A program made the position numbers and the translations under genes. The notes under the pieces were generated by a model, which was given only the letters and a program-made list of their open reading frames with translations, was not told where the DNA came from and did not search any database. Below, piece after piece: positions 1 through 56,170 of a stretch of DNA of 56,170 bases (position 1 is its first letter; each line of letters opens with the position of its first letter). This stretch comes from Thermoproteota archaeon (lineage in GTDB: Archaea > Korarchaeota > Korarchaeia > Korarchaeales > Korarchaeaceae): positions 1 through 56,170 of the forward strand of contig JAOZFH010000035.1 of NCBI GenBank assembly GCA_027491415.1, in the 5' to 3' direction.

Positions 1-980
1 AGCCCCAGCTTCTCCAGGATGGTCCTCTGTACATCTACGTGAGGCTCGAACTCCTTGCTCCTGAAGGCGTGGGTCACCCCTGTGAGCGAGTCCATTACGC
101 TGACGGCGAAGTCGTAGTTGGGGTACACGCGGTACCTGTCGCCGTGGATCGGGTGGGGGTGCTCGATGATCCTGAAGATTCCGGGATCCCTCATAGTCAG
201 GTTCGGGTGCCTCATGTCCGTCTTGAGGCGGAGGTGGGCCTCCCCCTCCCCGAACCTTCCCTCCAGCATTCCATGCCACAGCTCTAGGTTCTCCTCGACG
301 GACTGGCTCCGGTGGGGGCACTCCCTCCCCTGTGCCCTGTTGAGCCTCACCTCGTTGGCGGGACAGGTGCAGACGTACGCGTCGCCCTGTCTGATGAGCT
401 GCTCCGCGTAGCCGTACAGCTCGGGGAGGTGGTCGGACTCGATTATCTCGCGGTCCCACTTACCGGGTGAGAGTCCAAGGACTCTCTCCGCCGCCTCGGT
501 GATTGAGAGGAACTCCTCCCTTATGGCGTCGTAGAACTCGAGCCTCTCGACCCTGGGGTTGGTGTCCTCGAACCTAAGGTGGAACTCTCCGCCGTACTGC
601 CTGGCGTAGACGAAGGGGACCATGAGCCCCTTCACGTGCCCCAGCGTTGGATACCCGTTGGGCTCCGGAGCCACTCGGGTCACTATCCTCTCGTACTTCT
701 CGGCGTTCGGTAAGGGAGGCCATTTTCTCTCCTCCTTCTCCCTCTTCTCCTCCCTCAGGACGCCAAGCTCCTCGGCGATCCTCTGAATCTCCCCTTCGGA
801 CTTGTAGTTGACCTCTTCGACGACCTGCTGAACTATCTCCCTGACCTCTGCAACCCTCTGCTTGAGGTCCGGCCGGTCCGCCAAGACCTTTCCAATGACC
901 GGGCCCGGCCTCGCCTTGCCGTACTTGAGGGCGTTCCTTATCGCGTGTACGAGGGCGAGCCTGCGTATCTCCTCGTCCAT
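1..980 (-). CDS. gltX: Glutamyl-tRNA synthetase, N-terminal part (runs off left edge)
   Basis: Manual translation from ATG 980: MDEEIRRLALVHAIRNALKYGKARPGPVIGKVL...IVTRVAPEPNGYPTLGHVK...FHLRFEDTNPR. This has the archaeal GluRS N-extension, a HIGH-like motif and RFEDTNP. Confidence 0.93.
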   Translation of the reverse strand, partial: MDEEIRRLALVHAIRNALKYGKARPGPVIGKVLADRPDLKQRVAEVREIVQQVVEEVNYKSEGEIQRIAEELGVLREEKREKEERKWPPLPNAEKYERIVTRVAPEPNGYPTLGHVKGLMVPFVYARQYGGEFHLRFEDTNPRVERLEFYDAIREEFLSITEAAERVLGLSPGKWDREIIESDHLPELYGYAEQLIRQGDAYVCTCPANEVRLNRAQGRECPHRSQSVEENLELWHGMLEGRFGEGEAHLRLKTDMRHPNLTMRDPGIFRIIEHPHPIHGDRYRVYPNYDFAVSVMDSLTGVTHAFRSKEFEPHVDVQRTILEKLG

Positions 981-986
981 CGTGGC

Positions 987-2507
987 TCAGGGTGAGTATG
1001 CTACCACTGAATCATAAAGGCCGACCCTCGCGACGCTACAAACGGTCAGCCTGCTCACATCTACCGATCTGCTGGGGGTCATGAGGCCGACGCACACCGG
1101 GACGGTGATGGGCCCCTCCTTGGCTAGGAACAGCCTGTCTCCCTGGAGGTTTAGGAACAGCCCCATGGATTCGCTCAGGTATAGCTCGTCCCCCACCTCG
1201 GCGGGGTCGGAGAGGTTCAGATACCCGCCGTCGCCGAGCTCCAGACTGAAGGATACCCTCATGGTGAGCCATCCTCGCGTGGGGTCTCGATCCAAGAGTT
1301 CTATCCTCATCACGGTGGGGCTTCCGTCGGGCCCCGCGTCGAGGGGGACGTCGAAGTACCACATCTCCGTCACGTTGACGGTGGTCCAGTTGAAGACCAG
1401 CTCGTCGGGCATGACGTAGAACACAAACTCCGCCAGCCCGTCGGGCCGAAGCGTGTTGAGCTTGACCGCGATCCTCCCACCCGTCCACGGGATCGTCACC
1501 ATGTCGTCGACGAATATCCTGCCGCTGTCCGCGTACAGGGAGACCCACCCCCTGCCCGGCACGGCGGAGAGCCACGCGTCGTTCCACCTGAGCAGGTCCT
1601 CCGGGACCAGCCGGATCTTCGCCGTGTATCCGTCGGCCTCGGCGTACACCCCGAGGTAGATCTTGGCGTAGGACTCGGTGGCGTTGGCGACGTAGATCGC
1701 GTTGAACCTAGAGTCGATCGGGAAGAAGTCCTGCTTGACCATGCAGGGGACTAGCCACCCGCGGTGGGAAGCGTTGATCATCCAGACCCTCTCCTCGGCG
1801 TCTGTCATGAGGACGGCGGAGCAGTTCGTGTGTGCGTTCAGGAAGGCGGCGGACATGGGCGGGGAACTCCACACGGCAGGCCTCCTCGGAGCGAGGAACT
1901 CGTCCCTAACCCTGACCCTGCCGTCGTCGTACGTGGCGAAGAGCACCGCGCCGACCCTGGCGTTCCGGCACTCGTACGCGAGGAGGCCCCTGGCCGCCCC
2001 CAGGGTCCCGTACCTGTCGACGCCCGCCACCCAGAGGAGTGGAAGCTCGGGGTTCCAAGGGTTCGTCGTGGCCTGGGCGAATCCGAAGTGGTACATCCCC
2101 CCGAAGTGCCTGTTGTCTGGGGTGCGAACGGTCCAGAGGTTCCCGACCTTGACGAACCTTAGCGGGGCGGCCTCGTTGGGCAGCTCGGCGTACCTGTTGG
2201 CCACCGGCCCCCCTATGATTATCAGCGGCCTGTCCCGCAGGTCTGAGGGCGCGACGCTCGAGGCGTTGAGCACCGCGACCTCTCCGCCCAGCCTGAACTT
2301 TATGAAGTCGGCCAGCTCCGCGGCCGCGTCCCAGTCCTCCTTTGCCGCCGAGTCCCCAACTATTATCGTCGCCTGAGGATAGCCTGAGGTCGTGAGCAGC
2401 GCCGAGAGGGGGCAGATCCCTCTCAGCTCCAGCGGCTGCGAGTGCAGCGGAACCGCCGAAGCTGCGAAAGCAAGCAGGGTAATAGCGGCGGCAAGTCGCG
2501 CCTTCAT
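987..2507 (-). CDS. Secreted S-layer-family protein
   Basis: Signal peptide; IIVGDSAAKED, LIIIGGPVANRY and WVAGVDRYGT motifs typical of archaeal S-layer domains. Confidence 0.7.
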   Translation of the reverse strand: MKARLAAAITLLAFAASAVPLHSQPLELRGICPLSALLTTSGYPQATIIVGDSAAKEDWDAAAELADFIKFRLGGEVAVLNASSVAPSDLRDRPLIIIGGPVANRYAELPNEAAPLRFVKVGNLWTVRTPDNRHFGGMYHFGFAQATTNPWNPELPLLWVAGVDRYGTLGAARGLLAYECRNARVGAVLFATYDDGRVRVRDEFLAPRRPAVWSSPPMSAAFLNAHTNCSAVLMTDAEERVWMINASHRGWLVPCMVKQDFFPIDSRFNAIYVANATESYAKIYLGVYAEADGYTAKIRLVPEDLLRWNDAWLSAVPGRGWVSLYADSGRIFVDDMVTIPWTGGRIAVKLNTLRPDGLAEFVFYVMPDELVFNWTTVNVTEMWYFDVPLDAGPDGSPTVMRIELLDRDPTRGWLTMRVSFSLELGDGGYLNLSDPAEVGDELYLSESMGLFLNLQGDRLFLAKEGPITVPVCVGLMTPSRSVDVSRLTVCSVARVGLYDSVVAYSP

Positions 2508-2685
2508 GGACAGGTCTGCGTCACGGCCTCACGCTATAAGCATGAACCGCCAGGCGGCGAACAGTAGTTTCGGGGGTCCGTTACCCCAGGTGCGATCACT
2601 GCTCACTCTGGGATGGCTTCTTCATCCCCTTCCGTTACCGCGATAGCTCGGTATAAAAGGTAAGCCCGTAGCAATCCCTTGGCCG

Positions 2686-3993
2686 GTGGCTCTCATGAGG
2701 GTAATGAGGGGAGACGAGGCCTGGAAGTACGTCGCGTCCCTGGAAACGAGAGATATAGAGAGCTGGCTTTTCAGACAGGCGGTCGAGCCCGTCATCAGAG
2801 ACGTGAGGATAAGGGGCGACACGGCGATCGCAGAACACCTGGTCAAGGCATACGGCGTGGAGATCACTCCGGAGGATTTCCGGGTCTCGAGGTGGGAGAT
2901 CGAGGATGCCACTTCAAAGCTCTCTCCCCAGAACAGGAGGCTCATCGAGGAGTCCATCGAGGTGATCGAGGACTTCCACAGGGGTCAGATGCCGCAGACC
3001 TACTCCAAGAGCTATCCCTGGGGTGAGGCGTGGATCTCCTGGGAGCCCCTCGACAGGGTCGGGGTTCACGTGCCCGAGTACGACGAGGTGGCCTACGTGT
3101 CCACCCTCCTGTTCGCAGCCGTCCCAGCGAAGGTTGCCGGGGTCAGGGAGGTGGCCGTCTTCACCCCCCCGCTGGGAGGCGGGAGAATCCACCCGGTCCT
3201 CCTGGCCGCCTGCGGCATCCTGGGGATAGAGGAAGTCTACAGGATAGGGGGGCCCGTGGCAGTGGCCGCCATGGCCTACGGCACCTCCAAGATCCCGGCG
3301 GTCGAGAAGATATTCGGGTCGGGGGACAGCTACTTCATGGCGGCCAAGCAGATCGTCGCATCTGACGTGCCAGTTGACATGCCCTCCGGGCCGTCGGAGA
3401 CTGTTGTCCTCGCCGACTCCTCGGCGGATCCGAGGGTCGTCGCGGCGGAGATGGTCGCCCAGGCTGAGCACGACGTGGACTCCATGGTGCTGCTCCTCAC
3501 CGACGACGAGGGGCTCGTTGAGGAGGTGTTGAACATAATCGAGGAAATGGCCAGTTCTCTGGACAGGGGCGGGGTTGCCAGGGAGGCTCTGGATGGTAGA
3601 GGGGCCGTGCTGGTGTTTGAGAACCTCGACGAGGTGGTAGAGGCCGTTAACGTCATCGCCCCCGAGAGGGTGACGGTCCTCTCGTTCAAGGACTCGTCTC
3701 TCGCCTCCGAGATAAAGAAGGCCGGCGCCGTCTTCGTGGGGCCCTACACCGTCAGCGCCTTTGGAGACTACGCCCTGGGCATAAACCAGCTCCTGCCCAG
3801 CGGTGGACACGCGAGGAGGTTCGGGGCGCTGACGGTGCACAGCTTCCTCCGACCCGTGGCGCACGGGAGGGTCAGCCCCGACGGGGCCAAGGAGCTCGCC
3901 GACCTGGTGGCCGGGCTGGCCAGGTTGGAGGGGCTCACGGCGCACGCCGAGGCCGTCAGGATCGCCACTTCCTCCCCGTCAGCCCGGAGCTGA
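2686..3993 (+). CDS. hisD: Histidinol dehydrogenase family protein with atypical active site
   Basis: PLDRVGVHVP, GPSE, QAEHD, FGDY and GLTAHAEAV motifs. Confidence 0.85.
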   Translation: MALMRVMRGDEAWKYVASLETRDIESWLFRQAVEPVIRDVRIRGDTAIAEHLVKAYGVEITPEDFRVSRWEIEDATSKLSPQNRRLIEESIEVIEDFHRGQMPQTYSKSYPWGEAWISWEPLDRVGVHVPEYDEVAYVSTLLFAAVPAKVAGVREVAVFTPPLGGGRIHPVLLAACGILGIEEVYRIGGPVAVAAMAYGTSKIPAVEKIFGSGDSYFMAAKQIVASDVPVDMPSGPSETVVLADSSADPRVVAAEMVAQAEHDVDSMVLLLTDDEGLVEEVLNIIEEMASSLDRGGVAREALDGRGAVLVFENLDEVVEAVNVIAPERVTVLSFKDSSLASEIKKAGAVFVGPYTVSAFGDYALGINQLLPSGGHARRFGALTVHSFLRPVAHGRVSPDGAKELADLVAGLARLEGLTAHAEAVRIATSSPSARS

Positions 3994-4690
3994 GGGCCTC
4001 GTCCCTCTTGGCCCTCGCGAGGACGCTCGCCGCCGCCACCGAGGGGAACCTCTCGTCCGCCTTGGGCTCGACGACGAGGGTCGCGCCCGGCGGAACGAGT
4101 TTCCTGAGCCGCGACTCCAGGGCGCCGGAGTCAAACGCGTCCACTGCCACCACGTCCACGCGCTTCAGCCTCTCCAGTACTTCTCCGAGCACCTCGAGGT
4201 GCCACTCGGCCAGCAGCCTGTTCAGGGTCCCCCTGACCCACACCTCGGAGAACTCCTCCGGGGTCACGAGTCGAACCGCTCGATCTAAGCACCTCTCCTC
4301 GATCCTCGCGGCGACGGCCTGGATCTCCCCCCTGGGAATGGACTTCGTCTCGGTCATCCCCCTGGCCCTGAGCCACGCGGCTGACTCCGGGTCTAGAGCC
4401 ACGGCGGCCACGACGATCGGTCCCTCATCCTCCCCCTTCCCAGCCTCGTCAGAGCCGACCTCGATTCCCCTGGGCCTGAGCAGGGACCGCTCGACCAGGG
4501 GGATGAGCCCCTCGTGATAGACCGCCTTCCCGGTCCTGTAGACCACAACCAGGTCCTCTCCGAGCCGGGCCCGCAGGACCTCGTACCTCCCCGGCTCTTG
4601 GAACTCGGCCCCCTCCTCCTCGAGCAGGGAGGCGAGCCTCTTGACCTCCCCCTCCAGCAGCTTAGTGCTTACCTGCCTTCTTCGCGCCAA
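3956..4690 (-). CDS. Type 2 ribonuclease H, RNase HIII-like
   Basis: GSDEAGKG and KADERFPSVAAASVLAR motifs; N-terminal VVVYRTGKAVY segment resembling the TBP-like domain of RNase HIII. Confidence 0.75.
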   Translation of the reverse strand: MARRRQVSTKLLEGEVKRLASLLEEEGAEFQEPGRYEVLRARLGEDLVVVYRTGKAVYHEGLIPLVERSLLRPRGIEVGSDEAGKGEDEGPIVVAAVALDPESAAWLRARGMTETKSIPRGEIQAVAARIEERCLDRAVRLVTPEEFSEVWVRGTLNRLLAEWHLEVLGEVLERLKRVDVVAVDAFDSGALESRLRKLVPPGATLVVEPKADERFPSVAAASVLARAKRDEALSSGLTGRKWRS

Positions 4691-5963
4691 CGAGCCTCAC
4701 CGCCGCGGCGACGATCCCTGCGGCGAGGGCGGCGGCCACGATGGTCTTGGCCGGGATGCGGGCCGGCGCCACCACGGTAACAGGGATCTGGACGGTGGCG
4801 TTTAGCTCCTCGGCCGGGTAGGGGTTCATCCACGTGATCGTGGCGCGCACCGTGTAGTTCCCCGGCCCAGGCGCGGCTAGGGCGACTGAAACCGTCTCAA
4901 CCTGATAGGGCCCGAGCGGCCCCATCTGGACCTCTCTCCTAAGGTCTCCCAGCTCGACGCTCAGCACGGCAGACGACACGTTCCAGGGGGAGTCATTTGA
5001 CACCCGGAAGGTGAGGTTCAGGATGCCCCCCGCCTGGACCTCCGCCGGGCTCTCGATCGCCCGAAGCGACAGCTGGGAGTTCTTCACGATCCTGACCTCC
5101 CTCGTCAGCATGGCGGCGTAGGTGGAGTCGTCGCACCGGTAGTTGAACAGCAGGATCAGGGTGTGCCTGCCAGCCGGAACGTCCGGGTTGATCTCGAACG
5201 ACCGGCTCACCAGCTTGACCTCAGAGGGTCCAATTGGCCCGACCTCGTCCCTCACCGGCTCGCCCAGGAGGGTCGAACTGATCGTCAGGTTGGAGTCGGT
5301 TATCGGCACGCTCGTCCTGACGAGCCTTCCCGTCCTCGGGTCCAACTCCCAAGCCTCTTCAGAGTTGGCGATCGTCAGCTTGATGGTTAGCGTCCCAGGC
5401 GGCTCGAGCTGCCTGGGCTGTACCTCAAGGGTCAGCTGGGGGCCCCAGGGTGTCACAGAGAGTTTCGCCTCCCTCGAGTGATCCACCGTGATGAGCGTGC
5501 CGTTTGGAGTCTCCTCCAGTGCCTGAGCCCTGACGTAGATTGTGTAGTCTCCCGGTGGGGTCGACAGGGGGATTACCACCCTAGCCCTGACGGAGACGAC
5601 CCCTATCTTCTGGGCCGAGACCCTGATGGTGGACCCCTCCACGGAAACATTGGTTATGTTGTTGAAGTCCGGGTCGAGCGCGACGACCCGAGTTATGTTG
5701 TAGGGCAGGTTTATTGGGATCATCAAGCTTACCTCGGCGCTCTTCAGGATGTTGGTGGATCTTATCGTCCCTCCCCCCACGAGAACGCTCCTCGAGAGGT
5801 TGTACTCGACCAGCACCTCCCCGCCCTGCCTCACGGTCTCCGGGTAGACCCACAGAACCGGCAGGTACGGCCGTACCTGCCGAGCCGCGGCCTGCCCAGC
5901 GAGCGGTTGGGCGAGTGGCGCGAGAACCGTGATGGCGATCAGCAGGGCACCCCTGACCCTCAT
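4662..5963 (-). CDS. Secreted/membrane-anchored Ig-like (CARDB/NEW3-type) protein
   Basis: Signal peptide, beta-rich repeats (PGDYTI, AGRHTL, PGNYTV), many N-x-S/T sequons, C-terminal TM with basic tail. Start inferred at ATG 5963. Confidence 0.65.
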   Translation of the reverse strand: MRVRGALLIAITVLAPLAQPLAGQAAARQVRPYLPVLWVYPETVRQGGEVLVEYNLSRSVLVGGGTIRSTNILKSAEVSLMIPINLPYNITRVVALDPDFNNITNVSVEGSTIRVSAQKIGVVSVRARVVIPLSTPPGDYTIYVRAQALEETPNGTLITVDHSREAKLSVTPWGPQLTLEVQPRQLEPPGTLTIKLTIANSEEAWELDPRTGRLVRTSVPITDSNLTISSTLLGEPVRDEVGPIGPSEVKLVSRSFEINPDVPAGRHTLILLFNYRCDDSTYAAMLTREVRIVKNSQLSLRAIESPAEVQAGGILNLTFRVSNDSPWNVSSAVLSVELGDLRREVQMGPLGPYQVETVSVALAAPGPGNYTVRATITWMNPYPAEELNATVQIPVTVVAPARIPAKTIVAAALAAGIVAAAVRLVGAKKAGKH

Positions 5964-6013
5964 CTCGTCCCCTCCACCGACCACAGTTTTAAGCAGCTCG
6001 CGACGCTAGGCGG

Positions 6014-6754
6014 GTGAAGATGCCGGCGCTCGAGGTACTTCGACTGACGAAGCGGTTCGGAGACTTCGCGGCGGTGGACGGGGTCACGTTTCAGGTAGAG
6101 GAGGGGGAGATATTCGGCTTCCTCGGCCCCAACGGGGCCGGGAAGACCACGACCCTCCGGATGATCTACGGGGTCCTCACGCCGACGGCCGGAGACGTCC
6201 TGATCAAGGGTAAGAGCGTTCGCGAGGACCCGGAGGGGGCCAAGGCGCACCTTGGGGTGATGCCCGAGGACGCGGGCATCTACCCCAGGCTGACCACGGA
6301 GGAGAACCTGGTGTACTTCGGCAAGCTCAGGGGGATCCCCGAGGGCGAGCTGAGAGAGAGGACCCCCCAGCTGCTTGACAGGCTCGGGCTGACAGAGAAG
6401 AGGTACGTGCTGGCCGACAAGCTCTCCAAGGGGATGAAGCGTAAGCTGGCCTTCGCCAGGGCGATTCTACATGAGCCCGACATACTCCTCCTCGACGAGC
6501 CGACCTCGGGGGTCGACGTCATGAGCGCCAGGGAGATCAGGTCCATGATCTCGGACTACGCCTCCGGCGGGAGGACCGTTGTGATCAGCACCCACAACAT
6601 GTGGGAGGTCCAGCAGCTCTGCACGCGGGTGGGAATAATCAACCGCGGCCGGCTGATCTACGTCGGCTCTGTCGAGGAGCTGGAGAGGTTGACGGGAGAG
6701 AAAGAGTTCGAGGAGGTCTTCGTGAGGCTGATAAAGGGGGAGGTGGCAGAGTGA
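6014..6754 (+). CDS. ABC transporter ATP-binding protein (NatA-like)
   Basis: GPNGAGKTT, LSKGMKRK, LLLDEPT and STH motifs. Confidence 0.93.
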   Translation: MKMPALEVLRLTKRFGDFAAVDGVTFQVEEGEIFGFLGPNGAGKTTTLRMIYGVLTPTAGDVLIKGKSVREDPEGAKAHLGVMPEDAGIYPRLTTEENLVYFGKLRGIPEGELRERTPQLLDRLGLTEKRYVLADKLSKGMKRKLAFARAILHEPDILLLDEPTSGVDVMSAREIRSMISDYASGGRTVVISTHNMWEVQQLCTRVGIINRGRLIYVGSVEELERLTGEKEFEEVFVRLIKGEVAE

Positions 6755-8091
6755 GGCTCCGGAGACCGCGATCCGGATCGGAGGGGGTCGTGAGGTTCAC
6801 CAGGGGCCTGGCCGACCTGGGCTACTCCCTGCCCAACAGGCCTTGGCTCGTCGTCGCGTGGAAGGAGCTCACCGAGTCCCTGAGGGATCGGAGGACCATC
6901 ATCAACGCGGTCCTCCTCCCGATGATCCTCATGCCCATCGCCGTGGGACTGCCCATGCTCTTCCTCAGCCCAAAGACATCCCCGCCCAGGATAGCGATAG
7001 TGCCTACCGACCCCGGGGCCCTCCCCCTCGTGGAGAGGATAACAAGCGAGGTCCCCGGAAACTTCACCATAAAGACGCCCGGGTTCAACGCGACGGACGC
7101 CATTCTGAAGGGCCTCGTCGACTTGGTCGTCGTGATACCCGAGGGCTTCTCCGCCAACATCTCACGGGGCGGGTCGGCGAGGGTGGTCTACCTCTACGAC
7201 CCCTATCAGCTGAAGTCCTCCACGGCCATGGGCCTCGTTCAGGGGGTCGTCGACGAGTACAGCAGGGAGATCTTGAGCGAGAGGCTGAGGAGTCTCAACC
7301 TGTCGGAGGAGTTCGTGGAGCCGATCAGGGCAGTCAGCTACCAAGTCACGGCAACGGGCGCCGCGGCCACGGCCGAGTCCATGTTCGGCGTCATGCTCCT
7401 CCCAATGATGGTCGGAGTGCTGGCGATCACGGGAGCTAGCTCCTTCGCCCTAGACATGATCGCCGGTGAGAGGGAGAGGAGGACCATCGAGGCCCTGCTG
7501 ACCGCTCCTGTGAGGCGGATCTCCATCCTCGCGGGCAAGTACGTCGCCCTGACCGTCCTCGCGGCAGTAATGGGTGTCTCAACCATGGCGTCGGTCGTGC
7601 TCAGCGTCGGCGTCATGGCGGTCGCCGTCCCAATGGAGGAACTCGTCCCCCCTCAGGCCGCCCAGGCGGCGGAGAGGGCCGGGACAGGCCTCGCCTCGCT
7701 CTCCAAGATATTCCCGCAGGGGACCAGCCCGACCGTCATCCTGCTGGGGATAGGGGCCGCTATGCTCCTGGCCGCCCTCACGGGAAACGCCATCGTAGTC
7801 ATGGGGGCCAGCTTCGCCAAGAGCTTCAAGGAGGCCCAGCAGTACGTCGGCGCCATCACCGGCATCATGGTCCTGCCGATGATCGCGGTCCCCTACGCGC
7901 CAGCCAGACTCCTGGGGCCGATGAGGTTCCTGCCCATAACATCCGTCGCGATGCTGGCCAGAGACCTGATCGTGAACCCCGGCGACGTGGCGGCGCTGAC
8001 GACCTCCGGCCTGGCCTCCGTCGTTTATCTGGTGGCATTCTTGTTGGCCAGCGCGAAGCTGTTCGGAAGGGAGTCAGTTGTGTTCGACTGA
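6751..8091 (+). CDS. ABC-2 permease (NatB-like)
   Basis: KELTESLRDRRT and IAGERERRTIEALLTAP motifs, multiple TMs; GTG start overlaps the upstream TGA. Confidence 0.88.
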   Translation: MRLRRPRSGSEGVVRFTRGLADLGYSLPNRPWLVVAWKELTESLRDRRTIINAVLLPMILMPIAVGLPMLFLSPKTSPPRIAIVPTDPGALPLVERITSEVPGNFTIKTPGFNATDAILKGLVDLVVVIPEGFSANISRGGSARVVYLYDPYQLKSSTAMGLVQGVVDEYSREILSERLRSLNLSEEFVEPIRAVSYQVTATGAAATAESMFGVMLLPMMVGVLAITGASSFALDMIAGERERRTIEALLTAPVRRISILAGKYVALTVLAAVMGVSTMASVVLSVGVMAVAVPMEELVPPQAAQAAERAGTGLASLSKIFPQGTSPTVILLGIGAAMLLAALTGNAIVVMGASFAKSFKEAQQYVGAITGIMVLPMIAVPYAPARLLGPMRFLPITSVAMLARDLIVNPGDVAALTTSGLASVVYLVAFLLASAKLFGRESVVFD

Positions 8092-8120
8092 TGTCGGCGC
8101 GACGTGCTGGGCGGCTAGCA

Positions 8121-8906
8121 TCAGGAGATCACCACCAGCGCCACCACCAGCCCCAGGAGGCCAAAGGAGACCGCAAACACCCCGGGACTGACCCTCCTGG
8201 ACAGCCTCATGAGGGCGTGCATGGACGCGTAGCCGGAGCCCGCCGCGGCTGCGGCTGAGAGGACCTGCGCGACGCCGACTTCCACGGCACCGGTGAGCGC
8301 CACCAGGCCGGCGGCGCCGAGAGAGGCAGGTATGGAGAGCAGGAAGGACAGCTTCAGGGCCCTCTCTGCCTCCAGTCCCATTAGCATGAGGCCCAACACC
8401 GTGATCCCAGACCTGCTGACTCCGGGGAGCGCGGCAACGCCCTGAAGGGATCCCACGAGCGCCCCTAGCCTGACGGGATCCGCAGGCCCGACCTCGACCG
8501 CCCTACCCTCCGCGAGTAGGAGCGCGAGTCCGAGGGCGGTGAGCAGGGTGGGGGTCACCAGCGCGAGGGCGGCGCTCGACGGCACCCTCGTGGCGAGCAG
8601 GTAGAATGGGACGCCGGTGACGGCGGTGACGGCCGTGCCGACCAATAGGTACTTGAACGCCTCGGGATCCCCGCCCTCGGCGCGGAGGGGCCAGATGATG
8701 GCCGCGGCGAGCTCCGACCTGAGGTAGGCCGCGGCCGCGAGGGACGTCCCGAGGTGGAGCCAGAGGGCGGTCGACACCGCCGAGGCCGGGGGCGCGCCCA
8801 CTAGCATCGAGAGGAGGACAGAGACCTGCCCCTCGCTGCTGACCGGCAGCCACTCCAGCACGCCCTGAACGAGGCCCGCCAGTATCGTCGCGACGGTGGG
8901 GTTCAA
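8121..8906 (-). CDS. uppP: Undecaprenyl-diphosphate phosphatase (BacA/UppP family)
   Basis: QGVLEWLPVSSEG, LHLGT, PGVSRSGIT and SFLLSIP motifs. Confidence 0.9.
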   Translation of the reverse strand: MNPTVATILAGLVQGVLEWLPVSSEGQVSVLLSMLVGAPPASAVSTALWLHLGTSLAAAAYLRSELAAAIIWPLRAEGGDPEAFKYLLVGTAVTAVTGVPFYLLATRVPSSAALALVTPTLLTALGLALLLAEGRAVEVGPADPVRLGALVGSLQGVAALPGVSRSGITVLGLMLMGLEAERALKLSFLLSIPASLGAAGLVALTGAVEVGVAQVLSAAAAAGSGYASMHALMRLSRRVSPGVFAVSFGLLGLVVALVVIS

Positions 8907-9349
8907 CGCCGCCCACCGCCCTGAACCACCCTCTTGGCCACAGAGGACATCAGATACACGCCTCGGAGGGTCTCTCCCCTAGTCTCCATCTGCCTTATGT
9001 CCTCGACGGTGAACCATCCCCAGTCGTCGTGTTCCTCCGGCCTGAGCACGGGCTCTCCGCTGTGGAAGACGGCGTAGAGCGGTATGATGAACTGAACGGA
9101 GCCGTAGCCGTAGACGAAGGAGAACGTGTCCACCGGGATCAGGTCGACTGGCCGTATCTTGAACCCAGTCTCCTCCTCCAGCTCCCTCGACGCGGCCTCC
9201 CGCGGGGTCTCGCCGAACTTCAGGCTGCCCCCGGGTATCTCCCACTTGCCGCCGTACCGCTTCTTCTTTGACCTCTTTAGTAGAAGCACCTCCCCCCGTC
9301 CGTTGAAGACAACGACGCAGGGAACCACGTGAATTCTCCTCTTCTTCAA
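8903..9349 (-). CDS. NUDIX hydrolase
   Basis: Nudix box GGSLKFGETPREAASRELEEETG. Confidence 0.92.
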   Translation of the reverse strand: MKKRRIHVVPCVVVFNGRGEVLLLKRSKKKRYGGKWEIPGGSLKFGETPREAASRELEEETGFKIRPVDLIPVDTFSFVYGYGSVQFIIPLYAVFHSGEPVLRPEEHDDWGWFTVEDIRQMETRGETLRGVYLMSSVAKRVVQGGGRR

Positions 9350-9368
9350 TCCCCCCGCCTCGACGCCC

Positions 9369-9800
9369 TCAGAACAGGGGCCGCCTCGCTTGCTTCTTCG
9401 GCTTCTTCGCGTAGATGGCGGCCACGAACATAGAGCCTCCGCACTTGGGACAGGCCTCCTCCGCCTTCAGGCCCACGTACTCTCCCTCCCTGAACTCCCT
9501 CTCCTTCCAGTGCCCACAGTCGACGCACTGAAGCCGAGAGACTATTGTGGGCTCTTCCTCCTCCGGCGCGATCTTCATCCTGAGCACATCGTAGACCATC
9601 TTCAGCGACAGCATAAGCCCCGTGACGCCGAACAGCACCTGAAACCACGTGTCCATTCCCGGTGTCTCGGTCCTAGACCCCGCCCTGATGCCGTAGTAGA
9701 TTATTATCACGGAGAAGGCCGCCAGGCCCAGCGACATGAGTATCATCAGGGCCGTCGCTGCGAGCGTCGGACCCTCCTTGGCCTCCCTCTCCTCAGGCAA
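9369..9800 (-). CDS. Membrane protein with C-terminal Zn ribbon
   Basis: Two TMs followed by CVDCG...REFREGEYVG...CPKCGG. Confidence 0.75.
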   Translation of the reverse strand: MPEEREAKEGPTLAATALMILMSLGLAAFSVIIIYYGIRAGSRTETPGMDTWFQVLFGVTGLMLSLKMVYDVLRMKIAPEEEEPTIVSRLQCVDCGHWKEREFREGEYVGLKAEEACPKCGGSMFVAAIYAKKPKKQARRPLF

Positions 9801-10974
9801 CGGCCACCACCTCTGCCTCCCGCAGGGTGTTGCCCACCCCGACCGTGTTCCCTATACCGGCAACGATGATCACGTCACCGGGCTTCGTCCCCTCCCTTAT
9901 CGTTCTCCTGACCCTCTCGATGACCTTGTCGACGGCCTCGGCTATCTCCTGAGCCATGGGAGTGATGGCCTCAAGCAGGTCCTGCTTGATCACTATGGAG
10001 TGTACGGGGATCGAGTACTGAGAGGCGACCTCCTCGATCTTCCACTTCTCCGGGCCGGGGTCCCCGATGGCCGCGCCGGAGCCCTCGGCCACCTCGCCGG
10101 TGGGCTCGCCCTCCAGCTTCGTGGCCGCGTCTATCATGACGATCTTCGCCACCTTTCCGCCCCTGGACTCCACGATCCTCCTGATGGCCTCTCCCGGCTT
10201 GCCGACTTCCCCTCCGGGCCCCTTGGCCTTGACGACGATGACCCTCCTGTCCTCCAGCTCCACCTCAGCGGCGACCACGTTCTTGGCGACCTCCTCCACG
10301 GGGGCACCGCCTATCAGCCTGAGGGCGACCAGGGGGCCTATGCTGTCTCCAACAGGCACTCCCCTCTGAAACGCCGTCGAGGAGCGCCAGTAGGCCCTGG
10401 CGATTCGCATGATCTCCGGCAGCTGCATCTGGACCTGAGCGATGTAGATCCAGTTCTGGGTCTTCCTGCCCAGCAGGTAATAGTGTCTGACTATCCTGAA
10501 GATCAGATCGAGAACTATGACGCCCTCGAGCTGATCCCTCAGGTTGGCCCTCTTCACGCTGTCGGCCCTGGGGGCTGCCCTCTCTACGAACCTGCTGAGG
10601 GAGTCCTCGGCCTCGTCCAAGATGTTCTCAAGCCTCCTTATGGCGCCGGTCGGGTCGAGCGTGACGGGCGAGATTGTGAAGAAGCCCTTCGCCTCCTGGA
10701 GGATCTTCTTGACCCTCTCTCCGTCTCCGCCGAACTTGGAGGCCTCTTGGAGGAAGGTGTCGGAGGCCTCCCTGGTCAGCTGCTGCAGCTGGCCCAGCGC
10801 CCTGGCTATCTGGTTCATCCACATCTGGACCTGCAGCTTGCTGCCGTATATGTTCAGCACGGCGATCATGATCATGAAGATTATCCAGTTCAGCCAGCTG
10901 TCTCCCAGGTCGCCCGCCTGGGCGCCCGTGAGTCCGTCGAGCAGTCCCTTTTCCAACAACCAACTGGGGAGCAA
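9793..10974 (-). CDS. DUF1512-like conserved archaeal protein
   Basis: PVGDSIGPLVA, IDAATKLEGEPTG and AGIGNTVGVG motifs. Start inferred at TTG 10974 after GGAGGG. Confidence 0.75.
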   Translation of the reverse strand: MLPSWLLEKGLLDGLTGAQAGDLGDSWLNWIIFMIMIAVLNIYGSKLQVQMWMNQIARALGQLQQLTREASDTFLQEASKFGGDGERVKKILQEAKGFFTISPVTLDPTGAIRRLENILDEAEDSLSRFVERAAPRADSVKRANLRDQLEGVIVLDLIFRIVRHYYLLGRKTQNWIYIAQVQMQLPEIMRIARAYWRSSTAFQRGVPVGDSIGPLVALRLIGGAPVEEVAKNVVAAEVELEDRRVIVVKAKGPGGEVGKPGEAIRRIVESRGGKVAKIVMIDAATKLEGEPTGEVAEGSGAAIGDPGPEKWKIEEVASQYSIPVHSIVIKQDLLEAITPMAQEIAEAVDKVIERVRRTIREGTKPGDVIIVAGIGNTVGVGNTLREAEVVAVA

Positions 10975-11059
10975 CCCATTCCCTCCCCAAACTTTTCGAG
11001 ACAGGGGGCCGGCCAACGCACATTTAAAGATCAGAGGGAGAAGGGCGGCCTCGATCGGG

Positions 11060-11266
11060 ATGATCGAGGAGAAGTACTGTCCGTTGTTCAGCATGGGTAG
11101 CGGATCGCCCGTCAGGTGCCTGGGAGAGAGGTGCGTGTTCTACCAGAGGGCGGACGGGATGGAGGGGACCTGCGCCCTGCTGGAGGGGCTGTTGGCAGTT
11201 CAAGACCTCTCCCAGCTCGCGGAGGAGATCGTCGCCGCCCAGAGGGTCGAGGAAGAGGGCACCTAA
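11060..11266 (+). CDS. Small Cys-rich hypothetical protein (68 aa)
   Basis: MIEEKYCPLF...RCLGERCVFY...GTCALL; divergent from DUF1512 across an AT-rich gap (CATTTAAAG). Confidence 0.65.
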   Translation: MIEEKYCPLFSMGSGSPVRCLGERCVFYQRADGMEGTCALLEGLLAVQDLSQLAEEIVAAQRVEEEGT

Positions 11267-11289
11267 GCCGGAAAATAGGGGATCACCCG

Positions 11290-11610
11290 TTGAGGGAGCC
11301 AGAAGGTGGAGAGGGGGGAGAGGCGCGAGGGACGGAGGCGGACCCCTGCGCGCTGGTTGAGATGGCGCTCCTCGCATACCTCAGAGTTCACGGGCGGCGG
11401 ATACTGGAGGTCGCAGCGCCCTCCGGACAGTCGGAGGTTAGGATAGCGCTGAGGGCTCTGTTCCGGTACTTCTCCCCCTCAGGGAGGTACAGGAAGCTCG
11501 TGGACGCCCTCAGCGACTGCGACGAGCTTCCCCTTAGGATAGTGGAGGAGGACGGGGAGCCCTCTGCCGTTGTCCCCCTCGAGTACGTGAGGAGGGCTGG
11601 TTCGGAGTGA
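11290..11610 (+). CDS. Hypothetical protein (start uncertain)
   Basis: Coding-like 3' part of ORF 11116..11610; its stop overlaps the next start (GTGA). Confidence 0.5.
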   Translation: MREPEGGEGGEARGTEADPCALVEMALLAYLRVHGRRILEVAAPSGQSEVRIALRALFRYFSPSGRYRKLVDALSDCDELPLRIVEEDGEPSAVVPLEYVRRAGSE

Positions 11611-12275
11611 GGGAATGTGAGGGGCTCGTGGCCTTCGACATGGACGGAACGCTCGTGAAGCTCGAGAGCTCATGGGCGCTCATCCACAGGGCCATGGGGA
11701 CCGAGAGGGAAGCGAGGGTCAACATGGAGAGGTACTACAGGGGCGAGCTCTCCTACGACGAGTGGGCTGAGCTCGACGTGGCTCTGTGGGTGGGCAAGGA
11801 CTTCTCCCCGGCACTGAGGGCAATTGAGGGGGTGGAGCCCGTCGACGGTGCTGGTGAGGCATTGAGGGCGCTAAGGGTGGCAGGGCTCACCGTTGGCGTC
11901 ATCAGCTCCGGGCTCGACTTGGTCCTCAGGAGGTTGGAGTCGCTCCTCGGGTTTCGATTCGACTTTGCGGTGACCAACGAGCTCATCATTGATGGGAGTA
12001 GGCTCGTCGGCTGGAGGGTGAACGTGCCCTTTCACTCCAAGGGTGACGTGCTCCTCCGGGTGGTCAGGCGACTCGACGTTCCCCTCTCCAAGGTTGCGGT
12101 GGTCGGAGACGCGGAGAACGACCTAGGGATGTTCAGGCTGCCGGTGGGGCTAAGGGTGGCGTTCAACCCGGCCTCCGACAGGCTGGAGAGAGAGTCAGAC
12201 GTGGTGGTCAGGTCCAAGAGTCTCATCGACGTCGCGAAGGCCATTGTGGACTGGTGCGAGGGAGATCGCACTTGA
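11607..12275 (+). CDS. HAD-IB phosphatase, phosphoserine phosphatase-like
   Basis: AFDMDGTL, ISSG, K and VGDAENDL motifs. Confidence 0.88.
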   Translation: MRECEGLVAFDMDGTLVKLESSWALIHRAMGTEREARVNMERYYRGELSYDEWAELDVALWVGKDFSPALRAIEGVEPVDGAGEALRALRVAGLTVGVISSGLDLVLRRLESLLGFRFDFAVTNELIIDGSRLVGWRVNVPFHSKGDVLLRVVRRLDVPLSKVAVVGDAENDLGMFRLPVGLRVAFNPASDRLERESDVVVRSKSLIDVAKAIVDWCEGDRT

Positions 12276-12315
12276 TCCGGCAAGGTAATATGGGCGGGTC
12301 TCGCCCTACTTCGAG

Positions 12316-13092
12316 ATGGAGAGACCCGCGGTCATGGGACTCGACGACCCTGCCATCGAGATCATCGGTTCCGTGCTCGCCAACGAAACTGGTAGAAAGG
12401 TTCTGGCGGCCCTAGCGAGTGGGCCGAAGAGCCCGAGCGACGTAGCCAGGGAGCTGGGCCTCCCGTTGACGACCGTCAAGCACCACGTCGACAGGCTCGT
12501 CTCGGCGGGAATCGTCCAACTCGTCGAGACCTCTCCGGGCAGAAAGGGGAGGAAGAGGATCTACGCCCTCAGGTCGCCCGCGCTCGTGATAATCCCCTCG
12601 AGCAGCGAGGGGGCCGCCATCAGGGCGATCCGAGGATGGGTCATGGAGAGGGCCAGCGCGGTGATCTCTCTCAGGAGGCCAATCCTGGCCGGCGTGCTGG
12701 CCGCCATAGTGGTTGGGATTGGGTCCGGACTGCTGGCCACCCAAGCGCTTCTGGCAGCTCCTCCACCTGAACCGACGGCATGGGCCGGTGTGGGTGTGAA
12801 GGAGGTCCCGGCAGCCACTTCAGAGGTCCCCTCGTCACCAACCGAGCCGCTGTATCAGACCCCAGAGGAAAAAGCCGGACTTGACGAACTTGCGGCGCCC
12901 AGAGGAGCCTCAGGGGGCGAGTTAACGGTCATCGCCGTGGCCGTGGTCTGCTCGTCGGCGGCCGGGGCAGCGGTCTTCTGGGCGGCGACCAGGTCACGGC
13001 TGGAAGTCGGGCGGAAGGGGGTCGCCCCTGCAGTGAACGACTCCTCTGTACCTCCGGACGAAGTTGGGGCAGGCGTAGCAGAAGATGAATGA
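12316..13092 (+). CDS. ArsR-family wHTH regulator with two TM segments
   Basis: LANETGRKVL...SPSDVARELGLPLTTVKHHVDRL followed by hydrophobic helices. Confidence 0.8.
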   Translation: MERPAVMGLDDPAIEIIGSVLANETGRKVLAALASGPKSPSDVARELGLPLTTVKHHVDRLVSAGIVQLVETSPGRKGRKRIYALRSPALVIIPSSSEGAAIRAIRGWVMERASAVISLRRPILAGVLAAIVVGIGSGLLATQALLAAPPPEPTAWAGVGVKEVPAATSEVPSSPTEPLYQTPEEKAGLDELAAPRGASGGELTVIAVAVVCSSAAGAAVFWAATRSRLEVGRKGVAPAVNDSSVPPDEVGAGVAEDE

Positions 13093-13254
13093 CACCCTTT
13101 TTCCCAGCACGGGACAGTCGACGGCGTCCTTGGCGAACTTTCTGACGGTGCTCTTGCCGAGCATGTCCTCTATCTTCTTCTTGAGCTCCCTCCTCACCCT
13201 CAGCGCCCTCTCCAGCTTGATGACCTCGACCTCGTACTTGTGATCGGCGGACAT
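12994..13254 (-). CDS. Small conserved Cys-containing hypothetical protein
   Basis: AVDCPVLGKRVSFIFCYACPNFVRRYRGVVHC; strongly coding-like codon usage. Confidence 0.7.
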   Translation of the reverse strand: MSADHKYEVEVIKLERALRVRRELKKKIEDMLGKSTVRKFAKDAVDCPVLGKRVSFIFCYACPNFVRRYRGVVHCRGDPLPPDFQP

Positions 13255-13315
13255 CTCGTCTTCGGGCCCGCGCACCCCTGTCAATTTTTAGGGGTTCGCC
13301 CCGACCCGCCGAGAG

Positions 13316-14028
13316 ATGAGGTCTGTTATATTCGACGTCTGGCACACGCTGATCGAGCCGGCAGCGGGGGACGAGGAGTATTACGGCCTCAGGGTTCGTC
13401 GACTGCTCGAGAGCTGCGGGCTCAACCCTTCCCCCGACCAGCTCTCCCGCGCCTTGGAGGTCTACAGCGAGGTCAGGTCAGAGGTTGAGGCCAAGAGGAG
13501 GACCACCCTGATAGAGGTACCCGCCGAGGAGGAGATCTCCCTGTTCTTTCGGAGGCTGGGCATCGACTGCGCGGTGGGGCCTGAGCAGATGAGGGCGTAT
13601 GCCGAGCCCTTCCTGAGGCTAACGGTCCTGAAGGAGGGGGCCAGGGAGGTCGTCGAGTTCCTGCACCGAGCCGGGCTTGCCCTGGGCACGCTGGCGAACT
13701 CACCCTACGGGGAGATGGTCAGGCTTCGGCTGGAGGCGGCGGGCCTCTCCGGGTACTTCAGGGCGATCGTGTGCTCCGGCGACGTGGGGCGTCGGAAGCC
13801 CCATCCTGTGGCCTTTCGAGCGGTGCTGCGCGGGCTCAACTCTCCCCCGAGTGAGGCCCTCATGGTGGGTGACGACCCGGGGGCCGACGTCGGCGGGGCA
13901 AAGTCAATAGGCATGAGGGCGGTTTGGGTGGTGAGGCCGGGTGTGGCCCCCCCGACGACGCCGACGGCGTCGTCGTGGACCTGAGAGACCTTCTGAGGGT
14001 CGTTCGGGATATGGGGTGGTTGACTTGA
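13316..14028 (+). CDS. HAD-IA hydrolase with an apparent frameshift in a C7 run near the 3' end
   Basis: FDVWHTL, KPHP and MVGDD motifs. The typical C-terminus PDDADGVVVDLRDLL lies in another frame after 13947-13953. Confidence 0.8.
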
Positions 14029-14306
14029 GGAGGAGGATCCTCGACGTTCTAGCCTGTCCCGCCTGCCATCACCACCCGCTCAAGCTCGAGGTCCACTCCG
14101 AGGAGGAGGTCGAGTGGAGTGGTCAGAAGCCGACGAGGCCCCTCTGCGAGCGCTACTGCGCCATGAACGGCGGCCCCCTGCCTGAGGATCCCGAGACGTG
14201 CGTAGAATGCATGAGGCGGGACGTGATGGCCGGGTCGCTTGTGTGCGAGGGGTGCGGGAGGAGGTACGGGATATCGGAGGGAGTCCCCGACCTCCTGATC
14301 TCCTGA
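14025..14306 (+). CDS. Trm112-family methyltransferase activator
   Basis: RRILDVLACPAC...GSLVCEGCGRRYGISEGVPDLL. Confidence 0.85.
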   Translation: MRRRILDVLACPACHHHPLKLEVHSEEEVEWSGQKPTRPLCERYCAMNGGPLPEDPETCVECMRRDVMAGSLVCEGCGRRYGISEGVPDLLIS

Positions 14307-14345
14307 CCGAGAACCTTTTATTTCGAGGTCGAAGGGGGTGACGGG

Positions 14346-14466
14346 CCCCCGGTAGCTCAGTGGCAGAGCGGCCGGCTGTAGGGTCAGGCGAACTCGCCGA
14401 CCTCCGTCGGCGGCCGCTCGCGCAGTAACCGGCAGGTCCCGGGTTCAAATCCCGGCCGGGGGACCA
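14346..14466 (+). tRNA. tRNA-Tyr(GTA) with a 46-nt intron at 37/38 (14382-14427)
   Basis: Acceptor CCCCCGG/CCGGGGG-A-CCA, D arm GCTC/GAGC, anticodon stem GCCGG/CCGGC, TTCAAAT T-loop; bulge-helix-bulge with CTGT:GCAG helix. Confidence 0.95.
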
Positions 14467-14479
14467 CCCCCCGAACAAT

Positions 14480-14878
14480 TCACTCGCCCTCGAGCGCGTG
14501 GAGCCTGCGGAGCACCTCCCTCCCCAGGGTGGTCGCTTCTAGGTCGGCCCCCATCACGGCCCTGGCCGCCGCCCTGAGGTCGTCTACTTTCATCAGGCTG
14601 AGCACGCGCCTAGCCATCCTCCGGAGGATCTCCCACCTGTCTGCCAGTTGATAGAGGTCGACGTCGCCGACCACTAGGCCCGAGCGTATCAGCCTCTCCC
14701 ACGCCGCCCTAAGCGCCTGGTCGCTCAGCAGCTCTAGGCCATCCCGATCGAGCGCGGCGAGAATCGACCAGGCCTCCGCCGAGACATGCGGGGGCGCGGC
14801 GTCGTCCCCTGACATCAGCCCTCGGAGGATTTCTACCAGCCTCGACCTAGTTGGGGGATACCTCACGAGAACATCCAC
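14480..14878 (-). CDS. Hypothetical protein (start uncertain)
   Basis: Helical coding-like ORF directly downstream of the V4R gene. Confidence 0.55.
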   Translation of the reverse strand: MDVLVRYPPTRSRLVEILRGLMSGDDAAPPHVSAEAWSILAALDRDGLELLSDQALRAAWERLIRSGLVVGDVDLYQLADRWEILRRMARRVLSLMKVDDLRAAARAVMGADLEATTLGREVLRRLHALEGE

Positions 14879-14895
14879 CCACTGAGGGTCAGGGA

Positions 14896-15690
14896 CTAGA
14901 TCTTCATTGCCATGACGGAGATCTCGTCGTAAGGATCGCCGAGGGCCTCGCACCTGACCTCCTCACCGACCGTGGGGGTTCTCCATATCGCCGAGATGAA
15001 GCCCGTGAGTACCCCCCTGAGTATGTTGCTCCTCCTCGTCTCGCTCCGCCAGCCCGAGCACTCGAAGGACCCCCGAAGCCTGACAACGGCCCTTCCCTCC
15101 TCCTCCGAGAACTCGACGATCTCGTACCAGCTCATCCACCCGCAGCTCTTGAGGATCCCCAAAAAGAGTTCCAGCATCTCTCTCCCGTCCAGCGCGGCGA
15201 TCTTGACCAGTTTCTGGTAGGAGTCCCTCCCCGCGGCCACTCCCATGTGATAGAGGAAGGCCTCACCCGCCGGACCCCAGTACCTCCTCACCGCCTCGAA
15301 CAGGGATCGGGTGGAGTCCAGCGGTATCACCCCCGCCCTGTCTCCCATGAGCAGGAGGCCGTTGAGGGCGTCGTTCACCCACAGGTCGCCGACCCTTGAG
15401 CCGCCGGCGCGGACCTCAAGTACGCCCTCAATTTCGGCGATCTTGGTCCTCAACTCATCGGCTCGAGTCCCCGGGGGGAGCTCTATCACGAACATCGCAG
15501 CGTACTCCGAACCCACGCTGCCCTGAATGCCGCCCAAGACTCTAGCGCCCTCCTCCTCGAGGGCCCTCATGATCTCGGAGAGCGGGGGATCGTCTGGTTT
15601 CAGTTTGAGACCAAAGATGACCACGTCCCCCTCGAGAGGCCGCGCCAAGGCCGGAAACGGGACGTCAAACATCGAAGGGCCCCCCATCAC
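14896..15690 (-). CDS. ACT + V4R domain protein
   Basis: N-terminal ACT-like fold (IAEIEGVLEV); V4R motifs GSFEC, RGVLTGF and EVRCEALGDPY. Confidence 0.85.
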   Translation of the reverse strand: MMGGPSMFDVPFPALARPLEGDVVIFGLKLKPDDPPLSEIMRALEEEGARVLGGIQGSVGSEYAAMFVIELPPGTRADELRTKIAEIEGVLEVRAGGSRVGDLWVNDALNGLLLMGDRAGVIPLDSTRSLFEAVRRYWGPAGEAFLYHMGVAAGRDSYQKLVKIAALDGREMLELFLGILKSCGWMSWYEIVEFSEEEGRAVVRLRGSFECSGWRSETRRSNILRGVLTGFISAIWRTPTVGEEVRCEALGDPYDEISVMAMKI

Positions 15691-16412
15691 TCGAGCCTCA
15701 TCGGGCCGAGCACTATGAAGCCTGAGTCGGTGATCGCCACCCCGTAGTGCTCCCTGCTGTGCCTAGAGAGCCTCAGCTTCACCACGTTGATCCTGGTGGT
15801 CAGGCCCTCCCTCGTCTCCTCGTGCCTGAGGATGATCAGGCCGTCGGCGATGAACTCCTCCACACCTGACAGGCGAACGGGCCCCAGCATGGGGAGCTCG
15901 GCTATCAGCAGGGTGAGCATCCCGACGTCGTGGGTGATTCTAACGATCATGCTCAGGAGGGGCCTGACCTGCTCCGGCGGGAGGAACTGAAGCATGGCCG
16001 AGACGCTGTCTACCACCAAGAGGTCTGGCTTGGCAGACTCCACCTTGGCGATCATGTTCTCGAGGGCCGTCCGGACGTACTCGGTGGAGGCCGTGAAGGG
16101 CATCAGCTCCTGAAACGTGGCCAGCTTCCTCTCCTCCAGCTCGTGTAAGTCCATGCCGAGCAGCCGGAAGTGGAGGCGGATCTGGTCGGCCGGCTCCGAC
16201 AGGGTCATGTAGAAGAACCTCTCGCCGTGGCGAGTGGCCCTGTGGTAGGCGATCTGACCGGCGAGCGTGGTCTTTCCCGTCCCCGGATTTCCGGCTAGCA
16301 GAATGGCCGAGGGCCTTGGGAGCCCACCTCCCACTATCTCGTCGAAGCCCGGGACTCCCGTGTCAACCCTCTTTATCTCGGCCACTCTCTCCCCTGACAA
16401 ACCCATCACCAC
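15687..16412 (-). CDS. Single-domain KaiC/RAD55 family ATPase
   Basis: TGVPGFDEIVGGG, GNPGTGKT, VVDS, EFIADGLIIL and VVKLR motifs. Confidence 0.92.
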   Translation of the reverse strand: MVMGLSGERVAEIKRVDTGVPGFDEIVGGGLPRPSAILLAGNPGTGKTTLAGQIAYHRATRHGERFFYMTLSEPADQIRLHFRLLGMDLHELEERKLATFQELMPFTASTEYVRTALENMIAKVESAKPDLLVVDSVSAMLQFLPPEQVRPLLSMIVRITHDVGMLTLLIAELPMLGPVRLSGVEEFIADGLIILRHEETREGLTTRINVVKLRLSRHSREHYGVAITDSGFIVLGPMRLE

Positions 16413-16564
16413 CGATTTAAGGGGCCTCGGGCCTTTCGAGCCTCATCATATCTCGGTGATCACCTCCAACCTCATCGGCCCCCAGTAGCCCTTTGGGGAT
16501 ATATATTCAATTTTCCCGGGAGATGATGGGCAGCTAATCCACGCTACGTCGGTGATTGGGTACC

Positions 16565-17974
16565 TCATCTTTTCCGGGCGGAGAGCGCCTCCTCCTTCGG
16601 TTTGCTCGTCGCGCTTGAAAGCCTCAGATCAACGATCTCGCTGGCGATCATCTCAAATTCGGCGAGCTCACTCTCTGAGTGAGCCTCGGGGAATATCGTC
16701 GCGAACATGATCGCCCCGGACGACTTCAACTTGGGTTGGACGGAGGACAACATCTCCACAACCCTCTCGTGGCCGTTGACCGCCACCAGGTCGGTCAGGC
16801 TGTCCAGAATTATCACCGCCCCCTTCACCTCGGCCAGCCTGTGCAGGGCCCCGCTGACGTGCTGGACGTCAACCGGGATCCTGAACGTCCGGACCCCGGG
16901 GTTCCCAAGGTCGTGCCCGTCGGCAAACGTCGACAGGTGAATGACCAGCTCCGCCTCTTCGGTTAGGGGCCCAAATAAATCCAGTAGGGAGCCTCTCCGC
17001 GTCAGCAAGATTGCTGGGCGGCCATTGGGTAGAGACGTCTTTAGAGAGAGGTACAGCCTCTCGATGAACCGGGCTCCAGGCGTCCCCTCCACCAGGTAGA
17101 CCCCAGACTTATCGACCTGGAACTCCACCGGGGAGGGGGCCAGCAGGGACGTCGAGCCAGAGAAGTAGAGGAGTGGCGGGAGGGCCAGGGCGCCCGCTGC
17201 CACCGCGGAGCCGCGCCCCCAGATGCTGACCAGGATGGGGGGGAGGTAGATCAGGTCGTCCGCCAGCATGACCAGCGAGGCGGTCAGCCCGGCCAGGTAC
17301 CCGCCAAGCAGGCTGGATATGAGCCACCTGCTCGGGCCCCTCATCCCAGGCACGATCGTCGACAGTCTCATCGCGGGCAAGGAGAGCACCAGGACGAACG
17401 CCAGGTGGACGAGGGCGTCCGGCATCTCCGGCGTTGGCCTGAGGCCGTACTCCCACCCGAGGAGTCTCTGCGCCGCCGCCGCGGCCGGGGCTCCCAGCAC
17501 CCAGATAACCGAGGCTCCGAGGAGGTTGACCCTGGGGGGCGGCCTCAGGTACCGCAAAAACGCGGCCAACTTTGTGACGGCAGTCGAGATGAACCACGAC
17601 ATCCCCAGAGCGCCGACCACGAGGCTGGCCGCCCCCAGCGCCCTGGTCGCGGGGGTGAGCTCGAACGTAGCGCGCATCAGCATTACGTAGGTTCCGAAGG
17701 CCAGCAGCAGGGCGCTAGACAGGGAGTGACCCCAGTCGGGCAGGAGGAAGGATTCGACTCTCTCCTTCCAAGTCACGAAGAATGTGAATAGGAGAACCAC
17801 GGTCAACATGGTCGCGCCCGCCCTTAGGAGGAGATCCACCGGATCAAAGGACTTGGGAATCCAGTTTTGAGAATCGTAGATCGTGTACGCAAATGCGGCG
17901 GCTATCCAGGCTCCCGAGAGACCCAGTGAGATCACTACCGTCCTGAGGGGATCCCTGTGGGCTAGATGGCTCAT
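16565..17974 (-). CDS. Multi-TM protein with C-terminal inactive RecA/KaiC-like (DUF835-like) domain
   Basis: About 7-8 TMs, then GVYLVEG (degenerate P-loop), ILLTR and VIILDSLTDL. Confidence 0.65.
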   Translation of the reverse strand: MSHLAHRDPLRTVVISLGLSGAWIAAAFAYTIYDSQNWIPKSFDPVDLLLRAGATMLTVVLLFTFFVTWKERVESFLLPDWGHSLSSALLLAFGTYVMLMRATFELTPATRALGAASLVVGALGMSWFISTAVTKLAAFLRYLRPPPRVNLLGASVIWVLGAPAAAAAQRLLGWEYGLRPTPEMPDALVHLAFVLVLSLPAMRLSTIVPGMRGPSRWLISSLLGGYLAGLTASLVMLADDLIYLPPILVSIWGRGSAVAAGALALPPLLYFSGSTSLLAPSPVEFQVDKSGVYLVEGTPGARFIERLYLSLKTSLPNGRPAILLTRRGSLLDLFGPLTEEAELVIHLSTFADGHDLGNPGVRTFRIPVDVQHVSGALHRLAEVKGAVIILDSLTDLVAVNGHERVVEMLSSVQPKLKSSGAIMFATIFPEAHSESELAEFEMIASEIVDLRLSSATSKPKEEALSARKR

Positions 17975-18102
17975 TGTCCAATCCTCTCCTTTCACGGGCC
18001 ATACGCTTACACTTTTTTGATTAATGCTCGCGGTCAAATAATTAAGTCTTTTGAGTCAATGTTAAACCGTAGGCTTGCAAATAGCCACCCGGGAGCTCGC
18101 TG

Positions 18103-19059
18103 CTAAGGTCTGAGGAACACCACCCTCTTGGAGCGGCTCCTGACGATCTCGAGGAGTCTGGGGAGGTCCCTCTCGAGCAAGGTGAATCCGGCGGCGTTCG
18201 GATGACCTCCCCCCCCGAACGACCTGGCTATCTCGAGGGCGTCTATGGGCCCGCCGCGTCGAGATCTCAGGGACACGCGCGAGTCGTTGCCCCTCCACCT
18301 CCCGAGCGTGACGATCAGATCAACTCGATCCCGAAGGGCCTGGTGTATCAGGGGGGACAAATAGCCCGGAATTCTCCTAGCGTCAACGACGGCGACCAGC
18401 CCGGCAGGTCCAGCGTCTCCGACGCGCGACGGCAGCGACGATATCCACCCTATCTCCTCCGAGTTCACCCTCTCAACCTCAGCCCAAGCTCTCTTGACCT
18501 CTGGAATCTCCAACAGCTCCTCCTCTCGCTCGGGTCTGAGCTCCAAGAGGGATCTCACAATGGAGTTCAGGACCCGATCTCTCTTGCCCGTCCAGAATAT
18601 CCTCTTGACGGCAGACGTGAAGGCGGCGGCGCAGAAGCCCATGTCTCCCGAGTCAACCCTAGACGTCAGCTCCACGAGCCCTCCCAGTTCGGGAACGTCT
18701 ATCCTGCCCGCGAACTCTCTCCATATCACGCTCGCAGCCGACGGGGCCCTCGGATCGAGGATCACGACCTCGGCCCTCTCCCGCGCCAGATCCACGTTGG
18801 ACCGATGGTGATCGAAAAGGATCAGGCTGCCGCCAGCGGGCGGAGGCAGGTCGGCGACCACGTGAAAGCTCTTCCGAGACCTCTGAGCCCTGTCCGGGCT
18901 CTCAAACCTCATGCTCACCTCGCCCCCCAGCGCGGCGTAGATCAGGGCGGCGGATGCCAGCCCGTCCAAGTCCTCCCCGTGAGAGAGAACTGAGTACGGC
19001 GGATCCACGCTCGAGGTGAGCCAGTCCAGGATCTCGACGCCGCGCGGGGGCAAGGCCAA
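18103..19059 (-). CDS. DHH/DHHA1 phosphoesterase (NrnA-like)
   Basis: DLDG, DHH, SLRS and GGGGHPNAAG motifs. Confidence 0.9.
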   Translation of the reverse strand: MALPPRGVEILDWLTSSVDPPYSVLSHGEDLDGLASAALIYAALGGEVSMRFESPDRAQRSRKSFHVVADLPPPAGGSLILFDHHRSNVDLARERAEVVILDPRAPSAASVIWREFAGRIDVPELGGLVELTSRVDSGDMGFCAAAFTSAVKRIFWTGKRDRVLNSIVRSLLELRPEREEELLEIPEVKRAWAEVERVNSEEIGWISSLPSRVGDAGPAGLVAVVDARRIPGYLSPLIHQALRDRVDLIVTLGRWRGNDSRVSLRSRRGGPIDALEIARSFGGGGHPNAAGFTLLERDLPRLLEIVRSRSKRVVFLRP

Positions 19060-19125
19060 CTCCTCCGCAGCCGGTCCAGCGCGCGGGGTAAAAATAGTTC
19101 GCGTGGATCACCGGCCGGGAATCGC

Positions 19126-19575
19126 ATGGGGAGAAAGGTGCTGGTCGCGGGAACCTTCGACATCCTCCACCCCGGCCACGCCAGAATGCTTCAGCACGCC
19201 AAGAAACTCGCTGGACCCGACGGGGAGCTGGTCGTTGTCGTCGCGAGAGACGCGAACGTGAGGGTGTTTAAGGGGAGAGAGCCCATTCTCCCGGAGGAGG
19301 AGAGGGTGTTCATGGTCTCCTGCCTGAAGCCCGTTGACAGGGCCATCCTGGGGGATCCAGAAGATCCACTAGCCACGGTAGAGAGAGAGAGTCCAGATAT
19401 CGTCGCGCTGGGGTACGACCAGTGGCCGGACGAGGACTGGATCAGGGGAGAGCTGAAGAAGAGGGGCCTGGACTGTGAAGTCGTGAGGCTGCCGAAGTTC
19501 GGATCCCCGCACGACTCCACGACCGACATAGTTCGTCGAATAGTCGAGGTGTTCTGCGAGGGGGCGCCCTCGTAG
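19126..19575 (+). CDS. ribL: FAD synthase (archaeal cytidylyltransferase family)
   Basis: GTFDILHPGH, VVVARD, ALGYDQ and STT motifs. Confidence 0.85.
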   Translation: MGRKVLVAGTFDILHPGHARMLQHAKKLAGPDGELVVVVARDANVRVFKGREPILPEEERVFMVSCLKPVDRAILGDPEDPLATVERESPDIVALGYDQWPDEDWIRGELKKRGLDCEVVRLPKFGSPHDSTTDIVRRIVEVFCEGAPS

Positions 19576-19613
19576 GAGGGTAAGACTATTATCGGCTCCT
19601 AGAATTATCCACC

Positions 19614-19680
19614 TGCGGCCGGGGCAGGTGCTGGCAGACCTCTGGGGGGCTTCGCCCTTGGCGCTCGACCCCCGGCCGCA
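19614..19680 (+). ncRNA. Candidate small structured RNA of unknown family
   Basis: Perfect 11-bp terminal stem TGCGGCCGGGG/CCCCGGCCGCA with internal hairpins; TATA-like CTATTAT about 25 nt upstream. Confidence 0.35.
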
Positions 19681-19767
19681 ACCCCCTTCTTCAGGGCCCG
19701 CCCGAGATCAATGTTATTATGGCACGGGCGGTGGACCAGCCCTAAGTCCGGCGGGAGGTGCGAGGAC

Positions 19768-21462
19768 CTGGGAAGGTGGATAGTGGCCAGCGCGTGGCCC
19801 TACGTCTACTCGCTCCCCCACCTGGGGAACCTGATAGGCGCCCCCCTCTCGGCCGACGTCTACGCTAGGTTCCTCAGGAGGAAGGGGGAGGAGGTCGTCT
19901 TCGTCTCCGGGAGCGACGAGCACGGTACCCCCATAGAGGCCGAGGCGCGCAGGAGGGGGATCCGTCCGAGGCAGCTGACCGACGAGATGCACAGGAAGAT
20001 CTCCTCGCTGTTCGAGGCATTCAGGATCAGCTACGACAACTACACCAGGACCGAGAGCCCCGTGCACGTCAGGTTCGTACAGGAGTTCTACTCCAAGGTC
20101 TACGAGAACGGGCACATATTCGACGAAGAGATAGAGCAGCTCTACTGCGAGAACTGCGGCATATTTCTCCCTGACAGATTCGTCGTAGGGACTTGCCCGT
20201 ACTGCGGCAACCCGAAGGCCTACGGGGACCAGTGCGAGGTCTGTGGCAGGCTCCTGACCCCTCTGGACCTTATAGGGCCGAGGTGTGCGTTCTGCGGGTC
20301 GACTCCGGTCGTTAAAAAGACGAGGCACTGGTTCTTCGACCTGCCGAAGTTCTCCGACGAGCTAAGAGGGTACATAGAGCGGAACGAGAACTTCCCGGAG
20401 AACGCGAGGAACATGTCCCTGGCCATGATAAGGGAGGGCCTCAAGCCCAGGTCAGTCACGAGGGACAACGAGTGGGGCATCCCCGCGCCGTTCCCCGGGG
20501 CGGAGGGGAAGACCATATACGTCTGGATGGAGGCGGTCTTGGGCTACGTGTCGGCCGTGAAGGAGTGGGCCGAGAGGCGGGGGAAGCCCGAGCTGTTCGA
20601 CGAGTTCTGGAAGGACCCCCATACGAGGAGCGTGTACTTCATCGGGAAGGACAACATCCCGTTCCACACGATCATATACCCCGCCCTCCTGATGGCCAGC
20701 GGCCAGGGCTACGTGCTTCCCTACAACGTCAGCTCAACCGAGTTCCTCATGTACGAGGGACAGAAGTTCTCCAAGTCCAAGGGCATCGGGATATGGATGG
20801 ACGAGGCCCTCGAACTCCTGGAGGCGGACTACTGGAGGTACTACCTGATCGCCACCAGGCCAGAGACCAAGGACTCCAGCTTCGCGTGGGCCGACTTCGA
20901 GGCCAAGATCAACAACGAGCTCAACGACGTGCTGGGGAACTTCGTCCACCGCACCCTCACGTTCACGGCCAGCAGGTTTGGAGGTGAGGTCCCCGCCCTA
21001 AACCCCTCGGACGAGGAGGCAAGGTCCGCGATATCAAGGGCAGAGGATCTGGCCAAGAGGGCCGAGGACAGCCTGTGGAGGTTCAGGATGAGGGAGGCCC
21101 TCGTAAGGGTAATGGACATCGCCAGGGAGGGTAACGCCTTCCTCAACTCCAGGGCCCCCTGGGCAGACCTCAAGGAGGGCAGGGTCGAGAGGGCAGGGAG
21201 CACGATATCAGCCGCCCTCACGCTGGTGAAGGGCCTGGCGCACTACCTGGAGCCGTTCCTGCCCGACACGTCCGAGAGGCTTTGGGAGATGCTCAGGCTC
21301 GACGGCAGCCCCCACGAGACCACCTGGGACAGCGCCTTCGAGCCCCTGCCTGAGGGGCACCGGATAGGGGATCCCAAGCCCCTGTTCAGAAAGGTGAAGA
21401 AAGAGGAGCTCATCGAGAGGCTTAGGGAGATCAGGGCTGCTCGGGCTCAACCCGAATCTTGA
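19768..21462 (+). CDS. metG: Methionyl-tRNA synthetase (short form, no C-terminal Trbp111 domain)
   Basis: AWPY...HLGN, Zn knuckles, GKDNIPFH and KFSKS motifs. Start inferred at CTG 19768; the ORF track gives 19711. Confidence 0.95.
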   Translation: MGRWIVASAWPYVYSLPHLGNLIGAPLSADVYARFLRRKGEEVVFVSGSDEHGTPIEAEARRRGIRPRQLTDEMHRKISSLFEAFRISYDNYTRTESPVHVRFVQEFYSKVYENGHIFDEEIEQLYCENCGIFLPDRFVVGTCPYCGNPKAYGDQCEVCGRLLTPLDLIGPRCAFCGSTPVVKKTRHWFFDLPKFSDELRGYIERNENFPENARNMSLAMIREGLKPRSVTRDNEWGIPAPFPGAEGKTIYVWMEAVLGYVSAVKEWAERRGKPELFDEFWKDPHTRSVYFIGKDNIPFHTIIYPALLMASGQGYVLPYNVSSTEFLMYEGQKFSKSKGIGIWMDEALELLEADYWRYYLIATRPETKDSSFAWADFEAKINNELNDVLGNFVHRTLTFTASRFGGEVPALNPSDEEARSAISRAEDLAKRAEDSLWRFRMREALVRVMDIAREGNAFLNSRAPWADLKEGRVERAGSTISAALTLVKGLAHYLEPFLPDTSERLWEMLRLDGSPHETTWDSAFEPLPEGHRIGDPKPLFRKVKKEELIERLREIRAARAQPES

Positions 21463-22189
21463 TCTCCACGCTCGCCCTGGCCAAGGGGTGCCCCGGGGCG
21501 CCGATCACCAGGCCGACCGAGTCCGTCACGTTGCTGGCGGTGGTGTTGGCGGGTACGGTCAGGGTCCAGCTGATGGTTGCCACCCCGTCCGGGCCGGTCT
21601 TCGCCGGGTTGGGCGTGAACGTGGCGATCCCCGCCCTGCCGGCCATGGACTTCGCGAACACCAGGGCCCCCACCACCGGCCTGCCCAGCTCGTTCCTCAC
21701 GGTGACCGTGATCGTCGCCGAGACGTTCACCGACGTGTTGGCCTGGGAGTGGGCGACGACCTCCTCCGGGTTGACCTCCGCCCGCACCTGCAGCTCGCCG
21801 CCGTAGTAGACGGAGAACGGGACCTCGGCCGTGACCTCCCTCCCCCCCACGGTGGCCACCACCCTAGCGACGTGGAGGCCCACCGAGTAGACCCCCTCCT
21901 CCAGGAAGACCTGAACCGAGGACTCCCTAGACCGCCCCAGATCGAACACCTGCACCGGCTTAAGCTCCGGGCCCTGGAGTATCTCCAGCCTGGCGGTGGA
22001 CGGGACCTCGTCGAACCTGACGGTGATGGTCACGTTTCCGTTCAGGGGGACGTCCTGAGGGTCGGCGATCACCTCCACGCCCGCGCCCCTCATCGCCAGC
22101 GGGGGTACCAGGAGCAGGAGGGCGAGCGCGACATTGAGGGCTAAGGCAAGCTGGAGCTTCCTGTTTCTCGCGAGGCTCACCGAACTCAC
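21431..22189 (-). CDS. Secreted Ig-like domain protein
   Basis: N-terminal hydrophobic signal; VRNELGRPVVGALV and TGPDGVATI (Big-like). Only the 3' part of ORF 21431..23455 is real. Confidence 0.7.
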   Translation of the reverse strand: MSSVSLARNRKLQLALALNVALALLLLVPPLAMRGAGVEVIADPQDVPLNGNVTITVRFDEVPSTARLEILQGPELKPVQVFDLGRSRESSVQVFLEEGVYSVGLHVARVVATVGGREVTAEVPFSVYYGGELQVRAEVNPEEVVAHSQANTSVNVSATITVTVRNELGRPVVGALVFAKSMAGRAGIATFTPNPAKTGPDGVATISWTLTVPANTTASNVTDSVGLVIGAPGHPLARASVEIKIRVEPEQP

Positions 22190-22270
22190 GGGTCGGACCT
22201 GAGATCCCCCAAAATTAAGGTTGACCAGTGGGAACCGTTTTTTACCGCGGGTCCCCGGACAACACGACGG

Positions 22271-23392
22271 ATGTTGAGAGGACTCGGCGAGAAGTACGTG
22301 GGCGATCTGGAGCTGATAGAGAGCCCCCGCTACATATTCTTCGGCCCTGACGCCCTGAAGAAGACCAGCGAGACCCTGAGGTCGCTGGAACTCGAAGGGA
22401 AGGCCCTCATAGTGACGGGCGGGGAGCGCACCTCCAAAATAGCCTTGAGGCTGGGCGAGTTCATCGAGGGTGACGGGTACGAGTTCCACGTGCACCAGGT
22501 GACCTCCCGCCACCCCGACGTCAGAGAGGTGGAGGCGGCGTTCAAGAGGCTCAGGGAGTTCGGCGCGGGGTTCGTTATAGGGGTCGGCGGAGGTCGAGTG
22601 CTGGATGTGGCAAAGCTGACCGCCCACTGGGCCGGCGTGAGGTACGTCAGCGTGCCGACCAGCGCGAGCCACGATGGGATAGCCTCTCCGTCCATCAGCT
22701 TTCTGCTGGCCGAGACCGTCAAGGCCGTCAAGGGAGAGAGGTGGGCGAAGCCCGAGTCCCCCACGGCCGTGATCGCCGACACGAGGGTGATAACCCAGGC
22801 CCCGGACGTCACGAGGAAGTCCGGCTTCGGCGACCTGGTCGCCAAGATAACGGCAGTCAGGGATTGGGAGCTGGCCCACAAGTTGAAGGATGAGCCGTAC
22901 AGCGAGTACGCCGCCAGTATGGCCCTCCTGAGCGCCCAGCTGGCCATGCAGCACGCCGAGGACATAAGGCCGGGAACCGAGGAGTCGACCAGGCTCCTGG
23001 TGAAGGCCCTCATAGGGAGCGGGGTCGCCATCAGCATAGCCGGCAGCAGCAGACCGGCCAGCGGGAGTGAACACCTGTTCAGCCACGCCCTGGACAGGCT
23101 CGCCAAGGAGAAGGGGTACAGGAGCGCGCCTCACGGCATACAGTGCGGCCTGGGCGCGATAATGATGGCCTACCTCCAGGGGCAGGATTGGGAGAGGATC
23201 AGGGACAGCCTGAGGGCCGTCGGAGCCCCCGTGACCGCCGAGGAGGCCGGCCTCGAACCGCACGTCGTAGTGGAGGCCCTCACGATCGCCCACACGATCA
23301 GGAAGAGGTACACAATCCTTGGAGAAACTGGACTCACCGAGAACGCCGCCAGGAAGCTTGCGATCAGGACGGGCGTCATCCGCCAGTTCTGA
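22271..23392 (+). CDS. egsA: sn-glycerol-1-phosphate dehydrogenase
   Basis: GGGRVLDVAK, PTSASHDGIASP, SSRPASGSEHLFSHALD and HGIQCG motifs. Confidence 0.95.
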   Translation: MLRGLGEKYVGDLELIESPRYIFFGPDALKKTSETLRSLELEGKALIVTGGERTSKIALRLGEFIEGDGYEFHVHQVTSRHPDVREVEAAFKRLREFGAGFVIGVGGGRVLDVAKLTAHWAGVRYVSVPTSASHDGIASPSISFLLAETVKAVKGERWAKPESPTAVIADTRVITQAPDVTRKSGFGDLVAKITAVRDWELAHKLKDEPYSEYAASMALLSAQLAMQHAEDIRPGTEESTRLLVKALIGSGVAISIAGSSRPASGSEHLFSHALDRLAKEKGYRSAPHGIQCGLGAIMMAYLQGQDWERIRDSLRAVGAPVTAEEAGLEPHVVVEALTIAHTIRKRYTILGETGLTENAARKLAIRTGVIRQF

Positions 23393-23417
23393 GGCTTCCC
23401 GTACGCGCCGGCTCCGG

Positions 23418-25208
23418 TCAGGCGTAGTATCGGCCTGAGGCTCTGGCCTCCACATCCAGCCTGGAGCCCGGCTTGTTGACCCTGGGCCTCCCCGTCCTTG
23501 GATCTCTCCTGAACGTTATGCCCACCTCCCTCAGGAACTCGTTCATGCCCCTCTCCACCGGCATGGGGCTCGAGGCGTGCCCCTCAACCCCGGGATCCCC
23601 CGTGAAGAGGATTATGCGGTCCGCCAGCGCCTCTATGGTGATCAGGTCGTGCTCGACGACTATGGCTGCCCTGTCCTCGCCCTCGACCCTCCTCTTGATG
23701 GCCTTGGCGAGGGCTAGTCTCATCTCCACATCCAAGAAGGCGCTCGGCTCGTCCAGGAGGTAGATGTCGGCGTCCATCCCCAGCGTCGCCGCCACGGCCA
23801 CCCTCTGGAGCTCCCCTCCGCTCAGCTCAGAGAGCCTGCGGTCCATCAGCCCGTCCACGCCGAGCCTGTGGAGGACCTCGGCCCTGAAGAAGCTCGAACT
23901 CAGCTGGGAACCCGCCATCGACTTCAGGAGGGAGTAGACGGTTCCGTCCTGCTCCGGCCTGACGTACTGGGGCTTGTAGGCCACCTTGATGTCCTCCGCC
24001 AGGACCTCCCCGCTGGTGGGCTCGATCACGCCAGCCAGCATGGAGACAAACGTGGTCTTGCCGATGCCGTTGGGCCCGACGGCCACGACCACCTCCCCCG
24101 CCCTCAGCTCCCCGGGCTCCACGGTGAGCCGGAAGGCGGAGTCGTACTCCTTGACGAGTTCGCTGTAGCTCACCAGCGGGAGGGTCTCCACCTTCCCGGC
24201 CGTCGACCTCCTGCTGAAGGAGATGCTGTACTCCCTGAACCTGACGTTGTCGTCCGGCAGGTAGCCGTCCAGGAAGATGTTGATGCCCTCCCTGGTCCCG
24301 TGGGGGTAGCTCACCACGCCGAACACGCCCCTCACACCGTAGAGGACGTGGATGTAGTCGCTCAGGTAGTCGAGGACCGCCAGGTCGTGCTCGACCACCA
24401 GCACGCCCTTCCCGGCCTCGGCCAGGCCCCTTATCACGGACGCGATCCTCATCCTCTGGAAGACGTCCAGGTAGTTGCAGGGCTCGTCGAACATGTAGAC
24501 GTCGGCCTCCTTCGAGGAGGCGGCGATCGCTGCGACCCTCTGGAGCTCTCCCCCGCTCAGCTCAGACAGCTTTCGATCCATGAGATCTGACAGGCCCAGT
24601 TCCTCCGCCAGCTCCCTCGCCACCCCCCTCTCGTCAGCCCTCTCCAGGGCCTCCCTCAGCGTTCCTGGGAAGGCCCTGGGAAGGAGGTCGATCCTCTCCG
24701 GCTTGTGGACCACCCTGACCCGGCCGCCGGCCAGCCTCTCCAGGTAGTTCTGGATCTCGGTGCCGCGGAACCTCCTGATGACCTCGTCCCAGTCCAGCTC
24801 GGCGTGGGGGTCGCCCAGGTTGGGGACGAGCTCGCCCGACAGTATCCTCATGATGGTGGTCTTGCCGATGCCGTTGGGCCCGACCAGCCCGACGACGCTT
24901 CCCATCCTCACTATGGGGAGTCTGAAGAGGACAAACCCGTTGACCCCATACCTGTGAATCTCCTCCCCCTCGAGCGGGGCCGGCAGGTTGACTATGAACA
25001 GGGCGGAGAATGGGCACTTCTTGACGCAGATGCCGCAGCCCATGCACAGATCCTCGTCTATCACCAGGAAGCCGTCCTCCAACCTGATGGTGTCCTCCTC
25101 GCCTGCCCTGACGCGCGGGCAGAACTTGATGCACTCCTGGCCGCACTTCCTCGGGTTGCACCGATCCCTGTCGACCACCGCTATCCTTCTTGCGTCCACC
25201 GCCGGCAC
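23418..25208 (-). CDS. Ribosome recycling ATPase ABCE1/RLI
   Basis: N-terminal 2x[4Fe-4S] domain, two ABC domains (LSGGELQR), RPRVNKPGS. Confidence 0.96.
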   Translation of the reverse strand: MPAVDARRIAVVDRDRCNPRKCGQECIKFCPRVRAGEEDTIRLEDGFLVIDEDLCMGCGICVKKCPFSALFIVNLPAPLEGEEIHRYGVNGFVLFRLPIVRMGSVVGLVGPNGIGKTTIMRILSGELVPNLGDPHAELDWDEVIRRFRGTEIQNYLERLAGGRVRVVHKPERIDLLPRAFPGTLREALERADERGVARELAEELGLSDLMDRKLSELSGGELQRVAAIAASSKEADVYMFDEPCNYLDVFQRMRIASVIRGLAEAGKGVLVVEHDLAVLDYLSDYIHVLYGVRGVFGVVSYPHGTREGINIFLDGYLPDDNVRFREYSISFSRRSTAGKVETLPLVSYSELVKEYDSAFRLTVEPGELRAGEVVVAVGPNGIGKTTFVSMLAGVIEPTSGEVLAEDIKVAYKPQYVRPEQDGTVYSLLKSMAGSQLSSSFFRAEVLHRLGVDGLMDRRLSELSGGELQRVAVAATLGMDADIYLLDEPSAFLDVEMRLALAKAIKRRVEGEDRAAIVVEHDLITIEALADRIILFTGDPGVEGHASSPMPVERGMNEFLREVGITFRRDPRTGRPRVNKPGSRLDVEARASGRYYA

Positions 25209-25224
25209 CCGCTCGGGGGTCGGC

Positions 25225-25845
25225 TCAGCGCTTTAGAATCTCTTCCCTACCCATGTCGAAGGCCCGTAGGTTCAGCTCCAAGTACTTCTTAGGAGCCTCC
25301 TTCTCCAGCGCCCTCCTCAGGGCGCCCTCATCGAACGGCAGCACTCCGAGGGCGTCCACGGCACCCAGCAGGACCGAGTTCGTCACGACTATGTCGCCAG
25401 CCCTCTCGGCCACCTCCACCGCGTTTAGCGCCTCGAGCCTCTTCGGCTTGAGCGCCTCCAGGACCTCCAGGATCTCCTTAACCTTGGGGATCCTCTTCCT
25501 CTCGAGGTAGGCGCCTATCGGAGCCACCAGGTGGGTGTTCATCACTATGGAGGTTCTGTCGGTGACGTAGCTGGCGTATCTCAGCGCCTCTATAGGCTCA
25601 AGGGCGACCAAGAGGTCGAGAGTTCCCTCCATTATCAGCGGGCTCACCACGTCTCTTCCTATCCTGATCTCGGTCTTGATGGAACCGTACCTCTGGGCCA
25701 GGCCGTGGACCTCGCTCTGCACGAAGTTCAGGCCCGAGTCGAGGGCCGCTCGGGTGATCACCCGGCTGGAGAACAGGATGCCCTGCCCCCCGACGCCGGC
25801 TATTATGATGTTGAACTCGGACCCGTCAGACGCCAATCTTCTCAC
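25225..25845 (-). CDS. iorB: Indolepyruvate:ferredoxin oxidoreductase beta subunit
   Basis: AGVGGQG and SEVHGLAQRYGS motifs. Confidence 0.92.
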   Translation of the reverse strand: MRRLASDGSEFNIIIAGVGGQGILFSSRVITRAALDSGLNFVQSEVHGLAQRYGSIKTEIRIGRDVVSPLIMEGTLDLLVALEPIEALRYASYVTDRTSIVMNTHLVAPIGAYLERKRIPKVKEILEVLEALKPKRLEALNAVEVAERAGDIVVTNSVLLGAVDALGVLPFDEGALRRALEKEAPKKYLELNLRAFDMGREEILKR

Positions 25846-27721
25846 CCCTCCAATCCAGGGAGCCCTCCATCGGCTCTATCGCCCCGTATGGGCACACGTC
25901 GACGCAGGAGCCGCAGCCGAAGCACACGGTTGGGTCGATCTCCACGACCTTGCCGGTGTCCACGAAGGCCGGGCAGGCGTAGGTGTTGATGCAGACCCTG
26001 CAGTAGGTGCACTTGTCCGGGTCGACGCGGTAGGGGACGATCTTGACGCCCTCCCTCCTCAGCCTCCTCACGGTGAGCAGGGCGCACTCCCTGCGCATTA
26101 TGACGACGGACACTCCGTCGTGCTTCATGGCCTCCCTTACAGCGTTCTCGGCGGCCTTGAAGTCGAAGGGATCGACGATCTGGACGTGCTCCACGCCCAG
26201 GCCCCTGACCACCTTCTCTATGTCGAGGGCCGGAACCTCCTCGCCCATGGCCGAGACGGGCACTCCTGGGTGCGGCTGGTGGCCGGTCATGGCCGTGATC
26301 CTGTTGTCGAGCACTACCAGGAGGAACTTCCTGTTGTGGTGCACGGCGTTGATCAGCGCCGGAATCCCGGCGTGGAAGAACGTGGAGTCTCCTATGAGCG
26401 CCACGGTCTTCTGGTCCGTGGCGAGGCTGATGCCGTTGGCGAAGCCCACGCCAGAGCCCATGGCGTGCGTAACGTCGCCGAGGTTGAAGGGCCTCTGGAA
26501 AAGCAGAGCGTAGCAGCCGATGTCGTTCAGGTACACTGCCGAGCCCGCGGCGCGCCTTATGGCGTAGCCCGAGGCCCTGTGCGGGCAGGCCGGGCACATG
26601 ACCGGCGGCCTGTTCACGGCGAGTTCCAGGGCGGGCTTGGCCCTCTCCTCCAGAGCGCCGAAGTCGATCGGTGAGGGCTTTCCCGTCACCTTGGAGAGCG
26701 CCCCGACCACGAGCTTGATGTTGAGCTCCCCAACCCTCGGGAGGAGTCCCTGGGCCTTGCCTAGGATCTCGACATCCGGGGCGGTGTCCTTAGCTATCGC
26801 CTTGACTCTCTCCTCCAGGTACGGGTCGAGCTCCTCGACTATCAGGACCCTCTTGAGGCCGCGGAGGAACTCGCCGATACTCTCCGCCGGCAGGGGGTTG
26901 GTCATGGTCAGCTTGAGTATGGGGACGTCGAGCCCCATGGCCCTGGCGGCCTCGAGGACGTACGTGTAGGCGACACCCGAGGTTATTATGCCGAGTTCGC
27001 CGCTCCCGCCCCTCACCTCGGCGAACTCGGAGGCTAGCTCCCTCTCGATCCTGCTCAGCTTCTCCAGGAGCTCCCTGTGATGCTTCCTCGCTATGGCGCC
27101 GACCTGCACGTACCTGTCCGGCTCGGGGGGCTTGAACTTGCCCTTCCCCCTCCTCTCCCTGATCTCGCCCAGCCTCACGGGCGCCCTGGTGTGGCTTATC
27201 CTGGTGGTGGACCTGACCAGGAACGGCAGGGCATACCTCTCCGAGAGGTCGAAGGCCCTGTACACCAGGTCCTTGGCCTCCTGAGGCGTGGAGGGCTCGA
27301 GCATGGGGAGACCCATGGCCACGGCGTAGTGCCTGTTGTCCTGCTCGTTCTGGCTGCTGTGGGCGTGGGGGTCGTCGGCGCTGACGACGACGAGCCCGCC
27401 TATGGTGCCCGCGTAGGTGAGCGTGAAGAGCGCGTCCGCCGCCACGTTCACGCCGACGTGCTTCATGAAGCACATGGCCCTCAGGCCGGACCACGCGGCG
27501 CCTATAGCAACCTCAGAGGCCACCTTCTCGTTGGTCGCCCACTCGAAGTGGAACCCCAGCTCCCTGGCGGCCTCCGCCAGGGTCTCTCCGATCTCGGTGC
27601 TGGGGGTCCCCGGGTAGGCCGCGGCTACGTCCAAACCGGCCTCTATGGCCCCCCTGGCAATCGCCTCGTTCCCAAGAAGCGGCACAATCGAACCAGGGGG
27701 GGAGAGAACCGCCTTTGACAT
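25826..27721 (-). CDS. iorA: Indolepyruvate:ferredoxin oxidoreductase alpha subunit
   Basis: LGNEAIARG, YPGTPSTE, CPACPHR, GDSTFFH, C-terminal ferredoxin. Start at ATG 27721. Confidence 0.95.
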   Translation of the reverse strand: MSKAVLSPPGSIVPLLGNEAIARGAIEAGLDVAAAYPGTPSTEIGETLAEAARELGFHFEWATNEKVASEVAIGAAWSGLRAMCFMKHVGVNVAADALFTLTYAGTIGGLVVVSADDPHAHSSQNEQDNRHYAVAMGLPMLEPSTPQEAKDLVYRAFDLSERYALPFLVRSTTRISHTRAPVRLGEIRERRGKGKFKPPEPDRYVQVGAIARKHHRELLEKLSRIERELASEFAEVRGGSGELGIITSGVAYTYVLEAARAMGLDVPILKLTMTNPLPAESIGEFLRGLKRVLIVEELDPYLEERVKAIAKDTAPDVEILGKAQGLLPRVGELNIKLVVGALSKVTGKPSPIDFGALEERAKPALELAVNRPPVMCPACPHRASGYAIRRAAGSAVYLNDIGCYALLFQRPFNLGDVTHAMGSGVGFANGISLATDQKTVALIGDSTFFHAGIPALINAVHHNRKFLLVVLDNRITAMTGHQPHPGVPVSAMGEEVPALDIEKVVRGLGVEHVQIVDPFDFKAAENAVREAMKHDGVSVVIMRRECALLTVRRLRREGVKIVPYRVDPDKCTYCRVCINTYACPAFVDTGKVVEIDPTVCFGCGSCVDVCPYGAIEPMEGSLDWRGEKIGV

Positions 27722-27864
27722 ACTATCAGCTCCCCCGCGAGCCTCGGGGGGATTTGGTTTAAACTTTGAGCAATTTTTGGGGGCCAGCCTCCCGGTGTTC
27801 GGACGGCTCTCACGCGGCCTCAGGTCGGGGCGCGATCCCTCTACCTCTGGCCCCTGACACACGG

Positions 27865-29268
27865 TCAGAGATTCTTGGTCCTCTTCCACCACTCGACCAT
27901 GGCGGCCACGGCGCCGACGGCCCTCTCCGGGGTCGGGAACGCGGGTATCCCCCTGGAGTTGAGCAGGTCGGCGGCCCGCTCGGACCTCTCCCCTCCCATG
28001 AGCATGACTGCTATGGGCTTGTCGGTCCCCTCGGCCGCCCTCAGAACGGCCCTAGCTATCCCCTCGGGGTCAGTGACGGCGGTCTCGCAGTAGAGCACGA
28101 TCACGTTGTCCACCGACTCGTGCTCCAGCGCAGCCCTCACGGCCCCCTCGAACTCCGGCTCGGCCGCCTGGCCGGTGAGGTCGACGGGGTTCTTCGGGCT
28201 CCCGAAGGGAGGCATGTAGGAGCGGAAGGTCTCCTTGAGGTCCTCGGGCGGGTCTAAGAGGTCGAGCCCCGATAGCTCGGCGGCGTCGGTGGCCAAGACG
28301 CCGGCGCCTCCCCCGTTGGTCACTATGACCGTCCTGGTCCCCCTCGGGACCCTCCTGGACGCGAAGGCCCTGGCCCAGTCGAAGGCCTGCTCGACGCTGT
28401 AGGCCCTCAGGATCCCGGTCTGCCTGAAGACGGACTCGTAGACCGCGTCCATGCCAGCCAGAGAGCCCGTGTGGGACGAGGCCGCCATGCTGCCCCTCGC
28501 GCTCCTCCCCGCCTTGAGGACGATCACGGGCTTTCTCGGGGTTACCCTCCTGGCGACCTCCATGAACCTCCTGCCCTCCTTGACCCCCTCCATGTAGACC
28601 AGGATCACGTCCGTGTCTTCGTCCTCCGAGAGCCAGAGCAGGAGGTCGGAGTCCTCGATGTCTGACTTGTTGCCCACGCTCACCACGGCAGAGAGGCCTA
28701 TCCTCTCGGTTATAGTCCAGCCCATCAGGGCGATTCCGAGGGCCCCGGACTGCGTGACGAACGCTATGGATCCGGGGAGGACCTTCGTCGGCCCGAACGT
28801 GGCGTTCATCCTCGCCGGGGTGTAGACGACGCCGAATATGTTGGGCCCCAGGACCCTCATCCCCCTCTCGTGGGCCCTCCTGACGAGCTCCTCCTCGAGC
28901 TCCCTCTCTCCAACCTCCGAGAACCCGCTGGATATCACGGCCACCGCCCTCGCCCCCTTCTCGCCGAGGTCGTCTATCGCGTCCAGAACGTACCTGGCCG
29001 GGATGGAGACGACCCCCAGGTCAACGGTCCCCGGGATCTCGGAGACGGAGTGGTAGCACCTGAGGCCCAGGATCTCGTCCGCCTTCGGGTTCACGGGGTA
29101 TATCCTCCCCCGATACCCGTACTCGACGAGGTTCTTGAGGATCTCGTGTCCTATCTTTCCAGGGGTCCTAGAGGCCCCGATCACAGCGATCGATGACGGC
29201 CTGAACAGAGCGTCCAGGGCCCTGACCGATTCCAACGCCCGCGACCTCCTCGCGGGCGAAAGCGCCAC
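27865..29268 (-). CDS. acdA: ADP-forming acyl-CoA synthetase alpha subunit
   Basis: IAVIGAS, LGPN, TQSGALG, SHTGSLAG phospho-His, TNGGG and NPVDLTG motifs. Confidence 0.9.
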   Translation of the reverse strand: MALSPARRSRALESVRALDALFRPSSIAVIGASRTPGKIGHEILKNLVEYGYRGRIYPVNPKADEILGLRCYHSVSEIPGTVDLGVVSIPARYVLDAIDDLGEKGARAVAVISSGFSEVGERELEEELVRRAHERGMRVLGPNIFGVVYTPARMNATFGPTKVLPGSIAFVTQSGALGIALMGWTITERIGLSAVVSVGNKSDIEDSDLLLWLSEDEDTDVILVYMEGVKEGRRFMEVARRVTPRKPVIVLKAGRSARGSMAASSHTGSLAGMDAVYESVFRQTGILRAYSVEQAFDWARAFASRRVPRGTRTVIVTNGGGAGVLATDAAELSGLDLLDPPEDLKETFRSYMPPFGSPKNPVDLTGQAAEPEFEGAVRAALEHESVDNVIVLYCETAVTDPEGIARAVLRAAEGTDKPIAVMLMGGERSERAADLLNSRGIPAFPTPERAVGAVAAMVEWWKRTKNL

Positions 29269-29296
29269 ATGGGTAAAATCTTTTCCATCGATGGGG

Positions 29297-29812
29297 TCAT
29301 CCGCTCAGGAGGTCTCGAATCACCTCGGTGGCCCTGTCTTTGGCGTGATGGATGTTTTTAACGCTCTTACCTCTCTCTTTCATCTCTGAAGCAGGCCTCA
29401 GGGCGTATCCAACTGCCAGGGGGGCGCCGTACCTCTCGTCCACCACGACCACAAGGTCCCCCTCCTCGACATCGTCGTCCACGTCCACTATGCCCGGCCC
29501 CATCACGTCCGCCCCGTTCAGGATGAACCTGACCGCGCCCTGGTCCACCACGACCCTCTTCACCCTGACCCCCTCCCTGAGGGCGCCGACGAATGGAACG
29601 ACCTCTCCGGTGGCCTTCTGAACCAGCACCGGCCTGCCCTCGTAAAGCAGGACCCTCTCGATCCCCTTGCCCGTCTCGTACTCCACGGCCTCCAGCGAAA
29701 CCTTCAGCCTTGGGAAGAGTGTCGCCAGCTCTGGGTGTCGCTCTATGAGCGAGCTCACTATCTCCCTGCTCTCCCTAGCGGAGATGAAGTACCTCTTCTG
29801 CTTAGCCGGCAT
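29297..29812 (-). CDS. DUF1947 + PUA RNA-binding protein (Tma20/MCT-1-like)
   Basis: VVVDQGAVRFILNGADVMGPGI. Confidence 0.9.
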   Translation of the reverse strand: MPAKQKRYFISARESREIVSSLIERHPELATLFPRLKVSLEAVEYETGKGIERVLLYEGRPVLVQKATGEVVPFVGALREGVRVKRVVVDQGAVRFILNGADVMGPGIVDVDDDVEEGDLVVVVDERYGAPLAVGYALRPASEMKERGKSVKNIHHAKDRATEVIRDLLSG

Positions 29813-29870
29813 CCCGGCCGGGTCGCGCGGGCTAAATTTATATTCCGGATCACCGGGCGGCCCACGCGGT

Positions 29871-29947
29871 GCCCGGGTGGTGTAGCCAGGCTAGCATAGG
29901 AGCCTGTCGAGCTCCAGACCCGGGTTCAAATCCCGGCCCGGGCGCCA
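29871..29947 (+). tRNA. tRNA-Asp(GTC)
   Basis: GCCCGGG/CCCGGGC-G-CCA acceptor, GGAGC-CTGTCGA-GCTCC anticodon arm, TTCAAAT T-loop; upstream TTTATA box. Confidence 0.96.
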
Positions 29948-30303
29948 CCCACTCCATCCATCGACCCGCCGCCCCCTCACGAGCGGCGGCCCACGCCCGG
30001 CCGTCCGTCCCTCAGTCGATCTCCGGGTGACGTTGGCCGAACATAGTTTGCGACCCGGTCTCGCCGCCAGGGTGCGTGCACGTCTTGCGCTTTCCAGGCC
30101 TACCCAAGCCTGAGAAGGCCCCTCTCACGGCCCCCCGCGTCGCTCGGGGGGTTCCAGTGACGAGGGCCGAGGCCGAGACCGGGAGGTCCACCGCTCGCGG
30201 GTTCGCGGAGGCCGGAGCTTAGACGTAGACTAGGGAGGGCTAGAGGGGGTCAAGAGAGAGCCCCCGATCTCGGCGTCTCCTTAGGGGACGGGTTCCTGCC
30301 CGC

Positions 30304-31494
30304 CTAGGACCCGCTCCCGGCGGACGCCCAGCCCAGCCCCCCAATCCGGGTGAGGGAAGCCGCGGCCGAGAAGGCGGCAAGGAGGAGGCCAGACGTGATT
30401 GCGGTCTCGACCACCCCAACCGAGTCCCCGAGCCAGCCGCCGGCCGCGATACCCGCGGCGAGCGCCACGGAGAGCACCGAGTCCACGACCGCGAGACCCC
30501 TGCCCCTAGAGCCCTCTGGGAGGTGTGCCAAGAGGTAGCTCCTCCACGAGACCCAAAGCACCGCCCCGAGAACGCCAAAGAGAGCGCCGACCACGTAGGG
30601 GTTGGGGAACACGGGGAACAGAAGCGTCGTGACGCCTTGAAGGCCAAAGGCCGTCGTGATCAGGGTTCCCGTCCTCCTCGACGTGTCGACGCCCTCCATG
30701 GCGACGTAGGCGGCCGCCGAGGCCAACGACATGGACAGGAAGAGGTCTCCGTAGGCCCCCGGTCCCAGGTCCGAGAGTACGGGGGCCCAGAGCGCCCTCC
30801 CCATCCCGAACAGGACGTTCCCCACGAGCCCGTAGGCCACCAGGGGGACAATCTCTGGGGTGAGCAGGGGGCGGATTCCCGGGATCCGCTCCCTCCGATC
30901 ATCCCCACGCCCCCCGTCGACTGAGGGGCCGGGAGAGCCCGCCCCCAGCCGAGCGAAGAGAGTTCCCGAGACGAGGAACAGGGCGGCAGACAGCAAGGCG
31001 GCCGGCCGGTGGCGCCCTAGGTCCCCTAGGATCCTCCCTCCCAGGGAGTAACCCACCCCGCTTCCCACAGAGTCGGCCAGGCTTATTCTGGAGACCAGCC
31101 TCTGAAGGGCCGGGCTCACCCCGCCCGACACCTCCGGGAGAGAGGCCTCGAGGCCGTAGCCCCAGAGGTCGAGGGGCTGGGAGGCGACGACGGCGGCAGC
31201 CCACGCGCCGGCCGTCCCGAGGTCCAGCATACGCTGCGACGCGGCCGACACCGCCGACGCGAGGAGGAGGCCTAGGAGCGCCGCCCTCTTGGCGCCAAGC
31301 CTGTCCACGACCCAGCCGGCAACGACGGACGTGACGACGTATGGGAGCATCTCGAAGACGAGGGTGAGCCCGTAGCCCAGCGAAGTCCCGGTGGCCTCGT
31401 ATCCCACCCACTCAATCGCCACGTAGAGGACGCCGGACGCCACCGACGCGGTGAGCGTGGCTGCCAGCAGCGCCAGGACCTCTCTCCACCACAA
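30304..31494 (-). CDS. MFS transporter
   Basis: About 12 TMs; AGWVVDRLGAKR and PEGSRGR motifs. Confidence 0.85.
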   Translation of the reverse strand: MWWREVLALLAATLTASVASGVLYVAIEWVGYEATGTSLGYGLTLVFEMLPYVVTSVVAGWVVDRLGAKRAALLGLLLASAVSAASQRMLDLGTAGAWAAAVVASQPLDLWGYGLEASLPEVSGGVSPALQRLVSRISLADSVGSGVGYSLGGRILGDLGRHRPAALLSAALFLVSGTLFARLGAGSPGPSVDGGRGDDRRERIPGIRPLLTPEIVPLVAYGLVGNVLFGMGRALWAPVLSDLGPGAYGDLFLSMSLASAAAYVAMEGVDTSRRTGTLITTAFGLQGVTTLLFPVFPNPYVVGALFGVLGAVLWVSWRSYLLAHLPEGSRGRGLAVVDSVLSVALAAGIAAGGWLGDSVGVVETAITSGLLLAAFSAAASLTRIGGLGWASAGSGS

Positions 31495-31660
31495 CCAGGC
31501 CCCCTCCCGGTGGCCCCGCCGGGGAGATCAGCGGGCATCCAGCCCGCGCCGCGCGGCCGACCGAGGGCTCCCGAGGCGGCCCTCCAGCTGCGGGGCAGCT
31601 GGTTCGGCTTGCCCCCAACTCGACTTAATTATCCCCCCGACAGCCGTCGGCTGAGGCGGG

Positions 31661-34600
31661 TTGAGGGTCCAGTCGCTGCCTCTGCTGGCGCTGCTCCTCT
31701 TCTCAACGCTGGCGGCCGGAGGCGGGCCCCCGCCGGCGATCCACCAGGGGGCGGGGGGCCCTGAGCTCGGTGTCTACGAGCCCTGCCCCTCCCCCGGAGA
31801 CTGCGACGTGAGGGCGGGCCTCAGGAGGATCGTGGAGGCCGGGGGGAACGCCGTCCTGGTGACGGTGGTCGACGGCGAGGGCGCCCTCTACCCCTCGAGG
31901 GTCCTTCCGATGGCGAACTACGCCGACCCAGGATACGTCTCGAGCGTGGTGAGGGAGGCGCACCGCCTGGGCCTGAGGGTCTACGCATGGGTCAACATCC
32001 CGCACGAGCACTGGCTGAGGGATCACCCGGACTGGATCGCGGTGCTTTCCGACGGGAGGCCGGCGGACTTCTACGATGACGACTACTTCCACAGGATAGT
32101 CTCACCGGCAAGGCTCGTGAGGGAGCCCGAGTGCGTCTCGACCCTCAGGGCCCTCTTCATGGAGATCGCGTCCTTGGGCTTCGACGGCGTGGACGTGAAC
32201 GACAACTTCCAGTTCTCCGACCAGTACATCGAGTCCCAGGACGTCTCGCTACTCACGAGCTACGACGAGTTCACCGTGAGGGCGTTCGAGGAGGACACGG
32301 GCATCCACGTCCCCGGATCCGGCCCGAGGGAGTGGGCAAGCTTCCTGGAGTCCGACGAGGACGCCTGGCGGGCCTGGGTGAGGTGGAGGGCTAGGCAGGT
32401 CACGAGGCTGATCGAGATCATCGCCGGCGCGGTCCACGAGGTAGACCCGAACCTGCCGGTTAGGCCTCACCTGCTGATCTGGGACCCTCTCGCCACCTAC
32501 GGGCTTGACTACGCCGCCCTGGCGGAGGCGACCGGGACGGGAACCCTCTACGTGATGGTCCCGTCGGAGGAGCCGAGGGCCTGGCACGTGCGGGCCGTGA
32601 CCCAGGCCAGGCGCGCCGGGGCGAGGGTCGTGGTGGCCTCCACGTACCTCTACGGGATCTCCTACTCCGACGACCCCGTGGGCGAGGCGAGGAGGAGGGG
32701 GATGTGGCTGGCGGAGGCGGGGGCCGACGCCGTGTACGTCCACTGGTTCGGGGACGCCGAGGACCTCTCCCTCTGGGACGCGGTTCGCGCCGTCTTCCGG
32801 GGGTTCGTGGAGGTGAAGTCGGCCGTAGAGAGGTTCCGATGGCTCTACGGGGCAAGGGCCGTCTCGCTCTGGATGGGACCAGGGGAGGCCGCCGAGGCTG
32901 ACGTGGCCTCGGTCGTGGGGAGGCTGGCCGGCCAGGGGGTGAGCCTCATCGAGCTGGACGTGGGGCTCAGCTCCTACAGCCTGATGTACGACGATCGCGG
33001 GTTCGAGGAGGCCCTGCGGGTGGTCAGGGAGGTCGCCGACGAGGCGCACAAGAGGGGGCTCAGGGTGGCCGTTTACCTCCCGGCGCTCGAGGTGGTGTCA
33101 GACGCGACCGCCGGCCGGACGTTCGGGGTCGAGCACGGGGGGTGGGTGCAGAGGGCGCTGGACGGCACCCCCCTCCTGGCCACCGGGAGGGAGCTGGGCG
33201 TGGTCTGGGTGGGGCCGAACGAGGAGGACGCCTGGGTCTCTCCAGCGTCCCCCCACAGGTGGGTGATAGCGGACCGGGCCAGGAGGCTCGTGGAGGAGGG
33301 TGGGGCCGACGCGGTATGGCTGGACGTCCCCCACATGCCCTCCTACCTGACGGAGGGGCTGAGCGACCTGTGGCCCGACGCCTCCGAGTGGGGGGCCCGG
33401 TCGTTCGGGGAGCTCTACTGGGACGACCCGCCGTCGGAGCCCGACTGGGACGACCCGGCCTTCAGGGAGTGGCTGGCGTGGAGGCACGAGGTCACGCTGG
33501 ACTTCGTCCTAGAGGTGGCCGAGGCCGTCTACGAGGCGGGCGGCGTGCTGATGGTCGAGACCTCGGCCAACGACGCCTCGGGCAACGAGCTGGGCTTCGA
33601 CCCAACGCTGCTGAGGTGGTGCCCCGTGGTGGCGCTGGTTCCCGAGATAGGCCCGCCGGCCTGGGGAGAGCAGGCCAGGGCGGATGTTAGGGTCTGGTCG
33701 GATTATCTGGCCATGCTTAAGCACGCCAGGTCCTGCACCCCGGGCAGGCCGGTCCTCCCGCTAACCTACGGCGTTAACCCGGCGGACGCTGCCAGGCAGC
33801 TGGCCCTCGTGCTCGCCTCGGCGGACGGGTTCTTCGAGACGAATTTCGACGGCTACATGACCGGGTCCGTCGGTCCCGAGTTCAGGGAGAGGGCCTTCAG
33901 GCTCGTCAGCCTCCTCTCGGGGCCGAGGATGTCCGAGGCAAAGGTGGCCGTGCTCTTCTCCAGGGCCTCGAGGGACTACGTGGACGGCTACGTCAACGAC
34001 ATCTACGACGTGTCGGGCACGACCCACATGGCCGCCTTCAGGGGGGCGGTGGAGGCGCTGGTGAGGGCGGGGGTGCAGTTCGACGTCCTCCCGGTGGAGG
34101 AGCTACGCCCCGGGGAACTCGACGGGTACGAGGTCGTCATAGCGCCTCAGGTCAGGTGCCTCGGCGAGGGCGCCAGGCGCGCCCTCCTGAAGTATGGGGG
34201 GACTTTGCTCGTGATCGGAGAGCTTGGGTCCATGAATGAGCTGGGAGGCCCAGCAGAGCCGCTGGAGGTGGGGGTGAAGGTGACGGTCGGTGACCTCTCA
34301 GACCTCCTGGCGGAGTACGCCTCGGATGTTGAGGCGCCCGGGGGTGTGGTGGTCGAGGAGTTCTCGATCCCCGGGTGCAGGCTCGCGGCGGTCGTGGCCA
34401 CTGCCGGCGCCGGCGGTGGTGAGTTCCGGGTGCCCGGAGGCTCCTGGGTCCTGAGCCTGGACTCCTGGTCGGCCTGGCCGTCCGGCGGGGCCGAGCCCAC
34501 CCCTGACTCGGCCGCCCTCGTGATCCTGGAGGCGTCGCCGGGCGGCGGAAACCTGGACCTGGGCCGAGCCTTGGCCTGGGCCCCCTCGGCGGTGGACTCG

Positions 34601-34990
34601 GACCTCAACCCCGAGGCGCGGCGCCTCACGGGAACCGAGCCTCCCTCCACGGTGATAGCCCTGGGAGGCCCCCAGGTCTATCCCGGAGTGTGGAAGGGAT
34701 CGGAGGTCGAGTTCCTGAGGGACGGTGGGACCTATCACGCCCTCAGATACCCCAACGGCACGCTGGAGTCCTCCTTCGGCTCGGAGGACTACGCAGTCGT
34801 GTGGGTGAGCAGGTGCGGCGGGATCACGCTGGTCAGGGTGGCGGGGGTGACGAGGTACGGCACCCGGGCCGCCCTCCTCTGGCTGCTGAGCCGCGGCGAG
34901 GCGGACGGGGAGTACACGGTGCTCAGGTGGGTGGACGACGGGGACGGCGCGGTTGAACTCACGGAGGTCGAGGTCGTGGCCTCCTGGTAG
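31661..34990 (+). CDS. Secreted protein with two GHL10-like TIM-barrel glycoside hydrolase domains, a trimerisation-like domain and a C-terminal S-layer-like domain
   Basis: Repeated EAHRLGLRVYAW/EAHKRGLRVAVY and FDGVDVND/ADAVWLD motifs; KVAVLFSR...GVQFDVL; ALGGPQV...VAGVTRYGTRAA. Confidence 0.7.
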   Translation: MRVQSLPLLALLLFSTLAAGGGPPPAIHQGAGGPELGVYEPCPSPGDCDVRAGLRRIVEAGGNAVLVTVVDGEGALYPSRVLPMANYADPGYVSSVVREAHRLGLRVYAWVNIPHEHWLRDHPDWIAVLSDGRPADFYDDDYFHRIVSPARLVREPECVSTLRALFMEIASLGFDGVDVNDNFQFSDQYIESQDVSLLTSYDEFTVRAFEEDTGIHVPGSGPREWASFLESDEDAWRAWVRWRARQVTRLIEIIAGAVHEVDPNLPVRPHLLIWDPLATYGLDYAALAEATGTGTLYVMVPSEEPRAWHVRAVTQARRAGARVVVASTYLYGISYSDDPVGEARRRGMWLAEAGADAVYVHWFGDAEDLSLWDAVRAVFRGFVEVKSAVERFRWLYGARAVSLWMGPGEAAEADVASVVGRLAGQGVSLIELDVGLSSYSLMYDDRGFEEALRVVREVADEAHKRGLRVAVYLPALEVVSDATAGRTFGVEHGGWVQRALDGTPLLATGRELGVVWVGPNEEDAWVSPASPHRWVIADRARRLVEEGGADAVWLDVPHMPSYLTEGLSDLWPDASEWGARSFGELYWDDPPSEPDWDDPAFREWLAWRHEVTLDFVLEVAEAVYEAGGVLMVETSANDASGNELGFDPTLLRWCPVVALVPEIGPPAWGEQARADVRVWSDYLAMLKHARSCTPGRPVLPLTYGVNPADAARQLALVLASADGFFETNFDGYMTGSVGPEFRERAFRLVSLLSGPRMSEAKVAVLFSRASRDYVDGYVNDIYDVSGTTHMAAFRGAVEALVRAGVQFDVLPVEELRPGELDGYEVVIAPQVRCLGEGARRALLKYGGTLLVIGELGSMNELGGPAEPLEVGVKVTVGDLSDLLAEYASDVEAPGGVVVEEFSIPGCRLAAVVATAGAGGGEFRVPGGSWVLSLDSWSAWPSGGAEPTPDSAALVILEASPGGGNLDLGRALAWAPSAVDSDLNPEARRLTGTEPPSTVIALGGPQVYPGVWKGSEVEFLRDGGTYHALRYPNGTLESSFGSEDYAVVWVSRCGGITLVRVAGVTRYGTRAALLWLLSRGEADGEYTVLRWVDDGDGAVELTEVEVVASW

Positions 34991-35044
34991 TCGTCCGGGA
35001 CATCCCGGGGCCGCCGGGGGCGCGCCTCGGGGCCACCCGAACGC

Positions 35045-35566
35045 TCAGCCGCGGGGCTCGGATCTCGGTATCAGGTTCTTGAAGAGGCAGGGGACGTCGG
35101 GGACGAGGCCCCTCACCCGACTGGCATACTCTTCGTACTCCCTCCCGAACTTCCGCCTGACCTCCGGCTCCTCCACCAGGTGGACGAATGCCACCACCCC
35201 GAGCACCTGGACGGTGGTCGCGACGATTATGTGCGAGAGGGAATCCAGGGCGAGGGCCAGCCCGACCGAGAGAACCGCCAGGCCGAGGTGGTTCGGGTGC
35301 CTCACGCAAGAGTATATTCCCACGGTGACGAGTCGATCGATCTGGCCGAACCCGCCGGGGCGCGACTTCCCGTACAGCCTCAGGTGCCTCCCGGCCGAGG
35401 CGCTGAGCGCGAACGCCAGGCCGATCAGGAGGAAACCGAGCACCCTTGAGGGGAGACCCAGGAGGCCTCCCCAGTTCATCCTGGCCGAGACTGCGAGCCC
35501 GAAGCCGTAGAGAGCCAGCCAGTAGGCGAGCTTCCAGGCCTGAGATCTCACGCGATCGACCTCCAT
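35045..35566 (-). CDS. Isoprenylcysteine carboxyl methyltransferase/PEMT family membrane protein
   Basis: LVTVGIYSCVRHPNH, EE...FGREYEEYASRV. Confidence 0.85.
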   Translation of the reverse strand: MEVDRVRSQAWKLAYWLALYGFGLAVSARMNWGGLLGLPSRVLGFLLIGLAFALSASAGRHLRLYGKSRPGGFGQIDRLVTVGIYSCVRHPNHLGLAVLSVGLALALDSLSHIIVATTVQVLGVVAFVHLVEEPEVRRKFGREYEEYASRVRGLVPDVPCLFKNLIPRSEPRG

Positions 35567-35630
35567 CCTCGGAACCGGACGGGGCGCGGACTCAACCGGA
35601 TCGGCCCGGGTTGAGCCAGAACCCCCCGGG

Positions 35631-36152
35631 TCACGGGTAAGCGCGGATGGCCCTGCTGCCCTCGGGCCCGAAGATCTCAACTATAAACCTCTCCGATGGG
35701 TCCTGGACGCCTGACGGCACGTAGACCACCCATATCTCGCCAGGTTCCAGCCTCGGATCCGCTGAGCAGTCCCAGGGCAGCCCCTTGCAGTCCAGGTAGC
35801 ACGGCGACAGCGTGTAGGTGCCCGTGGAGTTCCTGAGCACCAGGGCCCAGTCCTGCTCCCACCTGTACTCCTCTATCGGCTCATCTCCAACGTTCTTTAT
35901 GGCAACGGATAAGGCCTCCGCCCCCCTGCAGGAGGCGGGAACCCAGGGGTAGTCAGGGACCGTGTCCCTCGGGTTCACCGAGACTATCTCCAGCTGGTAC
36001 TTGACGTGGCTCCTGACCACCACTCGGTGGACGGCGCCCGTTATGACATGCCCCACCGGGCTGAATAGGAGCAGGGAGACGGCTACGGCTATGACCAGCA
36101 GGACGACCTCCGCGGCGACTCTCGATATTCCGGCTCCGCCGTTCATTTTCAT
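35631..36152 (-). CDS. Archaeal type IV pilin-like protein
   Basis: Class III-like signal G|ISRVAAEVVLLVIAVAV; IKNVGD and LEPGE motifs. Confidence 0.7.
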   Translation of the reverse strand: MKMNGGAGISRVAAEVVLLVIAVAVSLLLFSPVGHVITGAVHRVVVRSHVKYQLEIVSVNPRDTVPDYPWVPASCRGAEALSVAIKNVGDEPIEEYRWEQDWALVLRNSTGTYTLSPCYLDCKGLPWDCSADPRLEPGEIWVVYVPSGVQDPSERFIVEIFGPEGSRAIRAYP

Positions 36153-36196
36153 TTTAACAGTACAATATGGGTCGATTCCGGATATAACGTTGCCGC

Positions 36197-37090
36197 CTAA
36201 TTAGCTACATCCCCGACGCCTAGGTGTCTGTCGAGGAACCCGAGCACCCTGGAGAGGTAGGCCTCCCTGTCGAGCTTTATCGTCCTGACGTGCTCCGCGT
36301 CGGTCTCCCAGAGCTCAACGTCGGGGTTAACGCGCCTGGCCCTCTTAACGAACTCCCTCACCTCCTCGATCCGGACGAGCGGGTCCCTCCGGCCCGCCAC
36401 TACCAGTAGGGGCTTCTTCACCCTCTCGGCGTACGCCATACTGTCGACGGCCCTGGATCCGCTCAGTAGGAGCGCGATCGGCTTGACCAGCGGGTAGATC
36501 CACTCGGGCAGCCCGGCAAAGTACCTCAGCCCCCTGGCGCCGGTGCGGTCCATGTTGATGGGCGGGCTGTCCGCCACCGCGCACGCCACCCGGTCCTCCT
36601 CGGCTAGGGCCCTGATGGCCACCACGCCGCCCATCGAGAAGCCCACCAGGCCTACCCCGCGGGCGGCGTGGGGATGGTTGGATTCCAGCCAGTCGAGCGC
36701 GGCCCGAAGGTCTTCGAACTCCCTGACGCCGAAGGTGGTCCTCGACCCGCCGCTCCTGCCGTGGGCCCTGAAGTCGAATGCGAGGACGTTGTATCCCCGC
36801 CTGGCGGCTTCCTCGATAACCGGGGTGATGTAGAAGGCCCACCTGCTGGCGGTGTACCCGTGTAGGGGAATCACCGTGCGGTCAGACCCGCGGTCGATCC
36901 ACCAGCCCGAGAGGGTGACCCCGTCGCCCGCGGTGAAGGTCACGTCCTCGTAATCCAGGCCGGCGTCGGTCGGGGTCCACTCTCCCACGTGCCTCGGCGG
37001 GGTGACGAGCCTGTAGCCCACGTAGGACAGGAAGGCCCCCGCCGCCAGGGCGACCGCGAGGGGGAGCGCCAGAGAGGCCACCGCGCTCAT
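36197..37090 (-). CDS. Alpha/beta hydrolase (esterase/lipase-like), N-terminally anchored
   Basis: LHGY, FDFRAHGRS, GFSMGG, D and EH triad motifs. Confidence 0.9.
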   Translation of the reverse strand: MSAVASLALPLAVALAAGAFLSYVGYRLVTPPRHVGEWTPTDAGLDYEDVTFTAGDGVTLSGWWIDRGSDRTVIPLHGYTASRWAFYITPVIEEAARRGYNVLAFDFRAHGRSGGSRTTFGVREFEDLRAALDWLESNHPHAARGVGLVGFSMGGVVAIRALAEEDRVACAVADSPPINMDRTGARGLRYFAGLPEWIYPLVKPIALLLSGSRAVDSMAYAERVKKPLLVVAGRRDPLVRIEEVREFVKRARRVNPDVELWETDAEHVRTIKLDREAYLSRVLGFLDRHLGVGDVAN

Positions 37091-38346
37091 TCACCCCCAG
37101 CCTCCAGTCTCCTCATCCCCCACACCAGGGGGAGCGCCAGGAACACCAGCAGGGCGCCCAGCGGGAAGAGGATCCTGTAGTTGCCGCCGAAGAGGTCTAC
37201 TACCGCGCCTCCGAAGGTCCCGGCCAGCATGACCGGGATGGACTTCGTGGCCTCGTAGACCCCGTAGTACCTGCCCGTGAACGCCTCCTTCTCGTACTCG
37301 GTAAGGAGGTCGCCTACAACCGGGTAGGAGGCGGCCATCAGCGCCCCCCAACCGACCCCGCCCAGGAATAGGGCGGCCACTATCTCCCCCCTGGTGTGGA
37401 CAAACCAGCCCCAGGCCAGCGGGAGGGCGAATATCAGGCCCCCGATCACTATGCTGAGCCTTCTGCCCACCCTGTCGTAGATGTATCCTCCCGGGAGGGA
37501 GCCGAGGAGGACGGCGACGTTGAACAGGGCCATCAGGTACAGCCCCAAGGGGGTGACGCTGTCCACGGCCTCTTTCGTGGCAGATCCGTAGAGTATGAAG
37601 GCTAGTATGCCGTAGAGGAAGATGGCCACGAACTCGAAGCTCATCCACCACAGTATCTGGGCCACGTAGAATCTGAGGAAGTCCCTGTTGCCGAAGATGC
37701 TGGAGAGGTACTCACCGAGGCCTTCTTCCTCCTCCAGCTCCGGCGGCTCGGGCTCCCTAACCCTCAGCACCGTGAAGATGGCGGCGCCAGCGAGGAACGC
37801 CGAGGCGATCGCAAAGGGACCGAAGTGACCGGCCCCGTACTTCGCCGCCAGCACCCCGCCCACGCCGAACAGGAACAGGTTGCCGGCCCACTCCCCGAGC
37901 GTGATGAACCCGCTCGCCTTCCCTCTCTGGCCCGACTCTATGGTGTCCGGCATGAGGGCCCTGAACTGGGCCGTGTAGATGTGCAACGAGAGGTAGAGGA
38001 ACCCGAGGGTCGCGGCGAATCCCCAGAGCGGGACCCCTAGCGCGTATGCCGTGTATATCATGGCGGAGGCCACGCCCGCCAAGATGCCGCCCACCAGGAT
38101 GAAGGGCCTCCGCCTGCCCATCCGCGAGCGGAGCGTGTCGCTGTAGTACCCCAGGAGGGGCGGCACCGCCAGGCCGATTATGCCCTCTAGGGCGAGGATG
38201 GCGCCCTTCACGAACGCCGACTCGGTGTAGTGCGAGAGGAGCGGAAAGGAGAATCCCTTGTTCAGGGCCCACCCAACGCTCCTGCTGAATCCAAGGATGG
38301 AGAGTCCCAGGATGACTCCCCAGTCGAATCTCCTCTCTCTTGACAC
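37087..38346 (-). CDS. SLC45/GPH-like MFS transporter
   Basis: GYYSDTLRSRMGRRRPFI, ALMPD, 12 TMs. Confidence 0.88.
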   Translation of the reverse strand: MSRERRFDWGVILGLSILGFSRSVGWALNKGFSFPLLSHYTESAFVKGAILALEGIIGLAVPPLLGYYSDTLRSRMGRRRPFILVGGILAGVASAMIYTAYALGVPLWGFAATLGFLYLSLHIYTAQFRALMPDTIESGQRGKASGFITLGEWAGNLFLFGVGGVLAAKYGAGHFGPFAIASAFLAGAAIFTVLRVREPEPPELEEEEGLGEYLSSIFGNRDFLRFYVAQILWWMSFEFVAIFLYGILAFILYGSATKEAVDSVTPLGLYLMALFNVAVLLGSLPGGYIYDRVGRRLSIVIGGLIFALPLAWGWFVHTRGEIVAALFLGGVGWGALMAASYPVVGDLLTEYEKEAFTGRYYGVYEATKSIPVMLAGTFGGAVVDLFGGNYRILFPLGALLVFLALPLVWGMRRLEAGGE

Positions 38347-38464
38347 AGCAATCCCTCCGCGAAGGTGCGAGAGAGTTTGACTGGTCGCAGGAAACGCGGC
38401 TTACTTATAACCGCCCCTCCGGCCCTCAGCCCCGTCGACGCCCTGGAGGGGCCGGTGAGGTCAG

Positions 38465-39949
38465 ATGGGGGTCAGGGTAGTCGTCGTGGGCGCCGGAGTC
38501 GTGGGCGCCAGCGTGGCCAGGGTGCTCAGCAGGTACGAGGGGCTGGAGGTCCACCTCATCGACACCAACCCCGACGTGGGCTGGGGAGTGAGCAAGGCCA
38601 ACACCGGCATAGTGCACGGCGGCTACGACGACGACCCCGATCGCTTCCCGCTCAGGGCGGAGCTCTGCGCGCTGGGGAACGAAATCTGGCACAGGTGGGT
38701 CGAGGAGCTCGACATCCCACACGCCTGGAGCGGGGCGCTTGTGGTCGCCCTGGAGGGCGATCAGAGAGGGGAGCTGGAGTCGCTCCTGGAGAGGGGCAGG
38801 AGGAACGGCGTGCCGGAGCTGAGGATAGTCGAGCGAGAGGAGGCCCTGGCCCTGGAGCCCAACCTGACCCCAGACGTCGAGGCGGCGCTCTGGGCCCCCA
38901 CAGTGGGACAGATCCACCCCGTGCGGGCAACGGTGGCCATCGTGGAGAACGCCGTGGACAACGGGGTCAGGGTCCACCTGGAGACCGAGATCAGGGGCGT
39001 CAAGGTGAAGGGAGGGGAGGTCAGGGGGTTGGAGACATCCCGCGGATTCCTGGAGGCAGACATCGTGGTCAACGCCGCGGGCCTCAGGGCCGACGAGCTT
39101 GCGGACATGGCCGGAGTTGAGTTCCCGAGGATCAGGCCCAGGAGGGGAGAGTACTGGATATTCGACCGCTCCGCCGGGCCCAAGCCGAGGCGAGTCCTGT
39201 TCCCCACTCCCACGCTGACCAGCAAGGGGGTAGTCGTGACGACGGAGGTGAGCGGGCACCTCATGATAGGCCCGAACGCCGAGGACCTTCCGCCAGACGC
39301 CAAGGACGACGTGGGGAACACAGCGAAGGGGTTGGAGGAGGTCTGGGAGAGGGCCAGGGAGCTCTGGCCCAGGCTACCGTCCAGGAGGCTGGTCATAAGG
39401 ACCTTCGCCGGGCTGAGGCCTGAGCCGGAGGGCGGAGACTTCGTGATTGGGACCACCGAGGTCTGGGGGTTCGTGAACGCTGCGGGAACCAGGTCACCAG
39501 GCCTCACGGCGGCCCCGGCCATCGCCCTGAGGGTGAGGGACGCGCTGGTTGAGCTCGGGATCGAGCTCAGGGAGAAGAGTAGGTGGAAGGCCACAAGGAG
39601 GGACATCGAGTCCACCATCGACCTGAGCTGGCGGGAGAGGGCGTCTAGGGCCCGCGAGGACCCGTTCAGGGGCAGGGTGGTCTGCAGGTGCAACCTCGTC
39701 ACCGAGCGGGAGGTGCTGGAGGCCATCGAGAGGATGCGGGCTGTGGGCGTGAGAACCCCGAGCCTCGACTCGGTGAAGTTCAGGACCGGGGCGACCTCAG
39801 GCACCTGCCAGGGGAGCTTCTGCAGGGTCAGGCTCGTCGAGATCCTAGCCAGGGAGTTCGGCGTTCCCCTGTGGGGTGTTACGCTGAAGGGGAGGGGGAG
39901 CGAGGTGGGCGTCGGTGACGTGAAGGTCCTCCTCAGGGGGCGAGCATAG
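38465..39949 (+). CDS. FAD-dependent glycerol-3-phosphate dehydrogenase-like oxidoreductase with BFD-like [2Fe-2S] domain
   Basis: VVGAGVVG, SKANTGIVHGG, FAGLRP, SPGLTAAPA, VCRC...GTCQGSFC. Confidence 0.85.
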   Translation: MGVRVVVVGAGVVGASVARVLSRYEGLEVHLIDTNPDVGWGVSKANTGIVHGGYDDDPDRFPLRAELCALGNEIWHRWVEELDIPHAWSGALVVALEGDQRGELESLLERGRRNGVPELRIVEREEALALEPNLTPDVEAALWAPTVGQIHPVRATVAIVENAVDNGVRVHLETEIRGVKVKGGEVRGLETSRGFLEADIVVNAAGLRADELADMAGVEFPRIRPRRGEYWIFDRSAGPKPRRVLFPTPTLTSKGVVVTTEVSGHLMIGPNAEDLPPDAKDDVGNTAKGLEEVWERARELWPRLPSRRLVIRTFAGLRPEPEGGDFVIGTTEVWGFVNAAGTRSPGLTAAPAIALRVRDALVELGIELREKSRWKATRRDIESTIDLSWRERASRAREDPFRGRVVCRCNLVTEREVLEAIERMRAVGVRTPSLDSVKFRTGATSGTCQGSFCRVRLVEILAREFGVPLWGVTLKGRGSEVGVGDVKVLLRGRA

Positions 39950-39952
39950 GGG

Positions 39953-41230
39953 GTGAGGGGAGTGGGGACTAGGGTCGAGGGGCGCAGGGACGTCGTGGTC
40001 GTCGGGGGCGGGCCGGCCGGGATGGCCGCCGCTGCCAGGGCCGCCGAGCTGGGTCTCGACGTGTTGATGGTGGACGAGGGAGAGAGGCTCGGCGGCATAC
40101 TGCCGCAGTGCATCCACCCAGGGTTCGGCGTCCACTACCTGAGAGAGGAGCTCACCGGGCCCGAGTTCGCCCAAAGGCTGGCATCGCGCGTGGAGGACGC
40201 TGGCGTTGACGTACTGCTGGAGGCCCACGTGCCGGAGGTCAGGTGGATCTCCCACGCGGAGAAGGGCGTGCGCGTGCTCTCCCCCGGCTTCTCGGGGGAG
40301 GTGAGGGCCGGGGCGGTGATCTACGCCGCCGGGGCCAGAGAGAGGCACCGCTTCGAAATCGGGATCCTTGGGGACAGGGTGGCCGGGGTCTACACGGCCG
40401 GAGAGGCCCAGACGATGATGGACGTGTACGGTATCCTGCCGGGAAGGAGGGTGCTCGTCGTCGGCTCCGGCGACGTGGGGATGATCGTGGCAAGGAGGTT
40501 CGCCCTGGAGGGGGCCGAGGTGGTGGGAGTCGTCGAGATAATGCCCTACCCTGGCGGGCTCACGAGGAATGTGGTCCAGTGCCTAGAGGACTTCGACATA
40601 CCCCTCCTGCTGAGCCACAGGGTCGTCTCGGTCAGGGGGAGAGGGAGGGTGGAGAAAGCTGTCCTGATGAGAGTTGACGAGGGGCTGAGAGACATCCCCG
40701 GGACCGAGACGGAGGTGGAGTGCGACACGGTGGTCGTGTCGGCCGGGCTGGTACCGAGGGTGGAGGTCCTGCGAGAGCTGGGGGCGCTGATCGATCCAGC
40801 GACGGGAGGCCCGGTGGTCAACGACAGGCTGGAGACTACCGTCCCCGGCGTCTTCGCCGCAGGGAACGCCCTCGTGATAAACGATCTGGTGGATCACGCC
40901 GCCGAGCAGGGCGAGCAGGCCGCCGAGGGGGCGGCCGAGTTCCTGAGGAGAGGAGGAATCCCTGCGACCGACTGGGTGAGGCTGAGGCCGGGCGAGGGAG
41001 TCAAGCTGACGGTACCTCAACTCCTCAGCGGGGAGAGGGACGTCTGGATCTACTTGAGGGTCAACAGGCCCGTCAGGAACGCGAGACTAAGCCTCAGGGG
41101 AGCGGGCAGGGAGGTCAGGCTCCCGGTGGTCAGGCCGGCGGAAATGGTCAGGGTCAAGCTCATGGCCGGGGAGGTCAGGCGGGCTAAGGTCGGGGGCCGG
41201 GAGGTCGTGGCGGAGGTGTATAGAGGTTGA
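39953..41230 (+). CDS. NAD(P)/FAD-dependent oxidoreductase, partner of the GlpA-like subunit
   Basis: GGGPAG, LGGILPQCIHPGFG, GSGDVG and GVFAAGN motifs. Confidence 0.88.
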   Translation: MRGVGTRVEGRRDVVVVGGGPAGMAAAARAAELGLDVLMVDEGERLGGILPQCIHPGFGVHYLREELTGPEFAQRLASRVEDAGVDVLLEAHVPEVRWISHAEKGVRVLSPGFSGEVRAGAVIYAAGARERHRFEIGILGDRVAGVYTAGEAQTMMDVYGILPGRRVLVVGSGDVGMIVARRFALEGAEVVGVVEIMPYPGGLTRNVVQCLEDFDIPLLLSHRVVSVRGRGRVEKAVLMRVDEGLRDIPGTETEVECDTVVVSAGLVPRVEVLRELGALIDPATGGPVVNDRLETTVPGVFAAGNALVINDLVDHAAEQGEQAAEGAAEFLRRGGIPATDWVRLRPGEGVKLTVPQLLSGERDVWIYLRVNRPVRNARLSLRGAGREVRLPVVRPAEMVRVKLMAGEVRRAKVGGREVVAEVYRG

Positions 41231-41640
41231 CCGGTCGCGGGAAGGTCAGGAGGCTGACCTGCATCGTCTGTCCCCTGGGCTGCGAGATCGAGGTTCGGCT
41301 GGACCGCGGCCCGGGCGGAGATGTGAGGGTCCTCGAGGTCAGGGGGGCCACCTGCCCGAGGGGGAGGGAGTGGGCCGCTCAGGAGGTGACAGACCCCAGG
41401 AGGGTCGTGATCACCGTGGTGCCGGTGAGGGGCGGTGATCCGCCGACCGTGAGCGTGAAGACGGACAGGCCGATCCCCAAGTCCAGGATCCCGGAGTTCA
41501 TGAGGGCCCTGGCCGGGCTGGAGGTGGAGGCGCCCGTGAGGGTGGGTCAGGTCCTCGCCAAGGACGTGCTCGACCTGGCGAACGTGGTGGCGACCAGGGA
41601 GTCAAGATCGATGGGGAGGAGTTTCGGAGAGAGGCCGTGA
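41227..41640 (+). CDS. DUF1667 family small Fe-S protein
   Basis: TCIVCPLGC...GATCPRG...SVKTDRPIPK. Confidence 0.88.
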   Translation: MTGRGKVRRLTCIVCPLGCEIEVRLDRGPGGDVRVLEVRGATCPRGREWAAQEVTDPRRVVITVVPVRGGDPPTVSVKTDRPIPKSRIPEFMRALAGLEVEAPVRVGQVLAKDVLDLANVVATRESRSMGRSFGERP

Positions 41641-41830
41641 GGTCCCCTGCGGCCTACCACCTACCCTACCCCACGAACGGGGAACCGGGAGTATGGGGAT
41701 CACGATTCCCGATCTGAGGCAGAGGAAGTAGCCCCAGGCCGGATGGGCATCCGTGCTCGAGAGGCCCCCTCCCGCCCTATCCAGACAAGGGTGCAACGCG
41801 TCGGCGGTCTTCGGCGTCTCAGTGAGCACG

Positions 41831-41862
41831 TCAGTACGAACCTGCGAGAAACCGTGTTATCA
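41831..41862 (+). promoter_or_regulatory. Conserved upstream motif plus TATA-like box of precursor gene 1
   Basis: TCAGTACGAA begins 70 nt before ATG 41901; TGTTATCA at +24. Confidence 0.6.
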
Positions 41863-41900
41863 ACGGGCGAGGATCCCCGCGCAGGTCCGGGTGGTTGAGC

Positions 41901-42017
41901 ATGGCCGTACTCTCCGCGTTCTTCGGGCTCGGCGCGGAGGACCTCAGAGCCTCCGTGGCCGTCGCCTCCTGCTCGGCCTGCTGCCTGGCGGGCGGAGGGG
42001 GGACCCTCATCGCCTAG
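41901..42017 (+). CDS. RiPP precursor peptide 1 (38 aa; not in ORF track)
   Basis: MAVLSAFFGLGAEDLRASVAVASCSACCLAGGGGTLIA*; paralog of precursor 2; T-run after the stop. Confidence 0.85.
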   Translation: MAVLSAFFGLGAEDLRASVAVASCSACCLAGGGGTLIA

Positions 42018-42106
42018 GCCCCTCCACCTGCCACCTTTTTCTCGATAAATCCGGCTTCTTTCAGCCAATGGAGTAAGATTCGACCATTTATGGATATGTT
42101 ATCACC

Positions 42107-42138
42107 TCAGTACGAATCTACGGATCATGATTTTTACA
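42107..42138 (+). promoter_or_regulatory. Conserved upstream motif plus TATA-like box of precursor gene 2
   Basis: TCAGTACGAA begins 70 nt before ATG 42177; TTTTTACA at +24. Confidence 0.6.
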
Positions 42139-42176
42139 TCATACTGGCCGGAGCCTCAGCCCAAGGGGTGAGGTGT

Positions 42177-42296
42177 ATGGCGAGCGTCCTGGGCGAGTGG
42201 AGGGATGTGAGCGCCGCCGACATCGGCGACGGCGTGACGGCCTGGCCCTGCGCCTTCTGCTGCCTCCTGGCTGGAGGGGGCACCCTAATCACCTGA
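42177..42296 (+). CDS. RiPP precursor peptide 2 (39 aa)
   Basis: MASVLGEWRDVSAADIGDGVTAWPCAFCCLLAGGGTLIT*; strong SD GAGGTG; directly upstream of the rSAM gene. Confidence 0.88.
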   Translation: MASVLGEWRDVSAADIGDGVTAWPCAFCCLLAGGGTLIT

Positions 42297-42333
42297 GGGT
42301 CCCTCTCTCCTCATTTTTTGGGCGTGAGCGGGG

Positions 42334-43743
42334 GTGTTCGGCGTGTCTAGGCCGGTCCTGAAGCCGTTCGTCGGGATCAGGAGAGAGAATTTCGGGGTGA
42401 TCCTCTACAGAGGAGGCTCCGACCAGATTCAGGCGGTCCACCCAGTCGCCGCGTACGTGCTCACCCTCATGGACGGGAGGAGGACGCTGAGGGAGATCGC
42501 GGAGGCCTTGGCGAGGGAGCTCGGCAGGGGCGTCATGGACGCCATGGAGATAGTCGAGGTGGTTCTGGACAGATACGCGGACTACGTCGATCTCGAGGGC
42601 TCCCACGTCAAGGACCTTCCGAGCCCGGAGGAGCTGCTCGAAGGAGTACCGGCTGAGATCCCCCCGGAGGAGGCCCTCCTCGGCAGGCTCAGCGCTCCGA
42701 CGGGCTTCGGCTACATCGTGACCCACGCCTGCCCCAACAGGTGCAGGTACTGCTACGCCGCCGCCTGGAGGAGGACGAGGCTCGAGGACGACCTGGTCCC
42801 CCTGGACGTGATCCTCAGGACCGTGGACGAGGCGGCGGACGTGGGGGTCAAGACGATCCTCATGACCGGCGGGGAGCCCTTCATGAGGCCCGACCTGGTG
42901 GACATAGTCGAGCGGGGCCTGAAGAGGGACATCTTCGTCTACATACCAACCAAGTCGCTGATAACCGAGGAGAAGGCCAGGAGGCTCAGCGAGGCCGGCC
43001 TGGGCTGGATCCAGGTGAGCATAGACTCGCCAAATCCGGAGACCGAGGACTTCCTCGTGGGGCCCGGGGCCCACGCGAGGCTGACGACCACGGTCAGGAA
43101 CCTGGTCAGGCACGGAATCGACGTGAGGGTCAACTCCGTCGTCACCTCTTACAACGTCAGGGAGGTTCCGAGGCTGATCGAGTGGCTCTACGAGATGGGG
43201 GTCAGCAGGATCTCCCTCTCACCGTATCAGTCCCCACACGACGTGGTCGACGACGACCTCTTCCCCTCGGTGGGGGACTACGCCTGGCTGCTGGACAGGA
43301 TCGAGGAGCTGCCGAGGCACCTGAGGGACGCGCTCGACCCGGCCGGAATACGGGCGATAGAGAACGCCGTGAGGGTCAACAGAGACGAGCTGGAGGACGT
43401 GGAGGCCCTGAGGAAGTGCTCCGCGGGAAGGAGTTCCCTCGTAATACTGCCGGACGGCAGGGTCTCGTTCTGCGAGAGGGTGGCGCTGGACGAGAGGTTC
43501 GTCGTGGGAGACCTGAGGAGGCAGTCTCTCATGGATATATGGAGGTCGGAGAGGCTGGAGAGGCTGGTGTATCCACCGAGGGAGCTTTTCTCCGGCACGG
43601 CGTGCCACGACTGCCCCATCTTCGACGAGTGCACCAGGCTGGGGAAGAGGTGCTACGTGAGGGCCATGGACGCCTACGGGGAGCCCTTCGCCCCGGACCC
43701 GATATGCCCGGCCGCGCCGCGGGTGGAGGGCAGGTTCGTGTGA
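42334..43743 (+). CDS. PqqD/RRE-containing radical SAM/SPASM peptide maturase
   Basis: N-terminal VAAYVLTLMDGRRTLREIAEAL (PqqD-like); CPNRCRYC; TGGEP; SPASM CSAG...PDGRVSFC...CHDC...C...C...DPIC. Confidence 0.92.
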   Translation: MFGVSRPVLKPFVGIRRENFGVILYRGGSDQIQAVHPVAAYVLTLMDGRRTLREIAEALARELGRGVMDAMEIVEVVLDRYADYVDLEGSHVKDLPSPEELLEGVPAEIPPEEALLGRLSAPTGFGYIVTHACPNRCRYCYAAAWRRTRLEDDLVPLDVILRTVDEAADVGVKTILMTGGEPFMRPDLVDIVERGLKRDIFVYIPTKSLITEEKARRLSEAGLGWIQVSIDSPNPETEDFLVGPGAHARLTTTVRNLVRHGIDVRVNSVVTSYNVREVPRLIEWLYEMGVSRISLSPYQSPHDVVDDDLFPSVGDYAWLLDRIEELPRHLRDALDPAGIRAIENAVRVNRDELEDVEALRKCSAGRSSLVILPDGRVSFCERVALDERFVVGDLRRQSLMDIWRSERLERLVYPPRELFSGTACHDCPIFDECTRLGKRCYVRAMDAYGEPFAPDPICPAAPRVEGRFV

Positions 43744-44741
43744 CGGGGGTGGGCGAGGTGGCGTCGGGCGTCGCGCGCGACGCGGTGATCGCCGAGAACC
43801 TGGTCAAGTACTACGGAGACTTCAAGGCGCTCGACGGCGTCTCCCTGAGGGTCGAGAGGGGAGAGGTCGTGGCCCTGCTGGGCCCCAACGGGGCTGGGAA
43901 GACCACCACCATCGGCATACTCTGCGGCCTCATGTCCGCGGACGCCGGCAGGGCCTTCGTCCTAGGGGTGCCGTCGACCGACAAGGATGGGGTGAGCAGG
44001 CTGATCTCCTACGCCCCGCAGGAGACGGCCCTTGACTACCTGATGAGCGTGGAGGACAACCTGAAGTTCATCGGCTGGCTGAGGGGGCTGAGAGGCGGGC
44101 GGCTCAGGGAGCGAATCGAGTGGGCGCTGAGGGAGTTCGGCCTCCTCGAGAAGAGGAGAATCCCGGTCATAGCGCTCTCAGGTGGGCTGATGAGGAGGGT
44201 CCAGCTGGCCGGGGCCCTCATGCTGGAGCGCGAGGTGCTGGTGCTGGACGAGCCCACCCTCGGGCTTGACCCCATGGGCAAGATGACCGTCTGGCAGATG
44301 GTCAGGGAGAGGGCCAGGAGGGGGGCGGCCGTGCTGGTCGCCACCAACGACATGCACGAGGCCGAGGTGCTCGCGGACAGGATAGCCTTCCTCAACAGGG
44401 GCAGGATCGTCGCCTTCGACACGGCCGACAGGCTCAAGGCCCTGTCCGGTAGCTCCTACCTGAGGCTGCGGCTGGAGCCCGGCTGGGAAGACCTGGTCAG
44501 TGCGCCCCGGGGGGCGAGGGTCCTCGGGGACGGGTGGATCGAGGTCGAGTACCGCGAGCCGGGAGAGGTGGCCGAGATCGTGGCGTCGCTCTCCGGCGCG
44601 AGGATCCTCGACATGAGGCTGAGGGGGCCCACCCTGGACGACGTGTTCAGGAAGCTGGCGACCGAGTCGGAGACGGTTCCAGAGGGCGACGGGGCGGGCG
44701 TGAGAGTGGTGGCCGAGGTCGGGCCACCGGCCGGGGGGTGA
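43740..44741 (+). CDS. ABC exporter ATP-binding subunit
   Basis: GPNGAGKTT, LSGG, LDEPT and PTLDDVF motifs; GTG start overlaps the rSAM stop. Confidence 0.92.
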   Translation: MTGVGEVASGVARDAVIAENLVKYYGDFKALDGVSLRVERGEVVALLGPNGAGKTTTIGILCGLMSADAGRAFVLGVPSTDKDGVSRLISYAPQETALDYLMSVEDNLKFIGWLRGLRGGRLRERIEWALREFGLLEKRRIPVIALSGGLMRRVQLAGALMLEREVLVLDEPTLGLDPMGKMTVWQMVRERARRGAAVLVATNDMHEAEVLADRIAFLNRGRIVAFDTADRLKALSGSSYLRLRLEPGWEDLVSAPRGARVLGDGWIEVEYREPGEVAEIVASLSGARILDMRLRGPTLDDVFRKLATESETVPEGDGAGVRVVAEVGPPAGG

Positions 44742-44745
44742 TGCC

Positions 44746-45492
44746 GTGCTCGCGCCGCTGATCTGGAGGGAGTTCAAGATCCACTCCAGCAAGGCCCTGG
44801 CCCTGAACCACCTGCTCGGCCCCACCTCCTACCTGGTGTTCCTGGGGCTCAGCATATCCTTCAACTTCGGGACCGTGCCCTACCAAGGCATGGCGGTGAG
44901 CTACCTGCACTTCATAATCCCCGGGCTCATAGCGATCCAGACGTACCAGCTCTTCGCCACGACCTTCTCCCTCACCAGGCTGGACATCTCCACCAAGATG
45001 ATCACGCTGATCATGACCTCCACGAGCTTCGTGAACTACATGGTCGCGAAGATAGCCTTCGGCATGCTAGTCTCGCTCGCGACGTCCGCGTACCTCCTGG
45101 GGCTGGGCTGGGTCATCGCCGGCCCCACGGAGGTCACGCCGGCTGGACTCCTGACGATGGTCGCGGGGATAGCGCTGGGGGACTTGCTCTTCTTCTCACT
45201 CGGGCTGCTCATGGGCCTCAGGATAAGGAGGGAGGACGTGAGAGACGCCATCTTCGCCCTGGCGGGAACGCCGGCGCTCTTCTCCAGTACGGCCTTCTAC
45301 CCCATGGACAGGGTGCCGGCGCCCCTCCGGCTGGTGGCCAGGCTGAACCCCATATCCCACATAGCAGACATCGTGAGGGCTGGCTACCTGAACGCGAGCC
45401 CCGACCCGCTGACCTGCCTCCTGCTAGCGGCCTACGTGGCCGCCGCCGTGGGCGTTACGTACAGGGCCGTGAGGCGGTTCGTCGTCAGGTGA
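44746..45492 (+). CDS. ABC-2 type permease
   Basis: YLHFIIPG, FSSTAFYP and LNPISH motifs; 6 TMs. Confidence 0.9.
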   Translation: MLAPLIWREFKIHSSKALALNHLLGPTSYLVFLGLSISFNFGTVPYQGMAVSYLHFIIPGLIAIQTYQLFATTFSLTRLDISTKMITLIMTSTSFVNYMVAKIAFGMLVSLATSAYLLGLGWVIAGPTEVTPAGLLTMVAGIALGDLLFFSLGLLMGLRIRREDVRDAIFALAGTPALFSSTAFYPMDRVPAPLRLVARLNPISHIADIVRAGYLNASPDPLTCLLLAAYVAAAVGVTYRAVRRFVVR

Positions 45493-45521
45493 GCGCCCGC
45501 GGCGCAACACTTTTATTTGAT

Positions 45522-45539
45522 CAATCAATCGATTGATTG
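45522..45539. promoter_or_regulatory. Perfect 18-bp palindrome, probable operator
   Basis: CAATCAATCGATTGATTG immediately after the TTTTATT box at 45511. Confidence 0.65.
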
Positions 45540-46579
45540 TGCAGGGTGGGGACGACCTCAGGGACGCCGGGAGGATAGTGAGGCACCTGCTGTTCAACAG
45601 CCTCGATGTGGAGTCCCTGAGCATCCGGGGGATGGAGAGGGCGCTGGGCATACCCTTCTCCAGGCTCAGGCGACTGCTCAGGTGGCTCCAGAGTGAGGGA
45701 GTAGTCGTGGGATATCAGGTGGGCACCTCGATGGCCTTCAGGGTACTAGACCTCGAGAGGGCCGTTCACCTCGGCCTGGTGAGCCTGTCCACGGAGGACC
45801 TGGAGAGGGCCGTGTACGGCTCCATGGCGCTGCCGGCCTCGGTCAGGGGCATGGTGCGCGACGACCTCACCCTCAAGTTCCTGCCAGCGTCCAGCGACCT
45901 GCCGGGGCCCTACCTCGCGGCGATAGGGGACCTGAGGAGGAGGTGGGACCTCCTCTACCAGGCGGCCAGGAGGGCCTTCACGGGCGGGGACGGGGAGAGG
46001 GTGGGGCAGACGGGTCGAAGGGGGGCCGACGGCATGGAGGCCAGCCTGAGGCTCCTGGGGAGGGATTTCGTGTCCAAGGCGGGCCTCATCCCCCTCCTGT
46101 ACCTCGTGGCCGTCAGGCAGCTCAAGGTCCCTGTGGAGGTTGAGCTCGACGAGGACGACATAGAGGGCATGCTGCACAGGCTCAGGGTCGAGGCCGGCGT
46201 CGGGGAGGACGAGGTGAGGCTCCTGAGGTACTTTCCCTCCCTGGACCCCATAGCCCTGTTCGCGAGGGACGTGGTCATGGAGCTCGGGGTTCCCGAGGAG
46301 GTGAGCGAGGAGGAGCTCAGGCGGGCTGTCTCCAGGGTGGCGGAGAAGTACCTCCGCCTCCTGCTGAAGTTCTCCCGCGGGAGGCACCCGTCCAGGGAGG
46401 CCCGGCTCGTGGAGGCGCTTACCCTCAGGCACGGGGCCCTGTTCGGCATACTGACCGGGGCCCCGGCGGATCTCGTGAGTGAGTGCCTCTCCAGGGCGAG
46501 CGAGCTGGAGGAGGGGTCGAACTCAGGGGAGGGGAGGTTGAGGTCGTTGGGGAGGTGTGGGGATGCTCGAGCTGGCTGA
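45533..46579 (+). CDS. Hypothetical protein with N-terminal winged HTH (start uncertain)
   Basis: LSIRGMERALGIPFSRLRRLLRWLQSEGVV. Confidence 0.65.
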   Translation: MIVQGGDDLRDAGRIVRHLLFNSLDVESLSIRGMERALGIPFSRLRRLLRWLQSEGVVVGYQVGTSMAFRVLDLERAVHLGLVSLSTEDLERAVYGSMALPASVRGMVRDDLTLKFLPASSDLPGPYLAAIGDLRRRWDLLYQAARRAFTGGDGERVGQTGRRGADGMEASLRLLGRDFVSKAGLIPLLYLVAVRQLKVPVEVELDEDDIEGMLHRLRVEAGVGEDEVRLLRYFPSLDPIALFARDVVMELGVPEEVSEEELRRAVSRVAEKYLRLLLKFSRGRHPSREARLVEALTLRHGALFGILTGAPADLVSECLSRASELEEGSNSGEGRLRSLGRCGDARAG

Positions 46580-46901
46580 GCCCCCCGTCGCGGATGCTGA
46601 GGCCGTGTTCTCCCTCAGGAGGAGTAGGGTAAGGAGGGAGGTCCTCTCCTTCCTGGCCAGGATACACCCGAGGGCCTCCTACCCCAGCGAGATAGCCAGG
46701 GCGATAAACGCCAGGGCTGACCAGGTCCTCGCGGCGCTGAGGGGCTACGGGACCAGGTACAGGAGGGACATATCCCTCCTCGGGCTCGGACTCGTGAGGG
46801 AGGTCGGGAGGGGACCCAAGCTCACCCTCTACGCCGCCACCGAGAAGGGGGTCAGGGTGGTCGCCTACCTGAACATGGTCGAGTACAACCTCTCCCAGTG
46901 A
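46557..46901 (+). CDS. EarA/DUF1495-like winged-HTH transcription factor
   Basis: SLRRSRVRREVL...YPSEIAR...ALRGYGTRY...SLLGLGLV...TEKG. Confidence 0.75.
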   Translation: MGMLELAEPPVADAEAVFSLRRSRVRREVLSFLARIHPRASYPSEIARAINARADQVLAALRGYGTRYRRDISLLGLGLVREVGRGPKLTLYAATEKGVRVVAYLNMVEYNLSQ

Positions 46902-47181
46902 GAACCGCCCGAAAGGGCCGACGAAGTACATCCAGCATCCACACACGGCACAGTTCTTCCCCCCTCGGCTTCCCGCCGCCGTCCTGGGGCTGATGTGGCC
47001 CTCCGCCCAGCCGCGTGCGCCTCACCGCGCGGCCCCCGGGTTACCTGCGGGCCACGAGCTCAGGGGGGGTCGGTGGGGGGCCGGGCCAGGATCTCAAGGG
47101 GGCCCGAGGGGAGCGGGAGGCAGCGGCGCCGCCCTTATAACAGGGGGGCGGGAGGGCGTCGCCTGTCACCGGTCTCGGGAG

Positions 47182-48318
47182 ATGGCGTGGATGATGGTTG
47201 GCCTGAAGGAGCTCCTCCTCGGCGCGGCTTCGGCGCTCGTCCTCGTTGGGGTGCTCGCCTGCTCGCTGCTGTGCATCCCGTGGCACCTGCTGCCGGACTC
47301 TGGGGCCTTGCCCGCCGTTCTGGGCCTGGCGGCAGCCCTCGGCGCGGCCGCCGCGGGGAGGGCCCGCGGCGGGGTCAGGGTGGCCGCCTGGCTGGCGGCG
47401 GTCACCCTGGCCGCGCTCTCACTCGCCGCGGTCGGCTCGACGCTCGGGTTCAGGGTGGTCCCGAACTCGCCGTACGCGTCCGCAACCCTCGCGGACGTGC
47501 CCTGCGACAGTCCCCTGATCTTGAACGTGACGGCGGTCCCGTTCCACGTCAACGTCCAGCCCTGGGGTGGTGAGGGCGTGTCTGTGGTGATCGAGGCCCC
47601 CTCAAACCTGGTCGAGGAGGTGGAGAGGAGTGTTACCATCTCGCACGCCGTTGATCCGTCCGACGGCATCCTCCACCTGCGGATCCAGAGCGAGTACAGG
47701 AGGCCCATCGCGATCGGGTGGCTCGCCCTCTCCCCGCCCGAGCTGACGCTCAGGGTGATGGTTCCTTGGGCTGGCGGCTGCAGGGTGCTGCGGGCGTACA
47801 TATACACCGTGAGCGGAGACGTGGCCGTGCGTGTGGACGTCGATCTGTTATCCGTCCAGAGCGTCCACGGGAGCCTGAACCTCTCGGGGGATTTCGGGGT
47901 CCTGGAGGCCGAGACCGTCAGCGGCGGCGTCTTCCTGAGCGGAGGGGTGCTGCGCGGCGGGACCGTGAGGTCGACCAGCGGCGACGTGAGGGGGGAGGTC
48001 CTGGCCGCCGCAGGGGCCCTCGGCTCAGCGGGCGCAGGCGGCACCCTCTACCTGAGTACGACGAGCGGGGACATAGAGGTCGAGATCTCGAGGGAAGAGG
48101 ACGTCCACCTGGAGATCTACGCCAGCACGACGAGCGGGCGCGCGACCCTGATGGAGGACGGTGGCGGCTCGGGAGGCGGCCTCGACGTCGCGGTCATCTC
48201 CGAGGGTGAGGTCAGGGGGAGCGTCGGGCCCCCCGGGGGACGAGAGTTCAGGCTCGTGGCCGAGACAACCAGCGGCGACGTAACCATAAGGTACGCCGGG
48301 GTCTGGCGGGCCGGGTAG
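47182..48318 (+). CDS. Membrane protein with DUF4097 beta-strand repeats
   Basis: TMs followed by repeated TVSGDV/TVSGGV/STSGDV/TTSGDI. Confidence 0.8.
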   Translation: MAWMMVGLKELLLGAASALVLVGVLACSLLCIPWHLLPDSGALPAVLGLAAALGAAAAGRARGGVRVAAWLAAVTLAALSLAAVGSTLGFRVVPNSPYASATLADVPCDSPLILNVTAVPFHVNVQPWGGEGVSVVIEAPSNLVEEVERSVTISHAVDPSDGILHLRIQSEYRRPIAIGWLALSPPELTLRVMVPWAGGCRVLRAYIYTVSGDVAVRVDVDLLSVQSVHGSLNLSGDFGVLEAETVSGGVFLSGGVLRGGTVRSTSGDVRGEVLAAAGALGSAGAGGTLYLSTTSGDIEVEISREEDVHLEIYASTTSGRATLMEDGGGSGGGLDVAVISEGEVRGSVGPPGGREFRLVAETTSGDVTIRYAGVWRAG

Positions 48319-48387
48319 GTCTGGGGCGCATTCCGCCCGCCCCGGTGGGAGGGCGGAGAGCGTAATTTCCGACGGCGGCCGCCCGCC

Positions 48388-48864
48388 GTGCGCGCCCTTG
48401 ATGGTACCACTCCACACCTCGCCAGGCTCGAGGCGATCTACCTGCTGGCCCTGGCGGTCGCGGCCTCCGGCTCGGGCGGGCAGCCCCGCCCCGCGGCTCG
48501 GGCAGGGGTCCCGAGGACCGATGCGGCGTTGGAGGAGTTCGCGTCGTGGTCCTCTTCAGCGCTCCTGACCCTGGCGCTGGCCGTGATCCACCCCCTCCTG
48601 GCCCTGGCGCCGACCGTCTCGGTCGCCCTGTCCTCGGCCTGCGCCCCGTTCTCGAAGGGCGTTGCGGGCACGGTCGCCCTGGGGAGGTTGGCCGGCTCCC
48701 AGCTCATACTGCTGGTGGCCTCCATGGGCCTTGCGGAGAGGGCCAGGCAGGTCTCACCCGGGCCCGGGGCCGGGGGAGTGGCGGAGAGGTGGCGCTCCAC
48801 GGTCGAGTTCCTGAGGGGGGATACCGACGGTACTCGCGGCCTCCCTGATCCCCTCCCTCCTTGA
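48388..48864 (+). CDS. Hypothetical membrane protein, possibly degraded
   Basis: Hydrophobic segments; weak support. Confidence 0.35.
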   Translation: MRALDGTTPHLARLEAIYLLALAVAASGSGGQPRPAARAGVPRTDAALEEFASWSSSALLTLALAVIHPLLALAPTVSVALSSACAPFSKGVAGTVALGRLAGSQLILLVASMGLAERARQVSPGPGAGGVAERWRSTVEFLRGDTDGTRGLPDPLPP

Positions 48865-48883
48865 GGCGGCGGGGGCGTGACCC

Positions 48884-49369
48884 ATGGGGCCTATCCCCGT
48901 GAGGAGGCTCGCCGGGGCGCTGACCTTCTTGGCCGTAGCGCTGGCCCTGCCGTCGGGCTGGGAGGTTCGGGGGCCACTCGAGGGCCTGACACGCCTGGTC
49001 GGGGCCCTGATCACGTCAAGCCCGTTGGTGCTGGGGGCCTGCGTCCACAGGTCCCTCCCAGATAGGCACGACAGGCCCGACGACTTCGGCGGCCTGATTA
49101 CGGAGGGGCCCTACTCGGTCGTCAGGCATCCGTTCTACCTCACCACGATCTTGGCCTGGCTGGGGGCGGCCGTCTACTCGCTATCGACCGGCATTCTGCT
49201 GTTGGCGCTGACCTCAGGGCTCCTCTGGTCGCTGGCCGCCGCCCTGGAGGAGCGAGGACTCAGGAGGCGGTGGCCGTGTGAGTACGAGGAGTACTCGCGC
49301 CGCGTGCCCATGCTGATTCCCCTCCCGCGGCGCCGGGGGGCCGGGAGGAACTCCGACTCCCGGGGATAG
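48884..49369 (+). CDS. Isoprenylcysteine carboxyl methyltransferase/PEMT family protein
   Basis: LITEGPYSVVRHPFY, EE...EYEEYSRRVP. Confidence 0.85.
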   Translation: MGPIPVRRLAGALTFLAVALALPSGWEVRGPLEGLTRLVGALITSSPLVLGACVHRSLPDRHDRPDDFGGLITEGPYSVVRHPFYLTTILAWLGAAVYSLSTGILLLALTSGLLWSLAAALEERGLRRRWPCEYEEYSRRVPMLIPLPRRRGAGRNSDSRG

Positions 49370-49497
49370 GAGAGAGGTCCCCCGAGTCGCCTACCATCTA
49401 GGGGGGCGTCGCGCGACTGTGGGGGGCTGACTCGATGGGTCCGTGTATTGAAGGGGGTGTAGGTGCGGCCCTGGGTAGGTCCGGGGGAGAGTCGGGC

Positions 49498-50100
49498 TCA
49501 GGACATCCCAAGCCTGGCCTTGATGAGGGCGAGGTCCTCCTCTATCTTTCTGAGCCTCTCATCCAAGAGAGAATTCAGGTCCAGCCTCAGCCGATCGAAG
49601 CCCTCCTTGATCTCCTTCTTCAGCTCCTCCTTCGCCGACCGAACCTCGGTGACGAGGAGGTCCTGCTTACCCAGCACCTGATCCATCTTGCCGAGCATTA
49701 GATCCTGCTTCTCGAGCATCCGGTCTTGCTTCTCCAGCATGAGGTCCTGCTTCTCGAGGAGCTGATCCTGCTTCTCGAGCATCTGAACCCCGGCCTGCAC
49801 TATCTTGACGAGCTGCTCCAGGCTGAAGACCCTGTAGAACGACTCCACGTCGGGCACGGGCCCCGGGTGCTCGGCCACCTCGACGGACCGCACCTCTGCA
49901 ACGGGGGGCCTCTCCTCCATGGCCATCCCAACGAACTCCTCCAACGCCGCCTCAGGCCCGTCCGCCAGAACCTCGAGGGCTCCGTTGAGGTTCCTGGCGT
50001 AGAACCCGGTGAGACCGAGCGCTGTGGCGCGCTGGAAGAGGAAGAGCCTGTAGCCAACCTCGGTGACCCTCGGCCCCCTGATCAGCAGCCGCCTGGCCAT
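49498..50100 (-). CDS. Acylphosphatase-like domain fused to a heptad coiled coil
   Basis: GPRVTEVGYR...GLTGFYARN; (EKQDxxL)n repeats. Confidence 0.8.
   Translation of the reverse strand: MARRLLIRGPRVTEVGYRLFLFQRATALGLTGFYARNLNGALEVLADGPEAALEEFVGMAMEERPPVAEVRSVEVAEHPGPVPDVESFYRVFSLEQLVKIVQAGVQMLEKQDQLLEKQDLMLEKQDRMLEKQDLMLGKMDQVLGKQDLLVTEVRSAKEELKKEIKEGFDRLRLDLNSLLDERLRKIEEDLALIKARLGMS
49661..49782 (-). repeat. About six imperfect 21-nt tandem repeats coding EKQDxML
   Basis: TCCTGCTTCTCGAGCA-like units recurring every 21 nt. Confidence 0.8.
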
Positions 50101-50389
50101 TCACCGTAACCCGTCCCGAGCGCTATTAAGCGTGGTGAGACGGGAAGCTTTCTCCGACCCCCGGGGACTCGACGATGGACTGACCAATGCGCGCCGGGGG
50201 CGGGTCCCGTGGAGGGCGGGGCAGACAGGACCCGAGGCGGGGGACGAGGTCCTGAACTCCGCACAGGCGGCGAGGGTAGAGGGTCGGCCACCCCTTGAGG
50301 GAGCTGGCGGCTGGCGGGTTGAGAGGGTGGGGTCGCCGCGGGGGGCTCTACCCCGGCCTTGTGCTCCCCGCCCCCCTGAGAGAGGTCTC

Positions 50390-50981
50390 CATGAGCTCTC
50401 AGGCAGCACGACGCACCTCTCCACCGTCTCCCGATCGGTCATGCGTCTCGAGTAGTCGGCCCTCTTCCTGGCCCCGTACGGCTCGAGCAGACCGGCGGCC
50501 TCGGCCTCCAACCCGGGGTTGTCACGGCGTTGGCCAGCTTGTCGTCCCTCCTCGGCACCCTCCTGGCCGGTCGAGACGAGGAGGAGTTCCGCGGCCATCC
50601 TGGCCGACATGTAGGCGGCGCTGACGGCCTTGCCGTAGCACCGACCTCCAAGTCGATCCTGGCCTGGATCAGCAGGTGTCTAACCTCGTCGAAGCTCAAC
50701 CTCGCCCTCCTCCACGGTCATGAGCTCAGCCCCTCGACTCCGAGCCTCCTCTGGGCATCCAGGGCGGCCCGGGCGACCAGCCTGAGGGCCTCGGCGTCCA
50801 CCCTGTCCACGAAGACGAAGACGTTGCCGTCGTACAGCAGGTCGTCGGGCGAGCTCCTGGCGACAACCCTCCTGAGCCTCCGGCCGAGCCTCCTCTGGAG
50901 TTCAGCCCGGAACTCCCTGACCAGCTCGAGCCAGGGGGGCCCGGCGGTGAGGTCCACCAGGTACGACACTCCCACATGCAC
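50390..50981 (-). pseudogene. Decayed MNT-HEPN toxin-antitoxin pair
   Basis: MNT-like fragment ELQRRLGRRLRRVVARS; HEPN fragments split over three frames (ARIDLEV / CYGKAVSAAYMSARMAAE...ARKRADY / RDDKLANA). Confidence 0.65.
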
Positions 50982-51075
50982 AGACGCCCGGGGGCCCGAA
51001 GGCCCTCCGCGGGAGGTCGACGAGGGCGTGAGGTAGAGGGGAGGGCGGCCCCGGGGCCCTCCGTCCGGCCCCCGG

Positions 51076-51423
51076 TCAGGCCAGGCCGATCGCGTGGGCC
51101 AGCGCCAGCCAGGCGAGCCAGACTGCCACCGCGATTGAGCCGACTCTGACGCCCACCACCGGGGTCCGCCACCAGGCGTCTCTCCTCCCGGCCGCCCTGG
51201 CCAGCGCCCTCGGGTAGTAGATCAGGAAGCCCCCCAGGCCCAGGGTGAGGGCGGCGAACAGCAGGCTCGGGGGCGAGGTCGCCGAGCCGGGCGGCCAGGG
51301 CTCCGACCCGAGGAGGGCCCTGAGGGCCGGAGCCACGGCGTACTTCACGTACAGGGCGCACGCCAGGAGGTAGAAGTACAGGGGAGGGACGAGCCTCGGA
51401 AGGGACCTCGTCGACCGGCTCAT
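51076..51423 (-). CDS. Small 3-TM membrane protein, candidate immunity protein
   Basis: Three hydrophobic helices; starts 7 nt after the stop of the Cys-rich gene. Confidence 0.6.
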   Translation of the reverse strand: MSRSTRSLPRLVPPLYFYLLACALYVKYAVAPALRALLGSEPWPPGSATSPPSLLFAALTLGLGGFLIYYPRALARAAGRRDAWWRTPVVGVRVGSIAVAVWLAWLALAHAIGLA

Positions 51424-51430
51424 CTCTGCT

Positions 51431-52381
51431 TCACCCGTAAGGGGGTTCCTTAAAGCACTTCTTCCCCCAGCGCTCACAGCACCTCCCGATGGTTGAGTAG
51501 GCGCACCAGACCAGTATACATGCGATGCAAGCCGACGTGCTTATTGCACATGGAATAGCGCAGTACGCCGCCTGTGCACACTCTCTCAGGACGCAGGTCC
51601 AGCTTATGTCGCAGCAGTACCAGCTGCAGTAATAATTGAGGGGGCATTCGGAGTCATATCGGCAGTAGATGCCGCAGCCGCCTAGGATGCTGACTCCTTC
51701 GCCCTCGGAAGAGAAGGCCTTGAGAACAAGCTTGTCGCCACGTATCTCCCAGAGAAAGGCGTCTTCCTTAACATCGCCGTCGTCGAACTCGAACCTCCTG
51801 GCCAAGACCACATGTCTCTCGTCTACGGGGATTCCTACGGCGGTGAGCTTCGCGGGCTCTCCATTAACCATGACTATGTGCTCGCCAGCCGACACTCCCT
51901 CTGCAGGCACTTTAACTCCTAGCCCGGTCTTGCCAAGGAGCGACCTTACGAATTCCCTCTTAACTATCTTCTCCGCGAAATCCCTCGCCAGATCCTCGTC
52001 CAACCTCCTAGAATCCAACACCTCGAGTCTCTTGACCTCCGCCACCCGGGGAACAGCCATCGCCTTGACGACCCTCCCGAGTCCCAGCTGTGCGAGGGTC
52101 GCCACGATGAGGAACTTGAATCCCATTGATAGGAATTCTCTGCGCTTCAGGCCGCCCCCCTCAAACTCCACGGCCGATCGTTCACACTCACAACACTCTC
52201 TCGTGGCCTTGTAGGCGAGGAGCACGAGTGCTGGCAGGAACGCTGCCTCAAGCAGGATCAAAGCTCTCTCTAGGAGGGGACTAATTTGGCTCAAGTGTAG
52301 ACTTATTACGATTAATCCATTTAACAGGGAGGCGGCTCCAAGCAGTCCCAGCAGGGATGCGGGATGTCTTGCACTTGGCAT
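51431..52381 (-). CDS. Halocin C8-like protein: TMs, twin-arginine motif and 16-Cys C-terminal domain
   Basis: KRREFL Tat-like motif; SILGG followed by CGIYC...CC...CIACILVWC...CCERWGKKC. Confidence 0.65.
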   Translation of the reverse strand: MPSARHPASLLGLLGAASLLNGLIVISLHLSQISPLLERALILLEAAFLPALVLLAYKATRECCECERSAVEFEGGGLKRREFLSMGFKFLIVATLAQLGLGRVVKAMAVPRVAEVKRLEVLDSRRLDEDLARDFAEKIVKREFVRSLLGKTGLGVKVPAEGVSAGEHIVMVNGEPAKLTAVGIPVDERHVVLARRFEFDDGDVKEDAFLWEIRGDKLVLKAFSSEGEGVSILGGCGIYCRYDSECPLNYYCSWYCCDISWTCVLRECAQAAYCAIPCAISTSACIACILVWCAYSTIGRCCERWGKKCFKEPPYG

Positions 52382-52591
52382 AGAATATCACCTGCATTCC
52401 TATGGTAAAGATTAGTTATTTGCTGAAAAGCAAAGATTATTTAAGTCTATACCTTAAAATTTTCATACCAGACTACCCTAGTGAAAAGTCTAGCTGCGGC
52501 CGAATTGGGGCCGCCTCCTGCCGGGCGTCTAGCTGGCTGAGTTTGAGTTGGTGGAAGGTATCACAGGTGAGTGTGTTTATGGAGCCTTGGG

Positions 52592-52651
52592 CTCTCAACC
52601 CGGCCGTCGTGCTACTTCCAACCCTGCAGTAAGAAGCGGCCAATCTGCGGA
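52592..52651 (-). repeat. Orphan degenerate CRISPR repeat plus a partial second repeat
   Basis: 52615-52648 matches the array repeat at 31/34 nt; 52592-52606 matches its first 15 nt at 13/15. Confidence 0.85.
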
Positions 52652-52813
52652 GCTGAGAAAGGAGGCCCAGAAGCTCCTGAGCGAACATACCCAGACTGCG
52701 GAGTTCTCAGGGCAGGGGCGTGGAGATACGGCGAGGGAACCCGATCATGGCGTGACGGACGGGCCCGGGGAGAGAGTATACCGTTTAGAAATCCCAATTT
52801 GGTATACCGCCCG

Positions 52814-53041
52814 ATGTCGGAGGTCGTCAGCTTCAAGGTGCCGCAAGAAGTGAGGAGGAAGATGAGGGAGTACGCGGACAGGGTTAGGTGGAGCGAGGAG
52901 CTCAGGAGCTGCGTGATCAGGAGGATAGAGGAGATAGAGAGGGAGGAGAACCTCAGGAGGGTCGTCGAGCTCATCGAGTCGACGGCCAGCGTGCCCAGGG
53001 GCTTCTCAACCGCCAGCGTGAGGGAGGACAGGGGCTCTTGA
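52814..53041 (+). CDS. RHH-type VapB antitoxin
   Basis: MSEVVSFKVPQEVRRKM...VRWSEELR...SVREDR; overlaps the toxin start. Confidence 0.8.
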   Translation: MSEVVSFKVPQEVRRKMREYADRVRWSEELRSCVIRRIEEIEREENLRRVVELIESTASVPRGFSTASVREDRGS

Positions 53042-53450
53042 GCGCGGTCGACGCGTCGATAGTGGCCAGGTTCGTCCTCGGGGAGGAGGGCTGGAGGTCC
53101 CCTGCGGATCACCTGAGGAGCGCCGTGACCGTCGACCACGTCGTGAAGGAGACCGCCAACTCGGTGTGGAAGGCCCTGCGAAGGGGGCTGATTGGGGAGT
53201 CAGATGCCGAGAGGAAGTTTCAGGCCTTAACGGCCCTGTCGAGAAGAACCTGAGCCTCGTAGACGAGCTGGAGCTCCTGCCCGAGGCGTTCAGGCTGGCG
53301 ATCGAGGAGGGCATCACGGTTTACGACGCGGTGTACGTGGAACTCGCCAGGAGGAAGGGGGTGCCCCTCGTGACCGGAGACTCCTCTCAGGCGGAGGCCG
53401 CCGGGAGGGCCGGTGTGGAGGCCCTGTGCTGTGATGCGGGTATCCCCTAG
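53038..53450 (+). pseudogene. VapC PIN toxin, frameshifted near 53237
   Basis: VDASIV...KETANSVWK in one frame; ITVYDAVYVELA...LVTGD in another. Confidence 0.8.
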
Positions 53451-53852
53451 CTCAGCCTCCGCGCTCGATCCCAACCTGCCCGGCGACCGCGTCCACGAAT
53501 CCGACCGCCTCCAGCGGTCTCCCCGCGCGCGAAGGGCGAGGGCCGCGGGCCTCACGGCTCGAACCTCCGGTCGGTTGAGCCCACTTCCTCAGATATACCC
53601 TGTGGTTACGAGCCGAGCCCTCTCGGCGACTCACTCGACGAAGCGGCTGAGGGCGAGAGTCCGGCGGGCTCTGGACCTCCCGAAGGCCCTCGCGCCGGCA
53701 CCCGAGGCGCGGCCGTCCGGCGACCGATCCCGAGGAGGCCGCGGGGGTCGCGACCACGCGCGGGCGGCGGCGGACCTCCCCCGCCCTCGCCAGCGGACTG
53801 ATCTCAGAAAATTTTTAAGTCTGGGAATTTTCCAAATTCTGGGTAGCGGGTA

Positions 53853-54098
53853 TTGTCTGAGGTCAAGGTCAGGATCACCAAGAAGTTCACCCTGTACATC
53901 CCCAGGTCGATAGCCGGGGCCGCGGGCCTCAGGGAGGGGGACTACGTGAGGATGAGGGTCGAGGGCTCCAAGGTAATCCTGGAGCGGGTGCCCGATCCCT
54001 TCGAGCTGGCCCTGAAGGGGCCTAAGTTCGCCAGGATCACGTTTGAGGAATTCGAGAGGGAGTCCGAGGAGATGCAGGATGCGCTCTTCGGCGATTAG
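53853..54098 (+). CDS. AbrB/MazE/SpoVT antitoxin
   Basis: KKFTLYIPRSI...GLREGDYVRMRVEGSKVIL. Confidence 0.9.
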   Translation: MSEVKVRITKKFTLYIPRSIAGAAGLREGDYVRMRVEGSKVILERVPDPFELALKGPKFARITFEEFERESEEMQDALFGD

Positions 54099-54540
54099 GA
54101 TACTCCTGGACTCGACCTACCTGCTGCCCATCTTGGGAGTCGACGTGGAGGGCGTCGACGAGGCCCTGAGGGTGCTGAAAGGGCTCAGATCCGGCAGGAG
54201 GGCGGAGTTCTATTACACGGAGTTCAACCTGATCGAGGTGCTGGGAAAGATAGGCAGGACCGACTACGACCGGGGCAGGGTGCTCGCGGGCCTCAACTCC
54301 ATCGAGGAGGAGTTCAGGCTCACCCGCCCAACGGTCGAGGGGTACCTGAGGGCCCTGGCCCTCAGGAGGGTCGGCTTCAGAGATCTCATAGATCTGCTCC
54401 TCTACGCCACATCCCTGACGAGGGACCTCCTGTTCCTGACGAGGGACGACCACCTGATCGAGTTCCTGGAGGGGCGGGGCGAGGACACCCGGAGGGTGCT
54501 CCACGAGAGGTCCCTGATAGAGGAGTACGGGGGAGGGTAG
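54079..54540 (+). CDS. VapC PIN-domain toxin
   Basis: ILLDSTYLLP, NLIE, DLIDLLLYATS and FLTRD motifs. Confidence 0.88.
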   Translation: MRSSAIRILLDSTYLLPILGVDVEGVDEALRVLKGLRSGRRAEFYYTEFNLIEVLGKIGRTDYDRGRVLAGLNSIEEEFRLTRPTVEGYLRALALRRVGFRDLIDLLLYATSLTRDLLFLTRDDHLIEFLEGRGEDTRRVLHERSLIEEYGGG

Positions 54541-54616
54541 GCTCTGGCTGGATTGGAGTGGAGTGCCGTTGAGGGGCATCAAGCCCGTCTCCGTCACGTG
54601 CTGATCCCCGGATATC

Positions 54617-56157
54617 CTCTCAGCCCTGCCGCTTCTTGCGGCAAATCTGCTTCGCCCCCTGTGGTGGAAGTCAATGTCTGTGCCATCAACCTCTTTCAAC
54701 CCTGCCGCAAGAAGCGGCTGATCTGCTTCCCCGGGCTGGAGCCAGCTCGCGCGCTCGAGGTCGCTTTCTTTCAACCCTGCCGCAAGAAGCGGCTGATCTG
54801 CTTCAACGAGGATCTCGCTAGGCTGAAGGCCCTGATAGTCTTTCAACCCTGCCGCAAGAAGCGGCTGATCTGCTTCTGGCGGGTCAGGGAGAGGAGGCAG
54901 GATCTGGAGCTGTACTTTCAACCCTGCCGCAAGAAGCGGCTGATCTGCTTCACGACGTGGCCGAGAAGGTTTCAGGAGCCCCGCCCCCATCCTTTCAACC
55001 CTGCCGCAAGAAGCGGCCAATCTGCTTCGATACGACATAGGTGGAATATTCACGTCAATTCGAGCTTTCAACCCTGCCGCAAGAAGCGGCCAATCTGCTT
55101 CTCGGGCACGCCCAAGCCCGAGGAGGTGGAGTACTTCGACTTTCAACCCTGCCGCAAGAAGCGGCCAATCTGCTTCTGGCCGAGGACCTGGTCGTGGTCG
55201 AGAGGGCGGTTCTCTTTCAACCCTGCCGCAAGAAGCGGCCAATCTGCTTCTTAAGAAGGCCACCGTGACAGAGACGAGAACAACAACTCTTTCAACCCTG
55301 CCGCAAGAAGCGGCCAATCTGCTTCCGGGTTCTGCCCCGAGGAGAACCACCTCCTGACCCAGTACTTTCAACCCTGCCGCAAGAAGCGGCCAATCTGCTT
55401 CTTCGACGCCCCCGACTACCAGGGCAACCTGAGGGCCTGCTTTCAACCCTGCCGCAAGAAGCGGCCAATCTGCTTCGGAGCTTGAGGCCGAGCTTGAGGG
55501 CGCGGTAAACCGGATAACTTTCAACCCTGCCGCAAGAAGCGGCCAATCTGCTTCCTCTTGGCCGCCAGGTCGTCCCTGACCGCCATCCAGTCTTTCAACC
55601 CTGCCGCAAGAAGCGGCCAATCTGCTTCCAAGCATCCGCTTTGAGGAGTTCGAGTTCTTGACTATGACTTTCAACCCTGCCGCAAGAAGCGGCCAATCTG
55701 CTTCTCAAATTTTGGCGATTCAGGCCGATTTCTTCATAGTCACTTTCAACCCTGCCGCAAGAAGCGGCCAATCTGCTTCGTCAGCACTCTGGCGGCCAAG
55801 AAGGACCTGCCCCTCTCCTTTCAACCCTGCCGCAAGAAGCGGCCAATCTGCTTCCAATGTTGTCTAAGTTAGCTATTATTTCATTCCAAACATTCTTTCA
55901 ACCCTGCCGCAAGAAGCGGCCAATCTGCTTCATGGGAACGCCGAGGCTGTGCAGCGCCGGGGTCGGTCGGCTTTCAACCCTGCCGCAAGAAGCGGCCAAT
56001 CTGCTTCCTCGGCCACCCCGGCCCTGGCGACTCATGCGTTACCACCCTTTCAACCCTGCCGCAAGAAGCGGCCAATCTGCTTCAGGGCTTACATCGGCTG
56101 GCTGGAGACCTACAAGCTAACTTTCAACCCTGCCGCAAGAAGCGGCCAATCTGCTTC
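54617..56157 (-). CRISPR. CRISPR array: 21 repeats (1 degenerate terminal), 20 spacers of 35-41 nt; may continue past the window edge
   Basis: 37-nt repeat CTTTCAACCCTGCCGCAAGAAGCGGCCAATCTGCTTC on +; the reverse complement ends GTTGAAAG. Variant and degenerate repeats at the left mark the trailer end. Confidence 0.98.
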
Positions 56158-56170
56158 ACCGAAAGCAAAA

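What the first reader, a model, noticed from the sequence alone, without database searches (positions are those of the whole stretch)
41901..45492. Probable new archaeal RiPP cluster: twin CxxCC precursors + RRE-radical SAM/SPASM maturase + ABC exporter
Seen: two short ORFs, followed on the same strand by a radical SAM gene with a PqqD/RRE-like N-terminus, CxxxCxxC and a Cys-rich SPASM domain. An ABC ATPase overlaps its stop and an ABC-2 permease follows. Established: RRE-rSAM-SPASM enzymes (AlbA, CteB, PqqE classes) crosslink small precursor peptides, often by Cys-to-carbon thioethers. Inference: this makes a secreted sactipeptide- or ranthipeptide-like product in a thermophilic archaeon, where characterised RiPPs are rare. 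I do not recognise the core motif from any known family. No protease is visible in the cluster, so leader removal would be in trans or absent.
Basis: partly seen in the sequence, partly recalled or inferred. Interest (0 to 1): 0.95.

Follow-up and report, generated by a model that had tools for sequence, protein, structure and literature searches.

The report
Archaeal radical-SAM modified-peptide gene cluster
Two tiny cysteine-bearing peptide genes sit in front of a peptide-modifying iron-sulfur enzyme, an export pump and two regulators in an uncultured archaeon; this looks like an undescribed kind of modified-peptide (RiPP) pathway, and its chemistry still has to be found at the bench.

Summary
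Window 41901-45492 (+) carries two paralogous peptide genes of 38 and 39 aa. Their C-termini read C-x-x-C-C-L-x-x-G-G-G-T-L-I. They are followed by an RRE-like/radical SAM/SPASM enzyme (469 aa), then a translationally coupled ABC ATPase and an ABC-2 permease.

A second genus of the same archaeal family has a 34%-identical enzyme, again preceded by a short peptide gene (..TDVCPVAC..KY..). Four bacterial plasmid loci of the wider enzyme clade also carry Cys-rich peptides upstream, and three of them (four peptides) share a "GL(K/S)" leader motif with the archaeal peptides.

Three points need correcting:
- Only C-x3-C is conserved, not CxxCC.
- The exporter type is not conserved (ABC-2 in one genus, MacB-type in the other).
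- The conserved core also includes an orphan 348-aa winged-helix protein and an EarA-like regulator (45533-46901).

The enzyme belongs to a large clade (365 representatives at E<1e-30). None of the 100 representatives scanned fits a named NCBIfam family. Its closest solved structures are the RiPP maturases SuiB, CteB and SkfB.

Thioether formation on the conserved cysteines is the most likely chemistry but is untested. I rate it a new variant of a known kind, moderately interesting, not 0.95.

The parts
41822..41846 (+). Conserved upstream element of peptide gene A (core TCAGTACGAA), about 55-79 nt before the ATG and just upstream of a T/A-rich TATA-like stretch. Candidate activator or operator site.
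   Evidence: It is a 25-nt direct repeat with 42098-42122; the 276-nt spacing equals the spacing of the two ATGs. TCAGTAC-AA is invariant in 6 of 6 upstream regions (3 species x 2 paralogs; two of the species are near-identical). The 17-nt pattern gives 3 matches in the window against 0.22 expected, and 0 of 100 shuffles reach 3.
41901..42017 (+). Precursor peptide gene A (38 aa + stop): a leader with GL-x-x-ED(L/I) and a core C-S-A-C-C-L-A-G-G-G-G-T-L-I-A.
   Evidence: It is conserved in G004 (1 aa change) and in G001, with the same length, start and stop. Profile hit E 9.7e-18. No Pfam or NCBIfam family.
41986..42040 (+). Hairpin (arms 41986-42000 and 42019-42033) followed by T5 (42036-42040) at the end of gene A. 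Terminator- or attenuator-like.
   Evidence: Inverted repeat I2, 15 nt, 87% complementary. The T-run is read. G001 also has a T-run after its gene A.
42098..42122 (+). Conserved upstream element of peptide gene B (second copy of the TCAGTACGAA element), followed by the TATA-like stretch GATTTTTAC.
42177..42296 (+). Precursor peptide gene B (39 aa + stop), paralog of A (42% identity): core P-C-A-F-C-C-L-L-A-G-G-G-T-L-I-T.
   Evidence: The SD GGTGAGGTG plus ATG is conserved in G004 and G001. Identical protein in G004 with 3 synonymous changes. Profile hit E 1.6e-18.
42294..42319 (+). Terminator-like stem-loop plus T6 between peptide B and the enzyme gene. Possible read-through attenuator that sets the precursor:enzyme ratio.
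   Evidence: 3 overlapping terminator-like sites, all at this one spot, against a shuffle mean of 1.1.
42334..43743 (+). RRE-like / radical SAM / SPASM peptide maturase (469 aa).
   Evidence: Pfam. Invariant CX3CX2C and 7 SPASM Cys. AF2 model: beta-beta-beta-alpha-alpha-alpha at residues 13-80, then a TIM-like core. Foldseek top hits: SuiB E 3.9e-18, CteB 1e-15, SkfB 1.6e-15, PqqE 3.2e-15. No NCBIfam cut-off reached.
43740..44741 (+). ABC transporter ATPase (DrrA-like). Its GTG start overlaps the enzyme's stop codon.
   Evidence: ABC_tran E 5.9e-28. TIGR01188 drrA 227.7 bits, below the 312.45 cut-off. Overlap read.
44746..45492 (+). ABC-2 type permease (248 aa).
   Evidence: ABC2_membrane E 2.6e-9 and ABC2_membrane_3 E 6.8e-9.
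45533..46579 (+). Orphan 348-aa protein: N-terminal winged helix-turn-helix plus a long all-helical C-terminal region. Its presence tracks the enzyme ortholog.
   Evidence: No Pfam or NCBIfam family. Only genus-level relatives in the 5.8-billion-protein search. Found with strong matches in 7 of 40 class genomes. Six of the seven also show a full or fragmentary enzyme ortholog at E<=1e-40; the seventh, G018, shows only an enzyme N-terminal fragment on the same contig. AF2 is confident only for wHTH residues 6-80. Weak HTH_IclR, HTH_24 and TrmB hits in genus-2 members.
46557..46901 (+). EarA-like winged-helix regulator (114 aa). It overlaps the end of the 348-aa gene by 23 nt; the same pair is conserved in genus 2.
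   Evidence: PF07381 E 1.7e-22. The genus-2 counterparts overlap the wHTH gene end: E 4.6e-24 and 1.6e-24.

Best explanation
This is a ribosomal modified-peptide (RiPP) pathway.

Proposed mechanism:
- The two small genes encode precursors with an N-terminal leader (helix, then GL-x-x-[DE]-[LI]) and a C-terminal core built around C-x3-C.
- The enzyme's N-terminal RRE-like domain docks the leader.
- Its radical SAM cluster makes a 5'-deoxyadenosyl radical that abstracts an H atom from the core. The two SPASM auxiliary clusters help form a cross-link, most probably Cys-S-to-carbon thioethers from the conserved cysteines. I put about 0.45 on thioether within this reading; other rSAM chemistry is possible.
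- The product is handed to the translationally coupled ABC-2 pump for export or self-protection.
- Each peptide gene has its own promoter with a conserved TCAGTACGAA element, and an oligo-T or hairpin site after it. Precursors can therefore be made in excess over the enzyme.
- The conserved wHTH-348/EarA-like pair probably controls these promoters.

Shown: gene order, domains, conservation, and co-occurrence of the genes. Inferred: binding, the chemistry, export, and regulation.
For: Domains and catalytic cysteines.

Fold: the closest solved structures are RRE-containing RiPP maturases (SuiB, CteB, SkfB), aligned over the whole length (473 columns). The N-terminal beta3-alpha3 topology is seen. 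The PqqD profile hits 6 of 17 family members at E<=0.01.

Peptide genes are conserved upstream of the enzyme:
- In 3 of 3 genus-1 genomes where that DNA is assembled (G000, G004, G001).
- In 3 of 3 genus-2 genomes where it is assembled (G005, G009, G018).
- TDVCPVAC is identical in the three genus-2 species.
- G005 versus G009 differ at codon positions 1/2/3 by 10/6/25, with 14 synonymous and 15 non-synonymous codon changes.

Bacterial relatives: Cys-rich peptide genes lie directly upstream of clade members on Paenibacillus, Mesorhizobium and two Rhizobium plasmids. The Aminobacter plasmid hit was not opened. In the 10-peptide alignment (the R. etli peptide left out), GL is present in 9 of 10 and two Cys are invariant.

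A peptide profile hits only these two loci in the genome.

Predicted enzyme-peptide B complex: weak support. Score 0.37 against a best control of 0.01. That mark was reached by 58 of 80 solved complexes and 2 of 110 mismatched pairs. At 0.60 or under, only 7 of those 80 solved complexes reached it, and so did both mismatches that passed. The runs agree in at least 66% of contacts and the partner pLDDT is at least 57. Solved RRE-leader complexes exist, so the pass may reflect likeness.

Coupled ABC genes. A different ABC exporter lies near the genus-2 cluster.
Against: - No chemistry, no protein and no RNA evidence.
- The PqqD Pfam score is below its gathering cut-off (22.8 vs 23.4), and N-terminal-domain pLDDT is only 55-85.
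- The complex prediction is weak by the tool's own calibration.
- Peptide A compared between G000 and G001 shows no third-position bias (11/12/13; 7 synonymous vs 17 non-synonymous codons). Coding there rests on the conserved frame, length, start, stop and C-terminal motif.
- The high G+C content makes spurious ORFs common.
- The number of cysteines and everything after C-x3-C differ between genera, so the modified residues may differ.
- There is no protease in the cluster.
- In G004 the enzyme gene has a 1-nt deletion in the SPASM region. That is either a pseudogene or an assembly error.
- The exporter in genus 2 is convergent and of another type, so its link to the pathway is not established.
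- Only 4 bacterial loci out of hundreds of clade members could be inspected. The R. etli locus sits on a long branch.
Confidence: 0.75

Rival explanations
1. It is a peptide-derived redox cofactor pathway, like mycofactocin or PQQ. The small peptide would be a sacrificial precursor that the rSAM/SPASM enzyme processes into a cofactor for the FAD oxidoreductases encoded just upstream.
For: The best-scoring NCBIfam models are MftC (103.1 bits) and PqqE (94.8 bits). PqqE is among the best sequence and structure matches. A DAO/BFD oxidoreductase, a Pyr_redox_2 protein and a DUF1667 protein lie directly upstream on the same strand.
Against: Those scores are far below the family cut-offs (265 and 381) and are no better than scores for heme or MoaA-type enzymes. 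The oxidoreductase trio is not next to the genus-2 cluster. ABC exporters accompany the cluster in both genera. The peptides lack the C-terminal Val-Tyr of MftA and the Glu/Tyr pair of PqqA; those two motifs are recalled, not taken from a call. No MftB/D/E or PqqB/C-type genes were seen.
Confidence: 0.07
2. The short ORFs are not substrates. They would be untranslated or regulatory, and the enzyme would modify another peptide or protein, or a non-peptide substrate.
For: There is no expression evidence. Spurious ORFs are common at 65% G+C. Peptide A's leader evolves fast without a codon-position bias. Many SPASM enzymes act on non-RiPP substrates (the heme and sulfatase families appear).
Against: The peptide genes keep frame, length, start, SD and C-terminal motif across species. 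In genus 2 there is a clear third-position bias. Analogous Cys-rich ORFs precede relatives in bacteria. An RRE-like domain is present. The peptide profile is unique to this locus.
Confidence: 0.08
3. It is a true RiPP pathway, but the chemistry is not a thioether. Candidates are C-C or C-O cross-links, epimerisation, or conversion of Cys to another residue, with the conserved cysteines playing a structural, metal-binding or disulfide role.
For: The top structural neighbour, SuiB, makes a Lys-Trp C-C bond. No thioether-maturase family cut-off is approached (StsB 93.6 vs 625; AlbA, PapB and SCIFF models are not among the best 25). Genus-2 cores carry a conserved Lys-Tyr after the cysteines.
Against: The only residues of the core that are invariant across genera and domains are cysteines. 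Cys-rich cores paired with RRE-rSAM-SPASM enzymes have so far mostly meant thioethers; this is established knowledge of sacti- and ranthipeptides and was recalled, not tested here.
Confidence: 0.25

Closest known systems
CteB / thermocellin and the SCIFF-type ranthipeptide maturases
   Same: The three-domain build is the same: RRE, radical SAM, SPASM with two auxiliary clusters. The precursor is short, directly upstream and co-oriented, with a Cys-bearing C-terminal core. The CteB structure (5wgg) is a top fold match (E 1e-15).
   Different: Sequence identity in the structural alignment is about 18%. The SCIFF maturase and PapB models are not among the best 25 NCBIfam hits, and no cut-off is approached. 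The peptides match no SCIFF or other precursor model. The core has only 2-3 Cys. The conserved wHTH-348/EarA partners are not known, as far as I recall, from ranthipeptide clusters.
SuiB / streptide (RaS-RiPPs of streptococci)
   Same: It is the best structural match over the full length, including the leader-binding domain (E 3.9e-18, 473 aligned columns). Both are small operons of precursor, rSAM enzyme and transporter with a dedicated regulator.
   Different: SuiB links Lys to Trp, and the cores here lack that pair. Identity is 17-18%. The regulators are unrelated (Rgg/SHP there, recalled; a wHTH orphan plus EarA-like here).
AlbA / subtilosin A and other sactipeptide systems (SkfB, StsB)
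   Same: Cys donors lie in the N-terminal part of the core and possible acceptor residues lie C-terminal to them. An ABC-2-type transporter is encoded in the cluster. SkfB (6efn) is a top fold match.
   Different: StsB model 93.6 bits against a 625 cut-off. No dedicated protease is present. The S-C(alpha) linkage is not testable here.
MftC / mycofactocin and PqqE / PQQ
   Same: They are the highest-scoring NCBIfam models and PqqE gives PDB sequence hits. In both, an rSAM-SPASM enzyme acts on a small peptide through a PqqD-like domain.
   Different: Scores are 103 vs 265 and 95 vs 381. Accessory genes are absent, exporters are present, and the precursor motif is different.
Unnamed bacterial members of the same rSAM clade (Paenibacillus peoriae NZ_CP011513; Mesorhizobium NZ_AP023260; Rhizobium NZ_CP121654)
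   Same: The enzymes are 25-32% identical over at least 73% of the length, including the N-terminal domain in two of the three records. Upstream peptides show a helix-GL(K/S) leader and Cys-rich C-termini.
   Different: Cores are longer and richer in Cys. A second rSAM (TIGR04463-like, 221 bits vs 525) is present in the rhizobial loci. No wHTH-348/EarA pair is present. All are annotated only as 'radical SAM protein' or 'hypothetical protein'.

Membership tests
Radical SAM superfamily (PF04055) | CX3CX2C motif for the SAM-binding [4Fe-4S] cluster, with a profile match | tested here: met
   C133, C137 and C140 are invariant in 9 and in 17 relatives. PF04055 96.5 bits against a 29.5 cut-off.
SPASM-domain radical SAM enzymes (PF13186) | C-terminal seven-cysteine motif for two auxiliary Fe-S clusters | tested here: met
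   C362, C380, C424, C427, C433, C440 and C458 are invariant in 17 relatives. PF13186 49.3 bits against 21.5. The spacing here is CX2CX5CX6C; the usual CX2CX5CX3C is recalled, not taken from a call.
RRE (PqqD-like) leader-recognition domain | N-terminal three-stranded sheet plus three helices (winged helix) matching PqqD/RRE profiles | tested here: inconclusive
   PF05402 22.8 bits against a 23.4 cut-off. 6 of 17 clade members hit at E<=0.01. The AF2 model shows strands 13-18, 21-26 and 32-35 and helices 37-45, 52-63 and 67-80, at pLDDT 55-85. Full-length Foldseek alignments to SuiB and CteB. Fold-level support is good, but the profile threshold is just missed.
RiPP biosynthetic cluster (generic) | A short precursor gene next to the modifying enzyme, conserved with it across lineages | tested here: met
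   Genus 1. Genus 2. Bacterial plasmids. Alignment.
Sactipeptides | Cys sulfur to alpha-carbon thioether in the mature peptide | not testable with these tools
   This needs MS/NMR of the product. Enzyme equivalogs are not met: StsB 93.6 bits vs 625, and AlbA is not in the best 25.
Ranthipeptides / SCIFF | Membership of the maturase in TIGR03974 or the PapB family, and of the precursor in the SCIFF family; S-C(beta/gamma) link | tested here: not met
   Neither maturase model is among the best 25 of 69 NCBIfam hits (the 25th scores 54 bits; the cut-offs of 425 and 340 are as shown). The peptides hit 0 families. The linkage itself is not testable.
Mycofactocin system | MftC equivalog score | tested here: not met
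   TIGR03962 103.1 bits against a 265 cut-off. The peptides end in TLIA or TLIT, not Val-Tyr (the MftA motif is recalled).
PQQ system | PqqE equivalog score | tested here: not met
   TIGR02109 94.8 bits against 381.35.
ABC-2 (DrrAB-type) exporter | ABC_tran ATPase plus ABC2_membrane permease; DrrA/DrrB subfamily scores | tested here: inconclusive
   The Pfam domains are met (98.6 and 37.4 bits). The DrrA and DrrB subfamily scores are below cut-off (227.7 vs 312.45; 46.7 vs 223.05).
EarA-like regulators (PF07381) | Profile match above the gathering score | tested here: met
   79.5 bits against 22. Genus-2 counterparts 84.5 and 86 bits. DNA binding was not tested.

The most novel reading that the evidence does not exclude
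The cluster is an archaeal peptide-signalling (quorum-sensing-like) circuit. The rSAM-modified peptide would be exported and then sensed by the conserved orphan protein, whose wHTH plus roughly 270-aa helical domain is loosely reminiscent of Rgg/PlcR-type peptide receptors. Together with the EarA-like activator it would switch on the twin peptide promoters through the conserved TCAGTACGAA element. This would be the first peptide pheromone system described in Archaea, run by a new class of cross-linked peptide.
Probability: 0.1. Interest if true: 0.85.

Novelty: new variant of a known kind. Interest (0 to 1): 0.58.

Why it matters
Few archaeal RiPPs have been characterised. [quoted passage not shown] Another calls ranthipeptides 'only recently reported in archaea' (PMC13635244, passages). 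I found no paper linking Korarchaeota/Korarchaeia to such a pathway.

This locus offers a compact, testable system of two 38-39-aa substrates and one enzyme. The enzyme comes from a clade with hundreds of unnamed members in both domains, so solving one product would annotate them all.

The conserved pairing with an orphan winged-helix protein and an EarA-like activator, together with duplicated promoter elements, also gives a handle on how an archaeon regulates a secondary-metabolite-like pathway.

Tried and rejected
Context of the closest non-korarchaeal relatives (P0008-P0012, 35-42% identical to the window enzyme) could not be obtained.
- The one genome-contig scan used window-specific patterns and returned only 2 close loci plus 12 generic rSAM genes.
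- The one metagenome scan used the generic CxxxCxxC pattern. Its 80 loci are all at most 31% identical and mostly lack the N-terminal domain (checked by tblastn).

A sample of 401 archaeal genomes gave no clade member outside the two genera at E<=1e-45 (7 of 401). This means not found in those searched, not absent.

The 348-aa protein:
- AF2 with 7 sequences gave pLDDT 51.5, so I ran no fold search on it.
- ESM Atlas scores were at most 0.83, giving HTH-level leads only.
- The Mesorhizobium 351-aa 'HTH' protein of similar size turned out to be an IS481-type transposase, so it is not a homolog.

Expression: no RNA holder was listed for 41850-43750.

Rfam: only two sub-threshold miRNA-family matches in 41500-42450. 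I rejected an RNA-gene reading.

The sigma-70 promoter scan found 0 sites and is not relevant to archaea.

A possible AGTACG similarity between the genus-1 upstream element and the genus-2 intergenic region was too short to count.

The maximum-likelihood tree did not finish in time. The FastTree version places both genera in one 12-row subclade (SH-like support 93) that also holds a long-branch row. I use it only as a rough guide.

Supplementary Data 1 of PMC12144867, an antiSMASH survey of archaeal genomes, might list this or a sister MAG's cluster, and I could not see it.

Full report
WHAT IS THERE

On the + strand of the window I find the following features.

(i) Peptide gene A, 41901-42017 (38 aa).

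(ii) Peptide gene B. Its conserved start is ATG 42177, giving 39 aa, with stop codon at 42294-42296.

(iii) A 469-aa enzyme at 42334-43743 with Radical_SAM (E 2.5e-27) and SPASM (E 6.3e-13) domains. A PqqD-like N-terminus scores 22.8 bits, just under Pfam's 23.4 cut-off.

(iv) An ABC ATPase whose GTG start at 43740 overlaps the enzyme's stop (GTGTGA).

(v) An ABC-2 permease at 44746-45492.

(vi) A 348-aa protein with no family, at 45533-46579.

(vii) An EarA-like protein at 46557-46901 that overlaps the previous gene by 23 nt.

The two peptides are paralogs (42% identity). They end in CSACCLAGGGGTLIA and CAFCCLLAGGGTLIT.

ARE THE SMALL ORFS REAL?

The genome is about 65% G+C, and the 9-kb neighbourhood alone has 81 ORFs of at least 25 aa. 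ORF presence therefore proves nothing, and conservation has to carry the argument.

- In a congener whose enzyme is 87% identical (G001), the surrounding DNA is only 67% identical. Peptide A nevertheless keeps its start, stop and 38-codon length, and ends in CATCCLVAGGGTLIA.
- That contig stops exactly at the conserved GGTGAGGTG-ATG of peptide B.
- In the near-identical G004, peptide B differs by 3 synonymous changes and 0 non-synonymous ones.
- A second genus of the same family (G005, G009, G018; a fourth genome, G012, is cut at the enzyme's start) has an enzyme 34% identical over its full length.
- Immediately upstream of that enzyme is a 45-46-aa ORF ending in ..GLKL-x-D-..-TDVCPVAC(I/V)(I/V/L)(I/L)KY...
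- Between G005 and G009 that ORF differs at codon positions 1/2/3 by 10/6/25, the signature of a translated gene.

Against this, peptide A compared between G000 and G001 shows no position bias (11/12/13; 7 synonymous vs 17 non-synonymous codons). Its leader evolves fast.

A profile built from the seven peptides finds only the two window genes in the whole 1.78-Mb assembly (E 1.6e-18 and 9.7e-18; next hit E 0.9).

Rfam finds nothing credible in the region.

WHAT IS CONSERVED AROUND IT

The 348-aa protein has no relatives beyond the genus in the 5.8-billion-protein search (3 hits).

A six-frame search of all 40 genomes of the class gives strong matches in seven genomes: G000, G004, G001 and G003 (genus 1), and G005, G009 and G018 (genus 2). 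There is also one marginal hit with two stop codons in G027.

The enzyme ortholog is found at E<=1e-40 in G000, G004, G001, G003, G005, G009 and G012 (7 of 43 phylum genomes). G018 holds only an N-terminal enzyme fragment, next to its copy of the 348-aa gene. G012's contig begins at the enzyme gene, so the 348-aa gene there would lie beyond the contig end. G002, of the same genus and 97% complete, shows neither gene. The two genes therefore travel together.

In genus 2 the 348-aa homolog is transcribed divergently from the peptide-enzyme pair. It is again followed, with overlap, by an EarA-like gene (PF07381, E 4.6e-24 and 1.6e-24). A MacB-type ABC system lies convergent just beyond: an FtsX/MacB_PCD permease, an ABC ATPase and a 731-783-aa protein with no family.

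The conserved core is thus peptide(s) + enzyme + wHTH-348 + EarA-like. An ABC exporter is nearby in both genera but is of a different type in each. The FAD-oxidoreductase/DUF1667 genes upstream in the window are not part of the conserved set.

THE ENZYME

C133-x3-C137-x2-C140, the GGEP motif and seven SPASM cysteines (C362, C380, C424, C427, C433, C440, C458) are invariant in 17 relatives.

The AlphaFold2 model (mean pLDDT 74) shows three strands and three helices at residues 13-80, a poorly predicted linker, the radical SAM barrel and the SPASM region.

Foldseek against the PDB ranks SuiB first (E 3.9e-18, 473 aligned columns). CteB (1e-15), SkfB (1.6e-15), PqqE (3.2e-15) and BlsE follow. The best full-length matches are thus RiPP maturases that carry a leader-recognition domain.

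By sequence, no NCBIfam model comes near its cut-off: MftC 103 vs 265, PqqE 95 vs 381, StsB 94 vs 625.

An exhaustive HMMER pass over 1.84 billion representatives gives 30,077 hits at E<=1e-3 and 365 at E<=1e-30. The best 150 are mostly 440-500 aa and align from about residue 10 to 460 at up to 42% identity.

I scanned 100 of those 150 (the rows I took as near full length) against NCBIfam. Only 2 match any family at E<=1e-40. The 10 closest all fall far below every cut-off, and their source names are generic.

This is therefore a sizeable clade that NCBIfam does not name.

A quick FastTree puts both korarchaeal genera in one 12-row subclade, with SH-like support 93. The subclade also holds a long-branch row, so this is a rough guide only.

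DO OTHER CLADE MEMBERS HAVE SUCH PEPTIDES?

Context could be read only for members that happen to lie on plasmids.

- Paenibacillus peoriae: two upstream ORFs carry ..GLSKR(Q/E)LL(K/R)EL.. leaders and Cys-rich ends (..CGQCEAGCINCQTGC.. and ..CTMGCSMRCTSCSPGC..). The enzyme there is split into two CDS.
- Mesorhizobium sp. and Rhizobium sp. CB3171: a 77-78-aa peptide reads ..KKKGLK(V/I)DL.. ..GCDSCTVCPCMICW. A second rSAM, TIGR04463-like, follows.
- R. etli, a distant and long-branch member: the annotated upstream ORF ends in ..PCCSPILCASVGG.
- A fifth plasmid hit (Aminobacter) was listed but not opened.

In a MAFFT alignment of 10 peptides from both domains (the R. etli peptide left out), the GL dipeptide after an amphipathic helix is present in 9 of 10, and two cysteines are invariant.

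This is a small sample: 4 bacterial loci, two of them near-identical. It points the same way as the archaeal data. The clade acts on peptides with a shared leader and Cys-bearing cores.

HOW IT PROBABLY WORKS

By analogy with the solved RRE-rSAM-SPASM maturases, the N-terminal domain binds the leader and the enzyme cross-links the core by radical chemistry.

The joint fold of the enzyme with peptide B gave weak support.
- The score was 0.37, and the best of 3 controls was 0.01.
- The mark was reached by 58 of 80 solved complexes and by 2 of 110 mismatches.
- At 0.60 or under, only 7 of those 80 solved complexes reached it, as did both mismatches that passed.
- The runs agree in at least 66% of contacts, and the partner pLDDT is at least 57.
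- Similar complexes are solved, so likeness may explain the pass.

The only core residues conserved across genera are the two cysteines spaced by three residues. I therefore favour Cys-to-carbon thioethers, with other chemistries open.

The coupled ABC-2 pump suggests export or self-protection.

REGULATION

Each peptide gene has its own copy of a 25-nt element, at 41822-41846 and 42098-42122. The 276-nt spacing equals the spacing of the ATGs. The core TCAGTAC-AA is invariant in all six upstream regions of three species, two of which are near-identical. The element sits just upstream of a T/A-rich TATA-like stretch.

The 17-nt pattern occurs 3 times in the window against 0.22 expected. The third match has 3 mismatches and lies elsewhere.

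Both peptide genes are followed by a stem plus T-run, and G001 also has a T-run after gene A.

EarA of Methanococcus is an activator that binds immediately upstream of the BRE/TATA (PMC5512572, abstract and passages). The cluster's EarA-like and wHTH-348 proteins are therefore plausible regulators of these promoters. This is inference only.

COMPARISON AND NOVELTY

The locus works like a sacti- or ranthipeptide-type cluster, but it fails every family-level membership test that could be run (see Membership tests). The defining linkages cannot be tested in silico.

I found no paper linking Korarchaeota or Korarchaeia with such a cluster.
- 393 papers hold at least 2 of the 3 terms, and the 15 listed have no 'korarchaeota'.
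- one paper, a genome catalogue.

The record titles call the organism a Thermoproteota MAG. The genome tool's phylum holds only 43 genomes, and one sister MAG carries the isolate name 'Kor2'. I read this as Korarchaeia, but I did not verify it, nor thermophily.

VERDICT

The details need correcting: the conserved motif is C-x3-C, the exporter is not conserved, two regulators belong to the conserved core, and the clade spans both domains.

It is a new variant of a known kind. It is a good bench target, but not the near-unique find that a score of 0.95 implies.

Noticed in passing
L002:2587-2668 (G004:C1), aligned to window 43420-43500: In the 96%-identical sister genome the enzyme gene has a single-base deletion (GGACGGCAGG becomes GGAC-GCAGG) inside the SPASM 'LPDGRV' region, which splits the frame at about codon 375. 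The same break is present in the NCBI record JAOZFN010000012.1 (L020). An intact 466-aa, 96%-identical protein (P0001) also exists. This is either a pseudogene or an assembly error.
   Followed up: partly
window 38465-41640 (+): Directly upstream of the cluster is a three-gene set: a DAO-type FAD oxidoreductase with a BFD-like [2Fe-2S] domain (494 aa), a Pyr_redox_2 flavoprotein (425 aa) and a DUF1667 protein (137 aa), with overlapping or abutting genes. It is not conserved next to the genus-2 cluster.
   Followed up: partly
window 46993-48318 (+): A 441-aa protein with a DUF4097 'toastrack' domain (E 1.6e-6) and an Ala/Gly/Leu-rich putative membrane segment follows the EarA-like gene. I did not see it in the genus-2 loci, where a 731-783-aa protein without a family and a MacB-type ABC system occupy the corresponding side.
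   Followed up: no
window 30001-36000: G+C rises to 0.68-0.71 here, against 0.63-0.66 in most of the window.
   Followed up: no
L132:7475-8776 and L134:6106-7467 (rhizobial plasmids): The bacterial clade members on Mesorhizobium and Rhizobium plasmids are followed by a second radical SAM/SPASM gene. The Mesorhizobium copy is nearest to the TIGR04463 'Cys-rich' RiPP maturase family (221.5 bits, cut-off 525). This suggests two-enzyme tailoring of the ..GCDSCTVCPCMICW peptide. All of these genes are annotated only as radical SAM or hypothetical proteins.
   Followed up: partly
L131:5812-7349 (Paenibacillus peoriae plasmid NZ_CP011513): The clade member there is annotated as two CDS ('radical SAM protein' and 'SPASM domain-containing protein') and reads as frame-shifted, yet it keeps two intact upstream precursor-like ORFs.
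   Followed up: no

What the first reader, a model, noticed from the sequence alone, without database searches (positions are those of the whole stretch)
41901..42296. Hidden paralogous precursor pair with a conserved core
P1 (41901-42017, missing from the ORF track) is MA-VLSAFFGLGAEDLRASVAVASCSACCLAGGGGTLIA. P2 (42177-42296) is MASVLGEWRDVSAADIGDGVTAWPCAFCCLLAGGGTLIT. They align with one gap. They share MA.VL and an A-x-D-hydrophobic leader motif (candidate RRE recognition site), plus the core CxxCCLxxGGGTLI. The leaders diverge while the three Cys and the GGGTLI tail are kept, which suggests selection on the peptide. P2's Trp and Phe are absent from the P1 core, which argues for Cys-thioether rather than aromatic cyclophane chemistry. 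The pair could be a two-component antimicrobial or diversified signals.
Basis: partly seen in the sequence, partly recalled or inferred. Interest (0 to 1): 0.9.

Follow-up and report, generated by a model that had tools for sequence, protein, structure and literature searches.

The report
Twin archaeal cysteine-rich peptide precursor genes
Two tiny neighbouring genes in a hot-environment archaeon encode related cysteine-rich peptides that a neighbouring radical-SAM enzyme most likely cross-links and a transporter most likely exports; this is a new family within a known kind of natural-product pathway.

Summary
P1 (41901-42017) and P2 (42177-42296) translate as stated. They align far better than shuffled sequences (z = 8.3). 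Their motif occurs nowhere else in the 1.78-Mb genome.

They are real genes. Against a 95%-identity relative the two cores carry 7 synonymous and 0 nonsynonymous changes, while the leaders diverge. Both ORFs have a GGTGA-type ribosome-binding motif, a T-run behind the stop, and a 16-nt element exactly 70 nt upstream of the ATG that occurs only at these two sites in the genome.

Downstream lie a radical SAM/SPASM enzyme with an N-terminal PqqD-like (RRE) domain, an ABC-2 exporter, and a conserved 348-aa protein with weak HTH leads.

A maturase only 34% identical, from a 34%-GC organism, sits in the same precursor-rSAM-ABC-ABC order. Its precursor ends in CAFCCWLAAGT, written largely in different codons.

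Best reading: a new precursor family of the sacti-/ranthipeptide kind, with three Cys thioether-linked to the small-residue tail. The closest analogue is StsA/StsB (three Cys-Gly sactionines). Chemistry, cleavage, export and function are inferred. No expression data exist. No curated family model is met.

Verdict: new member of a known kind, moderately interesting.

The parts
41831..41846 (+). 16-nt conserved element TCAGTACGAACCTGCG, starting 70 nt upstream of the P1 ATG. Candidate promoter-proximal or operator site.
   Evidence: Pattern search: 2 matches in the window against 0.04 expected. Only these 2 in the whole genome, and 0 for the control pattern. Kept upstream of P1 and P2 in G004, L046 and G001, read.
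41901..42017 (+). P1 precursor gene, 38 aa. Leader of 23 aa, then the core CSACCLAGGGGTLIA.
   Evidence: Translation. Orthologues in G004, L046 and G001. Core 3 synonymous/0 nonsynonymous against L046. GGTG-type motif before the ATG.
42036..42040 (+). T5 run 19 nt after the P1 stop. Candidate archaeal oligo-T terminator.
   Evidence: Read. Function inferred from general knowledge of archaeal termination.
42018..42176 (+). P1-P2 spacer, non-coding and AT-richer (48% GC against 65% for the window). Contains a TATA-like TTTATGGATAT at about 42087-42097.
   Evidence: GC values. 10 differences in 159 nt against G004, compared with 5 in 237 nt of the two ORFs (my count). Frame not kept in L046. The TATA reading is by eye.
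42107..42122 (+). Second copy of the 16-nt element, TCAGTACGAATCTACG, also starting 70 nt upstream of its ATG (P2).
42165..42175 (+). Shine-Dalgarno-like GGGGTGAGGTG directly before the P2 ATG.
   Evidence: Read. Kept in G004, L046 (GGAGGTGAGG) and G001.
42177..42296 (+). P2 precursor gene, 39 aa. Leader of 24 aa, then the core CAFCCLLAGGGTLIT.
   Evidence: Translation. Identical peptide in G004 with 3 synonymous changes. Core 4 synonymous/0 nonsynonymous against L046. The same CAFCC core in L047 and P0159.
42294..42319 (+). Hairpin plus T6 overlapping the P2 stop. Terminator- or attenuator-like, lying before the maturase gene.
   Evidence: Terminator scan: 3 overlapping sites here against 0.4 expected in shuffles. 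L047 has an inverted repeat at the same position, by eye.
42334..43743 (+). Radical SAM/SPASM peptide maturase, 469 aa, with an N-terminal PqqD-like RRE domain.
   Evidence: Pfam: Radical_SAM 2.5e-27, SPASM 6.3e-13, PqqD 22.8 bits (cut-off 23.4). CxxxCxxC at C133/C137/C140 and seven conserved C-terminal Cys. AlphaFold model pLDDT 89.5 with a three-strand, three-helix N-terminal domain. Foldseek top hits SuiB, PqqE, SkfB and CteB.
43740..44741 (+). ABC transporter ATPase, DrrA-like. The exact start is uncertain.
   Evidence: Pfam ABC_tran 5.9e-28. TIGR01188 drrA 227.7 bits, below the 312 cut-off. 38% identical (E 1e-70) to the gene at the same position in L047.
44746..45492 (+). ABC-2 type permease.
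   Evidence: Pfam ABC2_membrane 2.6e-09. 34% identical (E 6e-44) to the L047 counterpart.
45533..46579 (+). 348-aa protein of no known family. Cluster-associated, with weak helix-turn-helix leads. Possible regulator.
   Evidence: No Pfam or NCBIfam hit. 28% identical over the full length (E 3e-26) to the gene next to the precursor and maturase in the second genus (L050). Single full-length copy in the genome, plus one 25-aa partial match. Atlas hits at 0.83 to HTH clusters are leads only.

Best explanation
P1 and P2 are two translated, tandemly duplicated precursor genes of a ribosomally made, post-translationally modified peptide (RiPP).

Proposed mechanism. Each gene carries its own copy of an upstream 16-nt element and a ribosome-binding motif, and a T-rich stop signal follows each. 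This should give abundant short transcripts, with some read-through into the enzyme genes. The N-terminal 23-24 residues act as a leader. Its G/D-hydrophobic-x3-D-hydrophobic motif, 15 residues before the first Cys, is bound by the PqqD-like RRE domain fused to the radical SAM/SPASM enzyme (42334-43743). The enzyme then uses 5'-deoxyadenosyl radical chemistry to link the three Cys sulfurs of C-x-x-C-C to carbon atoms of the conserved small-residue tail ([G/A]-G-[G/T], then T). The most likely product is a set of nested alpha-thioether (sactionine) rings forming a compact hairpin, as in StsA. The leader is removed by a protease not encoded in this window, and the ABC-2 transporter exports the product or protects the producer. 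One enzyme serves both precursors, giving two related products.

Shown here: the ORFs, purifying selection on the cores, the gene order, the enzyme's domains, and the conservation of peptide plus cassette at 34% enzyme identity.

Inferred: leader-RRE binding, thioether chemistry and ring pattern, cleavage, export, and biological role.

The confidence given (0.6) is for the whole chain. My odds for the separate steps are about 0.9 that these are real precursor genes, 0.85 that they are substrates of the adjacent enzyme, 0.6 that the links are thioethers, and 0.3 for the specific Cys-to-Gly hairpin.
For: Coding: the cores show 7 synonymous and 0 nonsynonymous changes against L046. With S about 25.5 and N about 64.5 sites, chance is about 1.5e-4 by my arithmetic. 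P2 against G004 shows 3 synonymous and 0 nonsynonymous changes. The spacer differs 3 times more than the ORFs. The frame upstream of the P2 ATG is not kept.

In contigs of another run (X6, record 9) all 6 differences across P1 fall in the leader and none in the core (table cut).

Peptide-level conservation: G001 has a diverged P1 leader with core CATCCLVAGGGTLIA. L047 and P0159 carry CAFCCWLAAGT beside a 34%-identical maturase in 34%-GC DNA. 5 of the 9 shared core residues use other codons (my count).

The cassette order precursor-rSAM-ABC ATPase-ABC-2 permease is kept in L047.

Enzyme: rSAM, full SPASM and RRE-like N-terminus. The nearest solved folds are RiPP maturases.

Family habit: many of the loci I read (32 and 36 of the 80 loci) show candidate leader-core ORFs with Cys-containing C-terminal cores just upstream of the enzyme, often in 2-3 copies. 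At 4 or more Cys, 16 of 67 loci have one on the enzyme's strand against 3 of 67 on the opposite strand.

Analogy: StsB makes three Cys-Gly sactionines on a CxCxCx4GxGxG core (PMC10288494, section 7 and passages). MftC, the characterised enzyme most similar to StsB over its full length, is also our enzyme's best curated-model hit.
Against: No expression or peptide data: no RNA run was listed.

The chemistry is untested. Structure and sequence similarity cannot separate thioether from C-C or C-O cross-linkers, and the best structural hit, SuiB, makes a Lys-Trp C-C bond.

[quoted passage not shown] The mapping was not checked against those sequences.

L047 has only one Gly in the tail, so the acceptors cannot all be Gly.

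No protease is encoded in this cluster.

The PqqD hit is just under Pfam's cut-off (22.8 against 23.4 bits).

The G004 maturase is read in two frames, so the system may be decaying there, or the assembly may be wrong.

The P1 leader has more nonsynonymous than synonymous changes (9 against 1).

The simple Cys-count test is not discriminating at 2 or more Cys (45 against 35 of 67) and weak at 3 or more (22 against 10).
Confidence: 0.6

Rival explanations
1. The peptides are real substrates of the maturase, but the chemistry is not a Cys thioether. It could be a C-C or C-O cross-link, an epimerisation, or another change on Leu, Ile, Thr or Ala. The Cys would then serve as metal ligands or disulfides in the product.
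For: The best structural match is SuiB, a C-C cross-linker, and PqqE ranks above the thioether enzymes SkfB and CteB. The best curated-model scores are for MftC and PqqE types. The hydrophobic tail TLI is conserved in the archaeal copies.
Against: The three Cys are the only invariant core side chains across P1, P2, G001 and L047. TLI is missing in L047. The P1 core has no aromatic, Lys, Glu or Tyr residue of the kind used by SuiB, PqqE and MftC-type reactions (the substrate preferences are recalled). The candidate precursors I read beside relatives are also Cys-containing.
Confidence: 0.2
2. The pair is an obligate two-component system. Both modified peptides are needed together for activity, as in thuricin CD.
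For: Two diverged copies are kept side by side in G000, G004 and L046, and G001 has the start of a second copy. Both cores are under purifying selection.
Against: L047 and the second genus have a single Cys-bearing precursor candidate by my reading. One maturase serves both here, whereas thuricin CD uses two rSAM enzymes (PMC12093266, search listing only). Many relatives carry 2-3 copies, as in ordinary multi-precursor RiPP loci.
Confidence: 0.15
3. The product is an intracellular redox cofactor of the mycofactocin or PQQ type, not a secreted peptide.
For: The top curated-model similarities are to MftC (103.1 bits) and PqqE (94.8 bits). The C-terminus is conserved.
Against: Both scores are far below the cut-offs of 265 and 381. 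The last residue varies (A or T), and L047 lacks the TLI tail. There are two diverged precursors. An ABC-2 exporter is syntenic across a 34%-identity distance. The scan of seven genes from 38465 to 46579 gave no other hit I would link to mycofactocin or PQQ synthesis (that judgement rests on recall).
Confidence: 0.04
4. The two ORFs are not translated. The similarity reflects a duplicated regulatory or RNA element.
For: No expression data. A duplicated 16-nt non-coding element does exist upstream of each.
Against: Only synonymous changes occur in the cores. The peptide motif is kept in 34%-GC DNA with other codons. Ribosome-binding motifs are present. No Rfam match overlaps the ORFs; the only hit, at E 0.28, lies at 41657-41729 on the other strand.
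Confidence: 0.03

Closest known systems
StsA/StsB sactipeptide of Streptomyces sparsogenes, and the related BlaA/BlaB (PMC10288494; section 7 and passages read)
   Same: A short precursor with three Cys followed by a Gly-rich stretch. The rSAM/SPASM enzyme's closest characterised relative by full-length similarity is MftC, and an RRE is required. StsB forms three nested Cys-Gly alpha-thioethers, which is the ring pattern I propose here.
   Different: The motif is CxCxCx4GxGxG, against CxxCC-x3-GGG here. StsC is a separate RRE protein, while here the RRE is fused. Our enzyme scores 93.6 bits against a 625-bit cut-off for the StsB model, so it is not a member. The host is a bacterium, not an archaeon. 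L047's tail has one Gly only.
SCIFF/CteB-type ranthipeptides such as thermocellin, and the sactipeptide enzymes SkfB and AlbA
   Same: RRE plus rSAM plus SPASM or twitch architecture acting on Cys-rich cores. CteB and SkfB are among the top structural hits.
   Different: No sequence hit to CteB or SkfB at E <= 1e-5 in the PDB search (5 hits, none of them these). None of the best 25 NCBIfam hits reaches its cut-off, and the only sactipeptide model among them is StsB. The Cys pattern differs.
SuiB/streptide
   Same: Best structural match over the whole length, RRE included (TM 0.64-0.68).
   Different: SuiB links Lys to Trp. The P1 core has neither residue. Sequence identity is 17%.
CrpC/CrpA of Methanococcus voltae (PMC13692751; abstract read)
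   Same: An archaeal SPASM radical SAM enzyme with an RRE that installs thioethers on a neighbouring Cys-rich substrate.
   Different: The substrate there is a large Cys-rich protein and the links are ranthionines. Here the substrates are 38-39-aa peptides. No sequence comparison was made.
Thuricin CD, a two-peptide sactibiotic
   Same: Two related Cys-bearing precursors encoded side by side.
   Different: It uses two dedicated rSAM enzymes (title and abstract start in the listing). Here there is one. It comes from Bacillus. Synergy is not tested here.
Mycofactocin (MftA/MftC) and PQQ (PqqA/PqqE)
   Same: Best curated-HMM similarity, and the PqqD-type peptide-binding domain.
   Different: Scores are far below the cut-offs. 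There is no Val-Tyr or Glu/Tyr substrate motif (motifs recalled). An exporter is present.

Membership tests
rSAM/SPASM RiPP maturase with RRE (sacti-/ranthipeptide kind) | CxxxCxxC radical SAM cluster motif | tested here: met
   C133, C137 and C140 are invariant in 30- and 8-sequence alignments. Pfam Radical_SAM 2.5e-27.
rSAM/SPASM RiPP maturase with RRE (sacti-/ranthipeptide kind) | C-terminal SPASM domain with Cys ligands for two auxiliary clusters | tested here: met
   Pfam SPASM 6.3e-13. C362, C380, C424, C427, C433 and C440 are invariant, and C458 is invariant or nearly so. Cluster binding itself is not testable here.
rSAM/SPASM RiPP maturase with RRE (sacti-/ranthipeptide kind) | PqqD-like RRE that binds the leader | tested here: inconclusive
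   PqqD scores 22.8 bits against a 23.4 cut-off. The model shows three strands plus three helices at residues 13-80. SuiB aligns over the full length. Binding was not shown.
rSAM/SPASM RiPP maturase with RRE (sacti-/ranthipeptide kind) | Short Cys-bearing precursor encoded next to the enzyme | tested here: met
Sactipeptide / ranthipeptide (product class) | Cys sulfur linked to an alpha carbon (sacti) or a beta/gamma carbon (ranthi) of another residue | not testable with these tools
   Needs mass spectrometry or NMR of the modified peptide.
StsB family (NCBIfam NF045574) | Score at or above the curated cut-off (625 bits) | tested here: not met
   93.6 bits.
Mycofactocin maturase MftC (TIGR03962) | Score at or above the curated cut-off (265 bits) | tested here: not met
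   103.1 bits.
PqqE (TIGR02109) | Score at or above the curated cut-off (381.35 bits) | tested here: not met
   94.8 bits.
Any curated precursor family (Pfam, NCBIfam) | HMM hit for P1 or P2 | tested here: not met
   0 families for P1 and P2 in Pfam at E <= 0.01 and in NCBIfam at E <= 0.1. 0 for the L047 and L050 peptides at E <= 1.
Two-component sactibiotic (thuricin CD type) | Two peptides that act only together, each with its own maturase | tested here: not met
   There is one maturase gene between the precursors and the transporter. Synergy is not testable here.

The most novel reading that the evidence does not exclude
A cassette of precursor, rSAM enzyme and ABC-2 exporter has moved between an unclassified low-GC bacterium-labelled lineage and Korarchaeia-like archaea. 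In the archaeon it makes two 15-residue, triply thioether-stapled hairpin peptides. These would be the first small sactipeptide-type natural products from this archaeal group. They would have a previously undescribed C-x-x-C-C to small-residue ring pattern, and their own operator (the 16-nt element) read by the conserved 348-aa protein.
Probability: 0.25. Interest if true: 0.65.

Novelty: new member of a known kind. Interest (0 to 1): 0.5.

Why it matters
Genome mining predicts radical-SAM RiPP clusters to be common in archaea. The preprint 10.1101/2024.10.07.616454 (passages) lists ranthipeptides and sactipeptides among the abundant predicted archaeal classes, and notes how few archaeal RiPPs have been identified. 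The one archaeal thioether-forming SPASM enzyme I saw described acts on a large protein (PMC13692751, abstract).

This locus offers a compact, well-delimited test case. It has two 38-39-aa substrates, one enzyme with a fused recognition domain, natural sequence variants that mark leader and core, and a distant relative with the same core for comparison.

It also shows that short precursor genes are easily missed. The peptide family has only 4 entries in a 5.8-billion-cluster protein collection.

If the ring pattern is as proposed, it would extend the Cys-to-Gly sactionine hairpin of StsA to a much tighter C-x-x-C-C spacing, in a peptide from a hot environment. That is of interest for stable peptide scaffolds.

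Tried and rejected
Expression: the look-up of sequencing runs listed 6 runs from 2 studies. No RNA holder was listed, so nothing can be said about expression.

Read laying laid DNA contigs only. Its table of differences was cut (27 rows not shown), so P2 could not be evaluated from it.

Leader-RRE binding: complex prediction with the enzyme's residues 1-115 and the P2 alignment gave 'no answer' (scores 0.18 and 0.16, mark 0.32). This is no evidence either way.

Automated precursor count: at 2 or more Cys in the last 30 residues, the enzyme's strand and the opposite strand both gave 53 of 67 loci. With ATG-only starts, a 30-aa minimum and a stricter leader rule, the counts were 45 against 35 (2 or more Cys), 22 against 10 (3 or more) and 16 against 3 (4 or more). 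Only the strictest criterion separates them. 13 of the 80 loci were dropped before the count, for less than 300 nt upstream or for an identical upstream sequence.

Neighbourhood comparison within the genus: the flanking DUF1667 gene was found only in G004, 1 of 4 genomes. No empty-site comparison was therefore possible.

Rfam: one weak chance-level hit (mir-1180, E 0.28), outside the ORFs.

The sigma-70 promoter scan found 0 sites. It does not cover archaeal promoters.

The DNA self-alignment of the two units failed in my script, and the follow-up call had a mistyped reference. I did not repeat it and used the 16-nt pattern search instead.

Literature: searches found no paper pairing Korarchae* with sactipeptide, ranthipeptide or SPASM among the 10 rows listed. 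This is a limited search of an open-access library. Supplements are closed. The supplemental datasets of PMC10288494 (3,421 predicted sacti-/ranthipeptide clusters) and of 10.1101/2024.10.07.616454 might already list this cluster.

Rejected readings: cyclophane chemistry, because the P1 core has no aromatic residue; and a longer P2 starting at 42090, because the frame is not conserved.
Full report
WHAT IS THERE

The two ORFs exist exactly as described. Window 41901-42017 gives the 38-aa P1, and 42177-42296 gives the 39-aa P2. A global alignment needs one gap, in the leader, and scores 70. 2000 shuffles gave a mean of -4.8 and a maximum of 39, so z = 8.3. From the first Cys to the stop both cores are 15 residues long and align without a gap.

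In the six-frame translation of the whole 1.78-Mb assembly (3,566,354 residues) the core motif and the GGGT-hydrophobic-hydrophobic-stop tail occur only at these two places. Plain C..CC occurs 57 times.

THE NEIGHBOURHOOD

A 469-aa radical SAM enzyme follows directly at 42334-43743. It has a SPASM domain and an N-terminal PqqD-like stretch. After it come a DrrA-like ABC ATPase, an ABC-2 permease, and a 348-aa protein without any family hit. Upstream lie an FAD-dependent dehydrogenase gene, a pyridine-nucleotide oxidoreductase gene and a DUF1667 gene, none of which looks connected.

No NCBIfam model reaches its cut-off for the enzyme. The best are MftC (103 bits against 265), NirJ2, TIGR04053, PqqE (95 against 381) and the sactipeptide maturase StsB (94 against 625).

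An AlphaFold model built on 30 sequences has mean pLDDT 89.5. It shows three strands and three helices at residues 13-80, the usual shape of a RiPP recognition element, followed by the barrel and the SPASM part. Foldseek ranks SuiB first, then PqqE, SkfB and CteB, all of them peptide-modifying enzymes. By sequence alone the PDB search at E <= 1e-5 gives only BlsE, PqqE and MoaA (5 hits).

ARE THE ORFS GENES?

Four lines of evidence say yes.

(a) Substitution pattern. Against G004 (enzyme 96% identical), P1 has 1 synonymous and 1 nonsynonymous change, and P2 has 3 synonymous and none nonsynonymous. The 159-nt spacer has 10 differences including two indels (my count). Against metagenome locus L046 (enzyme 95%), the two cores together have 7 synonymous and 0 nonsynonymous changes, and the leaders have 3 synonymous and 13 nonsynonymous. 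With about 25.5 synonymous and 64.5 nonsynonymous sites in the cores, seven changes all falling on synonymous sites has a chance of about 1.5e-4 by my arithmetic. Against G001 (enzyme 87%), the P1 core has 6 synonymous and 4 nonsynonymous changes, and the Cys and the GGGTLIA tail are kept.

(b) Translation signals. A GGTGA-type motif sits a few bases before each ATG in G000, G004, L046 and G001. The frame upstream of the P2 ATG is broken in L046 and stopped in G001, so 42177 is the start.

(c) Transcript signals. P1 is followed by T5 (42036-42040). P2 is followed by a hairpin plus T6, scored by the terminator scan at 3 overlapping sites against 0.4 expected. A 16-nt element, TCAGTACGAAYCTRCG, starts exactly 70 nt before each ATG. 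It occurs only at these two places in the window (0.04 expected) and in the genome, and it is kept in the relatives.

(d) Deep conservation of the peptide. Locus L047 is from 34%-GC DNA. Its enzyme (identical to representative P0010) is 34% identical to ours. Directly upstream it encodes a peptide ending in CAFCCWLAAGT. A near-identical peptide, P0159, is on record as a hypothetical protein of an unclassified 'bacterium', with two leader changes and the same core. By my count, 5 of the 9 residues shared with the P2 core are written with other codons.

L047 also keeps the gene order. Its ABC ATPase is 38% identical (E 1e-70) and its ABC-2 permease 34% identical (E 6e-44). An M16 peptidase, a candidate leader protease, follows, and an IS4-type transposase lies just upstream.

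HOW WIDE IS THE FAMILY?

The enzyme clade is large in metagenomes: 365 representatives at E <= 1e-30. It is rare in archaeal genomes: 6 of 43 genomes of the phylum at E <= 1e-60, and 6 of 401 relatives at E <= 1e-70, with only four candidates scored per genome.

The six are G000, G004 and G001 of the window's genus, and G005, G009 and G012 of a second genus (enzyme 34% identical). G003 holds an 85%-identical fragment.

In G005 and G009 of the second genus, and in two metagenome loci with the same 33-35% enzyme identity (L048, L050), a different single precursor lies upstream. It ends in ...GLKLNDGGGVDVTDVCPVACIIIKY.... The G012 contig starts too close to the enzyme gene for the upstream region to be read. 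These loci have no exporter, but they carry a homologue of the 348-aa protein (28% identity over the full length, E 3e-26).

Titles of the two closest public records read 'Thermoproteota archaeon', and one isolate label begins with 'Kor'. I therefore take the organism to be Korarchaeia-like, which is an inference.

The peptide family itself is tiny. A profile search of 5.8 billion clusters gave 4 proteins out of 12 candidates: the P2 type, two P1 types and the L047 type.

More distant enzyme relatives (24-33% identity) have other candidate precursors upstream, many with Cys-containing cores and many with GG-type leaders. They often come in two or three copies. An automated count supports this only at strict thresholds (see Tried and rejected).

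LEADER

By eye, a G-L or G-I pair (D-V in P2) begins exactly 15 residues before the first Cys in P1, in G001's P1, in P2, in the L047 peptide and in the second genus's peptide. An acidic or Ser residue and a hydrophobic residue follow at +5 and +6.

A fixed distance between a leader motif and the first modified residue is what one expects if the fused recognition domain holds the leader while the core reaches the active site. That is inference. The complex prediction gave no verdict.

LIKELY CHEMISTRY

The only side chains invariant across all core types are the three Cys. The P1 core has no aromatic residue, Lys, Glu or Tyr. Many of the candidate precursors I read beside relatives are Cys-containing. 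A full SPASM domain is present.

The closest analogue I found in print is StsA/StsB. There a CxCxCx4GxGxG core receives three nested Cys-Gly sactionines, from an enzyme whose nearest characterised relative by full-length similarity is MftC (PMC10288494, section 7 and passages).

By analogy I propose C5-G9, C4-G10 and C1-G11. In L047 the acceptors would be Ala/Gly/Thr.

Reading the paper's six landmark positions on our sequence gives Y141, T178, P205 or T206, S229, S363 and A364. This equals StsB (Y, T, I, S, K, L) at three positions and CteB (F, F, T, S, H, Q) at two. The mapping is mine and unverified, and the result does not decide between sacti- and ranthi-type.

WHAT REMAINS UNKNOWN

- Whether the genes are expressed. 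No RNA run was listed.
- Where the leader is cut, and by what.
- Whether the transporter exports the product or protects the cell.
- What the peptides do.
- Whether the two act together.

The G004 enzyme is read in two frames, split at about residue 375. This may be an assembly error or decay.

VERDICT

The system belongs to a known kind: RRE-guided radical SAM/SPASM modification of Cys-bearing peptides. Its precursor family and its enzyme clade have no curated model, and I found no description in the searches I made. I rate it a new member of a known kind, with interest 0.5.

Noticed in passing
window 51431-52381 (-): A 316-aa ORF whose last ~90 residues are extremely Cys-rich (many CxxC- and CC-type spacings), about 5 kb downstream of the cluster's last gene. 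Cys-rich proteins beside radical SAM enzymes were recently shown to be thioether substrates in a methanogen (PMC13692751, abstract). I did not test any link to this cluster.
   Followed up: no
window ~54040-55680: The translations of long ORFs on both strands show a short peptide repeated at regular intervals. This suggests a CRISPR-like direct-repeat array. I did not run the repeat finders.
   Followed up: no
window 41831-41846 and 42107-42122: A 16-nt element starts exactly 70 nt upstream of each precursor ATG. It occurs only at these two sites in the 1.78-Mb genome and is kept in relatives. It is a candidate operator or initiator region, and the 348-aa protein with weak HTH leads is an obvious candidate reader.
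   Followed up: partly
window 45533-46579; L050 975-2072 (-): A 348-aa protein of no known family travels with the precursor and maturase in two genera (28% identity, E 3e-26). Only weak helix-turn-helix leads came from the protein atlas (0.83).
   Followed up: partly
G004:C1:61802-63207 (L002): The 96%-identical maturase of the sister genome is read in two frames, residues 1-375 and then 375-469. This is a frameshift or an assembly error, while both precursor genes there are intact.
   Followed up: no
L047 1034-2101 and 5586-6335: The distant cassette with the same CAFCC core has an IS4/DDE transposase directly upstream and an M16 (insulinase-type) peptidase directly after the permease. These hint at mobility and at a leader protease that the window's cluster lacks.
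   Followed up: partly
window 38465-41640: Three co-oriented genes lie just upstream: a DAO/BFD-domain FAD dehydrogenase, a pyridine-nucleotide-disulfide oxidoreductase and a DUF1667 protein. They resemble an anaerobic glycerol-3-phosphate dehydrogenase-type set (that name is recalled). DUF1667 was found in only 1 of 4 genus relatives.
   Followed up: no
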